64,000 nt of DNA from Macrostomum lignano (GCA_002269645.1 NIVC01000421.1:372001-436000); one strand, 5' to 3'. Shown: positions 1-64,000, numbered from the stretch's first letter. The notes: generated from the letters alone by a model not told the origin. Numbers and translations are program-made.

Positions 1-360
1 TGGGGAGATTAGAGGTGAGATTGTGGGTGAGGTGAGATTGAAGTCGAGATTATAGGTGAGATTTTGGGTGGTGTTGAAGGTGAGATTAGAGATGAGATTA
101 GAGGTGAGATTAAAGGTGAGATTGTGAGTCGTTTTGAGAGTGAGATTAAAGTTGAGATTAGAGGTGAGATTGTGAGTGAGGTTTAGGGTGATGTTGAGGG
201 TGAGATTAGAGGTGAGATTGTGGGTGAAATTGAGGGTGAGATTCGATGTGAGATTCGATGTGAGATTAGAGGTAAGATTGTGGGTGAGATATACAGTGAG
301 ATTTAGGGTGAATTCAAAGTTGTGCTTGGAGATAAGACTAGTGAAGCATAGATTTATTTT
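1..360. repeat. Degenerate ~12-bp minisatellite (GAGATTAGAGGT / GAGATTGTGGGT) in an SLC6 intron
   Basis: Direct reading; lies upstream of the acceptor at 490-491. Confidence 0.85.
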
Positions 361-491
361 GCAAGTTAAAAAGTAAATGATTATTTAATGGTCTAGTGAA
401 GGTCATAAACGTAGTTAAATGTTGGCCGAAAAAGTGAATCAATTAAAACAAAAATTCACCTACGAGTAATTATTAACAAAATGCTGAGCAG

Positions 492-3400
492 GAGAACAGC
501 AGCTGGCCCATCCTGACCCACTTCCTGTCAATACTGTTTGCCGGCGCCTGCGTGATCGGCGGCATCACCTGGATTGAGAAGGCCAACATGGTGCTGGTGC
601 CAACCCTGCTGTTGATCATTGTCTTCACCTACTGCTGGTCACTGCTTCGCGACTACAGCGACTATGGAATTCGGTTCCTGTTTACGCCTGATATTGGTGA
701 GTACCTAATAAATTTATTTTTTAATTACCTACGGCTCTGCTCCATAGATGCTTCATAGAGGCCAAAGGCTACAGGCTACAGGATACAGACTACAGGCTAC
801 AGACTACAGGCTACAGACTACAGACTACAGGCTACATACAGGCTACAGACTACAGGCTACAGACTACAGACTACAGGCTACAGACTACAGGCTACAGACT
901 ACAGGCTACAGACTACAGGCTACCAGGCTACAGGCTACAGACTACAGGCTACAGACTACAGACTACAGGCTACATACAGACTACAGACTACCAGACTACA
1001 GGCTACAGACTACAGGCTACCAGGCTACAGGCTACAGACTACAGGCTACAGACTACAGGCTACAGACTACAGGCTACAGACTACAGGCTACATACAGGCT
1101 ACAGACTACAGGCACAGCTCTTTCTAATAATTAAGTGTCTGAACTCTCCAGACAATCCCAGTACATGCTTGTGCATATCAGCAGTAGAAGTTCAAAAGCT
1201 TTAGAATTCTAAATCTCACCACTCCATTCACAAGTTTCAACGAAGGCAGAACTTTTACTTTTTCATTTTCAGACGCGCTTAAAGACACCAGGCTGTGGGT
1301 GGACTCCGCATCGCAGAATGCCTTCGACACGGGTGCTGCGATGGGGCTGATTGTGCCATACGCCACCTATATGACTCGAAAGAATGGCGTTGTGCGCTTC
1401 TCCATGTTCATTCCTACTATGAACAACTTTGTCAGGTGGGACAGGCACTAAGACAGGCACTGAGACAGACACTAGGAAGGACACTGAGACAGGCACTGGG
1501 ACAGACAATGGGACAGGCACTGAGCCAGGCCCTCAGACAGGCACTGAGACAGGCACTGACGCAGACCCTGAGACAGATACTGAGACAGGCACTGAGACAG
1601 ACACTGAGACAGGCACTGAGACAGACACTGAGACAGACACTGAGACAGGCACTGAGACAGACACTGAGACAGGCACTGAGACAGACACTGAGACAGACAC
1701 TGAGACAGGCACTGAGACAGACACTGAGACAGACACTGAGACAGGCATTAAGACAGGCACTGAGACAGACACTGAGACAGACACTGAGACAGGCACTGAG
1801 ACAGACACTGAGACAGACACTGAGACAGGCATTAAGACAGGCACTGAGACAGGCATTAAGACAGGCATACAGACAGCCCTAATTTTACTTTCTGCAGCCT
1901 GCTCTGCGCCCTCACAATATTCTCAACGGTGTTCTCAACGCTGATCCAGACTCAGAGCACGCTGTCCCGCACTGGAATTGTGGAGATCATCAAACAGTCG
2001 GGTCCAGCCTCCACCGGCCTGACCTTCATCTGGATTCCCGTCTTATTCGGTCAGTTCGACGTTTTTGGCAGCATCCTGTGCGTTTTGTTCTTCCTCTGCT
2101 TGAGCTTCGCTGGAGTGAGCTCGCTGATTGCTAATATTGAGCTGACTTCGCTCACCCTGCAGGACTTTGGCAGTGAGTCTCCGCTGGTTCTGTTGCTTGA
2201 AGAATTGATAAATAGAGGAGAAAGAGGGAGAGAGAGAAAGATAGAGAGGTAGAGAGAGAGAAGAGAGGTCAAAATATTATTTTAGAAAATAGGCTACCGG
2301 TTTCAAGCCTCTGGGCTCTTCGTTAGGCCAAAAATGGAGAGAGAGAGAGAGAGAGAGAGAAAGAGGAGAGAAAGGGGAGAGAAAGGGGGAGGGAAAGGGG
2401 GAGAGAAAGGGGGAGAGAAAGGGAGAGAGCAATGGAGAGAGAAAGGGGAGAGAAAGGGAGAGAGAAATGGAGAGAGAAATGGAGAGAGAAAGGGGGAGAG
2501 AAAGGGGAGAGAAATGGAGAGAGAAAGGGGAGAGAAAGGGGAGAGAAAGGGGAGAGAAAGGGGAGAGAAAGGGGGAGAGAAAGGGGAGAGAAAGGGGAGA
2601 GAAAGGGGGAGAGAAAGGGGGGAGAAAGGGGAGAGAAAGGGGGAGAGAAAGGGGAGAGAAAGGGGAGAGAAAGGGGAGAGAAAAGGGAGAGAAAGGGAGA
2701 GAGAAAGGGGAGAGAAAAGGGAGAGAAAGGGAGGAGAAAGGGGAGAGAAAGGGGGAGAGAAAGGGGGAGAAAGGGGAGAGAAAGGGGGAGAGAAAGGGGA
2801 GAGAAAGGGGGAGAGAAAGGGGGAGAGAAAGGGGAGAGAAAGGGGGAGAGAAAGGGGAGAGAAAGGGGAGAGAAAGGGGAGAGAAAAGGGAGAGAAAGGG
2901 AGAGAGAGAAAGGGAGAGAGAAAGGGGAGAGAAAGGGGGAGAGAAGAGAAGGGGAGAGAGAGAAATGGAGAGAGAAAGGGGAGAGAAAGGGAGAGAGAAA
3001 GGGGAGAGAAAGGGGGAGATAATTATCATCCATAACTTTTACTCTTTACAGTTCCAAGAAAGTTCGGCACCCCAATCGTGATTGGTGTGACATTTTTAAT
3101 TGGTTTGCCGTCCGCTATTAGTGTGACAATTCTAAGAAATCAGGTCAGTTCAATCGGACTCAAGAGTATACGAAGTACTTTTCCTAAAATACTTTCCTTA
3201 ACAAACTTAATTGATGATTACAAATAATTGAAACATTTTAGGATTTTGTATGGGGCTTTGCTCTGATGATTTCTGGGATAATGTTTCAACTGCTGGTGAT
3301 CAAGTACGGCGTTCGGGCCTTTCAAAATGAGGTCGTTAATAACTATGGCACTAACGATTGGCCGCTAACCATTGTCACTATGATTATTATTGTGTAAGTT

Positions 3401-6221
3401 CCTATGTCTGCTAACAGGTGGTTTTGGCCCTTTAAACGCGGATAAAAGATGTGGAAATTTACATGAGGGTGAGAGAGGCAAGCGAGAAGAAATGTATATG
3501 GGAGAGGGAGGGAAGGAGAGAAGAGATGTACATAGGGAAGAAATGAAAAGAGAGAAGAAATGCACATGGGGGAGAGAGGTAAAGAGAGAAGAGATGTACA
3601 TGGGGGAGAGAGGTAAAGAGAGAAGAAATGCACATGGGGGAGAGAGGGAAAGAGAGAAGAGATGTACATGGGGGAGAGAGGGAAAGAGAGAAGAAATGCA
3701 CATGGGGGGGGGAGAGGGAAAGAGAGAAGAAATGTACATGGGGGAGAGAGGGAAAGAGAGAAGAGATGTACATGGGGGAGAGATGGAAAGAGAGAAGAAA
3801 TGCACATGGGGGAGAGAGGTAAAGAGAGAAGAAATGTTCACTGGGGGAGAGAAGGAAAGAGATAAAAAATGCATATAGGGAGAAAGAGGGAGAGAAAGAA
3901 GAATTGTACATGGGGGGAGAGGGAGAGAGAAAGAAGTGTAAATGGGGGAGAGGAGAGGGGGACAGAAAGAAGAAATGTATATGGGGGTTGGAGAGCGGGA
4001 GCGAGAGACAAGATTTACACCAAAGGGAAGAGAGGGAAGAGCAGTGAGAGAAGGGATGTACGAAGTTAAGAGGGGCAGAGGAGGGAGAAAAGTGTACGCA
4101 AAGTAAAAGACAAATCATGTACAAGAGGCAAAACTATAGAGAAAATTTCTCCTCTGCCGCAGAGTTGTCGCTCCCATCGAGGCAATCGGCCTGCTGGTTT
4201 GGTGGGGCTACGAAATCATTTCTTCGACTTCCGATGCGCCATCGGGGGAGCGCTGGTTCGACTACGGCGTAGAAACTTTTATGACTGTCATCACTGAGGT
4301 AATTAACTTTGATATTGTTTTTTGTTGATGTTCGCTTCTATGCGCTTCTGTCGAATTAAGTATTTCTGTATTCCCTGTCTATCTTCGTTTTTGGATTCCC
4401 CGATCTTATCTTGGTCTTGGGACTCGTCTTTGCTTGGTTTTGAGATTCCCCTGTCTTTTCTTGGTTTTGGGATTTTCCTGTCTTATTTTGGTTTTAGGAT
4501 TCCCCAATCTTATCTTGGTTTAAGGATTCCCCTGTCTATCTTGGTTTAGGGATTCTCCTGTCTTATCTTGATTTTGGGATTCCCTGTCTATCTTGGTTTT
4601 GGGATTCCCAGTCTTATCTTGGTTTTGGGATTTTCCTGTCTTATTTTGGTTTTAGGATTCCCCTATCTTATCTTGGTTTAAGGATTTCCCTGTCTATCTT
4701 GGTTTAGGGATTCTCCTGTCTTATCTTGATTTTGGGATTCCCTGTCTATCTTGGTTTTGGGATTCCCTGTCTTATCTTGGTTTAGGGATTTTCCTGTCTT
4801 ATCTTGGTTTTGGGATTCTCCTGTCTTATCTTGATTTTGGGATTCCCTGTCTATCTTGGTTTTGGGATTCCCTGTCTTATCTTGGTTTAGGGATTCCCCT
4901 GTCTTATCTTGGTTTTGGGATTCTCCTGTCTTATCTTGATTTTGGGATTCCCTGTCTATCTTGGTTTTGGGATTCTCTGTCTTATCTTGGTTTTGGGATT
5001 CCCCTATCTTACCTTGGTTTAAGGATTCCCCTGTCCATCTTGGTTTAGGGATTCCCCTGTCTTATCTTGGTTTTGGGATTCTCCTGTCTATCTTGGTTTA
5101 GGGATTCCCCTGTCTTATCTTGGTTTTGGGATTCTCCTGTCTTATCTTGATTTTGGAATTCCCTGTCTATCTTGGTTTTGGGATTCCCTGTCTTATCTTG
5201 GTTTAGGGATTCCCCTGTCTTATCTTGGTTTTGGGATTCTCCTGTCTTATCTTGATTTTGGGATTCCCTGTCTATCTTGGTTTTGGGATTCTCCTGTCTT
5301 ATCTTGGTTTTGGGATTCCCCTATCTTGGTTTAATCTTAAGGGATTCCCTGTCCATCTTGGTTTAGGGATTCCCCTGTCTTATCTTGGTTTTGGGATTCT
5401 CCTTGTCTATCTTGGTTTAGGGATTCCCCTGTCTTATCTTGGTTTTGGGATTCTCCTGTCTTATCTGTCTTATCTTGATTTTGTCTTATCTTGAATTCCC
5501 TGTCTATCTTGGTTTTGGGATTCCCTGTCTTATCTTGATTATGGGATTCCCCTGTCTTATCTTGGTTTTGGGATTCCCTGTCTTATCTTGATTTTGGGAT
5601 TCCCCTGTCTTATCTTTGTTTTGGGATTCCCCTGTCTTATCTTGATTTTGGGATTCCCTGTCTATCTTGGTTTTGGGATTCCCCTATCTTATCTTGGTTT
5701 TGGGATTCCTCTATCTTATCTTGGTTTTGGGATTCCTCTATCTTATCTTGGTTTTTGGATTCCCCTATCTTATCTTGGTTTTGGGATTTCCGTGTCTTAT
5801 GTTGGAGTTTAGATTTCCCTGTCCTATTTTGTCCGATTTTCATGTTAAATCTTGTTTCTTGGATTCCCACGGGTTTGCGGATTTCCCAAACAGTCAACAA
5901 TTAGAATTCCCCTATCTACGAGCACACGTAAGTCGTTGCAGCTAAGATTTCTTATTCGTTTAAAGTTTTGTTTAAATCCAATATTGAATTCATTTGATTG
6001 AAATTTTCAATCCCGCTCAGTGGCTCACACTGCTCATCCTGCTCCTATTCGTGAACGTGCTCGTGTACTACATGAGGCCGGCATTCATGCAGGCTGACAA
6101 CAAAGTGCAGCAGATTGACGAGTCTGAGAATGATGGCGCCTTCGAGATGAAGCATCCCGGCTTGTACACCAGAGAGGGGGCCAATGGACAGGACAATGTG
6201 GCCTATGCCAACGATAAGTAG
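492..6221 (+). CDS. SLC6/NSS sodium-dependent transporter, prokaryote-like subfamily, 5'-partial (earlier exons lie outside the window)
   Basis: Exons joined in frame via GT-AG: 492-696, 1273-1435, 1898-2172, 3052-3143, 3242-3393, 4163-4298, 6021-6221. The translation has the SLC6 TM6-like motif LWVDSASQNAFDTGAAMGLIVPYATY, the TM8-like GLTFIWIP...LFFLCLSFAGVSSLIANIE, and NQDFVWG. Confidence 0.9.
766..1112. repeat. 7-bp minisatellite ACAGGCT/ACAGACT
   Basis: Fills intron 697-1272; source of spurious ORF 748-1134. Confidence 0.95.
1440..1875. repeat. 12-bp minisatellite ACTGAGACAGRC
   Basis: Starts immediately after the donor at 1436 and stops about 20 nt before the acceptor. Confidence 0.95.
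2330..3020. repeat. Near-pure polypurine array (GGGGAGAGAAA)n
   Basis: Fills intron 2173-3051. Confidence 0.95.
3465..4130. repeat. ~35-bp purine-rich minisatellite (GTACATGGGGGAGAGAGGGAAAGAGAGAAGAAAT-like), degenerating rightwards
   Basis: Intron 3394-4162. Confidence 0.9.
4370..5800. repeat. ~26-27-bp minisatellite TCTTGGTTTTGGGATTCCCCTGTCTTA
   Basis: Intron 4299-6020. Confidence 0.95.
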
Positions 6222-9200
6222 ACTGCGCATATTATAAAAGCGGCCGCTACTACTGATGGTAGTACTTAGTAGTAGGTAGAGCTCTTTTTCTAATGCGGTT
6301 AGAAATTAATGCGGTTACAAGAATTTACGTTAACTATTACACTTGATGAGAAGCGCAATTTTAGGTCAATCTAGTTCGAATATTTCCAACAATTCAATTG
6401 AGTTGAAGTTCCAGGTAAAGATGGACTTTTCTATGAGCGTTAGCAGTCCATAATTGGACTCTGGCGCATCTCTATAAAGGGTTTAAAATATGTAAAGTAT
6501 GGCTATTTACTTTATTGCCCAGTGCAACATGGTTCTATAATTATTGTATGCATATTTTATCACCTCACAAACAATAAACAGTTATTTACATGCAGCCACA
6601 CAGTGCTGCACATATTAGCTACGGCTAACACTACTACTGTATGCATAGCCAGTACTTTGTAAGTTGTGATTGTTTTTTTAAGTACGAGATAATTATTTCT
6701 TAAAATGTACATGTATACATGTACACTAAATCATTTTAAATACATGTTTATACATGTACCTTTCATATAACCTTCGTAATGAGGCAGGCCCTATTTTGAA
6801 TTACCGTTTAAATTGATGATATTTTGTTAGAATGAACACCTTTTTTTATTGTGCGCGTTGTTTTATTGGCCTAACCGGCCGCGTAATCCCAATTCCCACC
6901 TACGCTCTCGATCCGACTATATAAAAAATATAACGGTAGTTTCTCCCAAAATTAAATCATTCTTTCTTCTTTCTTTTGTCCAACCCTTCCTCTCGTAGTA
7001 ATTTGGTCCATTTGTTGCAACTGATCAGTTCAATCATATAGAAAAAAGAAAAACCTTACTGTTGGATGCATAGTTGCGGTGCATACTTGGATGTAGCTAC
7101 CGCTGGGTAAACTACATGCTACTAGCTTTTTTTGATTAGTTAATTAAGTATTGATACAGTACAGTGTAATAAAGAATTAATATAATAATTAAGCGTTCTC
7201 CAATTTTGAATCTTGAATAAATTTTGAATAGTTCAAGTCGAATCCATGCAATACCCTGCGCTGTGGTTGACAGTACTTAAACAATTAGTGTAATCGACCG
7301 ACCTATACAGCACAATAAAAACAATTGCATATATGCACACACGGTACGTCGCGGCAACTTTCACGGTGTGATACTACAACATACATGTACGACAGCATAG
7401 TTTCCCGAAAAGTGCATGTAGAAATCATTGTTGAAAAATAATGTACGTGGCAAAAAACACACCCAGGTAATTTAATCTTATTATTCTTCGGTGCTAAAGC
7501 TACACTCGCCATTATTTATCGTCCCGTGACGATCAATTGGATTCATGTACATGACGTCATGTACTACCGGGCGTCCAAACTCTATCGAATATATAGCGTC
7601 GAGATTTGCGCACAATTTTAGATGCACAAAGGTAAAGCTGGACAATTGAGGTTTGCATGTCGAGTTAATGCTAGCCGCGTGTGACCGATCCATGCAGCGA
7701 CTCCCTAACGGCGATAGTACTTCGATCTTCGATCCATGTTTCTCTAGGAAGAAATAACCAAGATAAGCTTTTTCAGCAGAAGTTTTCTTAAAGCTAAAAA
7801 GCATATTAAAGAAAATTGGACTTCTCAGAATGTTAAAGAGCATATTTTTCCGCCCAGATGGGGTGTTTATACAATAAACTGGTTGACTGTAATTAGCTGG
7901 CGTAAGTTTAAACAAAATTAAACAATTAAAACAAACGTGCATGGTGTTAAAACAAAAAAATTAGAAAATGACTGTTAGCTTTTTGCTAGTTGTAGTACAG
8001 AAGTAGTATCGTGCGCTAATTTTATGGCCTAATAGCATTTGAAAAAAGCAGCTATAACTGTATGTACAATTGATGTAAATCAATAATTTATATATATAAT
8101 TGATTGCTATAGGCCCAACATTAATATGTACAAAGTTTAAGTGTTTGATAAAATATTTTTTGATGCAGTGATGATGCAGAAACATTCGCTGCACCACACC
8201 AGTTATAACTGTCGCTTAATACAAGTCTAGAACTCATGATGATAATAACTGCAGAAGGTTTATGGATATACGTACAGATGTTAAATACTAACATCGATTT
8301 TGGAATTTCCATGTTGGAATAGGTAATTTAAAGGTTAAATAGTAAAACTTAAATTTGTTTAAATAGTCACGGATTTCAAAAAACATCATTTTCTGGAAAG
8401 AATGTCACAGAACCGAAAACGATCAACAAAACTGTAAAGAAATGATAGGGACCTAGACTCCCCTAGAGTTTATTAGACATGAAGATTTATGTTTTGCTTT
8501 GTAAATGAGTTTTTATATTTATCTGAATTCGAATTTGTCCTATTGTATATGTTAGTTCAAATCTATTGCACAAACAGCATCATCATTCTGTTTTGTAAAT
8601 TTTTGAAGGCCCTATGCCAATTATTGCAATATTGGCAGTGTATATGTGACGTATGTCATATAAAAAAATTTAATGTAACTGGGATTTTTTGTTTGAATTT
8701 CATTATTCTATCCCACAATTTTCAATAAAGTTGCATTATAAGATTATTATTTTAATAACTTGATAACTTAATAGGCCTACCAAGAGGCATGCCTCCCTCG
8801 GCTACTACAGCCAAAAAAATTTGGCCACCCAATACTTTTTTTGGCCTGCAACTATGTATCTATGCCAGGTCTATTTTCAAATATTGAGTTGTAGCCTCAC
8901 TCTCAAATCTTAGTGTTTAGTGCTTAGTGTAACTTGCCCCCTATAAAAACAAAAGTTTCTAGATCTATGCCTACATTCACTAATAAAGTAGCCTAACAAG
9001 ATTAACTATTAAGCCTATTAAGTATTAATCACCTAGCCTAATAGCTATTACTAATATTATTAATTTATTATAATATAGGCTTACACACTGTAAATGGAAT
9101 ATATATTAATGTGGGGGCAGAGAAAAGAAAATAAAAATTTGGGAATAAAAAATTAAATTTACCTATTAGCGTTCTTTGGGTTTCTTCAAAACCAGTTGGC

Positions 9201-11225
9201 ATTGCATTTGCACAAATAAGTCTGGAAATTGTGCAGACAAATTACAACAAATCCTTTCTCCTGTTTTATTCCAACTGCTAGGTTCTTAAGTCCAAGAGGA
9301 GGGTAGTTGTAATCGTAGCTGAGCAGTCATTATTGGCACAATCATTCAAATGGTAGACACTGGAGATTTTGGTACTATAAAATTAATGGGTCAATTTGTT
9401 GAGCTTGTTACTTTCAGTAGGATAGAATTGCCACCACCATAATTTATATATTATGGAATGCTTAAGTCTCAGAACTTTCTTCAAGTTGAGGACTTTGGTT
9501 GTTTTATGCCCCGTAGGCAAATGACTCAAGATAGGCTATGGGCTCAATTAATCAGTCAAATAAAAATCAGGTTGTAATTGTTGGCTATTTTATTATTACT
9601 ATTATTTATGTTTTAGCAGATGGTATGGTTAATTATTTGAATGGTTAAGACAATTGAAATGATAATGGGATTGAACAGGACACAGTGCGCTGACAATAAA
9701 GATGGGCACCTTAAATGCGTTTAGTAAATTAATTCAAACGAGCTCATAATTTTACTTAACTTGAAATAAAAAAGAGCCTATCAAACACAATTGAATTAGA
9801 AAAGACAACAGTGTAGACACAAAAGTAAGAGAGGAAGGGGAGAGAGGGGGTTGAAGTTAACACGCATAGGGCATCACTTATATAATACCAAAACAATTCC
9901 ATAATGGGGTGGAGGCTTTCACTGATGGCTAGTCAGAGGGGTAGACAAACCAAAGGGCAACAGGAAGGGCAAAATGCATTACACAGAAATGAGTGACAAA
10001 AATAATAGAACCAAAAGATGGGGAAAATTAAATCAACAGCAGGACAAACAAGAGGGACAACATGGGGACAGGCTGGGGCAACTAAAGGAAAAATGACTCA
10101 AGACATAATTGTTGGAAAGAATGTTAAAACAAGCCAAGAGTTAGGCACATAATTAAATTGCTAAAATTAACAGTACACAAGTACTTTATGAGAAAAAATA
10201 GGAGGTTAAATGTAGCAACCCCATTGCCACAATATCATTAATTAAAAAATAATATATAACCTACATTCAACTCAAAAAGGTGTAGGGAGGCCTATATCCT
10301 ACGGTATTACTTCATATATATATTAAGTACATAGAACAAAAAAATGGATCAAGAAAAGTAGACCTATGCAAAACAAAAGTTTTTTTGGATTTAAATGTAC
10401 CAATGATAACAATGATAATTTAATAGTTTAAAGTAGTGTTCCACCATAAGGTGGGTCTATATGCTGTAGCCATAAGCAAAACTAGGCCTATGGCTTCTTT
10501 TAATTCTCCATATTCTGTAGCCATATGTATCCTAATATTACCATATTCCCATAATTCCTATAGCTGTAGCCATAGCCCATAGTTTTATAAAAAAAGTCTA
10601 AGAAATAAAGTGGTTTGAATCAGGAGCTGGTCTTTTTTGCCTGAGACAAGGTACAAAATTGCACCCTATACTCTATAGTATGCCTAATTTCAAGGTGCAA
10701 TTTTTAGGCTCAGAGTGCAATTTCTCTTCTTTCTTATGCTAGGGGCCTAAAGCAATGCAAATAAGGCTTAAAAGAAAAAAGTTATGAGACCACATCTAAA
10801 CTGCACCCACTTTTTCAATTTCAGGGTGCAAGATTTCAAAATTTAAGGTGCATATGCATACTCTGTGCACAAAAAAACCTAGATTAGGAGGATAACTTGG
10901 TACTTAAACAATTACAAATAAAATTAAAAACTTAAACTAACACCCAATTGCCTTTTGTAAGATTGTATTTCAATCAATCTATCTATTACTGAAAATATTA
11001 CTACTGAACTTTTTAACATTAATAGTAAATAAGAATTTGCTATGTTTTTATTATAGTATATTAAGTATAATTTTTAAGTTTTTGAATCTATGACTATAAT
11101 ATAGTAGTTTATAGTAAATATCTTTATTGTTTTTTTTCCTTGTGATATTTGATAATTTTTTAAATTTATAACTATGGCTATGGGAATCTATGGAATGTGA
11201 CTACAATTACTATATTTCTATAGTT

Positions 11226-12010
11226 GGCTCATTCCATATAAGCACGGTCGTAACATGACAGGCTATTTTTACTTATAAAATGAAATCTAATAATAGAATA
11301 TACTAAACTAATATTTTAAATGAAAGATTATTTTGTCTAGAATATATTTATAGAGTTTCATATAGATATCATAATTAGTATAGATGCTATTAAACCTTAA
11401 ATGACACTTATGGTCGTAACGACAGGATTTTTGACATATAGAAACTAAAAGGTAAAAGTCTTATAACATTTTTCATTTTTGATATTTTGCGATGCATTTT
11501 TAAAATTTGACTAAGAACATCTTTAGAAATCATACTCTTTTATTAGAATATATAAACTCAAAAGGCAACAAAGATACAAAAGAAAAGGCAGCCTTATGGT
11601 CGTAACATTATGGTCGTAACATATTTTTTTCTGTCAATTCAGTAACTTTGAGGTACTAATACATAATAAATATAATAAATTATTTGGTCACCAATGCTTT
11701 TATCTAATGATGCAAGTACTATACTTTTATCTATTGGTTGTTTCAACCTTCAAAAGCTTTCTATTTGTTTTTAAAAGGTACAAAATCTTAATGATGTCTT
11801 TTGCTTCAAAAAATGTCCAAATTTTTATAAAAATGACTTTTTGCCAATTGATAACATACTAATCCAACATTTTACCATTCCTTTATTCTTAGATTGTATA
11901 TATTGCACATAAAAAACATTTGGTAAAAAAATAGACTAATAAGGCAATGGCAAGCAAAAATATTGATTTTTTCTATTTTCCAAATATGTCCATCTTATAT
12001 GGAATGAGCC
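11226..12010. mobile_element. 785-bp non-autonomous TIR element with a 4-bp TSD (AGTT), superfamily unassigned
   Basis: Perfect 17-bp TIR GGCTCATTCCATATAAG / CTTATATGGAATGAGCC, AGTT on both sides, and internal repeated (T/C)GGTCGTAAC motifs. Confidence 0.8.
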
Positions 12011-12116
12011 AGTTGTAGCTATAAGAGAAGCTATCTACTGTAAGCATATCCATAGCTGCTATAGGCATCTATTTTACTATATTTGCCATAGGATCCTATA
12101 GCTATAGCTAAAACTA

Positions 12117-13432
12117 CAAGGGTTGTTTGGAAAGTCCGCGATCAAACATGTCTAATAGTTTAATGGATTGCTACTCTTCCTGCTTCTCAACGTAGGCACC
12201 CTTGAGGCTTATGCACTTTTGCCACCTCTCAGGCAACTTCTCAATGCCAGCAGCATAGAAATTGGCAGGTGACCCCCTGACCCACTAGCTGATGGCTGAT
12301 GCCAAGGTCTGTAAAAAGCTGTACTGGCAACCTTGGAGGGTTTTTTTATCTCTCTGAATAGCCAGAAGTCACTGGGTGCGAGGTCCAGCGAGTAGGGTAG
12401 GTGTGGCAGCACCTCAAAGCCCAGGTCCAAAATGGCAGCCATTGTTGCCTGGCTGGTATGCAGCCTGGCATTGTCATGCTGAAGCAGGATGCCACGGCTA
12501 AGTTTGCCACGCTGCTGGGCTTTGATGGCTTCATGCAACTTTTGCAAGACTTGGATGTAGTACTCACTGTTTATTGTGGCACCACAAGGAAGCCATTCGA
12601 TGAGCAGAATACCCTCCTTGTCCCAGAAGACAGTGGCCATTTGCTTGCCAGCTGAAGGTACTGTCAGGGCCTTGACAAGTGTGGGCTCATGGCTGGCCTT
12701 CTACACACTGCTCTGCATCTTGGACTCTGGCTCACTATAATGAAACCAGGATTCATCCCCAGTCACAATCCAGTCCAAAAAGTTGGGATCACTGTGATAT
12801 GACTGGAGGAGCTACTGACACACCTGGACCTACTCTCGCTACTGCTGGTCAGTCAGAAATTTTGGGACCCAACAAGCAACAATGCGTGACATACCAAGCT
12901 CAACTGTCAGGATTGAATGAATGGCCATTGATGAGATGCCAATAATGGTTGACAACTCTAGCATTGTAGCTCAGCGGTCAACATCTAGAGCACAACACAC
13001 AAGCTCAATGTTTGACCTGTTGACCATGGTGGCAGGCTGGCCACTCCATGGAAGGTCATCGACTGTCTCCCAGCCATCTTCAAAATGCTGCACCCACTTG
13101 TTGACCATTGTTTTTGATGGTGCACATTCGCCATACATTGCTTGCAACTTGCAAAGAATTTCTGCCTGTCGCTTTCCTTGTTTTCACAAAACCAAATGAC
13201 ACTTTGTGACATATAGTGATACTTTGCTTTGCTTCTTCATTATTCAGCATAGTGATGGAAATCATGTGTGACTAAAAACACTGTAAGAAGGAAATTCCTG
13301 GCTCAAACAAGACCACTCTTGATTTAAATCACTCAGGATATGATATTTGTCTATGGTATAAAGTTTCAAGACAAAGTAGTGACTCAAAAAAAGATATGCA
13401 TGTTTGATTGCGGACTTTCCTAACAACCCTTG
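12117..13432 (-). mobile_element. Full-length (1316 bp) but decayed mariner element
   Basis: TA TSDs at 12115-16 and 13433-34. ~34-bp TIR CAAGGGTTGTTWGGAAAGTCCGCRATCAAACATG. Transposase remnant ATVFWDKEG...LLQHDNARLH...LPHLPYSLDLAPSDFWLF, with stops and frameshifts. Confidence 0.95.
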
Positions 13433-13859
13433 TATAGTGGAACACTAGTTTAAAGCTCTCTTTCAAGGCCAAAGAATTTTTTTAATGAAGTTTTATATGT
13501 ACACACATTTTATTTTTTGTTTTTGTATAGAACAGGATTTTGAGATGAAATTCACCTTGGTATAAATTATAATATAAAATTCTAGTATTCATAAAACAAA
13601 AAGTTTGTTTTTTATTATTTTATTGGAATGAAAGAAAGAACAATAAAATAGGGCTGTCATAATTTTGCATATAAAAATAAAGTTCTTAAATTATATACTA
13701 AGTATCAATTAGTATATATTATATTATAAGTTAGACTTATATCTATCCTGTTTTATATATTATAATTCCCTATTTCCCTTGCTTATATTTATCTATTGTC
13801 ATAGCATCCCCATTAGCAACAAGGCTTTTTATGTCTAAGCTAATAGCTAGAAGGCTCTT

Positions 13860-15200
13860 GACACAACCTGTCATGACATGATAGTGGCTGCCTTCAAACT
13901 TCTTCATTGAAGGTCAAACCTGCATCCTGGCTTTCTCCCCTGGCATTCTCTTTCGCCATTGCATTCGCTTCTCTATTGTTACCTCCATTTGCTCACAGAA
14001 AGATTCTGCCTCACCAATAGCTTTGTTGACATGATCTTCTTGTGCATCATTCAAGAAGCACTCAAGAAAGATAACATGGGCCTTGGTTGAGTCAAGACCT
14101 AGTCCTCTGTGCTAAAATGCCTCAAATTTGTTGTCAATGTTGATCTCTTTTAGGATTGGCTCCCAATAATAAAGATGAGCAAAGAATGAAAAGGAGCAGA
14201 TGGCTGTGGACAGAGAAATCGCTTCTGCCCTTGTGTCTAAAGAGAAGGTTGGATCTGCACCTATGTTGTCAAGTACATCTATAATATTCACTAGTTTAAT
14301 TTATAAGGCTCAAATAGCCTTGTAGTACATATTCCATCTTGTGTCAACCAGCCTCTTTGGCTTGAAGCCATGTCCATCAATGCTAATCTAGGCTTCCAAA
14401 GCAGCAAAATGGCCAGTTAAAGCCAAGAAGAATAAAAAACTCTTTGAATAGTCCCAAAGAAGGTTATAGCTACCATATTTGAGGTGCAAGCATATGATCT
14501 AGCAAGGTTGAGGCTGTGATTAGAGCAAGGAATACACATTGCAAAGGGGCTTTGGTCTTTGATCAACTTTTGAACACCTCCATAGACTCCAAACATGTTG
14601 GCTGCATTGTCATAGCCATGACCATAGCAGTTCTTTATGTTGAGATTAAGCTTTTCCAGCTTTGTGAAGATTGTGTCGACAATCTGCTAGGCCTGATGTC
14701 CTTCGAGTTTGAGGAATCCAAGAAATGACTGTGGGATTCCTGCTGCAGTCCATATACCTGACCTGATGATGATGCTAAGTTGATCCATATGAGATATGTC
14801 TAGTTTGCTGTCAAGCATTATTGAGAAGTATTGGGCCTCCTTGATCTTCCCAATAATGGCTTTCTTCATCTCTTCTGCAAGAAGAGTTAATGAACTCATT
14901 TTGAATATTCTTTGACAGGTAGGTAATCTTCTTCTTACAAGATGGTTGCTTCCCTTGATAATTGTCAAGGTGGGTGGCCAGTACTGGGTCAAAATGTGAC
15001 ATCATCTTCGAACATTGTGACATCAAATTTGTCCTAGTGATTATACATAGAATCCACATGGATTTTCCACCTGAAGTCAGGCTTCTTTTTGCAAATTCAG
15101 CTGAATGCTATCCAGGTATGCCTGGATGTTTAATTCAAAGTGAGCTTTAAATGGAAGTCGACCATCTTGATCTTTACATTATGATGTAGTACCAGCGAAG
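13860..15200 (-). mobile_element. Degenerate hAT transposase (ZMYM1-like/DUF4371 type)
   Basis: Fragments FDPVLATHLD...YLSKNIQNEFI and EEMKKAIIGKIKEAQYFSIMLDS...DISHMDQLSIII in shifted frames. Candidate terminus TAGGGCTG at 13649. Confidence 0.8.
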
Positions 15201-15629
15201 TGTGTATATATTGAAACAGAGGATAGTATAGCAGCCTCAAATTCATTTAAATCTTGCCCACTGCATGATAATTATTATCGTTTTTACACATTTTTTTCAA
15301 ATATTGCTTATAAAGAAATATGGTGTTTTATATATATGAAATAAATATAGTGACATACAAGTATATAGGCTCCTTTTGCAACAAATTGTAAATAAAACAA
15401 TATAAGAATAAATATAATATGATATTAATATATTAGTTATATAATTATGTGTAGAGGTTATGTTATTTTTATTATTATAATTATCTATTCTTTATCTATT
15501 CTTTGTTATTATAATTAATATTATAATTATTTACCTGCAGATAATTAATATTATATAAATAATAATAGCTATAATAATAAAAATAACATAACCATACAAA
15601 ATGTTCAGTAAAAATACTGTGCTCAGTCC

Positions 15630-17310
15630 TTGTCCTCCTCGTTGTCATCGATAATGTAGCAGCAGTGCTTTTGCAACTTTTTAGCCAGCCTTTTCACTGC
15701 GTTTTTAAGTAGTTCACAAAGTCTTCTCCACGCTTTCCTAGTAATCATGCCAATGGGCAATGGCACCTGTGGAAATTCGAACAAATACAGTGATCCCATA
15801 TGTAAAAGAGCTGCAAATCCATAGCAGTGCCACTTACGCAAAACCAGATCTTCAAGGCACTTAGTGAAGGCCAAAATTTCTGGGTCTTTCTTAGGACCTT
15901 CAGTTGCATAGTTCCTTCCAGTTCAGTTGGACTTCACCTGGAGTGTGCAGTCTAGCAGACAATTGACATAGGCTTTGACATGCTTTTGTAATGTTTCACC
16001 TCCAAGTATGTCAGTGAATGGATCTGAAAAATTTTCAATGCTGCATTAAGAAAATGTGAATCGGAATAAACTGAATTAGACATTGAATTTTAGAGAACTT
16101 ACAACTGCTTTCCTGAGCTCAGAATCTTGCAGTTGCTCCTTAAAACTTTCGTAGTTGCGCATGCTTTTTAGCAGAAGCTGACCAGCAACTTGGTCAGCCA
16201 GGTGTTGCACTGGCTGATCCATTGATGCTATTGGACGCCTCTCAAGTGCTTTAATTTTCTCAAGCATAACTTGCTGTTGGCGAAGCAGCTTGATTGTCAG
16301 GTGCACCAGTCCTGAAAAGGCAAGCAGATTCATGCAAGATATTTTTGTTGGTAAAAATGTGTGATTAGTATGCGAAAAAAATTTAGTACCTTTGATGGAG
16401 TGCAAGGACTTCCCTTCCGCCATAAATGTGCACTCCAATTGTTCAACATAATCTGCCAAGTTTATGTTGAACTGTCTAGAGGCAGTCCTTGGAATCGAGG
16501 ATACTGCAGGTTGCGATTCTCGACTGTGCTGAATGCTGACTGGCTGCTGATTGCAAGCACTGGTGCCTGCCATTTGTGGATGCAGAATGCTGGCAGGTGC
16601 AGGTGCAGACGCTGTTTCCAAGCGATGCAACGGAGACACTTACGTCAAGGAGCAGTCAAAATTCTGCTGTTAACTGGCACCTGGGGCTTGTAGGAGTGAT
16701 GTACTCAAGCCAGGCTGCGTAGAACTTCTATTTGGAATGCTGTCAATGATTGGACTTGGTGGCTCGCAAAACAGATTTTGTGCAAGCGTGAACGGGTTTT
16801 TCCTAGGCAATCATGCTTGAACTCAGAATCTGTGGTGACCGCACCACTGGGCATGCACGGCACAGTCTGCAAAGGATGATTAATCAGACTATGCAAGTTA
16901 TTGGAGTACTTAGCAAAATGTCAAAATATATAAGCATTGCAGTCACTTACCTTCAGGTTGGGTAAATGATGCGTTTTCCATAGTGTAGTCTGGGGATTTG
17001 CTGCATTAATTGCTCAAGCGACAAATTGTAGCGCTCGTTCTTGAGAGTGCGGCATCTGTCAATCAACACCTTCAGATCTTCAGTTTCCTTAGAAACAGTA
17101 ATGATAACAGGCAACAGCAAGCAATTCTTCACCCTTGAAATCAACATGCAATTTTGTCTTTTTATTCTGGCTAAACCATTGGAAGACTTCTTCAGTAAAT
17201 AATTCATTGTCAATTGGGCAGACATGAAAAGATTTGTCACATACAAAATATACAAGCCAGAATTTGTAGTCACCATACTCCATCGTAGATTGCATTAAGA
17301 GATGCAAGGT
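15630..17310 (-). pseudogene. Decayed spliced accessory gene of the EnSpm element (DUF4806-like C-terminal domain)
   Basis: Remnants FKEQLQDSELRKAVVSSL and DILGGETLQKHVKAYVNCLLD...N*TGRN...K resemble the GG...WxG DUF4806 signature. GTAAGT donors are present. Confidence 0.55.
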
Positions 17311-17341
17311 TTTACTAGAAATGAGTTTGGGGCATACATGT

Positions 17342-17493
17342 GCAACCTAGGGATTCACCCAGCCGTTTCTATTGGCAACACACACATGTAAGTCGCTATT
17401 GGCTGAGAGCAGTCAGGTGACTACTATTCTGTCCAATAGCGACTTACATGTGTGTGTTGCCAATAAAAATGGCCGGGTGAATCCCTAGGTTGC
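17342..17493. mobile_element. 152-bp hairpin/MITE: 61-bp inverted arms (3 mismatches) with a 30-nt loop
   Basis: Arm 17342-17402 is the reverse complement of arm 17433-17493. No clear TSD. Confidence 0.8.
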
Positions 17494-17759
17494 GCCCAAG
17501 CATGGTTTGGGGTGCTTGTAGGAATAGCAATGCATCTGGATTTTGGTACCAATATATGCAGACGCTTCTTTGTAACAGTATAAAAGCCTATTCCTAAGTT
17601 TTCTGATTGCCCTTTTGTGCCTGAATCATCATCAAAGGAGTACAAACTGCAGCTAAAAACAAGCTTAAATCCAACATAGCCATCTTCTGTTTTATTGGTT
17701 GCCTGCACAACAGTGTTGTCAATTGTTCTTAACACATTGTTAGGGGCATCAGTAGAATA

Positions 17760-19170
17760 CTATGGCATTGGGAGCACTGTATGTAGATAAAGCTCTTGAA
17801 CCTTTAGTAATTGATTGACTGACTGCTTAAAAATTCCATTGTTAGCTCAAATCCTTTGTTTGACCAGAGGCAAGTAATTCTCTAACTTGAAAGGCAAAAT
17901 TTCATTTGTAGTATTCCAATTTTCCATGAAGTCTCCAACATGGAGTAGTGCATGAAAATTAAAAGTGCAGAGACTGCAATGGAACAGTGGACCAACAATT
18001 TGGCTGACAAATCGATGCAGCAAGTGCTTGGCAAATCCTTTCAAATGTTGACATTCAGTTGAACTGTAAATATACATTGCTACATGAAGTGAAAAGAAGT
18101 GCTGATGATAATAACACTGAGAACTTTCTTTAGCAAGTAGAGGCCATAGTACAGCAGCCATGCTTGATATTCTGACCCCTTGAAATTAGCAAGTTCATTG
18201 AGAGTCCGTGGCTTTCGTTGAAATCTAGAAAGGATATTATTTCTAAATAATTCTATTGCTTTGTTTAGCAAAGCTATTGCAGATGTTGTTTGTACTCTGC
18301 AAAGCAATCTCAGGCCTTTGGTACGAGTAAAATATAGCTTCATCATTTTCTGTATCACTCCTAGATAAACTATGTGCATCACATCAGGCACAAATGAGGA
18401 ATAGAAAGGTACTACTCCTTAAAGGGGAGATTGTAATACCAAGTTGTTTTCATCATGGTTAGAGTATGCTGTATCTGTTCAGAGGTCAAATGCCATCTCA
18501 GGAAAGTCATTCGATTGTCTAGGCTTTCACCTTGTTGGCAACACCACATGCACCCATTGTACCCAGTGTGTCCAATTACCAACATGATATAGCTTTGAGC
18601 AGGTGTGTCACAAATGAAGGTTGCAGATTTAATGTAAACCAATCTACCACAGATATTAAGCCATGAGTAGCCAATTGAACCAGTTCATCTTTCAATGCAA
18701 TGATAAAATCAGGCAGTTTTGGTTTTCCAAGCCCACAGTAGACAGCTATAGAAGAAGATAGAGAATTCCAGGAATGCTCATTAAAATCGTCCATAGGCCC
18801 AAAAATGATGATTTAAAAAGAGGAAGTTCATCAGCATTAAATTGCAGTGCAAGTCTTTCCTTAACTAGTTGGTCAAACTTAAGCTCACCAATTGAGCTAA
18901 AAATGTATTCCATATTGTTCTTGATGGAAAGGTAGGCAAAGCCACCATTGACTGCCACATTGGATGCATCCACTTGTAAATCAGAGGTGGAAAGCAATTT
19001 CTTTAGCTTGTACATAGACAATGGCACACCATTAATTCCATGCCTAATAAGGAGCTTCAGTAAATGTTCTATTGCTTTGTGTGGAATGTTGAATATGAGA
19101 AAGAAAAGTACAAGGTCAGTAGCAAGACTGTGCTTGTGCTTCACTGCTGCCTCGTCATCATTTTGACACT
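17760..19170 (-). mobile_element. Degenerate EnSpm/CACTA transposase
   Basis: Motifs LQFNADELPLFKSS, VYCGLGKP, FICDTPA...GHTGYNGCMWC, PDVMHIVYLGV, FKGSEYQAWLLYYG and PFKLENYL in broken frames. Confidence 0.85.
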
Positions 19171-19379
19171 TAAGCTTTTTAGCATACTCAGTGAACTGCT
19201 TATCAGCTAATTTAGTACCTAGTAGCTAGGGAGGCTAACCTATTCAGGATGGGTAGGCTGCTATCACTGCTAGACAGTAAGGTTTCTGTGAGCCAGACTA
19301 GGGGTTTTGCTAGCCAGAGTTTGTTAACCTTGTCTTAGACAAAATTGTTGGTAATAGAATTGAAACTTATCTCCTAGAT

Positions 19380-19701
19380 CAGGGGTCAGCAAACTTTTTA
19401 CTTCAAGGGCCAGATACAGAACCTAGCACATGACTGCAGGTCAGCAAAAGAAATTAAAAAAAGAAATAGGAGAAAGGAGAGTTGAGAGAATAAAGGAGAA
19501 GAGAGGAGACAAAGAAGAGAGAGGAGGAGAGAATAGGATATGAGATGAGTTAGAGAGGTGAGAGAAGATATCTGAGAAGAGAAGGGACACAATCCTTGAG
19601 TGGACTGCATTGCTATTGTGAAGTTTCAAAGGACCCGAGGGCCAGATAGAGAGGCTTTGCAGGCTACATGTGGCCCACAGGCTGGAGTTTGCCAACCCCT
19701 G
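19380..19701. mobile_element. hAT (Charlie/Buster-type) MITE, 322 bp
   Basis: TIR CAGGGGTCAGCAAACT / AGTTTGCCAACCCCTG; perfect 8-bp TSD TCCTAGAT at 19372-79 and 19702-09. Confidence 0.93.
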
Positions 19702-20008
19702 TCCTAGATAATGAAATTCTATGAAATTGCTAAATAACATCAAATGACTATTAGAAAATTATAAATATATAGACAAATCATTTCTAGTATATAGGAAGTA
19801 TGAAATAAATAATAGATAATAAAATCCCTTAATATGTTTATTAGATGACTTATATATTTGACTTGATTGAAGTTGAGTTGATTTATTATGAATACAAAAT
19901 TTTAATTACTATTTTTGTATGCTCTACTTACAGTAAAACAGTACAGATGATAAAATGTTGCATTTATAAAATAAATAGCAAATTAGCTTGTACTAACTAC
20001 TCTATTTA

Positions 20009-21082
20009 CGAGGGGTGTCCAAAAAGTAGTGATACTTTAACCGTAGCTCTCGTTCTGTAGCTTCCTGTGATTTAAAATTTTATGAACTGACAGCGGCAAA
20101 TCTCTTCTACAGACTGCTTTTTGAATTTTTAAAATTGATACCAGAGAACAAAAGTTATACCCATGAAAGTAACAGTGCCTGTGCCGTGGAGTTGCACAAA
20201 TTATAGGCTGAGCTTCACGAGATCCATGTCGAGTAAACTTCGATGAATTGTTGATTTAGGCTTGTCCAACCTGTCAGCGATCTCTAATGGTCATTCGGGA
20301 GTCCTCGTCAAGAAGATCCAGAATGGAGTCTGCCAGTACATCAGGTCGATGAACGTATGGCCGCCCCCCTGTCCGATGCTGATCTGCCAAGTCAGTCCTT
20401 TCCTCGCTGAACTGCTCCATCCATCGATAAACTGTCATTTTGCTGACCGCAGAGGATCCGTGCGCAGAGCAAAGTTTTGCGTGAATTTCTGAGGCACTAT
20501 GGCCAGCGCCCCAAAGAGTGAAGATGGTACTTTGCTGAGCAACAACTGAGTGCACATCCATGTGTGTTGTCGAGTATTGGCAATGAAATCATGAACGAAT
20601 CGCAAAGTGCAAGCTCCTCTGTTTGCAAGTAAAGTAATGAATTTATTGCTTCTTTTTCTGCGCATGATTCCGTCCATAGATAAATTTCAGTCAGTCACAG
20701 TGAGCATCATTTTGCAATTGGGCTTTGGTATTGCTTAAGCAATACATTTATCGATGCCTTCTTAATGAATGAGTGCAGAAGTCGACTATCATAAATTTCG
20801 ATATAGTTTGTGTAACTCTGTGGTGCGGGTGCTGTTGCTTTCGTGGGTATAACTTTTGTTCTCTAGTATCAATTTTAAAAATTCAAAAAGCAGTCTGTAG
20901 AAGAGATTTTCCGCTATCAGTTCATAAAACTTTTAATCACAGGAAGCTATAGAACGGGAGCTGCGGTTAAGAGTGTCACTACTTTTTGGACACCAGCGGT
21001 AGGCAAGACCTGCAACCGATGCGGCAAGCCGAATCACCTCGCCAAGGCCTGCCTGTCCCGGCCAGAGGACGTGCGAGCCTCG
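20009..21082 (-). mobile_element. Internally deleted long-TIR mariner retaining only the N-terminal HTH DNA-binding region
   Basis: TA at 20007-08 and 21083-84. ~195-bp imperfect TIRs starting CGAGGGGTGTCCAAAAAGTAGTG. ORF 20274-20561 reads ASEIHAKLCSAHGSSAVSKMTVYRW...GRP. No catalytic domain found. Confidence 0.92.
20995..21077 (+). mobile_element. 83-bp LTR-retrotransposon gag fragment (CCHC zinc knuckle) inserted in the mariner TIR
   Basis: Translates as AVGKTCNRCGKPNHLAKACLSRPEDVR (C-x2-C-x4-H-x4-C). Splits the TIR as GGACACC|CCTCG. Confidence 0.85.
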
Positions 21083-21186
21083 TATAATAGAAATATCTGA
21101 AGATACGAGTACTTAATATCAATTTGTTTTCCAATTAGTCACGCCACAGCATATTGCATCTGCAGCTCGCCTGATAAGCTGATCAA

Positions 21187-21654
21187 ATGTCCTCTCCTGC
21201 TAAGCGCCGACTAATTCGCGACTTCAAGCGCCTTCAAGAGGACCCACCAACTGGGGTATCCGGAGCTCCCAATGATAATAATATCCTATCGTGGAATTGT
21301 GTCATATTTGGTCCGCAGGACACGCCATTCGAAGATGGCACCTTTCAGTTATCGATGGAATTCTCCGAAGAATATCCCAATAAGCCTCCGGTAGTTCGAT
21401 TCTTATCGAAAATGTTCCATCCCAATGTCTACGCCGATGGTAGTATCTGTTTGGATATTCTACAGACTAAATGGAGTCCAACATACGATGTGTCAGCTAT
21501 TCTCACCTCTATCCAGTCTCTGCTAGACGAGCCAAATCCAAACTCCCCAGCCAACAGTGTTGCAGCTAGTCTCTATCAGGAGAACAAACGCGAGTACGAG
21601 AAACGCGTGAAAGCTATTGTCGAAGAGAGTTGGTCGGCGGCTGATCATTCTTGA
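21187..21654 (+). CDS. UBE2A: Ubiquitin-conjugating enzyme E2 RAD6/UBE2A-B, intronless, 155 aa
   Basis: Sequence reads [21 protein letters not shown]...[16 protein letters not shown]...[28 protein letters not shown]. Catalytic Cys intact; AATAAA at 21665-21670. Confidence 0.97.
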
Positions 21655-22699
21655 TTTTTTTTCAAATAAAGACATTTGTTTTTCTTTGCTTGCTACTTAT
21701 TTTATTAGTAGTAGCAGTAGAATTTGTTTTTTAAATCTTTATGTATTAGTTAAAAAGTTAAAATCTAAATGACCGTAGAAAAAATTTAGAAATCCCTTTA
21801 CTCGCCGATATTCGGATATTTTCTTGAGCCTAAGCTACTAACAGTAGCGTAAAAGCAAAACTGTGTTACCCGTAATAAACCCTTTAAATTTCGAGTCAAA
21901 CCTGAGACAGGCAACGCCGAAAATCAGGACAGCTCATTTAATTAGCAAAGCCAAAAAAGCTCTATTAACCCAACTATGAAATGGCCTTTTTATATATTAT
22001 AAAATTAAAAGTTGTGAGGCTACAATACTATAACAAGATAAATAGCTATAAGCTATACCATGCAGTTGCAGAGTTCAATCTTCAAGATTAAGAGTTTAAG
22101 ATTAAATTTAAGTTTAAATTCAGAGGGATTAAAGCAAAGCAGCGTGTCCCTACTTTCAGTCCAGTAGCACTGTAGCAAGAAAGAATGGTTAAGATTTTAC
22201 ATTTTATATAAAAACCTTCTATTGTGTTCGTAAAGTAGCCACTGCCATGTGAAAAAGTACGAACGTAACTTTTCGACTGGAATACTAAAGACCGATGACT
22301 GAGTCTTATTCAAAATTTGTACATTATGCTTTTATTGTACCTTTACATTGATCCAAAAGGCACTAGCACATTTGCCACTTGAAAGAATCTAGTTTTATTG
22401 TCTTTAGGCTTTCTACATTATATATATTTGCTTTAACTAATGTAATAAAGTTTTTGTCTATAGATTGTGTATACTTCTGTAATTTATAATTTGATACGAG
22501 CGTATTGACTTTTAAAATAATTATTTTAACCCATACTGTACTGTTTAAGTTTTGTGTGACGATTTTTTAATTCTTTTTTTCAGCTTATAACTTTCTTCAC
22601 TAGCTAGGGTTACTTTGTTATTGTAGTACGGGTAATTGTATGTTCTATTCTTTACGAAATTGATTTGCTGTTTCGCGTTTTCACTCTAGATCCTTATAT

Positions 22700-23324
22700 C
22701 AAGGACGACTTAAGTGGAGGGACGGGAGACCTCGTTTCTTGGAAAATTTTTGAAGGCACTTTTTCCCGAAAAAATACACTACGGAGATAGGAAATTTTCA
22801 TTTTTCAGCACAACAATTGCTATTACTTTTGATAGGAGGCAGATCCAGTGTTCATCTTTTGATATGCTGTGCCTTTTTTATTGCTCCATGCTTTATTGAT
22901 TCCATGTTAATTTTTTATTCTACGTATATATTTTCACGCGTCTTGTGAGTCTATTTTGTCTTTCTTAACTGACTGTGTAGCAAATATTCGTAACAGAGAT
23001 GATAAAATAGATTTAAAAAAACAAATATTGGAGCTGTGTCATGCATTTTTGTGATTTTTAGGTACAGGAAATATACGTAGAATAAAAAATTAACATAGAA
23101 ATCTAATTTTCTGAACGAAAAGCTTTATAAATATCGATAGAGCAATAAAAAAGGCACAACATATCAAAGGATGAACACTGGATCTGCCTCATCAAAAGCA
23201 AAAGCATTTTTTGTGCTGAAAAAATGAAAATTTCCTATCTCCGTAGTGTATTTTTTCTGGTAAAAGTGCCTTCAAAAATTTTCTAGGAACGAGGTTTCCC
23301 GTCCTTCTACTTAACTCGTCCTTG
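22700..23324. mobile_element. 625-bp foldback-type non-autonomous element (P or hAT superfamily)
   Basis: Termini CAAGGACGA...TCGTCCTTG; ~230-bp imperfect inverted arms; 8-bp flanks CCTTATAT / TCTTATAT (7/8 match). Confidence 0.75.
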
Positions 23325-24515
23325 TCTTATATATGTCTGCTGTAAGTCAATTAAGTGTCAAAATATAGTCTTAGATTATTATTTTGTGTCAGATGGTAGG
23401 TGTATTTAAAATTCAATAAAAAATTACAAAAATAATACTGGAGTATAATCTGTTTTTTATTGTTCGTAATATGCAGCAAGACAGAAATACAATTATCCAT
23501 TAGTTACTTGTTTTTCTGACAATTCACTCTATAGATTAATACGCTCATTGTTAATGGTTGTTTTAATAGTGTTATTTATTTTTATTATTTACTAAGATTT
23601 AAGAAACAAATCAGGAGTGCACCTAGCTTAAATCTCGAAATTTCTATTTATTAGCTAGTGTTCGATTAGTTAGCAGAGAGAAATTATTCAAAATCCGATG
23701 TAGGCTTGCTTGTTTTTCTTGCCGTACTTTTTAGCATATTGTACATTCTAATTTGCTTATCTGAAGCTTTAACTCTGGCAATGATTTGCGTATCAGTTTT
23801 TTATCTAAGTCATTCGGTCCATTTTGCTGTCTGTTTGTGTTAGATACGGCGGTTGTGTCAGTGTCACTTGGTTTGTATATATAACTGTGCAAGTTTTTTT
23901 TACATTTTTGCCTATGAAAGAAATTTGTTTCCCACCGCATGCTCTGTGCTTTCGTTGAGCCAACAACCCTCTCTTCTCGGCTGAGGATAAACTGAAGTCT
24001 TGGTGAGTAAATTGCAAAACTTCTATAATATTTTTTTTATTTTTACATTGTTAGTTCTTATGATTCACTACTATTTAAAAGGATATTAGGCTGTTGAGTT
24101 AGTTCGGTGAACCAAAATTGACAGAATGCAAAATATTCGTTTTTGTATAAAATTCTTATGTTGTGGAAATAATATAATTATTCTAATTAATAAAAAATTG
24201 TATAATCTATTTGATTTCCAGTATCTATCAAAATATTAGTTTTGGTGCCATGAATATTGTTTTTCTGTAGTTACAGCTCAAACTCAAACTCAGCTCCCAG
24301 TGTTTAATTATCTGTCTGACAGCACGTCAAATTCAGTGTTTGCTGGAAACATAATATCTATCTAACAAATTTTACAATTGCCTGAAAAAATGCGTCTTAT
24401 CTTTGCATGTGTTTCCATTTTTAGACTATACTGTAGCTCTGAAGACACCACACTTTTCCGACGCACTACTATTCTGCCTAGTTGTCAGTAGTATCAATCG
24501 GTTAAAAAAATCGGA

Positions 24516-26199
24516 ATGGCTTCCTTTGCCACTATATTTGTTGTCGCTTTGAGCCTGACGGGCTGTGTTGTATTGACTTCTGCCTGTCCAGAAGCCCAAG
24601 GTTGGTATCGAGCGAGCACAACTCAGCTGTGCTACAAATGTCTCCGGGATGAAAAATTAACCTTTACTGCAGCCCAACGCAGGTGCAACAGTCTGCGCAG
24701 CAATCTGCTTCAATTTCAACCTGGCGACAGTAAAGCTATCTTCGACGATTTGAAGTTGGAATTTTATAGGACTAGAAATACGTCGGAGTTCAGAGAGATG
24801 GCTTGGGTCGGACTAACCGACATTACATCAGTTGGTCAGTACGTCTTTTTGAACGGTTTCCAACTGAATCAGATTGCGTAAGTTTGATATTATGGCACAA
24901 TAAAGTACATTGGGTTTGGCAAGGACTACTATGTAGGAGGGGAACCTATGTTTCTTGGAAAACTTTAAGAGGCAGGTTTTACTGAAAGAAATACATTACG
25001 GACATAGTAGGTATTTTCAGCAAAAAATTAGCTAAGAAAGATAAAATATGTTCATTAAGCCAATAAGTCGAGCTGTGCCTTTTTTACCTATTTTTATGAT
25101 TTTTAGACACTGAAAAATGAAGACCTTCCTTCGTAATGTATTTTTCGGTTAAACCTGCCTCATGAACCGTAGTTGTCCTTGGGGTTTGATTCGTACACGG
25201 ATATTGGTCTGAGGGTAATGAGGGTGAATCCCCAAAACAAAGAATGGGCTTATGCATCGAACGAAAAAATTGCCACGTTTAAGAATCACGAATAAAGAAA
25301 GCAGTTAGGAGTCGATCCAGCCACTTTATTTTTCCAATGGTGTTTTGGAAACGTTCAGCGAAACTATGGTTTGAGGAAGCTCCCTGATGAATGGATCCGA
25401 TGCAAGTTATTTAGAAAGTGACGTTTTGTCCTTTCTCTAAGGCTCTGCTCTTAGAAGTGACGTTTCGTCCGTTCTCTAAGACTGTTTTAGAAGTGACGTT
25501 TCGTCCGTTCTCTAAGACTGTTTTAGAAGTGACGTTTCGTCCGTTCTCTAAGAGTGACGTTTCGTCCGTTCTCTAAGAAGTGACGTTTCGTCCGTTCTCT
25601 AAGACTGTTTTAGAAGTGACGTTTCGTCCGTTCTCTAAGACTCTACTTTAGAAGTGTCCTTTCGTCCGTTCTCTAACACTGTTAGGACTTGTGGTTTAGA
25701 GTTCAACAAGTTTTAGATTTTCGCGACATCATATGTGTGCTTGTACTCTCTCTCGAGAGAGAGAGAGAGTCAATTTTACCTTTATGGTGTTGAAGTCGTT
25801 CGGTCGACTAATCGTATCTAGACCAAGAAATTTCACTATTAGCTGTCCTTACGTAACTTTTGTGGTTAGAAGCTAATTAAATACAAATGAAAACTAAGCG
25901 TATATTTAAACTACTGCCACAACTGCAGGCCAGACACGCTAATCTCGTGTCCAAGCTCAGTGCCGAATTGCAAACCAAGTTACCGTTGCGTCTATTTCAA
26001 TCTAGAAAATGTTGGCAGCAGCAATCGCCAGATATTCAACGGCCACTGCCAGAACACCCTGCTGCCGCCTATCTGTTACGCGCCGGAGGGTGGCACTGAT
26101 AAATTCGACCAGATCCCGATGGGCTCGGCAACTGTCAACGGATTAGTCAGTCTGACTGTTGCGGGCCTGGTCTCCAGTTTGATGGCTAAGCTGCCGTAA
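24516..26199 (+). CDS. Single-domain C-type lectin-like protein with signal peptide and probable GPI anchor, 210 aa
   Basis: Exons 24516-24877 and 25929-26199 join in phase. Motifs CPEAQGWY...LCYK, AQRRC, AWVGLTD, RCVY...GHC...ICY, and a hydrophobic C-terminal tail. Probable 5'UTR intron 24003-24424. Confidence 0.85.
25420..25680. repeat. 36-bp minisatellite AGAAGTGACGTTTCGTCCGTTCTCTAAGACTGTTTT
   Basis: In the lectin intron. Confidence 0.92.
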
Positions 26200-26994
26200 T
26201 AGCAAACGAACCTAACTTTTGACAAAACTGGTTCTGGGCTGTTTACTGTTTTAATACAGTACTTGCTTTGTAATTATAACAACAATTGTTAAAACGTTAC
26301 AGTCGTATTTATCCAGAACGATATAAGTTCAATATAAAATAGAACTGGAAAAGCTTAAGTGCCGCGTTTTTTTCTGATTGGACATCGAAACAATTTGCCT
26401 TTTTATTTATTTAGTCTTGTTCAAAATGCTCCAAGATATCGTGTTCTGTTGATGCATCGAATGGATTACGAAAAAATCAATAGTAGCTTAGTCCTAAATG
26501 TGTCAAATTACTATTTAAACGTGATATGAAAGCTGCTGTTTTATGCACCGGACGAACTATCGGACTTTTACGAGACGTCCTCTGGGATGCCAGCAAGAGA
26601 TGGGCTCGCGACTTTCCAGTTCGTTCTAGTGCTTGACTGAGCGCTGCGGATTGCTCCTCCCAACAACAACGACGGCTTTCTGCTGCGGCGACGCGTGGAT
26701 CTGCGTCCCGGACGACATCGAGGCTATGCTATGCTATTCTCCCTATGCTATTCTCTATATGCAAACCTTGGAAGGTTTTTCTATCTGGAAAGTACAGCAC
26801 ATGCTTGTGCGGCAGTAGAGATCCTTAATATTGCGTGAAGCGAACACCAATAAAATGAATTATAGAAATCATGTATATACTACTAGCGTTCAGGGAGAAT
26901 GAAGCTCCCATCCTTCCCCCATCCGAATTCCTAGTCCAGATTAATCAGCTCAGACTATATCCAGAGTTAACATCCAACACCGCCTAGGCAATTT

Positions 26995-27400
26995 TGGATT
27001 GATTATCGGGACAAATATGGATTGATTATCGGGGCAATTATGGATTGATTATCGGGGCAATTATGGATTGAATATCGGGGCAATTATGGATTGATTATCG
27101 GGGCAATTATGGATTGAATATCGGGGCAATTATGGATTAATTATCGGGGCAATTATGGATTGAATATCGGGGCAATTATGGATTGATTATCGGGGCAATT
27201 ATGGATTGAATATCGGGGCAATTATGGATTGAATATCGGGGCAATTATGGATTGAATATCGGGGCAATTATGGATTGATTATCGGGGCAATTATGGATTG
27301 AATATCGGGGCAATTATGGATTGAATATCGGGGCAATTATGGATTGAATATAATTATGGATTGAATATCGCAATTATGGATTGAATATTATGGATTGCAT
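26995..27400. repeat. 23-bp minisatellite GGATTGAATATCGGGGCAATTAT
   Basis: Just upstream of LIPT1. Confidence 0.95.
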
Positions 27401-27530
27401 TAATGGAATTATGGATTGATTGGAGGATTGATTATCAATTATGTATTAAATTGTTTATGATTTGATTTATTTTTATTTATTAGTATTTTATTCCAATCCT
27501 TTCTGCTTCGATTTGAATCAATAATAATAA

Positions 27531-29386
27531 ATGCCTACTTTGGCAGCCGCCACTCGCACCAGCCCCAAATTGTTGGGCGAACTAAAAATTATTCAATCAG
27601 CCAGTCGGGATATATTCTGGAATCTCGCACTAGAAGACGCTCTATTTCGTCGTCAAAAAGAACAATCGAAACTATCTAAGCCGGACTGTTGTTTGCTAAT
27701 CTATCGCAATAAGCCCTGTGTTGTTATTGGATCATTTCAAAATCCTTGGTTAGAGTGCGGAGTTCGCGACGCCGAACAGCAGGCCGTGTCGGTTGCTCGC
27801 CGATTCTCAGGCGGCGGCACCGTGTATCACGATTTGGGCAATTGGAATCTGTCGTTAATAACGCCTTCGGCTTGGTATAAACGAGAGGCTAATGCTGAAT
27901 TTATGAGGCGGCTGTGTGAGAGACTGGCTGGGCCCGGTAATCAGGTGCGGTAGCTATGCGGATGACTTGAAAAGGCTAACTCTATCCAAAAACTTAGCAC
28001 CTAGATCGGCTGTAACTTCTCTCTTGACCCACAGATTGGCTGTCAATCAATCTTCTTGACCCACAGATTGGCTGTCAATCAATCTTCTTGACCCACAGAT
28101 TGGCTGTCAATCAATCTTCTTGACCCACAGATTGGCTGTCAATCAATCTTCTTGACCCACAGATTGGCTGTCAATCAATCTTCTTGACCCACAGATTGGC
28201 TGTCAATCAATCTTCTTGACCCACAGATTGGCTGTCAATCAATCTTCTTGACCCACAGATTGGCTGTCAATCAATCTTCTTGACCCACAGATTGGCTGTC
28301 AATCAATCTTCTTGACCCACAGATTGGCTGTCAATCAATCTTCTTGACCCAGAGATTGGCTGTCACCTCTCTCTTAACCCACAGATTGGCTGTCAATCAA
28401 TCTCCTTGACCCACAGATTGGCTGTCACCTCTCTCTTGACCCACAGATTGGCTGTCAATCAATCTTCTTGACCCACAGATTGGCTGTCACCTCTCTCTTG
28501 ACCCTCAGATTGGTTGTCCTCTCCAATCCTCAGATTAGTTGGCTCTTTCACCCTCTTCTTTAAACGCGCAGATTATCTGTACCCCTCTCCTATCATCGGG
28601 TTGCGTTTCCTAAAATTTATCTACTCTAAACACTGCAGGTGACAGTGGGCCAGCGCTTCGACATATTCAACAACAGCTACAAAGTCGCTGGTTCGGCAGC
28701 CAAATTGGCACAGGGCGCCGCTTATCATCATTTCTGCTTGCTGATGTCGACCGATCTGACCAGACTGTCGGCTTGCCTGCGTCCGTCTATCCGGGAACAG
28801 GTTGTCACCAATGCCACCTCCAGTATACGCAGTCCAGTTGCTAATATTGTTAATCCGTCCGTGTCCTCAAAACTTCTGCTTGCCGCTGTCACGGACGAAC
28901 TAGCGCACGCGTCTGATTTCGGACATCCGGCCGGAGCGGCCGCTACTATCAGCGTTGGCGCTCTGGACGTGTGTCCGGAAAATGTGGCTTCCAGTGTGCC
29001 GGGAGTGTCTGCGCTGTCTGTTCAGGAGAGTGCAGACCGGCTGCGCTCGTGGGACTGGGTGTTTGGCAGGACGCCAAAGTTTCAATGCCAGCTGCCGTCG
29101 CCCTGTTCCATGACTTTGACGGTAAATAGTTTGGAGAAATGCGTGTGGTAATCAAGCTAGTGCTATCTAATTTTTACCTCCACTTTATCTGATCTTCATC
29201 CCGCGACAGATTGACAAGGGTCACATCGCAGATCTGTCTGACTGTCGACTTCGCTCTTTTTTAGTCGGCCAGCCGTTCCGTGCCTCCGTCCTGCTGCCCT
29301 ATGTGGATTGCTTTCGCCAAACTGGCCTGCTGGATGGCGCCGTGCTGGACCAGCTTGAACGATTCTTTGCTAGGCTGGGTCACTGA
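27531..29386 (+). CDS. LIPT1: Lipoyltransferase 1
   Basis: Exons 27531-27944, 28639-29121, 29210-29386. Motifs NLALED, RNKPCVVIG...QNPWLE, ARRFSGGGTVYHDLGN, KVAGSA and YHHFCLL. Confidence 0.93.
28020..28510. repeat. 32-bp minisatellite CTTGACCCACAGATTGGCTGTCAATCAATCTT
   Basis: LIPT1 intron 1. Confidence 0.96.
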
Positions 29387-29479
29387 TTCTACTGGCTCTG
29401 GACGGACTATTAGCATAAGTTGCACGCCGTCATCTGTTTCTGGCCTTCGATTGCACTTGCTGGCTGTTTTAGTCAATTC

Positions 29480-30521
29480 ACTCTGTGTCTTAGTGTCTGT
29501 CTTAGTGTCTGTCTTAGTGTCTGTCTGTCTTAGTGTCTGTCTTAGTGTCTGTCTGTCTTAGTGTCTGTCTTAGTGTCTGTCTTAGTGTCTGTCTGTCTCA
29601 ATGTCTGTCTCAGTGTCTGTCTCAGTGTCTGTCTTAGTGTCTGTCTTAGTGTCTGTCTGTCTTAGTGTCTGTCTTAGTGTCTGTCTTAGTGTCTGTCTGT
29701 CTTAGTGTCTGTCTTAGTGTCTGTCTGTCTCAGTGTCTGTCTCAGTGTCTGTCTTAGTGTCTATCTCAGTGTCTGTCTTAGTGTCTGTCTGTCTTAGTGT
29801 CTGTCTTAGTGTCTATCTCAGTGTCTGTCTTAGTGTCTGTCTGTCTTAGTGTCTGTCTCAGTGTCTGTCTTAGTGTCTGTCTTAGTGTCTGTCTGTCTTA
29901 GTGTCTGTCTTAGTGTCTGTCTCAGTGTCTGTCTTAGTGTCTGTCTTAGTGTCTGTCTTAGTGTCTGTCTTAGTGTCTGTCTGTCTTAGTGTCTGTCTTA
30001 GTGTCTGTCTTATAGTGTCTGTCTTGTGTCTGTCTTAGTGTCTGTCTGTCTTAGTGTCTGTCTTAGTGTCTGTTTGTCTTAGTGTCTGTCTTAGTGTCTA
30101 TCTCAGTGTCTGTCTTATAGTGTCTGTCTTAGTGTCTGTCTTAGTGTCTGTCTTAGTGTCTGTCTGTCTTAGTGTCTGTCTTAGTGTCTGTCTTAGTGTC
30201 TATCTCAGTGTCTGTCTTAGTGTCTGTCTGTCTTAGTGTCTGTCTTAGTGTCTATCTCAGTGTCTGTCTTAGTGTCTGTCTGTCTTAGTGTCTGTCTTAG
30301 TGTCTGTCTTAGTGTCTGTCTTAGTGTCTGTTTGTCTTAGTGTCTGTCTTAGTGTCTATCTCAGTGTCTGTCTTAGTGTCTGTCTGTCTCAGTGTCTGTC
30401 TCAGTATCTGTCTCAGTGTCTGTCTTAGTGTTTGTCTCAGTGTCTGTCTCAGTGTCTGTCTTTGTTTCTGTCTGTCTGTCTGTTGTCTCAGTGTCTGTCT
30501 TTGTTTCTGTCTGTCTGTCTT

Positions 30522-30556
<35 letters not shown>

Positions 30557-30680
30557 GAGTGTCTGTCTGTCTGAGTGTCTGTCTGTCTGTCTGTCTATCT
30601 GTCTGTCTGTCTGTCTGTCTGTCTTTCTGTCTGTCTGAGTGTCTGTCTGTCTGCCTGTCTGTCTGTCTGTCTGTCTGTCT
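29480..30680. repeat. TAGTGTCTGTCT 12/16-bp array grading into (GTCT)n
   Basis: Between LIPT1 and REXO4. Confidence 0.96.
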
Positions 30681-31227
30681 TCAAGCGTTATTTCATTTTA
30701 TTCCGTATTGCGTTTTATCTACTATAGGTTATGTATAGTATGATTCTATAATATATTGTTATGCATTACTTAGTCGTCTTCCTTTTTAGAAAGAAAGCGA
30801 TGGTGTTAAAGTTAATCTGTAATTTTAATAATATTGTACGCTAATTTCAACTCTGCTTTCATGTTTCAATGACATGTGCAGCACATTCGTACTTTCACTT
30901 ACTAAGAAAGCGGCTATCATTAGTGGAAAATATATAAAAATCTTTTTATATATAATGTTCTTGCATTTCGATAACTGCGTTTATTTAATTAACATGCGGT
31001 CATATGACATCGTATTTTTTATCAATAGAAGACCATAACTTAATTTCATGAGTTGCGGAAGTTTATTGTACTGTTGTATTCTGAGCTCATTTTATTTTGG
31101 TTGTTTATTAATCGTATTTGAGTGGAAAAGGTTGAAAACAGAACAATTAGACTTTCCTAGCTTTTTTAGTCTAATTTCACAACAGCAACAGCCTAAATTT
31201 TCAATTTTAACGCTTTCAGAACTGCCA

Positions 31228-32585
31228 ATGGGTAAGCAGCGCAAACGACGCGACAACCAGACTGCTGACAGTCACGCAAAGGGTCGGAGATTTTTTCGTC
31301 ACCACAAGAAGCTTAGTCAGCAGAAGCAGCAACATCAGCAGCAGCGAACTTGTATCAGCTTTTTTGCCGATAGTCGGCCAAACATTCGTCGACAGAATGC
31401 CATCGGGGCCAAATCAGTGGACGACGCCATCAAGAAGGCGGCTATCGTTAATGAACTTCTTGGCGATAAGAGTGCCGGAGGCTCTGCCGGTGGCGCTGCT
31501 GTGGCGCTTTCGCTGGCTAAACCCGGCGCAACCGCTGAAGTGACTCGCCGATTGGCGCTGGACTGCGAGTTTGTTGGCTGCGGATATCAGGGCAAGGACA
31601 ACATGCTAGCCAGGTAGGTCGGTGCGCCTCCGGAGCTGACTTTTTATTTCAGATTTTTAACGTCCTTTAAAAACACGATCGTTAATCACGCAACTGATGC
31701 GTGCCTTTAAGGTCGTTTAGAAACACGATTATTAATCACGCAACCGATACGTGATTTCAATTTCGTTTTCGAAACACGATGATTAATCACTCAACCGATG
31801 CGTGTTTTTCAAGGTCATTTTGAAAAAACGACCGTTAATCACGCAACCGATGTGTGTTTTTCAAGGCCTTTTAGAAACATGATCGTTAATCACGCAACCG
31901 ATGCGTGTTTTTCAAGGTCGTTTAGAAACAAGATCATTAATCACACAAACGATGCGTGTTTTTAAAGGTCGTTTCAGTATCAGGCATTGATGCTCTGTAG
32001 CAGTGTCATTCTTATTATTCCTACAAATATAGCCTACATAAAATGACCTATTTTGTACCGTTCCGCAGAGTATCGATAGTGAACCAGTTTGGCACCGTAT
32101 TGCTAGACAAGTTCGTTCAGCCTACAGAGCCCGTGACCGACTATCGTACCCGAGTCAGCGGCATCACAGCCCGACTGTTGCAGTCCCGCGGCGAGCCATT
32201 CTCCGAGGTGCACGCCGCGGTTGCGCAACTATTGCGCAATCGAATTCTAATTGGTCACGCGGTGAAAAACGATTTGAAAGCTTTAAGATTGGATCATCCC
32301 AAGGCTGACACGCGCGACACGCAGACTTATCGACCGTTCCGGGCGTTGTTCAACGGCGGCCGGCCGGGACTGAAGGCGCTCACGGAGCGGCTGCTTGGAC
32401 GGCGCATCCAGACAGGTCGTCACGACTCGGTGACGGACGCTCAGGCCACCATGCGGCTGTACACGCTAGTGAAACGACGCTGGGAAGCCGAGTTGAAGGC
32501 TAATAAAGCCGGTAAAAAATTGGCAGCCACCTCGACTAGGGCTAAAAAGTCGCAAGATACTACTGACGATGATGACGATGAGTAG
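31228..32585 (+). CDS. REXO4: RNA exonuclease 4 (DEDDh family)
   Basis: Exons 31228-31613 and 32069-32585. Motifs LALDCEFVG, ARVSIVN, VTDYRTRVSGI, LIGHAVKNDL, HDSVTDAQATM. Acceptor TTTCAG at 31219, 8 nt before the ATG; AATAAA near 32708. Confidence 0.95.
31665..31975. repeat. ~51-bp minisatellite (AAACACGATCGTTAATCACGCAACCGATGCGTG...), about 6 copies
   Basis: REXO4 intron. Confidence 0.9.
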
Positions 32586-34069
32586 TGCGATTGGAAGATT
32601 TTTGTTTACTATGCAAATGAAGTGTAATTATCAACCATTTAAAAGTTGTATTTCTGATATTTGCTGTGCTAATAACATTTTGTATGTGTGTAAAATATAA
32701 TCAGTCAATAAATGCATGACTTCACGCATGGTTATTTCAACCGTCTGTGTGCATTTGAAGCTTGTCTGTCAAGTATCGCGTGTGGACCGTTTAACCTTGA
32801 AATTTGTAAAACTTTAATTTCATTTCGATTCTTTAAAGTACGAGAAGGTTCACTAAACCTTAATTATTAATTTTTATGTCAGAGTTATCAAATAGGGATT
32901 TTGTCCACTTGGCAATAAAAAGAGAATGTACTTACTGATCCAGATTGACATTTCGAATCTCAGTTTTGAACTGAGTCGTAGTGACTCAGTTCAGTTATTT
33001 AAACTTGGCAAAACAATTTTCTGATGTTTATTCCAAAAAAATGCGCATTTTGCTACTAAGAGTAGGCTTATAAGGATGTTAGTGTAGTAATTTAGAATCC
33101 GCTTCATGCGCAGCGAGTTAAAGCTGCTAATCCCGAAGTTTCACTCTTGTGAAGCGATCCCTTACAGAAGCTGCGAGATTGCGATTGTGACATCAATTGA
33201 AGAAGCGTAGCTGTGTATGATCCAGTGGCGTACGCGGGAATTTTATTTCGCGGAAAAAACTGGTTTCTTTGGTGGGCGCTTCTTTCTCTTGGTTGCCAAC
33301 CCTGACTGGTTGCTTGCTTTCGCAATCGCGAAACTTCACAACCGCTAAAACCGCTGAGCCTATATCGGGCTAAGAAGGACTTACTAGAGAAGCAGGACGC
33401 GAAACTCCCTGTTTAGAAGGCCGAATTTAAATTGGTACCAAACTCTGCAAAGTGATATGGGCGTCATTTTTAGCTATACTAGTAGAGTATCAAGTGATTA
33501 AAAACTGTAAGTATAATTAAATAATCGGCCTTCTAAACAGGAGTTTCAGTCCTCCTCCTCTAGTATTCCTTAGCCTGATACTGGCTCAGCGGTTCTTTGC
33601 TTGTTCTCCACTATCCCAAATCCAATTTTCGTCACAGGCACAGCGCCACCCACCCCAACGCCACACACCCACCCCCCCCAGGGGTGGAGCCAAGCCACCC
33701 CCTCTCAGCCAATCGCAAACGCCGGTTAGCCCACGCCGTGCAAAGCGGGTTAGGCAAACCGGTCATAATTTTTTATCTGATCATATAATGTTATCTTATC
33801 ATACCATTATCGAAAAGGAACATGCTACATGCAGTTTCGTCAATTTCAATAAATATAGGAACTAGAAAGAATAGGAAAACTTTAATTGTTAGGCCTCAAA
33901 ATACGCGTTTTTTTACATGTAAATTCTGCCTGCAGCTATCAAACGTATTGTATCGGTGAAACAGAGAATTTATTTATAAGTGATTTTTTATTACACTATG
34001 ATTTCTTATAAATGACAATTACAAGTGTATTAGCTTAAGTCAACCTGATGAAGCGCCGCGGTCCATAGA

Positions 34070-37000
34070 TCAGAGTAGCCCCATCAGATTGAGCAGCTCT
34101 TTGCCTCTGGCAGACAGCAGGGCGTTTCGAAACTCCTGATGGTTGAGCTTGTCTTTGCGACCCTGGAAATTTTGTGCACCGAGGTAGAAGCTCTGGGTAT
34201 GCTCTTGGATGAAGTTGATGAGGAGAAGGTTAAGGTGACTCAAGGTCGGGAAGACGGAGAGCAAGTGCGAAACCGACATTTTACCTCAGCCAGGTCGGCA
34301 AAGACGGTCTTCATGTTGGTTAAACTGGCCCGTTTAGCCAGTTTAATCCTGGCAGCAGCATCAACCGCTTTGTGCAGCTCTTCATAGCTGATCTTGTCGT
34401 CCTTGTCGAAGTCTACCATCCGGAAAATGTCTGTAAGGGTTTAGTATATGGATTGTGATATTTATATATCTGATAATTCGTATAATATATGGTAGAAATA
34501 CAGGATACAACAGGTCAACAGGATTAAACTGAGCTAACGGTTGGATTAGCTTAGCGAGCTAGAGAGAAAAGGGGTGGCGCTCCAGCCACCCCCAGTCAGG
34601 CCGATAAACAGTTGGCTTTCCTCTTGCCCCCTCGTCTGACTTTGCCCTCTCTCCTTACTGCTCTCTCATTGGTTGAGCTAGGTTGGGCCTGCCCTAGGCT
34701 GAGTTTCGATCGTCTGTCTAACTCTGACCTCTCTCCTTTACTGCTCTCTTATTGGTTGAGCTAGGTTGGGCCTGCCCTAGTGTAGAGATCTCCAAACACA
34801 GTAGCCTACTAAAAGTAGTAACATAAAATTATGAACACAAATTTAAAAATAGCTATGTGTCATACTCTATTTTTAGTAATACCAGTCATATCGCGCAAAC
34901 AGCGAGTGGCTATGCTATTCCCTTCGAAAAAACCGGTTCTCGACATCTATTTTTAGAACTTCCAAATATGGTAAATGTTAACCTGAATGTAACCCAAGTC
35001 TCACCCCTTTCTATTCAAAAACCCCACCTGTCAAATAATAAAATTCCTTTCGTGAACTCATAAAAAAAACCGGTTTTGTGCTCAAGGTCGACTCAAGGCC
35101 GAAAAATTGTGTATAAATACAAACGCAAAATCCGAGCTGAAATCTCAGACTCGGAGCAGCCTCTGAAGATCTTGAAGCTTGCTGGAGCAGCTAAGCGAGG
35201 CTATATCTCTGAGGAAATACCTACCGTTCGGTAAGCTCTGGTTAGAGCCTTTGTTATTGATTTTGAGAGCGATTTATTGCCGGCCGATACTGTCCAGTCG
35301 ATTTGACTGAGTTCATTGAATTTGAGGCCTCCCATTTTCCTAAGGGATTGGATAGGATCTGCGGACCGATTCCGATACCCTTAGAGGATTATCGATTGAT
35401 TGATTGATTTTGGTTATCCTAGATTAACCGATAGGAGCACACGACTCCGATTCCGCTAGATCTAGAAGAAGACGCCCTTCTTGGAGGTCCTCGTGATTAT
35501 TACAGAAATTTGATTTTATTACAAGGGCGCATCGTTGATATTGATTACTGAGCTTAAGGCCTATATTGATTCGCATTCGAGAAATACTGCGACGTCGCCT
35601 GATCGTGCGGTGGGTTAGTGCGGCCTGCAAGCCAACCGTGTTCTCCGAGGGGCTGCCGCAAGGGTCGGTCCTTGCCCCGATCCTGTGGGTGATCTACATG
35701 GACGACCTCCTGGACGGCGCCCCCAAGAACTGCCTCACGCTGGCGTACGCCGACGACAGCACCTTCGGCGCGCAAGGGACCACCCCTCGGGAGTGTGAGC
35801 GGGCCCTGCAACCGGCGGCCGACTGGCTCGTGCGCTGGTCCCAAACCTGGAAGGTGGACCTGAGCCGCACCAAGTCGGTCGTCGCTTTCTTCTCGCTCGA
35901 CCCCCGGGAGGTCAACGGAAAGGTTCAGCCGCGCATCCTCCTCGGCGACTCGCCAGCTCCGTTCGAGCTGCACCCGAGGCTCCTGGGAGTGCACCTCGAC
36001 TCCCAGCTGACCTTCCGCCACCACGCCAAGTTCCGGCGCCGCGCCCTCCAGCAGCGCACCGGCGTCCTACGCTGCCTCGCGGGCCGCGACTGGGGCCAGG
36101 ACGGCCAGCGCCTCGCCCAGCTCTACCGCACCTACGCGGAGGCGGCCGCGCTCCACGGCGCCTCCACGTGGCTCACCTTCGCGTCCGACTCCTGCCGGGA
36201 AGAAGTCGAGATTGCACATCGATCGGCCGCTCGCGTCATCACTGGCTGCTGCCGCTCGACCGCCATTGGCGCCCTCCTGGCTGAGGCCGACCTCGTGCCC
36301 CTGGCGACCAGAGCGGAGGCGGCAGGCGCAGCCCTGTTCGAGCGAGCCCTCCGTCACCGACAACCGACTCCGCTCCGCGCTGCAGCGGGCAAGACCTCTA
36401 CGCCCCGCTTGCGCGCTCACGGGGAGCCTGGGGCCTTCCGCAGGAACTGGCGCGACTCGGCGCAGCACCTGAGCGCCGCCGCCGGCCTGGCCCCCCTCCC
36501 CCGGGAGCAGGAGAACCTCCCTCCGCCGCCATGGTCCGACACCAGCCGGGTCATCATCCGCTGCGACCTCCTGACCGCGACCTCCCGAGAGGACGCGCCC
36601 CACGTCAGAAAGCTGGCCGCGCTGGAGACGCTGGCGAGCCTCCCGCCCGCCGACCTGGAGCTCTGGACAGACGGTTCAGCCTCCGGGGGCACCCTCAACG
36701 GCGGAGCGGGGGCGGTCATCTTCAGCAAGACCGCGCCGCCAGTCCACCTGTCGCAGGCTGCGGGCCGTTACTCTTCCTCCTTCCGTGCCGAGGAGTCGGC
36801 TCTCCGGCTGGGGCTTCAGCACGCCGCCTCCAGGCCGGACCTTGCCTCCCTGAGCGGCCTCCGCTGCCTGACGGACTCGCAGTCCCTGCTCCGAGCCCTC
36901 GAGAAGGGACCGTCCAAGTCCTCCTCGCCAGCGTGCCGGGAGATCTGGACGCTGCTGACCCACGTCGCCGCCCGCTTCCCCATCTGGCTGCAATGGGTCC

Positions 37001-38914
37001 CCAGCCACTGCGACCTCCGGCGGAACGATGCTGCGGACGTCACCGCCAAGACCGCGGCCGGCCTCCCCCAGGACGAGACGCCGATCGGCTTCGGTTCTGC
37101 ACGGGCCGCCCTCCGCCGGGTCCTCGCCGAGCGCACCCGCGAAGCCAACGTGGCCGACCCGCACTGCGCCACCCACCGTCTGGCAACCGCCATCGCCGCC
37201 CCGCGGCCACGCCTAAACCGGGCCGACGCGGTGACCCTCGCCCAGCTGCGCACGGGCCACTCACCGCTCCTGCGCTGGTATCGGCACCGGATCGGCCTGG
37301 ACACCGCCGCCACCTGCCCCCGCTGCGGGGCCGCCGACGAAGACGTGGCCCACGTCCTCCTGCACTGCCGGGCCCTTGACGACCTTCGGGCCCGCATCCT
37401 TGGGCCAAACCCGTCCCTGGCCGTCCTCTCGACGGACGGCCTCCGCGCGCTCGATTTCCTCCGCACGGTAGGGGCGCAGACACGCCCCCCGGATCCTACC
37501 GGCCGGGAGTAACAACAACAACAACGTCGCCTGATTGGATTGTCACGCTCTCATTCGGCCGATTCGAGACTTCAAGAAGATTCCTCCGGAAAAGAAAAGA
37601 AGAAGATTTGAAGAAACGAGCTCGGAGAACCTGCACTACACAGAAGAGGAGCCCGCAACAGTAAGTGATCACTTTATTTTGTTCCCAGGCTTAAGTGTCT
37701 GGAAGTGGGAGTTTTCGGGAGACTGATCACCTCCCGAATCAACTCTTCACTAGGCTGAGTTTCGATCGTCTGTCTAACTCTGACCTCTCTCCTTTACTGC
37801 TCTCTTATTGGCTGAGCTAGATTGGGCCTGCCCCCTAGGCTGAGCTTCGTCCGTCTTGCATTCACCTGTGTACGGGCTACATCGAGTTAAATGTTCACTT
37901 TTAACTCAATATGCTCTTGAGGTCGCAAACCCAAGTAAGGAAAGGTAATTTTAGCTGCCACATTAAATTTAAATGTAAGTGACTGCGCAGACAAACTACT
38001 GAATAAAAAGTAGAAACTCTGCTTTTTTACAGATTTAATTACGAGTGATATGCAAGTTCATATATATGTGGTGTGGTAGGGACAGGATTCGTTTGTTCGA
38101 GCTATTTCAACTCTGATATAAAAGACACTCACTTTCAATTTTCTCGTCCTTGGTCAGCTTGGAATGGTAGATCATTGCGACCGAGAATTCGTAGAAATCG
38201 ATCACCTGATTGCCGTCCAAGTCTAGCATGTTAAACACAGTGTTCCAGGCTTCTCTTCTCTCTCTGGAGTCAAAAAAAGGTTATGTGAGCGGAAAGTTAT
38301 CTCTCTATTTATCGATTCATTGGAAATTTCCATAGAACTTTTTTCCGTTTTTCTCGAAGTTCCATTAGACTGTTAAGTCAATTACCTTAAGTACATGTAC
38401 AACACACGTGTAGTTAATAACCTTAAATACTCACTTGCTGATCTCGCCCATTCGACTGACAAATTGATGAAATTCCTCTCTAGTTATTGTGGTACCGCAG
38501 CCAAGATCCACAAAAGATTTTAGTAGATCTTTCGTTGTGCTGGAAGACACTGCAAGAGTAGAGTGACGTAATAGAATGTGACTATAGGTAGCTACCCAGA
38601 AAGTTGGGCTTTCGCGTTAAAACAAAAGAATCTTAACGGAAAATCGTTAAACGGCACTAATCCGATACATGTACGTTGACTTAAAAAGTGTTTTTAATTT
38701 TCTATCAAACCGTTGTAAAAGTCTCTTTAAGACTGATTTACTATTTAATTATTTGATTTGCTCATTTCGTCAAGAAAATGCTAATTATATGGCGCCCTGG
38801 AGGGCGGCTCTTGGATAGCAAATTATAAAATTGCCAACAAAGAATTGTTTTTAACTTACAGTTAAGCTTCTTGCTAACTCGTTCCACATCATCCTTTGAT
38901 ACGTTGGTGCCCAT
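34070..38914 (-). CDS. N-myristoylated neuronal calcium sensor (recoverin/frequenin)-like EF-hand protein, 189 aa
   Basis: Exons 38914-38860, 38549-38435, 38263-38133, 34430-34285 and 34192-34070 join in frame. N-terminus MGTNVSK. Canonical EF loops DLDGNQVIDFYE and DFDKDDKISYEE, with the linker LTKDEKIENIFRMVD. The last acceptor is less certain. Not visible in the ORF track as a whole. Confidence 0.85.
34781..37749. mobile_element. Solo-LTR-like element (~1.04 kb once the LINE is removed) in NCS intron 3
   Basis: Termini TGTAGAG...CTCTTCA; 4-bp TSD CTAG at 34777-80 and 37750-53; inserted between units of an ~83-bp tandem repeat. TATAAATA at 35112. Confidence 0.7.
35604..37525 (+). mobile_element. 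5'-truncated I-group non-LTR retrotransposon (partial RT + RNase H + CCHC finger), young insertion
   Basis: Uninterrupted ORF with GLPQGSVLAP, YADD, LLGVHLD, RNase H TDGS/RAEE/TDSQS/NDAAD and CPRC-x8-H-x4-C. (CAA)n tail. TSD (AC)GTCGCCTGAT at 35592-35603 and 37524-37535. Confidence 0.95.
37901..38015 (+). repeat. Dispersed-repeat fragment (TTAA-C terminus), homologous to 62515-62633 on the - strand
   Basis: Shared TTAAC(T/C)C.ATATGCTC.TGAGG...AAGGAAAGGT.ATTTTAGCTGCCACATTAA...CTGCGCAGACAAACTA. Confidence 0.65.
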
Positions 38915-41689
38915 GCTTTTCTATTGTGTATAACTCTTATAAATTGAATTTAGTTTTTGGACTCTGCGTTGAGCTTGCTAAATACCTGGAAAATTTGGGG
39001 CTCGAGTTTTCAAATTTTCGAAAGCCACAGGCTAAAAAATAGAACAGCAGATGAACAAGCGACCATTTTAAATGCAGACCAGAATTTGCAGAGACCTGAG
39101 ACAGCTTCTATCGGGAGCTGCACGCGCAAAAAAAAGTAGAGAGGATAGAGAGGTGAAAGAGAGTTAGAGAAAAACAGAGCAGCATTGCTGTACTTGTGTT
39201 GCAGATGTACATGTGTTCATATTGTGAGCCAAAGTCAAGCCTCAGCTCACCCATCCCAGCTTACAGTGTGTGAGTAATTTGCTCAGTTCACTGAGCTGTG
39301 ATTCCACGCTTATTTTCTCTTCCTGTCTTACCGTATATTGAGACTTGAACTGCGTACTCGGAACGAATTAATACACCGCAGACTTGCTGTTGTGTTGCGG
39401 CGGGACTACAAGATGCTACAGGTTGTTGTTGCACCAATGTTTTGCTTGCAAAAGCGTGTGCAACTTGTGCATGTGTTTGCGTGCAAAAATAGCTATATTC
39501 CAAAGATTAACAGACAAATCAAAAGATCACATGCATGCTAATGATTTTTCTAACTTAATGCATGCACACTCTACACTTTTGCAGCGATGAATGTTGATAT
39601 GGTTTAAGACATGGAAAGAAATGATGATTAAATTTGTCCTTGCTTTATAGCGTGATCTCCTGGTGATTCCTTTGTTACACTAGGATGATTCTCAAGTATT
39701 TCATTCGATCTTCGATAAATCATGCAGTCAGGGAAGTAACTCCTGCATCGTTGGTGCTGTCTCAAAATATGTAGTTACACAGAATAGCCCATTTGAAACT
39801 AATATCATATACAGCACCTCATGCGACAAATGCTACTTTAATAAGTAAAAAGTAGCGAACGTATATCTTATTTACAGGAATAGTAGGATTCCACCAAATA
39901 TGTTCTAGTGCTTGTATCGTTATTTTTCAAACTTAAAGTTTATTAAATAAATGTACGGACAAGTCTACATGGACATTCTACACATGTACATGTATAGCTA
40001 TGGTCGTAGTACTACTCGAGTCTTAATCTACTTTAAGTAGTAGAATGTGCGCGTTTTACCAGACAAATTTGCTTCATTTTTTGTAGTCGTATGTAGATTA
40101 TTTTTTTATTAGAGGCAGGGGGGTTGTGTGCACCCTGGTGCACTTAAAGCGACATAGGCACACAACCGGCGAGAGGCATTACTGCCCATTCCGCCGACTC
40201 CCCTGAGCAGGCATACAAGCGCGCGGATACGTACGCAGGCACACACTCACACAGGAGTGTACAGCGGCCCTAACTTTATATTATCGTTAGGCATGTACAC
40301 TTCACTGCGCCTTGGGGGGTTGGCTCTCAAGGCCGTTAATTGCACGAGCAGAGCCAAGCCGAGATTCCAGTTCAGCCGTCGTAATGTAGACAGATTTGTT
40401 GCTGATTAGTGTCACCAGCAGCTGCGGTACTCTATAAACACAATGAAACTCAATTCGACTGACTGTTGTGGTAATGGCTTGATCGAAGGGTATTTTTAAA
40501 ATAACAGACCAGCTTTTTGAATTTGGCAATAAAAATACATTTAAAAACTTTCTGCATCACAAATTTTCTAGAGTGTATAGCTCAAAATGAGTTAGGGCCT
40601 AACAACTCATACAAAACTACTGCCTTTATTCAGCTTTATTGGCTGTGGGACCATGTCGCCGAAGGCGTTGCGCACGTGTGCAGCCCTCCTGCCCTTATTT
40701 GGCAGGGAAATCGTGTTTTGATGGAGACCGCGCCTTGCCCATAACAATTTGGCTCTCACCCACCCACTCAGTTGATAATTGTTCCATTCAGCCCAACTTC
40801 GAACTCGCGGGATTTCTGTCGGGATGAACCGGGGGCGCAACGCGACTTAAGTGGCCATTTATCTTTTTCAAAGCAGAATTTCATCAAATAGCTGAGAAAT
40901 CTCGCGGGGAAATAAGCTGAGTTCTCATCTAGTCAAAGAAATAAATAAGGAAAAGTCACTGCAGAAGCAGAAACACACGGAATTGACTGTGCTGTTCCGC
41001 AGCAGGTGATGGCTTTTCTGGCCGAGGAAAATCGGCGGTGTCAAGTTGATCAAACGCTTAGAACAGCTGCCTCCTATCGGGCACCAAAAAGCAGAGGCCG
41101 ATTGTCCCGCTTGCAATTTTCCTTTTCGTTTATCATGCAAGTCGTTTCTTTTATTTTTGCCGAGGAAAAAAAATTGCAGCAAAGAAGTTTGCTTTTGGCG
41201 AATCCTTTCAGAGCTTCAAAAGCGTTGGCATCTGGCGATGCATCCGACACCATAATTTCTGAGCAGCTATTCTGAAAAACAAAAAGAAGGCAAAGGAAAA
41301 GCAAACTTAAAAGGAAAAACAGGGAAAATCTCCGTCCGAAAAGCAACTTGTTAAAGGGAAAAAATTCTAAAGATGGTGTGAAAGAACAACATTTTCTCTT
41401 CAAAGCGTCCATGAACCGACTGTGAGCAATCGTCGTATTGGTTGCTGGGGCCTATTGAACAGATGGTGGACTGATTCCCAAAAAGGACGTCAGAAAAAAA
41501 ACTCTGCAGCTTTCGTTTTATAGCGGAAACCTGGCTCTGCAGACAGTTTCTTCCTCAATATTCTTTTCAAAGTCAAGGTCTTCAAAAATAAGTGGGCCAA
41601 TTTTTGCGACTGGACTTGCGAAAATCGAACTTTCTGGTGACAGAGTGAAACAGGGATAGCCGATTTGAAGGAAGTGAAGGAAGGAAGTG

Positions 41690-41950
41690 GAGGTGAAACA
41701 CGAGTCACTTATTTGGAGTGACAGTAGAAGGGTGAAACACGAGTGACTTATTTGGTGTTACAGTAGAAGGGTGAAACACGAGTGACTTATTTGGTGTGAC
41801 AGTGGGAGGTGAAACACGAGTGACTTATTTGGAGTGACAGTAGAGGTGAAACACGAGTGACTTATTTGGTGTGACAGTGGGAGGTGAAACACGAGTGACT
41901 TATTTGGTGTGACAGTGGGAGGTGAAACACGAGTGACTTATTTGGTGTGC
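41690..41950. repeat. 38-bp minisatellite GGTGAAACACGAGTGACTTATTTGGTGTGACAGTGGGA
   Basis: Immediately 5' of the Dlx ATG. Confidence 0.92.
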
Positions 41951-42011
41951 TGGGAAAGTGCGGTACAGACTCACGCTGACAGTGGGAGTGAAGCTGATTT
42001 GGTGCTGAAAA

Positions 42012-45000
42012 ATGATGATTTCTGTATTAGGCGAGACTGCTGACGCAGGGTTGAAAATTCAGAAGCTGATTTCTCTTCTCAAAATGTCAGCCATTCAAGA
42101 ATTTGAGTCATTTTTTGGCTACGGAAACTATACTGGTAATTACCAGTACTACCAACTCCCAGAGATCAGCCAACAGCATCGGCAGCAAACCTACTATTCA
42201 TCTGGGCCGTCGTTTGCTAACTATCCGACTTACCAAGACCCGGAGAGTTTTCGACAGCAGCAGCAGCAGCCTCCGACGGTTCAGCAAGTTGGTGTTGATA
42301 AATGCTGTTACACCTTTGGTCCTACTGCTGCCGGAGATAAACAGGCTCGGAGCGTTGACGGTAAGAGACTGATTAATTTTGAGAGCTGTATTGTACATTC
42401 TATTTTTATATGAGTAGTATATTTGGAAGTAGAGTATAGAGTAGAGAAGTGTCTAAATGGCGTACCATGAGTTTGCCTGTGTGAGGTGACTGTATGGAGT
42501 TCCATGAGGTGACTGTATGGAGTTCCATGAGGTGACTGTATGGAGTTCCATGAGGTGACTGTATGGAGTTCCATGAGGTGACTGTATGGAGTTCCATGAG
42601 GTGACTGTATGGAGTTCCATGAGGTGACTGTATGGAGTTCCATGAGGTGACTGTATGGAGTTCCATGAGGTGACTGTATGGAGTTCCATGAGGTGACTGT
42701 ATGGAGTTCCATGAGGTGACTGTATGGAGTTCCATGAGGTGACTGTATGGAGTTCCATGAGGTGACTGTATGGAGTTCCATGAGGTGACTGTATGGAGTT
42801 CCATGAGGTGACTGTATGGAGTTCCATGAGGTGACTGTATGGAGTTCCATGAGGTGACTGTATGGAGTTCCATGAGGTGACTGTATGGAGTTCCATGAGG
42901 TGACTGTATGGAGTTCCATGAGGTGACTGTATGGAGTTCCATGAGGTGACTGTATGGAGTTCCATGAGGTGACTGTATGGAGTTCCATGAGGTGACTGTA
43001 TGGAGTTCCATGAGGTGACTGTATGGAGTTCCATGAGGTGACTGTATGGAGTTCCATGAGGTGACTGTATGGAGTTCCATGAGGTGACTGTGCATGCATG
43101 GAGTTCCATGAATGTATGGAGTTCCATGAGGTGACTGTATGCATGTTCCACTGATATGTCTGGGTTTTGACTGTGCATTCACCATAAAAGACACATGCAG
43201 CCAGTTGTATAGTCTAGCCTGCAGCAGTTCCACTGATATGTCTGGGTTTTCGTATGGTATTCACTATAAAGACACTGCAGCATTTTACAGAATATTAGCA
43301 TTCCAGTGTTCTCGGGTTGCAATATAACGGTTGCAAGACCAGTGAAAGTGACGAACTTTTGCAGCTGGAAACCATCCTTAATCAATGCCATTATAAGGGT
43401 TGCTCAGAGAGAATACAAAAGGTTAGCCAAATTCAAAAAGCTAAACTCTCCGTTCGAGCACTGCCATTGCAGACTCCGAGGCGGCGCGCACTACCGTTGG
43501 CGGGAAACACAAAACCGACATCGACTCGGGCGTCGGCGGCTACGTCAACAACCAGGGCCACCAGCAGAAAGCCAGGCAGCCGCGCACCATCTACACCCAG
43601 CTGCAGTTGCAGCAGTTGAATCGGCGCTACCAGCGCACTCAATACCTATCTCTACCGGAAAGGGCTGAACTAGCAACTAGTTTGGGTCTGACTCAGACGC
43701 AAGTAAGATTTATATCAATGGTACCTAGCCAATGGATTGCTATTCTTACTAATCTTTCTGCAGCTGTACTTATATAGCAGTTCAAGATGTTATTACGTGT
43801 AGCATTGCAAATGGATTGCAAGTATTTTAGGTTTAGGATCCGAAGTTCGACGAAACAGGTAGAGATGTAGATTTAGATTGTGAACATTTTTTCTATGATT
43901 TTTTACCAAAATACCTCGAGTGTTTTGGCTGTTGATATGCTAATTTTTTATCTACTGTACAGATAAACAATGATATTGTTAAGTTAAAAACACCTAGATA
44001 TAATAAGTTGAAAAAATTAGCTTTGAAAAGTTTTGAAACATTTTAGGACTATGCACTGTTCTGATGCCTCTCTCAAGCCCACATTTTGCAGGCTGATTGC
44101 TGCTGTTGTGAACTGAACTAAAAATTAATAATCCACACTAATGAGTTTACATTTTAAACTGGTAACTATTTTAACAATTCAATGTTTCTGATTTGTACAA
44201 TAGTCCCATCTGCACCCGTCTCACTCACCAAATTTAACTCAATAAGCTTGCTGTTTCATTACAAACTGGCATTTACCGTACAATAAGAGTTTATCCGTGT
44301 CACGTCTGCTTTGCTACCATGTATATTGAGGTAGCTCTGGGCTTCCTAGCTCCGTGCACACCTCTGCGGGCAAAGCAAACCAGGTTGACTTCAGTTTAAC
44401 CTCATGATGCAGACATGGCACGATTCCCTCTTCACTGTCGATTTTCTGCGATTCTGTGAGAATTAACATACCTACCTACCTCAGTTACCTCACTTTACAC
44501 CAGATGACCTTCAAAGATTTTGCTATACAGTATGGCTTCATTCCCCCCCTCTCATAAAGTTCCTTGCATTAACTGCAGTGTGCTCAATGTGAATTCCAAT
44601 TCTTAACACACCAGCACCAAAATGTGATAATCGTTTTCCTCTACATTCAACAACCACCCGTCCAGAAACTTTTATACGCTGCTTATTCATTTATATTTTG
44701 TTCACTCAGCACTTGGCCTGTGTTTTGGGGCTTGCCTTTGTCATGGTTCTATACAGCTGATTAGTGCCTTATAGCTTTTTTGGCAGTTATGAGACTTTAT
44801 GACTCCCAATTGAAAAATCGTTTCAAGACTGCTCAAAACTTCATCAAACCTCATCTCTATACGGATATTGTCTGTGCAGGAGAGGAGAGAAAATAAAATG
44901 GGTTTGGGGTAAACAAAGAAGGGTTGGGTTTAAGGGCCTCGCTAGAAAATCGATGGCTCTCCTTTACCCTAACCCTAAAAGCCTCAACACGCACAAACGG

Positions 45001-46392
45001 AGAAAGTAAATTGAAGCTAGACGATTGGGGTAAAGGGGTTAGAAAAAACAGGAGTGGAGGCGCCCAATAAAAATCGATAACTCTCGCACGCACTAGAATA
45101 AATTGGAGCTTAGCCATTTGGGGTAAGGAGTTAGAAAACACAGTGCAGACGCCCCTAAAAATCGATAACCCACGCACGTACAGGCGAAGAGATCGTATAT
45201 CGGGGTTAGCAGTGAACATTAAGGGTTAAGGTCAGTGCTGTTTGGGTGGTTCTCCAGAAAAAGACGAGCATAGTTTTCGCCGAGATTGTACGATTGGGCG
45301 ATGGTCGCATACTGCCAAGATAGACCAGCTATGTTTGTGCTAGGTCCTGAGAAAGAAGCACGCTTACCACCAGCTACTATAGTGTAGTGTAGGACAAGTA
45401 CATTAAATAGCTATATGTACGTACTGAAAATATCATGTACAGCATCGATTCATACATTTATGATATTCAATTTTGTGCGCATCTTGCGTGTAAAAGCATA
45501 TTCATGTTCGTCTTGATCGTGTGAATCCCCTTCTAAACACCCCTGAGCTTTGATAAAGCTATACACAGTATCTATACTCCTACACGTGCTAAAAAATTTG
45601 TGCACATCGGCTTTTCTGGCTCTGGCATGGCATCCCCACCCATATAAATTGATTTTTTCGCAGGTGAAAATCTGGTTCCAAAACAAGCGCTCGAAATGCA
45701 AGAAGTTAGCTAGACAGCAGCAGATGAAGAAGCAACAGCAGTCCAACGGGCTGTGCGACGTGAGCGACGAGGACTCGGGAGACGCTCGCAGCAATGGAAT
45801 GAGCGATGTGAGTTGTGAATTCAGACTTTCATTATACCCAGACAGAGCCGCCACATGAATTTGTGGCTAATGCATGAGAATTCGACGGTCTGGTCTTCCC
45901 GCTTTTCCTGCGATTCACCAAAATGAGGACAATTAACGAATTTATACGAACTTCAAATTGTACCCCACTAGTCAAACATTTGTACACACATACATGTAAC
46001 TAAATTTACATGAACACCCGCAGATCGCAGTTGGCAGGCTGCTCAACGCCACTAACGGAGTTGGCGGAGGAGGAGACGGTGGCGGCGGCAGCAGTGGCGG
46101 CTCTGACAGCGAAGGAAGCGGTCGGCACAATCACAGCTCTGCTGGCAGCTCTAAGCCAGAGTCCACCGAGTTTCCGGGCTCGATGTTTCGTCAAGAATTC
46201 ACCGTCGGCGGCAACTGCTTTTTCGGCGGCGCTGTAGCGGACGGAAGTCCTGCCGGTATCGACTTCGCCAGCGAAGATTCCGCCAAAGGCGAAGGATTCT
46301 TGCAGCACCTGTCAGCCTGCAACAATTACCACCGGCAGTGGGGATTCGGCACCGGCGGCTACAATGGTGTTGGCACCAGCTACCTGCCGTGA
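42012..46392 (+). CDS. Dlx: Distal-less (Dlx) homeobox transcription factor
   Basis: Exons 42012 (or 42084)-42360, 43473-43702, 45664-45807, 46024-46392. Homeodomain [43 protein letters not shown]|[14 protein letters not shown], with the conserved Q|V intron. Choice of start codon and last acceptor is uncertain. Confidence 0.92.
42480..43140. repeat. Near-perfect 23-bp minisatellite GAGGTGACTGTATGGAGTTCCAT
   Basis: Dlx intron 1; source of spurious - strand ORFs. Confidence 0.98.
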
Positions 46393-46619
46393 GTATTGAA
46401 CGCGTCTTGATCGTGTGGATTGCTTTCAAAAGCTTTTTTTGAATTTCACACCGTTGTAGGCTCGAGGCTTGAGCATGTGAAAATGAAACGCTAGTAATGT
46501 AACATCAATTAGAACTATTGTGAGCTACATTTAAATCAAAGACAAGACCTCTTGGACGTGGCATCTACCGGCCTTAATTAGAGACTTAAGAGTAAGCTAG
46601 CGGGGGTAAGTTTCCACCA

Positions 46620-46740
46620 ACAGACAGTGGCGCCCACCACCTAAGACACAAAAACGCCCCACCACCTAAAGACACAGTGGCGCCCACCACCTCAGACACT
46701 GGGGCGCCCACCACCTAAGACACAGGGGCGCCCAACAAGA
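46620..46740. repeat. Short ~24-bp repeat GACACAGTGGCGCCCACCACCTAA
   Basis: Four to five degenerate copies 3' of Dlx. Confidence 0.8.
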
Positions 46741-47876
46741 AACAGGGGACCACAATGACCTATGCAATTGAAGATTGTGTAAAAATAAAAGCGGAACTAA
46801 AGGCACTACGCCGCATTTGCTTAACTTCCGCTTAACTCGATTACATGTGCATGTGCTACATAATCGGTTATTTAATACTAACCATTATGATAAAACTGTC
46901 ATTTCAGCTTCTGATCCAGCTCTTGAAAAACCGCGACGTCCTACTAGAGCCGACCGAACGATCAACGAGTTAAAAAGAAAATAAAAAAACTGCTTTAACC
47001 ACCAACGCGGAGTCAATCCTAACAATTTGCTAATATATATTGCGCCACAAAACTAACAAAAGAACTCTTACTCAGACGTTTACTGTTTCGATTAGCACTG
47101 CACTGTCTACACACTCGATGCACTACGCTTAAGACAAGTTAACACTAACAGAATCAATATTTTTTATCAACATTTCTCTGTATTAATTGATAGAAGCAAC
47201 TCTTATAACTCTTTACCTGGCTCTGGTACACTCCGCACCTTAAAGCTACACCTAGAGAATACAAAATTATAATTCACTCACTTATAGCAGTGTGTACGCT
47301 GAATTTGTGTCCGCTTTTAAAAATCCACTCTGTATTTTTTAAACACATTTTTGTCTCTACAACAAGCTTTTTGTGCGTTCAAAAGCTTCAATTCGACACT
47401 GTTATTCTTAGCTATTTATATCTGTATCCACTATTGCGTCGACCGTCTACTCGTATTCAAAGCAATACTTTCAATTGAGAAAAAAGTTTACAAACAGTTT
47501 TAAAGAGTAAGAAGGTAAAAATAAACTAAATGGCAAACACACAAAGTTTTATTTGTCTGGCATATACACACTACGTTTTATTCATCATAATACTCATTTT
47601 GTATTATTCGATTTTGTTCAGAATCTTAGTATTTATTATTATGCTTATTGACGTACAGATTTAATCAAATCAATATTATTCATAGGTTAAATATCAATCA
47701 ATATTGATGAGGCTTTATATATAAATTAATTCGAATACGATTATAGTTTGAATGAGTGACCAAAATCTTTTAAAGTACATTATTCTAGCCAAGGGTTTGA
47801 ACTGGATACATGAAGTCACAGAGCTTGGATATCTATATTCAATAGATAGCTGCATCAGCCCAATTCAAGCGCCAAG

Positions 47877-50800
47877 TCAAATCGGTACATCAATGCAGGC
47901 GATGGCGAGTTCGCCGCACAGCGGACAGTCATCCTCCGGCCTGGGCAGCGGACCCACCTGTCCAGCCGAGAGCACAGCAGCTTTGGCGCAGTCCAGATGC
48001 AGGCAGTGGCCGCACGGATAGGCCAGAAAAGTGCCAGTCAGCAGCGGACCGCCGTAGCTGCACGAGCTGGCACTGCAGACTTGACTGGCGCTCACAGTCT
48101 GGCAGGCCATCTTGTTGCTCGCCATACGCGATCGCACGGCCGTGGCGTACTCGGTGCACTTATCCATCCGCTGCCTCAGCGCGTCCATCCGCTCTTTATA
48201 CTGATCCAACGATCTACAGATTGCATCCTTGAAGCTGTCTATGGTGGCAAAGTCAGGAAAAAATGGCAGCACATCTTCGATGCTCAATAAATCCGGACAA
48301 TCGTCCAGGAACTCCATCGCTCTGGGCACGTCTTTCTCTTCTGTGATCACGTGACGCGCCACCATCAGCCAGAGGGCTCGCTTCTCGTCCTGCTCCTGCG
48401 GCAGATTGGCCAAAGACTTCGCCAGGCCGACGTCGAATTCCAGAGCCAAGGCGACACCTTCGCGATAGTGTCCAAGCAGGTGGTGCAGCCGGACGCAGGG
48501 CTTCTTCAGGTTGCTTCGCTGGCACAAATCCAACGCGTATTTGGCATCGAATGGTAGACTAACAGACTGCTGATGCCGGTCAGCAGCTAGCGAGGCCTTC
48601 GCCGAGGCGGTTTCGATGTACGTTACTAAGCGGCCCGGATACGACTCGGCATAAATGTGCAACAGCAGATTGTGCAGAGGCTTGTACTCACTTCTCAGTG
48701 TGTTGACTGCGTACTCCAGGTATCTGGAAGAGCCAGTTAATGAGTCAGTCAGTTGGTGAGTGAGTGAGTCAATGAGTGAGTCAGTGAGTGAGTGAGTGAG
48801 TGAGTGAGTGAGTGAGTGAATGAGTGAGTCAGTGAGTGAGTGAGTGAGTGAGTAGTGAGTGAGTGAGTGAGTGAGTCAGTGAGTGAGTGAGTGAGTGAGT
48901 GAGTGAGTGAGTGAGTGAGTGAGTCAATGAGTGAGTGAGTGAGTGAGTGAGTGAGTCAGTGAGTGAGTGAGTGAGTGAGTGAGTGAGTGAGTGAGTGAGT
49001 CAGTGAGTGAGTGAGTGAGTGAGTGAATGAGTGAGTCAGTGAGTGAGTGAGTGAGTGAGTGAGTGAGTGAGTGAGTGAGTCAATGAGTGAGTGAGTGAGT
49101 GAGTGAGTGAGTGAGTGAGTGAGTGAGTCAATGAGTGAGTGAGTGAGTGAGAGAGTGAGTGAGTGAGTGAGTGAGTGAGTGAGTGAGTGAGTGAGGCAGT
49201 AAGTGAGTGAGTCAGTGAGTCAGTGAGTGAGTGAGTGAATGAGTGAGTCAGTGAGTGAGTGAGTGAGTGAGTGAGTGAGTCAGTGAGAGAGTGAGTGAGT
49301 GAGTGAGTGAGTGAGGCAGTAAGTGAGTGAGTCAGTGAGTCAGTGAGTGAGTCAGTGAGTCAGTGAGACAGTAAACAGGATAAACATAATAAATAAATCA
49401 ATGAGCAACTCACCGAAGCGCCTGATCCCTAGGCGCGGTGAGGAGAGCTGGCAACAGAAGTCTGGGATCCAGCTTATTGCCCAGACTGATCCAGGAGTCC
49501 ACAGTCTTCTCGGGGACCTGGCTCAGGAGCAGTTGGGCGTGTCGAACGTGCAAAACTGGACACCTGCAAGAGCGAGGGGGAGCAGAAGCAAAAATGAAAC
49601 ACGAAATGAAATTGACACACCTACTGACACAAACTGAAACCCTGACACACATACTGAAACTGACACAACTATTGAACTGAAAGAAATGAAGCTGACCAAA
49701 CTACTGACACACCTACTGACACAAACTGTAACTCTGACACATCTGACATATAATGAATATCTGACACACCTACTGACACCTACTGAATATCTGACACACC
49801 TACTGACACAAACTGTAGCTCTGACACACCTACTGACACAAACTGAATATCTGACACGCCTAGTGTCAAACTGAATGACAACCTACTGACAATCTGACAC
49901 TCGAAACGACACTAGAAAGCTAAAACTTACTAACATGAGAAAATACCCATAACACTCTGCCTGACACAAGAACTGACACAAAAGAGAATTACACACACCT
50001 GGGATGCCTATCAATAGTCTTAAGCGCCTCAGTATAATCCTCATTCTCCAAATAGAACAGCACAATGGAATCCTGATCGTTTAGCAAGCAGGCCAGGTAC
50101 ACCAAGTTCTCCGAATCCGCGTGACTCTGCATCAGCTGATAGATCACGTGACGCAGCCGTTCCAACAGCGGCCTCAACTGCGGCTTAGCCAGAAATCGGC
50201 GAAACTCTTCGCTCTCCAACGCGTAGTCCTGACTGCCCTGACGGCCGCTGTCTCGCCAGGCGCCCAGCTTCTTCAGGTAGAGTTCTGTCAGCCAGATGAG
50301 CAGCACGGCATCCCCGCCGCCGGCACCCGACGCCGAACTCAGGTCGGCATTTAGTCGGCATTTGAGCAGAATTTTCAATCCGTCTACGTCGCCATTCGGA
50401 GCGGAGAGGAACTTCAGCGCCGTGTGCTCGAACGGCCGGTCGCTTTTGCTGAACAGATTGGCGCTGTCAACGAATTTGCCGTTGGCGAAAAATTTCTCGG
50501 CTAGCAGGGCGTACACCTGGGAGCGCTCCGCCTGGCTGGGGCAGCACTGCAGGGCCTGTTCGTGCTGGCCCAGCTGCAGGTAGATGCGCCACGCTAGGCT
50601 GCGCTCGTCACCGATGTCCACCTGGGGTTGTTGGAGATAGATAGATGGATAGATAGATGGATAGATGGATAGATAGATGGATAGATGGATAGATAGATGG
50701 ATAGATAGATGGATAGATGGATAGATAGATAGATGGATAGATAGATAGATAGATAGATGGATAGATAGATGGATAGATAGATAGATAGATAGATAGGTAG

Positions 50801-50975
50801 ATATAGATAGATAGATGGATAGACAGACAGACAGATAGATAGATAGATAGATAGATAAAAGGATAGATAGATAGATAGATGGATAGATAGATGGATGGAT
50901 AGATAGATAGATAGACAGATAGATGGATAGATAGATAGATGGATAGATAGATAGATAGATGGATAGATAGATAGG

Positions 50976-51044
<69 letters not shown>

Positions 51045-51130
51045 GGATAGATAGATAGGTAGATAGGTAGATATATATATATAGATAGATAGATGGATAG
51101 ACAGACAGACAGATAGATAGATAGATAGAT

Positions 51131-51164
<34 letters not shown>

Positions 51165-53822
51165 ATAGATAGATATATAGATAGACAGACAGACAGACAG
51201 ACAGAAGACAGACCGACAGACAGACAGAAGACAGACAGAAGACAGACAGACAGACAGACAGGCAGCCACAATCAGCAATCGCAATCACCTTATACACGCC
51301 AACTTCGGTGAAGGCCCATAGCAGCCTGGCAGAGGAGTCGAAGGCCATGCCCCGGTAGGTCAGCTGGCACCTGTCCTGGGCGTCAACCCTGGACACAGCC
51401 AGCCCATTGAGCAGGCTGTGCACTGCCAGCCGGTCGGTGTACAGAAGCACCACGTGATAATTAAGCGACTCGGCCGTGATTGGAACCTGCGCAGTGAAGA
51501 GAATCATAGAAAAGTGCATGTACTTTTTACGAGATTTAACGCGAGCTATTATAGCGAAGAAACTTGAGTATTATTTTACTTAGGCGGATAGACCGGACTA
51601 AGGAGCGGAGTTAGGGGCGGAAATATTAAGGTTGAGGGGCGGAAGGAGAATTGAGGAACGGATAGAGCGGATTGAAGGGCGGATTGAAGGGCTGATGGGG
51701 CGGATTGAAGGGCGGATGGAGCGGATTGAAGGGCGGATGGGGCGGATTGAAGGGCGGATGGGGCGGATTGAAGGGCGGATGGAGCGGATTGAAGGGCGGA
51801 TGGAGCATGTTGAAGGGCGGATGGGGCGGATTGAAGGGCGGATGGGGCGGATTGAAGGGCGGATGGAGCGGATTGAAGGGCGGATGGGGCGGATTGAAGG
51901 GCGGATGGAGCGGATTGAAGGGCGGATGGAGCGGATTGAAGGGCGGATGGGGCGGATTGAAGGGCGGATGGGGTGGATTGAAGGGAGGATGGAAGATGAA
52001 GCAGATCGAAAAAGAGCGGATTAGAGCACAAAGCGGATAAAGCAAGCAAGCCAGCCTACCTGCTTATTCTCATAGGGCAACAGGATGCATTTGTCAGTGC
52101 AAAAGTTCGGCAGGCCGTGGTCAAGAAAGCCGCAGTAGCAGCCCAGGCCGGACAGCCAGGCCACAGTATAATCCGCCCCTTTAGGCGACGTGCGCAACAA
52201 TTTCAAACAGCTTCGGCCCAAATCTGGCGGATGACTTTTGAAGGGCGGCCCGCCGGCTTCGCTTAAAGCTTTAGCAAAGAGAGGAGCATAGTGAGCAGAT
52301 GAGCCGTCAGCTGTGATAGCCAGCTTGCCTTTGAATTCGTACAGGTGCACAGGAGTGCTGGCCAATAGGAAGTAGCGACGCTTTTTGTTTCGACTGGAGT
52401 CGGCCACGTCGGCTGATTGAATGACGCCCAGTTGAAGGCCGGTGACGGACTTGCCCAGGCTGAACAGCTGGTGACAGTATTGGTCGGCCTGCGGATGTTG
52501 GCAATGCGGAGAATATAGGTTCAAGTAGTGCGGTATGCTCAGGTTAGTGTCTGAGCACTCCCACTAGTATGGGTACTCCAATGGGATCTGAGCACTTTCT
52601 AAACAACCTCAATAGTGCCTAAGCAACCTGAATAGTATCTGAGCACTGTACTCTCAATAGTATCTGAGCACTCTCAATAGTATCTGAGCACTCTCAATAG
52701 TATCTGAGCACCCTCAATAGTATCTGAGCAGCCTCAATAGTATCTGAGCACTCTCAATAGTATCTAAGCACTCTCAATGGTATCTGAGCACTCTCAATAG
52801 TATCTGAGCACTCTCAATAGTATCTGAGCACCCTTGATAGTATCTGAGCACTCACAATAGTATCTGAGCACCCTCAATAGTACATGTATCTGAGCACCCT
52901 TGATAGTATCTGAGCACTCACAATAGTATCTGAGCACCCTCAATAGTACATGTATCTGAGCACTCACAATAGTATCTGAGCACCCTCAATAGTACATGTA
53001 TCTGAGCACTCACAATAGTATCTCAGCATTCTAAATAATATCTGAGCACTTCCACTGGTATCCAAGAGCACATTTTAATTCAGAGCACAATAATGTGAAT
53101 GTTCCGAGTATTATTTTCCGAGTATATCAGCATAAGCACCTCATTAGCATTAGTACTAAAGCACCCTAAATTTACGAGCAAGCAATTATTACACTAATTT
53201 ACATAACCAGACAGACTTTTTTATCATCTCCACCAAGCAGCCCCATAGCGTGTCGCATTCCGCCGCCTCCGCTGCCGCCGCCGGTGCCGCCAGCATCAGC
53301 GAACAGGGCCAACTCGTAGATGTGACCATCGGCCGTGCCAACCAGAATCGGTCCAGTCCCACTGGCACCTTTGCCGCTATAAGCGATTCCATCCTCGCCC
53401 GAAGGGCACCAAGCCACGCTATCCACTAGTTGATTCTTCAGTTTAGCGATGGGTTTAATTGCTATGCCAGCATCTTGATTATGCCTGTTGTTAGACCAGC
53501 AGGCATATAGAACGCAGCCGGACTGCATGCTAGCAATGATGTGGGTACCAGTGGGATCGAAGAACAGACTGTGTAGCCGATCGTCTGAGCCGCCACTCTT
53601 GGCTAAATCTAAGCGTTGCAAAGCTTTGTTATCAGATCGGCGAGTGTCAATGCAGTGCAAATAGTTGCTAGGGAAAGCCATTAGTAACCGACCGGAAGCG
53701 GCTAGCAGGTGAGTAATGGGCAGCGGCGGTTGGAACGCTTCGATTCGTTGAATTCGAAGCAATTGACCCGCTGCTACTTCCAGCTGTTGCTGGTGCTGCT
53801 GTTCCTGCTGCTGGTAGTCCAT
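47877..53822 (-). CDS. VPS18: Vacuolar protein sorting 18 (HOPS/CORVET subunit)
   Basis: Exons 53822-53217, 52488-52060, 51486-51289, 50621-49999, 49563-49414 and 48723-47877 join in frame. Motifs [63 protein letters not shown] and a C-terminal RING (CGHCLHLDC...CPLCGE). Confidence 0.95.
48740..49370. repeat. (GTGA)n microsatellite
   Basis: VPS18 intron 5. Confidence 0.97.
49610..49890. repeat. Degenerate CTGACACACCTACTGACACAAACTG array
   Basis: VPS18 intron 4. Confidence 0.85.
50635..51262. repeat. (GATA/GATG/GACA)n microsatellite
   Basis: Fills nearly all of VPS18 intron 3. Confidence 0.97.
51640..52010. repeat. 21-bp minisatellite GAAGGGCGGATGGRGCGGATT
   Basis: VPS18 intron 2. Confidence 0.95.
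52600..53040. repeat. 20-bp minisatellite AGTATCTGAGCACTCTCAAT
   Basis: VPS18 intron 1. Confidence 0.94.
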
Positions 53823-53864
53823 GGCTGGCTGGGAATGGCAATTTTTGTAGGTTCATTTTTATCT

Positions 53865-54160
53865 ACAGATCTCCAGGTGAGAGTCTTGATTCTCTACAGA
53901 TCTCCAGGTGAGAGTCTTGATTATCTACAGATCTCCAGGTGAGAGTCTTGGTTATCTACAGATCTCCAGGTGAGAGTCTTGATTATCTACGGATCTCCAG
54001 GTGAGAGTCTTGGTTATCTACAGATCTCCAGGTGAGAGTCTTGATTATCTAAAGATCTCCAGGTGAGAGTCTTGATTCTCTACAGATCTCCAGGTGAGAG
54101 TCTTGATTATCTACAGATCTCCAGGTGAGAGTCTTGATTATCTAAAGATCTCCAGGTGAG
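53865..54160. repeat. 31-bp minisatellite CTACAGATCTCCAGGTGAGAGTCTTGATTAT
   Basis: Begins about 45 bp upstream of the VPS18 ATG; partial copy at 57121-57235. Confidence 0.95.
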
Positions 54161-57100
54161 AATTCCACTGATTTTGTGCAGATGAAGATTCTTAACGATT
54201 CCTAGTGGATCTCCAGAGTTACAATATGACGCATATAAGCTACACCAAAATACAAATTAATAAGACACACGGTAGACAAATATCATAAATGGAACGATTG
54301 CTGTTAACTTTGTAATTATATTTAATTAAGAAAAATGCTTACAGAACATATTGTAGCAACAATTGAATTAAAGCATCCCGTGCGCTTTCACTAGAGTCGC
54401 CTAGCTACCAATATTGTGACGAGCAAAGTGTCCCCTACGATACAAGAAGAAATACAGCTAAAATTAGAACAAAAAAGAGAAAAAACTCCCGACAGAAGAT
54501 GGGGGAGGGCTGGGAAGTGACATCAAAGTGCCGATTTTCACCGGCAATTATCTTCCACAAGCTAAAAGAAAAGAAACTTGTTGAAAGACCGCTTCGCATC
54601 GAAGCAAATGCTGCCCCCATCGGACTAAGCATGAGAACAACCAAACTTCCTCCAATTATTAAGTTCCCTAACGTGGACTGACGCAAAACTGGCTTCTACT
54701 ATTTGGGGGCAAACAGGATAGCAGTTTCGATAGAATAACGGCAGATTTGGTGGGGAAAGAGGATGGCAGTTTCGATAGAATAACGGCAGATTTGGTGGGG
54801 AAAGAGGATGGCAGTTTTGGTAGAGAAACGGCAGATTTGGTGGGGAAAGAGGATGGCAGTTTCGATAGAATAACGGCAGATTTGGTGGGGAAAGAGGATG
54901 GCAGTTTCGATAGAATAACGGCAGATTTGGTGGGGAAAGAGGATGGCAGTTTCGATAGAATAACGGCAGATTTGGTGGGGAAAGAGGATGGCAGTTTTGG
55001 TAGAGAAACGGCAGATTTGGTGGGGAAAGAGGATGGCAGTTTCGGTAGAATAACGGCAGATTTGGGGGGAAAGAGGATGGCAGTTTCGGTAGAAGAACGG
55101 CAGATTTGGTGGGGAAAGAGGATGGCAGTTTCGGTAGAATAACGGCAGATTTGGGGGGGAAAGAGGATGGCAGTTTTGGTAGAGAAACGGCAGATTTGGT
55201 GGGGAAAGAGGATGGCAGTTTCGGTAGAATAACGGCAGATTTGGTGGGGAAAGAGGATGGCAGTTTCGATAGAATAACGGCAGATTTGGTGGGGAAAGAG
55301 GATGGCAGTTTCGATAGAATAACGGCAGATTTGGTGGGGAAAGAGGATGGCAGTTTTGGTAGAGAAACGGCAGATTTGGGGGGAAAGAGGATGGCAGTTT
55401 CGGTCGAATAACGGCAGATTTGGGGGGGAAGAGGATGGCAGTTTCGGTAGAATAACGGCAGATTTGGGGGGGGGAAAGAGGATTGCAGTTTCGGTAGAGG
55501 AACAGCAGATTTGGGGGGAAAGAGGATGGCAGTTTCGGTAGAAGAACGGCAGATTTGGTGGGGAAAGAGGATGGCAGTTTCGGTAGAATAACGGCAGATT
55601 TGGGGGGAAGAGGATGGCAGTTTCGGTAGAGGAACAGCAGATTTGGGGGAGAAGAGGATGGCAGTTTCGGTAGAAGAACGGCAGATTTGGTGGGGAAAGA
55701 GGATGGCAGTTTCGGTAGAATAACGGCAGATTTGGGGGGAAGAGGATGGCAGTTTCGGTAGAGGAACAGCAGATTTGGGGGAGAAGAGGATGGCAGTTTC
55801 GGTAGAAGAACGGCAGCTTTTGATGGGGAAAGATGATGGCAGTTTCGGTAGAAGAACGGCAGATTTTGATGGGGAAAGATGATGGCAGTTTTGGTAGAGG
55901 AACGGCAGATTTTGATGGGGAAAGATGATGGCAGTTTCGGTAGAAGAACGGCAGATTTTGATGGGGAAAGATGATGGCAGTTTCGGTAGAAGAACGGCAG
56001 ATTTTGATGGGGAAAGATGATGGCAGTTTTGGTAAAAGAACGGCGGATTTTGATGGGGAAAGATGATGGCAGTTTCAGTAGAAGAACGGCAGATTTTGAT
56101 GGGGAAAGATGATGGCAGTTTCGGTAGAATAACGGCAGATTTTGATGGGGAAAGATGATGGCAGTTTTGGTAGAGGAACGGCAGATTTGGGGGAGAAGAG
56201 GATGGCAGTTTCGGTAGAAGAACGGCAGATTTGGGGGGAAGAGGATGGCAGTTTCGGTAGAATAACGGCAGATTTGGGGGGAAGAGGATGGCAGTTTCGG
56301 TAGAAGAACGGCAGATTTGGTGGGGAAAGAGGATGGCAGTTTCGGTAGAATAACGGCAGATTTGGGGGGAAGAGGATGGCAGTTTCGGTAGAGGAACAGC
56401 AGATTTGGGGGAGAAGAGGATGGCAGTTTCGGTAGAAGAACGGCAGATTTGGTGGGGAAAGAGGATGGCAGTTTCGGTAGAATAACGGCAGATTTGGGGG
56501 GAAGAGGATGGCAGTTTCGGTAGAGGAACAGCAGATTTGGGGGGAGAAGAGGATGGCAGTTTCGGTAGAGGAACGGCAGATTTGGTGGGAAAGAGGATGG
56601 CAGTTTCGGTAGAAGCGCAGATTTGGGGGGAGAAGAGGATGGCAGTTTCGGTAGAGGAACGGCAGATTTGGTGGGAAAGAGGATGGCAGTTTCGGTAGAA
56701 GCGCAGATTTGGGGGGGGAGAAGAGGATGGCAATTTCGGTAGAAGCGCAGATTTGGGGGGAGAAGAGGATGGCAGTTTCGGTAGAAGCGCAGATTTGGGG
56801 GGGAGAAGAGGATGGCAGTTTCGGTAGAGGAACGGCAGATTTGGTGGGAAAGAGGATGGCAGTTTCGGTAGAAGCGCAGATTTGGGGGGGGAGAAGAGGA
56901 TGGCAATTTCGGTAGAAGCGCAGATTTGGGGGGGAGAAGAGGATGGCAATTTCGGTAGAAGGGCAGATTTGGGGGGAAAGAGGATGGCAGTTTCGGTAGA
57001 AGAACGGCAGATTTGGGGGAAGAGGATGGCAGGTTCGAAAGAACGGCAAATTTGAGAAGATGGCAGTTTTGGAAGGCCGGTTAAGGAGGTTCGATATGAT

Positions 57101-60100
57101 ATTTCTACCCAATCTTATTATCTAAAGATCTCCAGGTGAGAGTCTTGATTCTCTACAGATCTCCAGGTGAGAGTCTTGATTATCTACAGATCTCCAGGTG
57201 AGAGTCTTGATTATCTAAAGATCTCCAGGTGAGAATTCCACTGATTTTGTGCAGATGAAGATTCTTAACGATTCCTAGTGGATCTCCAGAGTTACAATAT
57301 GACGCATATAAGCTACACCAAAATACAAATTAATAAGACACACGGTAGACAAATATCATAAATGGAACGATTGCTGTTAACTTTGTAATTATATTTAATT
57401 AAGAAAAATGCTTACAGAACATATTGTAGCAACAATTGAATTAAAGCATCCCGTGCGCTTTCACTAGAGTCGCCTAGCTACCAATATTGTGACGAGCAAA
57501 GTGTCCCCTACGATACAAGAAGAAATACAGCTAAAATTAGAACAAAAAAGAGAAAAAACTCCCGACAGAAGATGGGGGAGGGCTGGGAAGTGACATCAAA
57601 GTGCCGATTTTCACCGGCAATTATCTTCCACAAGCTAAAAGAAAAGAAACTTGTTGAAAGACCGCTTCGCATCGAAGCAAATGCTGCCCCCATCGGACTA
57701 AGCATGAGAACAACCAAACTTCCTCCAATTATTAAGTTCCCTAACGTGGACTGACGCAAAACTGGCTTCTACTATTTGGGGGCAAACAGGATAGCAGTTT
57801 CGATAGAATAACGGCAGATTTGGTGGGGAAAGAGGATGGCAGTTTCGATAGAATAACGGCAGATTTGGTGGGGAAAGAGGATGGCAGTTTTGGTAGAGAA
57901 ACGGCAGATTTGGTGGGGAAAGAGGATGGCAGTTTCGATAGAATAACGGCAGATTTGGTGGGGAAAGAGGATGGCAGTTTCGATAGAATAACGGCAGATT
58001 TGGTGGGGAAAGAGGATGGCAGTTTCGATAGAATAACGGCAGATTTGGTGGGGAAAGAGGATGGCAGTTTTGGTAGAGAAACGGCAGATTTGGTGGGGAA
58101 AGAGGATGGCAGTTTCGGTAGAATAACGGCAGATTTGGGGGGGGAAAGAGGATGGCAGTTTCGGTAGAAGAACGGCAGATTTGGTGGGGAAAGAGGATGG
58201 CAGTTTCGGTAGAATAACGGCAGATTTGGGGGGGAAAGAGGATGGCAGTTTTGGTAGAGAAACGGCAGATTTGGTGGGGAAAGAGGATGGCAGTTTCGGT
58301 AGAATAACGGCAGATTTGGTGGGGAAAGAGGATGGCAGTTTCGATAGAATAACGGCAGATTTGGTGGGGAAAGAGGATGGCAGTTTCGATAGAATAACGG
58401 CAGATTTGGTGGGGAAAGAGGATGGCAGTTTTGGTAGAGAAACGGCAGATTTGGGGGGGAAAGAGGATGGCAGTTTCGGTCGAATAACGGCAGATTTGGG
58501 GGGGAAAGAGGATGGCAGTTTCGGTAGAATAACGGCAGATTTGGGGGGGGGGAAAGAGGATAGCAGTTTCGGTAGAGGAACAGCAGATTTGGGGGGAGAA
58601 GAGGATGGCAGTTTCGGTAGAAGAACGGCAGATTTGGTGGGGAAAGAGGATGGCAGTTTCGGTAGAATAACGGCAGATTTGGGGGGAAGAGGATGGCAGT
58701 TTCGGTAGAGGAACAGCAGATTTGGGGGGAGAAGAGGATGGCAGTTTCGGTAGAAGAACGGCAGATTTGGTGGGGAAAGAGGATGGCAGTTTCGGTAGAA
58801 TAACGGCAGATTTGGGGGGAAGAGGATGGCAGTTTCGGTAGAGGAACAGCAGATTTGGGGGGAGAAGAGGATGGCAGTTTCGGTAGAAGAACGGCAGCTT
58901 TTGATGGGGAAAGATGATGGCAGTTTCGGTAGAAGAACGGCAGATTTTGATGGGGAAAGATGATGGCAGTTTTGGTAGAGGAACGGCAGATTTTGATGGG
59001 GAAAGATGATGGCAGTTTCGGTAGAAGAACGGCAGATTTTGATGGGGAAAGATGATGGCAGTTTCGGTAGAAGAACGGCAGATTTTGATGGGGAAAGATG
59101 ATGGCAGTTTTGGTAAAAGAACGGCGGATTTTGATGGGGAAAGATGATGGCAGTTTCAGTAGAAGAACGGCAGATTTTGATGGGGAAAGATGATGGCAGT
59201 TTCGGTAGAATAACGGCAGATTTTGATGGGGAAAGATGATGGCAGTTTTGGTAGAGGAACGGCAGATTTGGGGGGAGAAGAGGATGGCAGTTTCGGTAGA
59301 AGAACGGCAGATTTGGGGGGAAGAGGATGGCAGTTTCGGTAGAATAACGGCAGATTTGGGGGGAAGAGGATGGCAGTTTCGGTAGAAGAACGGCAGATTT
59401 GGTGGGGAAAGAGGATGGCAGTTTCGGTAGAATAACGGCAGATTTGGGGGGAAGAGGATGGCAGTTTCGGTAGAGGAACAGCAGATTTGGGGGAGAAGAG
59501 GATGGCAGTTTCGGTAGAAGAACGGCAGATTTGGTGGGGAAAGAGGATGGCAGTTTCGGTAGAATAACGGCAGATTTGGGGGGAAGAGGATGGCAGTTTC
59601 GGTAGAGGAACAGCAGATTTGGGGGGAGAAGAGGATGGCAGTTTCGGTAGAGGAACGGCAGATTTGGTGGGAAAGAGGATGGCAGTTTCGGTAGAAGCGC
59701 AGATTTGGGGGGGGAGAAGAGGATGGCAGTTTCGGTAGAGGAACGGCAGATTTGGTGGGAAAGAGGATGGCAGTTTCGGTAGAAGCGCAGATTTGGGGGG
59801 GGAGAAGAGGATGGCAATTTCGGTAGAAGCGCAGATTTGGGGGGGAGAAGAGGATGGCAGTTTCGGTAGAAGCGCAGATTTGGGGGGGGAGAAGAGGATG
59901 GCAGTTTCGGTAGAGGAACGGCAGATTTGGTGGGAAAGAGGATGGCAGTTTCGGTAGAAGCGCAGATTTGGGGGGGGAGAAGAGGATGGCAATTTCGGTA
60001 GAAGCGCAGATTTGGGGGGAGAAGAGGATGGCAATTTCGGTAGAAGGGCAGATTTGGGGGGAAAGAGGATGGCAGTTTCGGTAGAAGAACGGCAGATTTG

Positions 60101-60205
60101 GGGGAAGAGGATGGCAGGTTCGAAAGAACGGCAAATTTGAGAAGATGGCAGTTTTGGAAGGCCGGTTAAGGAGGTTCGATATGATATTTCTACCCAATCT
60201 TATTA
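54048..60205. repeat. Tandem duplication of ~3.07 kb (54048-57120 and 57121-60205)
   Basis: Unique segments 54170-54720 and 57240-57790 look identical. Satellite variants occur in the same order in both copies. ATTA microhomology at the junction. Confidence 0.92.
54715..57060. repeat. 45-bp satellite GGCAGATTTGGTGGGGAAAGAGGATGGCAGTTTCGGTAGAATAAC (second copy 57790-60140)
   Basis: Dimer of ~22-bp GGCAG subunits; source of the 700-800 aa spurious ORFs. Confidence 0.97.
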
Positions 60206-60245
60206 GATTATACACTATCCACATAAACGCCTAAGAAATGCACCA

Positions 60246-61757
60246 TTAAAGCACCCTAGCAACCAGTTTAGCAACCGAATCGTGCAACATCATAGCCTTG
60301 CGCACTCCAGTCTCAATCATCTCCGTCATGGACTCGAACTGTAGCGAGCCTTCGCCGCAAGTCTGGCAGGCCACCAGCCGACCATTCGAATCAACTCCCA
60401 CAGTTACTCTGGCCATCGAGCAGGACTCCTCGAGTTGATTAGCGTCCACAATCTGTTGCGAGCCGATCCGGTGCACGGTGGCAAACAGAGGCAGCGCCTG
60501 GGCAGACAACAGGCTGGCTGGCAAAGCGCGCATCAACGCGGCTGACGCGGCGATACTGGCTGCGTCTAGTAAATCGCCGTCGTAGCCTAGCAACAGGATG
60601 TCAACAAACACTGGAGTCGGGGTGCGCAGGCAGCGGTAGAGGCTGGATAGGTGAGCTTGGGCCTCATCAGCGAGCTGCTGCTGCTCTGGGCCGGAGCCGA
60701 GGCAGCTGCAGTCCACCCACACTGATACTGGATGGCTGACCGGCTGCTGCTGCTGAGCTGCTGCAACTGAGGAAAGGGTTGGGGCGGAAATCAGGTATGG
60801 ATTATGATGAGGGGCGGATATCATGTATGGATGATTATGAGGGGGCGGAAATCAGGCATGGATTATGATGAAGGGCGGATATCATGTATGGATGATTATG
60901 AGGGGGCAGAAATCAGGCATGGATTATGATGAAGGGCGGATATCATGTATGGATGATTATGAGGGGGCGGAAATCAGGTATGGATTATGATGAGGGGCGG
61001 ATATCATGTATGGATGATTATGAGGGGGCGGAAATCAGGTATGGATTATGATGAGGGGCGGATATCATGTATGGATGATTATGAGGGGGGCGGAAATCAG
61101 GTATGGAAGATGGTGAGGGGGCGGAAATCGGGTATGGATTATGGTGAGGGGGCGGAAATCGGGTATGGATGATGGTGAGGGGGCGGAAATCGGGTATGGA
61201 TGATGGTGAGGGGGCGGAAATCGGGTATGGATGATAGTGAGGGGGCGGAAATCGGGTATGGATTATGGTGAGGGGCGGAAATCTGGTATGGATAATAATG
61301 AGGGGGTGGAAATCAGGTATGGATAATAATGAGGGGGTGGAAATCTGGTATGGATAATAATGAGGGGGTGGAAATCTGGTATGGATAATAATGAGGGGGC
61401 GGAAATCAGGTATGGATAATAATGAGGGGGCGGAAATCTGGTATGTGGTTTATGGAAATGAGGAAATGAGGTACAAACGATCAGAGACAGTCATACAACA
61501 CATAGCAGTCATACCAACAGAGCCAGTAGATCCCTGTTGCTGGGCAGTCGCACCGGGATTATCTTCCTCTCGCACAGACACGAGCACGTCTGTCTCCCTA
61601 GGCTGACCTGGGCTGAGGCGGTGGCGTAACATAGCAGGTCGAGTCTGAGCGCGGCCTGCCGATAGGCCAGGCATTGCCGGCCATCGATTCGAACAGCGTC
61701 TTGAACGCTATCGAATATGTACTGCCGCTCCGGCTCGCTTAGCAACTGGGCGGGTAG
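60246..61757 (-). CDS. EXOSC7: Exosome complex component RRP42; no genomic ATG in the first identified exon and an apparent 1-nt frameshift
   Basis: Exons 61757-61515 and 60766-60246. LSEPERQYIFDSVQDAVRIDGR and ASAQVSLG/ETDVLVSV (frame shifts at the CCC at 61596-98), then VWVDCS, VDILLLGYDGDLLDAASIA and QIVDANQLEE. Confidence 0.85.
60780..61440. repeat. ~30-bp minisatellite GGGGCGGAAATCAGGTATGGATTATGATGA, partly as an alternating ~62-bp higher-order unit
   Basis: EXOSC7 intron; runs up to the acceptor's pyrimidine tract. Confidence 0.93.
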
Positions 61758-61789
61758 CTGTGGGATTTAGCAGTAATTACTGTGATTTA

Positions 61790-62122
61790 GTGAAGATTGG
61801 TAGATTCGGTGAAGATTGGCAGATTCGGTGAAGATTGGCAGATTCGGTGAAGATTGGCACATTCAGTGAAGATTGGCAGATTCGGTGAGGTGAAGATTGG
61901 CAGATTCGGTGACGATTGGCAGATTCGGTGAAGATTGGCAGATTCGGTGAAGATTGGCAGATTCGGTGAAGATTGGCAGATTCGGTGAAGATTGGCAGAT
62001 TCGGTGAAGATTGGCAGATTCGGTGACGATTGGCAGATTCGGTGAAGATTGGCAGATTCAGTGACGATTGGCAGATTCAGTGAAGATTGGCAGATTCGGT
62101 GAAGATTGGCAGATTCGGTGAG
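61790..62122. repeat. 19-bp minisatellite GAAGATTGGCAGATTCGGT
   Basis: Upstream of the EXOSC7 acceptor (putative outron or intron). Confidence 0.96.
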
Positions 62123-62693
62123 GCTAACCAAATCTACGGCCAAGATAATTTCTTTCTACAAAAAATAAGGCTTAAAAATATCATCAATTAAAAAAATAAG
62201 CATTAATTTTATTTATTGAAGTTTCATAAAAACTGAAATTAACATTAAGAACGCTTGGTTACAGTCAATTTCAACATTTTATAAGCAAATAATGCACTAA
62301 AATGCAAGTAAAGAAATTAGTAAGTTTCGAACTCGACTACAATTAAAGACATACAAGACGTAGACGTACTTGATTAAAATGTTTGTTATGTTTCTAGGAT
62401 AAATTGTTAAAGTTAATAAAAAACAATTACAATAAAGTATAAGATTGGACATAAATCAACCAGATAGTAGATACCATAGATACGAGAATGACTATGCAAC
62501 TAAAATAGTTAAAAAGTAGAGCGTCTACTCTTTTTCTTAATAGTTTGTCTGCGCAGTGTCATTTAAATTAATGTGGCAGCTAAAATGACCTTTCCTTCCT
62601 AGGTTTTGCAGCCTCAGGAGCATATGGGGTTAAGACTAATGTAGCTTTTTGCAGCCCATTTGGGCTTACACACATTGGATTCAATCCAATATA

Positions 62694-64000
62694 CGTTTGC
62701 CAATGTAACGGAGCTTTTGTCTATGGTAGCAAGGCTGCCACAGCGGCATTTAACTTGGTCCAACAAGCATCAATTTGGTCCAAACGCTCGCTCGTGAGCC
62801 ATTCGGCAAACTCTTGCTTTTGGCAACTGCCTGCAGGTTGTTGCGTACCGCTGGAATGTCAGCGTCTCCACCAACAATTTTCTGTCGCCTTTCCACAGCT
62901 CTCTGTAAACCATCTTTTCTTTGAACCATATGCTGGGCTGTCGAACCATTGGCTTGTGATTGAAGCACTGAACAGAGGTGAATACCCAAAGGACATTGCA
63001 AGGCTGCTGAATGTAAAAGAAAATATGGTTTACAGCATCCATCAGCGCGTTGAAACCACTGGCGGCAGAGGTCGCCTGCGAAAGGGTGGCAATCGCCAAG
63101 GCAAGTTGCGAGAGCCTCAGGTCCAACTGCTACTCGATGCAGTTGAGAAACCCTTTGTTAACGGTGCAAAAATGCAGCAGAAGCTGAAGGAACAGTTCCA
63201 GTTGGTTATCAGATTTCGACTATTGGCAGTGCTATGGAAAAGCGACTGGAAACTGCTGGTAGAGACGCTGAAATTCCAGCCGTTGCGAAAGGCAGTTGCG
63301 AAAAGGCAAGAGTCTGCCGAATGGCTCACGAGCGTTTGGACCAAATTGATGCTTGTTGGACCAAATTGATACTTGTTGGACCAAATTGATGCTTGTTGGA
63401 CCAAATTGATACTTGTTGGACCAAATTGATACTTGTTGGACCAAATTGATGCTTGTTGGACCAAATTGATACTTGTTGGACCAAATTGATGCTTGTTGGA
63501 CCAAATTGATACTTGTTGGACCAAATTGATACTTGTTGGACCAAATTGATGCTTGTTGGACCAAATTGATGCTTGTTGGACCAAATTGATACTTGTTGGA
63601 CCAAATTGATGCTTGTTGGACCAAATTGATGCTTGTTGGACCAAATTGATACTTGTTGGACCAAATTGATGCTTGTTGGACCAAATTGATTTGTTGGACC
63701 AAATTGATGCTTGTTGGACCAAATTGATGCTTGTTGGACCAAATTGATACTTGTTGGACCAAATTGATGCTTGTTGGACCAAATTGATGCTTGTTGGACC
63801 AAATTGATACTTGTTGGACCAAATTGATGCTTGTTGGACCAAATTGATACTTGTTGGACCAAATTGATGCTTGTTGGACCAAATTGATGCTTGTTGGACC
63901 AAATTGATGCTTGTTGGACCAAATTGATACTTGTTGGACCAAATCAAATGCCACTGTGCCAGCCTTGCTACCATAGACAAAAGCTCCATTGCATTGGCAA
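62694..64000 (+). mobile_element. Internally deleted Tc1/IS630-like element with ~200-bp TIRs; the right end runs off the window
   Basis: 62697-62900 is the imperfect reverse complement of 63225-63340 plus 63940-64000. Internal HTH-like ORF IEALNRGEYPKDIARLLNVKENMVYSI...GGNRQGKL. TA at 62692-93. Confidence 0.8.
63335..63945. repeat. 20-bp minisatellite GGACCAAATTGATRCTTGTT inside the right TIR
   Basis: About 30 copies; the left TIR has a single unit. Confidence 0.97.

What the first reader, a model, noticed from the sequence alone, without database searches (positions are those of the whole stretch)
61740..61790. EXOSC7 has no genomic start codon: the initiator Met is probably supplied by a trans-spliced leader ending in AUG
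Seen in sequence: the - strand reads ...CTAAATCCCACAG|CTA CCC GCC CAG TTG CTA AGC GAG, a splice acceptor directly followed in phase 0 by LPAQLLSEPE, with no ATG. Established knowledge: RRP42 orthologs start only a few residues before LSE (human MASVTLSEAE), and flatworm spliced leaders end in a conserved AUG that can initiate translation. Inference: an SL ATG fused at 61757 gives M-LPAQLLSEPE, the expected length. The sequence upstream is only a 19-bp array, AT-rich DNA and transposon ends, which looks like an outron.
Basis: partly seen in the sequence, partly recalled or inferred. Interest (0 to 1): 0.72.

Follow-up and report, generated by a model that had tools for sequence, protein, structure and literature searches.

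The report
Flatworm exosome gene borrows its start codon

Summary
On the minus strand an acceptor (cccacAG, AG at 61759-61758) is followed directly by CTA CCC GCC CAG TTG CTA AGC GAG. An in-frame TAA lies 12 nt upstream. The reading frame has no ATG before about residue 160 of the protein.

The window is Macrostomum lignano and the gene is RRP42/EXOSC7. The published M. lignano spliced leader is 35 nt and ends in ATG, followed by a GTAAG donor.

Two other genomic copies have the same acceptor, the same upstream stop and no ATG. They differ mostly at synonymous sites. GenBank annotates both as 5'-partial, and on one of them the CDS starts at the first base after the AG.

Using the leader's AUG as initiator is an established flatworm mechanism (Cheng et al. 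2006). Macrostomum genome papers already call this ATG a start codon. It is an ordinary example of a known kind.

- The window copy has GGG (61598-61596) where both other copies have GGGG. This breaks the frame and explains GenBank's wrong-frame protein (MPGLSAGR...).
- A second in-phase acceptor 12 nt downstream (CAG|TTG) would give M-LLSEPE.

The parts
61758..61760 (-). Proposed spliced-leader trans-splice acceptor CAG (AG at 61759-61758). The exon starts at 61757.
   Evidence: Identical in L001 and L002. The L002 partial CDS starts at the first base after this AG. It matches the published M. lignano trans-acceptor motif [T/C]TNCAG only partly (CCACAG).
61767..61769 (-). In-frame TAA, 12 nt upstream of the exon start. 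It closes the frame on the 5' side.
   Evidence: Conserved in L001 and L002.
61515..61757 (-). RRP42/EXOSC7 exon 1: 243 nt here, 244 nt in the other copies. It has no ATG in frame. Donor GTTG|gtatga, phase 1.
   Evidence: PDB alignment to human RRP42 from LSE onward.
61746..61748 (-). Second possible acceptor CAG, also in phase 0. The exon would start at TTG 61745 and give M-LLSEPE.
   Evidence: Sequence. Conserved in L001 and L002. The N-terminal length also fits orthologs.
61596..61598 (-). GGG run with one G missing relative to both other copies (GGGG). This frameshifts the window copy.
   Evidence: Homology to RRP42 continues in the other frame.
61672..61674 (-). Out-of-frame ATG that GenBank used as the start of the window copy (PAA83381.1, MPGLSAGRAQTRP...). 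This is an artefact of the frameshift.
   Evidence: The CDS extent 61674-60246 is 1429 nt.
60767..61514 (-). Intron 1, mostly a 31/61-bp tandem array (60781-61445).
60246..60766 (-). Exon 2, running to the stop TAA (60248-60246). It holds the rest of RNase_PH and the RNase_PH_C domain.
61790..62121 (.). 19-bp tandem array (17.2 copies) directly upstream of the acceptor. This is presumed outron. It is more than 2 kb long in L002.
62122..62696 (.). Window 62590-62140 is 94% identical to L002, which is about the neutral level.
62697..64000 (.). Transposon remnant: 87-nt terminal inverted repeats, an internal HTH-domain ORF on the plus strand, and a 20-bp array at 63336-63944.

Best explanation
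The M. lignano RRP42/EXOSC7 pre-mRNA is trans-spliced. The 35-nt spliced leader, which ends in AUG, is joined to the acceptor at 61759-61758 and the upstream repeat-rich outron is discarded. The mature mRNA then reads ...UUGCAUG|CUACCCGCCCAGUUGCUAAGCGAG. The leader's AUG is the only AUG ahead of the conserved N-terminus and initiates M-LPAQLLSEPERQYIF...

Shown here:
- The sequence anatomy.
- The gene identity and the organism.
- Conservation of the architecture in three genomic copies.
- 5'-partial RNA-based gene models that start at or near the acceptor.

Taken from the literature: the leader sequence, how common trans-splicing is in this species, and the ability of the flatworm leader AUG to initiate translation.

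Inferred: that this acceptor receives the leader in vivo, and that translation starts at the leader's AUG.

Separately, the window's copy has a 1-nt deletion in a G run. This is either a residual assembly error or a real inactivating change in one of several redundant copies.
For: (1): acceptor, phase 0, in-frame TAA 12 nt upstream, no in-frame ATG.
(2): RRP42 homology begins at the exon start.
(3): 134 of 138 family representatives start with M, and about 129 of the 138 start within -6 to +5 residues of the hypothetical start.
(4): the organism is M. lignano; its leader ends in ATG followed by a GTAAG donor, 30% of genes are trans-spliced, and 69.9% of trans-spliced genes are conserved with human.
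(5): two more copies have the identical acceptor and stop. L001 and L002 differ by 19 substitutions, about 14 of them synonymous, plus one in-frame 6-nt indel, so the ATG-less architecture persists under purifying selection.
(6): GenBank marks both intact copies 'partial'. On L002 the CDS begins at the first base after the AG, as expected from a pipeline that trims the leader and cuts transcripts at leader-read peaks.
(7): use of the leader AUG as initiator is established in S. mansoni, S. japonicum and E. granulosus; the Macrostomum genome paper labels the leader's final ATG a translation start codon.
Against: - No leader-containing read, RACE product or peptide was available, so use of this acceptor is inferred.
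- The acceptor CCACAG fits the published [T/C]TNCAG motif only in part.
- On L001 the partial CDS starts 9 nt downstream of the acceptor rather than at it. This is unexplained.
- A cis-spliced upstream micro-exon cannot be excluded from sequence alone. There are 141 in-phase ATG...|GT candidates in the 5.3 kb upstream, and one of them (ATGTGT|GTAAGC at 62675) has a consensus donor and is kept in L002.
- The context of the leader AUG (U at -3, C at +4) is weak by vertebrate Kozak rules. This last point is my own reading of the leader sequence.
Confidence: 0.8

Rival explanations
1. The mechanism is the same but the junction differs. The leader is spliced to the second in-phase acceptor 12 nt downstream (gcccAG|TTG, exon start 61745), giving M-LLSEPERQ... 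Both sites may also be used, NAGNAG-like.
For: - The CAG at 61748-61746 is in phase 0 and is preceded by a pyrimidine-rich CTACCCGCC.
- It is conserved in L001 and L002.
- The resulting N-terminus (Met 2 residues before LSE) is nearer the mode of orthologs, which tend to be 1-5 residues shorter than M-LPAQLLSE.
- The only substitution in the first 12 nt between copies (P/L) would then be non-coding.
Against: - The L002 GenBank CDS starts at the upstream site, at the first base after cacAG.
- GCCCAG fits the [T/C]TNCAG motif no better than the upstream site does.
Confidence: 0.12
2. A small cis-spliced 5' exon ending in (or containing) an ATG lies upstream and is joined to the same acceptor. 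Candidates are the reader's ATG|GTATCT at 62477 and ATGTGT|GTAAGC at 62675. No trans-splicing would then be needed.
For: Both candidate sites exist and are retained in L002. The GTAAGC donor matches the GT[G/A]AG consensus.
Against: - Chance alone gives 141 in-phase ATG...|GT candidates in 5.3 kb, 11 of them with GTRAG donors.
- The spacer is conserved only at about the neutral level: 94%, against roughly 92-93% expected from synonymous divergence.
- The RNA-seq-guided annotation found no such exon in either intact copy and left the CDS 5'-partial.
- GTATCT is a poor donor.
Confidence: 0.06
3. The missing start codon only reflects decay, because the window copy is a pseudogene. The frameshift is real and nothing functional is made from this locus.
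For: - The 1-nt deletion at 61598-61596 breaks the frame.
- An earlier-assembly gene model (A0A1I8IIF5...CYATALSPGQPRETDVLV) also needs the GGG version.
- The upstream RING/WD40 gene model on the same contig is 395 aa, against 752-754 aa on the other contigs.
- M. lignano DV1 carries duplicated chromosome copies, so redundancy exists.
Against: - The ATG-less architecture is shared by the two intact copies, which are under purifying selection. It is therefore the normal gene structure and not decay.
- Apart from the indel, the window CDS differs from L001 by a single synonymous base.
- The change is a homopolymer length change in a PacBio-based assembly of near-identical copies, which is the typical form of a consensus error.
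- The two assemblies share PacBio reads, so they are not independent.
Confidence: 0.35
4. Translation starts at a non-AUG codon inside exon 1 (for example TTG 61745-61743) on an mRNA that is not trans-spliced.
For: The TTG codon lies just before LSE. Near-cognate initiation is documented in other taxa that use spliced leaders.
Against: - There is no evidence for a promoter or a transcript 5' end that would place this TTG first.
- The species has an AUG-ending leader and a canonical acceptor lies right here.
- Unspliced upstream sequence contains many AUGs that would intercept scanning ribosomes.
Confidence: 0.02

Closest known systems
Flatworm mRNAs that use the spliced leader's 3'-terminal AUG as initiator Met (Cheng, Cohen, Ndegwa and Davis 2006, J Biol Chem 281:733, as cited in PMC9851317, PMC12582326, PMC5832876 and PMC3510090)
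   Same: The leader ends in AUG. It is in frame with the ORF. There is no usable genomic AUG before the conserved N-terminus, and the N-terminus matches orthologs only if the leader's AUG is used.
   Different: Those cases come from parasitic flatworms (Schistosoma, Echinococcus) and rest on cDNA and translation evidence. Here the species is the free-living M. lignano, the gene is RRP42/EXOSC7, and the evidence is genomic plus annotation only.
M. lignano SL trans-spliced genes as annotated by TBONE in Mlig_RNA_3_7 (Wudarski et al. 2017, PMC5730564; Ustyantsev and Berezikov 2021, PMC8629364)
   Same: A conserved housekeeping gene in a same-strand gene row with repeat-filled intergenic DNA, whose gene model begins at an AG acceptor.
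   Different: I could not see the trans-splicing flag or the leader-read track for Mlig032125.g4, Mlig020040.g1 or Mlig026854.g2. The acceptor matches the top motif only partly.
slORFs: ORFs created by start codons donated by spliced leaders in nematodes, Oikopleura and trypanosomes (slORFfinder, PMC9851317)
   Same: The start codon is supplied in trans by the leader.
   Different: Those are mostly near-cognate codons and often create new or alternative ORFs. Here a canonical AUG completes the main conserved ORF.
Human EXOSC7 / yeast Rrp42 (PDB 6d6q_E, 6h25_E, 2nn6_E)
   Same: RNase_PH plus RNase_PH_C architecture. The N-terminal LSExE..YI motif lies a few residues from the start.
   Different: About 30-35% identity. 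The M. lignano protein has a Q/A-rich insert at the exon junction, is shorter (about 255 aa against 291), and its gene has no start codon of its own.

Membership tests
mRNAs initiated at the flatworm spliced-leader AUG | The organism's SL RNA exon ends in AUG immediately before its splice donor | tested here: met
   Organism identified as M. lignano. The published leader ...TTGCATG is followed by a GTAAG donor (PMC8629364). No SL RNA gene lies in the window.
mRNAs initiated at the flatworm spliced-leader AUG | The leader AUG is in frame with the main ORF, with no stop codon between them | tested here: met
   The acceptor is in phase 0. ATG|CTA CCC GCC CAG TTG CTA AGC... stays open through exon 1 in the intact copies.
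mRNAs initiated at the flatworm spliced-leader AUG | No genomic in-frame AUG can give the conserved N-terminus | tested here: met
   In-frame TAA 12 nt upstream. The first in-frame Met is at about residue 160. Orthologs start 0-6 residues before LSE.
mRNAs initiated at the flatworm spliced-leader AUG | The leader is actually joined to this acceptor in vivo (leader-bearing reads or cDNAs) | not testable with these tools
   Only indirect evidence: 5'-partial CDS models start at the acceptor on L002 and 9 nt inside it on L001. No transcript-derived protein starting with M was found. Paper supplements held none of these gene ids.
mRNAs initiated at the flatworm spliced-leader AUG | Translation starts at the leader AUG (Ribo-seq, N-terminal peptide, reporter) | not testable with these tools
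   No such data are accessible.
RRP42/EXOSC7 (RNase PH-like exosome ring subunit) | RNase_PH followed by the RNase_PH_C domain | tested here: met
   PF01138 at 6.7e-10 and PF03725 at 6.4e-11, both above the gathering score.
RRP42/EXOSC7 (RNase PH-like exosome ring subunit) | Closest to RRP42 rather than to the paralogous ring subunits RRP41, RRP43, RRP45, RRP46 or MTR3 | tested here: met
   Human RRP42 at 7.8e-28, against RRP45 at 8.7e-08 or weaker and RRP43 at 1.8e-05. UniRef names the M. lignano proteins RRP42.
Pseudogene (window copy only) | An ORF-disrupting lesion that is real rather than an assembly error | tested here: inconclusive
   The 1-nt deletion in the G run is present. An earlier-assembly model also needs it, but the two assemblies share reads. 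There is no access to raw reads.

The most novel reading that the evidence does not exclude
An essential core-exosome subunit of M. lignano depends entirely on SL trans-splicing for its initiator codon in every genomic copy. One recently duplicated copy (this window) has also begun to decay through a real frameshift. This would give a dated, gene-level example both of obligate translational dependence on trans-splicing in a free-living, transgenesis-ready flatworm, and of early pseudogenisation after the DV1 chromosome duplication.
Probability: 0.3. Interest if true: 0.35.

Novelty: new member of a known kind. Interest (0 to 1): 0.22.

Why it matters
- Annotation: genes of this kind are systematically mis-annotated in M. 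lignano. They appear as 'partial' proteins without Met, or, as in this window, as a wrong-frame protein that starts at a spurious ATG (PAA83381.1). Adding the leader's ATG back before ORF calling would fix a whole class of gene models.
- Biology: the case extends the leader-AUG initiator mechanism, documented mainly in parasitic flatworms, to a named housekeeping gene in an early-branching free-living flatworm where transgenic reporter tests are possible.
- It does not open a new question.

Tried and rejected
- A second word-indexed homology search with the hypothetical M-LPAQ... protein returned only the same five M. lignano entries. Low-complexity Q/A words swamped the candidate list. No protein starting at the leader Met exists in that collection.
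- Supplement searches for Mlig032125, Mlig020040, Mlig026854 and EXOSC7 in PMC8629364 and PMC5816591, and for RRP42, EXOSC7 and 'exosome complex' in PMC12582326, found nothing.
- Cheng et al. 2006 itself is not held. It is cited through four papers that describe it.
- The leader sequence is absent from the window with up to 3 mismatches, and Rfam finds no RNA family in the window.
- A look-up of the genomic locus of the cestode ortholog P0014 found nothing on record.
- I first thought the homopolymer difference at L003:4577 explained the truncated upstream RING/WD40 model. It lies in an intron repeat, so I dropped that explanation.
- I did not scan the metagenome, prokaryote-genome or viral collections for the leader-exon junction, because they cannot contain flatworm transcripts.

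Full report
**What is in the sequence**

On the minus strand the text is ...cttcactaaatcacagtaattactgctaaatcccacag|CTACCCGCCCAGTTGCTAAGCGAGCCGGAGCGGCAG..., with the first exon base at 61757. This translates to LPAQLLSEPERQYIFDSVQDAVRIDGRQCLAYRQ.... The codons just upstream in the same frame are TAA ATC CCA CAG. The frame therefore opens only 9 nt before the AG and contains no ATG.

- A 19-bp tandem array at 61790-62121, 17.2 copies.
- An AT-rich spacer.
- A transposon remnant with 87-nt terminal inverted repeats at 62697-62783 and 63914-64000, holding an HTH-domain ORF.

**Gene and organism**

A conceptual protein built from the two exons matches human RRP42/EXOSC7 in the PDB at E = 7.8e-28. 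The alignment begins at LSEPE against LSEAE. The protein carries RNase_PH and RNase_PH_C domains.

The protein database returns 100%-identical Macrostomum lignano entries from assembly GCA_002269645.1. The window lies on contig NIVC01000421.1.

The gene model is:
- Exon 1: 61757-61515, donor GTTG|gtatga.
- Intron 1: 748 nt, filled with a 31/61-bp array.
- Exon 2: 60766-60246, ending in TAA.

RRP42 homology runs ...ASAQVSLG in one frame and ETDVLVSVREE... in another. The cause is a run of three G at 61598-61596. Both other genomic copies have four G there.

Apart from this deletion, the window's coding sequence differs from the copy on NIVC01003717 (L001) by one synonymous base. Because of the shift, GenBank's protein for the window copy (PAA83381.1, Mlig032125g4) starts at an out-of-frame ATG at 61674 and reads MPGLSAGRAQTRPAMLRHRLSPGQPR before rejoining the true frame.

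I cannot decide whether the deletion is real.
- For an assembly error: it is a homopolymer length change in a PacBio-based assembly of near-identical copies.
- For a real change: an older-assembly gene model (A0A1I8IIF5) also requires the GGG version. However, the two assemblies share reads, so this is not independent evidence.

**Is the missing ATG real and normal for this gene?**

Yes. Two more copies were fetched: L001, and the more diverged L002 on NIVC01000215. Both have the same cccacag acceptor, the same in-frame TAA and no ATG.

L001 and L002 differ by 19 substitutions, about 14 of them synonymous, plus one in-frame 6-nt indel. The gene is therefore under purifying selection with this architecture. 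In the intact copies the first in-frame Met is near residue 160, after the N-terminal domain.

GenBank labels both intact copies 'partial', and neither has an initiator Met. On L002 the partial CDS begins at the first base after the AG. On L001 it begins 9 nt further in, which I cannot explain.

**Does the organism have the required leader?**

Yes. The single M. lignano spliced leader is CGGTCTCTTACTGCGAAGACTCAATTTATTGCATG, and the SL RNA gene has a GTAAG donor right after the ATG (PMC8629364). Further points from the literature:
- 30-39% of genes are trans-spliced, and genes conserved with human are strongly enriched among them.
- The annotation pipeline trimmed the leader from reads and transcripts, cut transcriptional units at leader-read peaks, and then called ORFs with TransDecoder (PMC5730564).
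- That procedure produces exactly what is seen here: a transcript that begins at an acceptor, with a 5'-partial ORF.

**Is the resulting protein sensible?**

An exhaustive HMMER scan gave 456 relatives. Of the 138 whose alignment reaches the N-terminus, 134 start with M. About 129 of the 138 start within -6 to +5 residues of the hypothetical Met of M-LPAQLLSEPE, and most are 1-5 residues shorter. The homology therefore starts at the exon boundary, and a Met donated at the junction gives a normal N-terminus.

One identified flatworm relative, from the cestode Anoplocephala perfoliata, is annotated with its own Met (MDSVLISDAERFY). The ATG-less state is therefore not universal in the phylum.

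**Alternatives**

- A second AG lies 12 nt downstream (gcccAG|TTG, exon start 61745). It is also in phase 0 and would give M-LLSEPE. The two junctions cannot be told apart without reads. The L002 gene model favours the upstream one.
- A cis-spliced micro-exon cannot be excluded from sequence. There are 141 in-phase ATG...|GT candidates in the 5.3 kb upstream. ATGTGT|GTAAGC at 62675 has a better donor and is retained in L002.
- Against that alternative, the spacer is conserved only at about the neutral level (94%), and the RNA-guided annotation found no such exon.
- Non-AUG initiation has nothing in its favour.

**Comparison with what is known**

Use of the flatworm leader's 3'-terminal AUG as initiator Met was shown by Cheng et al. 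in 2006. [quoted passage not shown] In E. granulosus 143 of 187 leader-bearing clusters are full length only if the leader ATG is used, and this use is conserved among orthologs (PMC3510090). All reported flatworm leaders keep the terminal ATG (PMC12582326).

The finding meets the sequence-level criteria of this class. The two functional criteria could not be tested here: leader-bearing reads at this site, and initiation at the leader's AUG.

**Verdict**

The case is an ordinary new example of a known mechanism, so the interest is low.

Its practical value is for annotation:
- 'Partial' Met-less M. lignano proteins of this type are probably complete once the leader's ATG is restored.
- The window's GenBank protein is a frameshift artefact.

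Noticed in passing
window 61596-61598 (-): The G run is one base shorter than in both other genomic copies. This frameshifts exon 1 of the window's RRP42 copy. It is either an assembly error or a real inactivating change.
   Followed up: partly
window 61674-60246 (-): GenBank protein PAA83381.1 (Mlig032125g4) for this locus starts at an out-of-frame ATG. Its first 26 residues or so (MPGLSAGRAQTRPAMLRHRLSPGQPR) are not RRP42 sequence.
   Followed up: yes
L001:5992-6001: On contig NIVC01003717 the 5'-partial CDS starts at CAG, 9 nt downstream of the acceptor and not after any AG. On L002 it starts exactly at the acceptor. The reason is unknown.
   Followed up: no
window 54701-60139: A 45-bp tandem array of about 122 copies fills most of the 6.4 kb between the RRP42 stop and the next same-strand gene. 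It contains a higher-order duplication of about 3.07 kb (identical ORFs at 54435-54686 and 57508-57759).
   Followed up: no
window 53822-53860 (-): The Pep3/Vps18 gene starts at ATG 53822. An acceptor-like ccattcccag lies 6 nt upstream. A leader ATG spliced there would also be in frame (M-P-A-M-D-Y) and would remove an out-of-frame upstream ATG at 53856.
   Followed up: no
window 62697-64000: Non-autonomous transposon remnant with 87-nt terminal inverted repeats (92% complementary), an internal ORF with a winged-HTH (HTH_29) match on the plus strand, and a 30-copy 20-bp array at 63336-63944.
   Followed up: partly
L002:2255-2838: The diverged copy has a 584-bp insertion inside the AT-rich spacer, at the point corresponding to about window 62585. 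Its two ends read as inverted repeats in the printed sequence (not checked with the repeat tool), so it looks like a MITE.
   Followed up: no
L003:2863-4656 (beyond window coordinate 64000): The upstream same-strand RING/WD40 (RFWD3-like) gene model is 395 aa on the window's contig, against 752-754 aa on the other two contigs. WD40-coding sequence continues after its annotated stop. The model ends at a TAG created by a C-to-A difference, read in another frame.
   Followed up: partly
window 35566-37512 (+): A 648-aa ORF with reverse transcriptase and RNase H domains lies in the 66% GC block. It is a retrotransposon fragment.
   Followed up: partly
window 1-6000, 26987-30676, 41689-43150, 48741-53049: The density of short-unit tandem arrays is very high (units of 4 to 158 bp). 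Several sit inside introns of the Vps18 gene.
   Followed up: no
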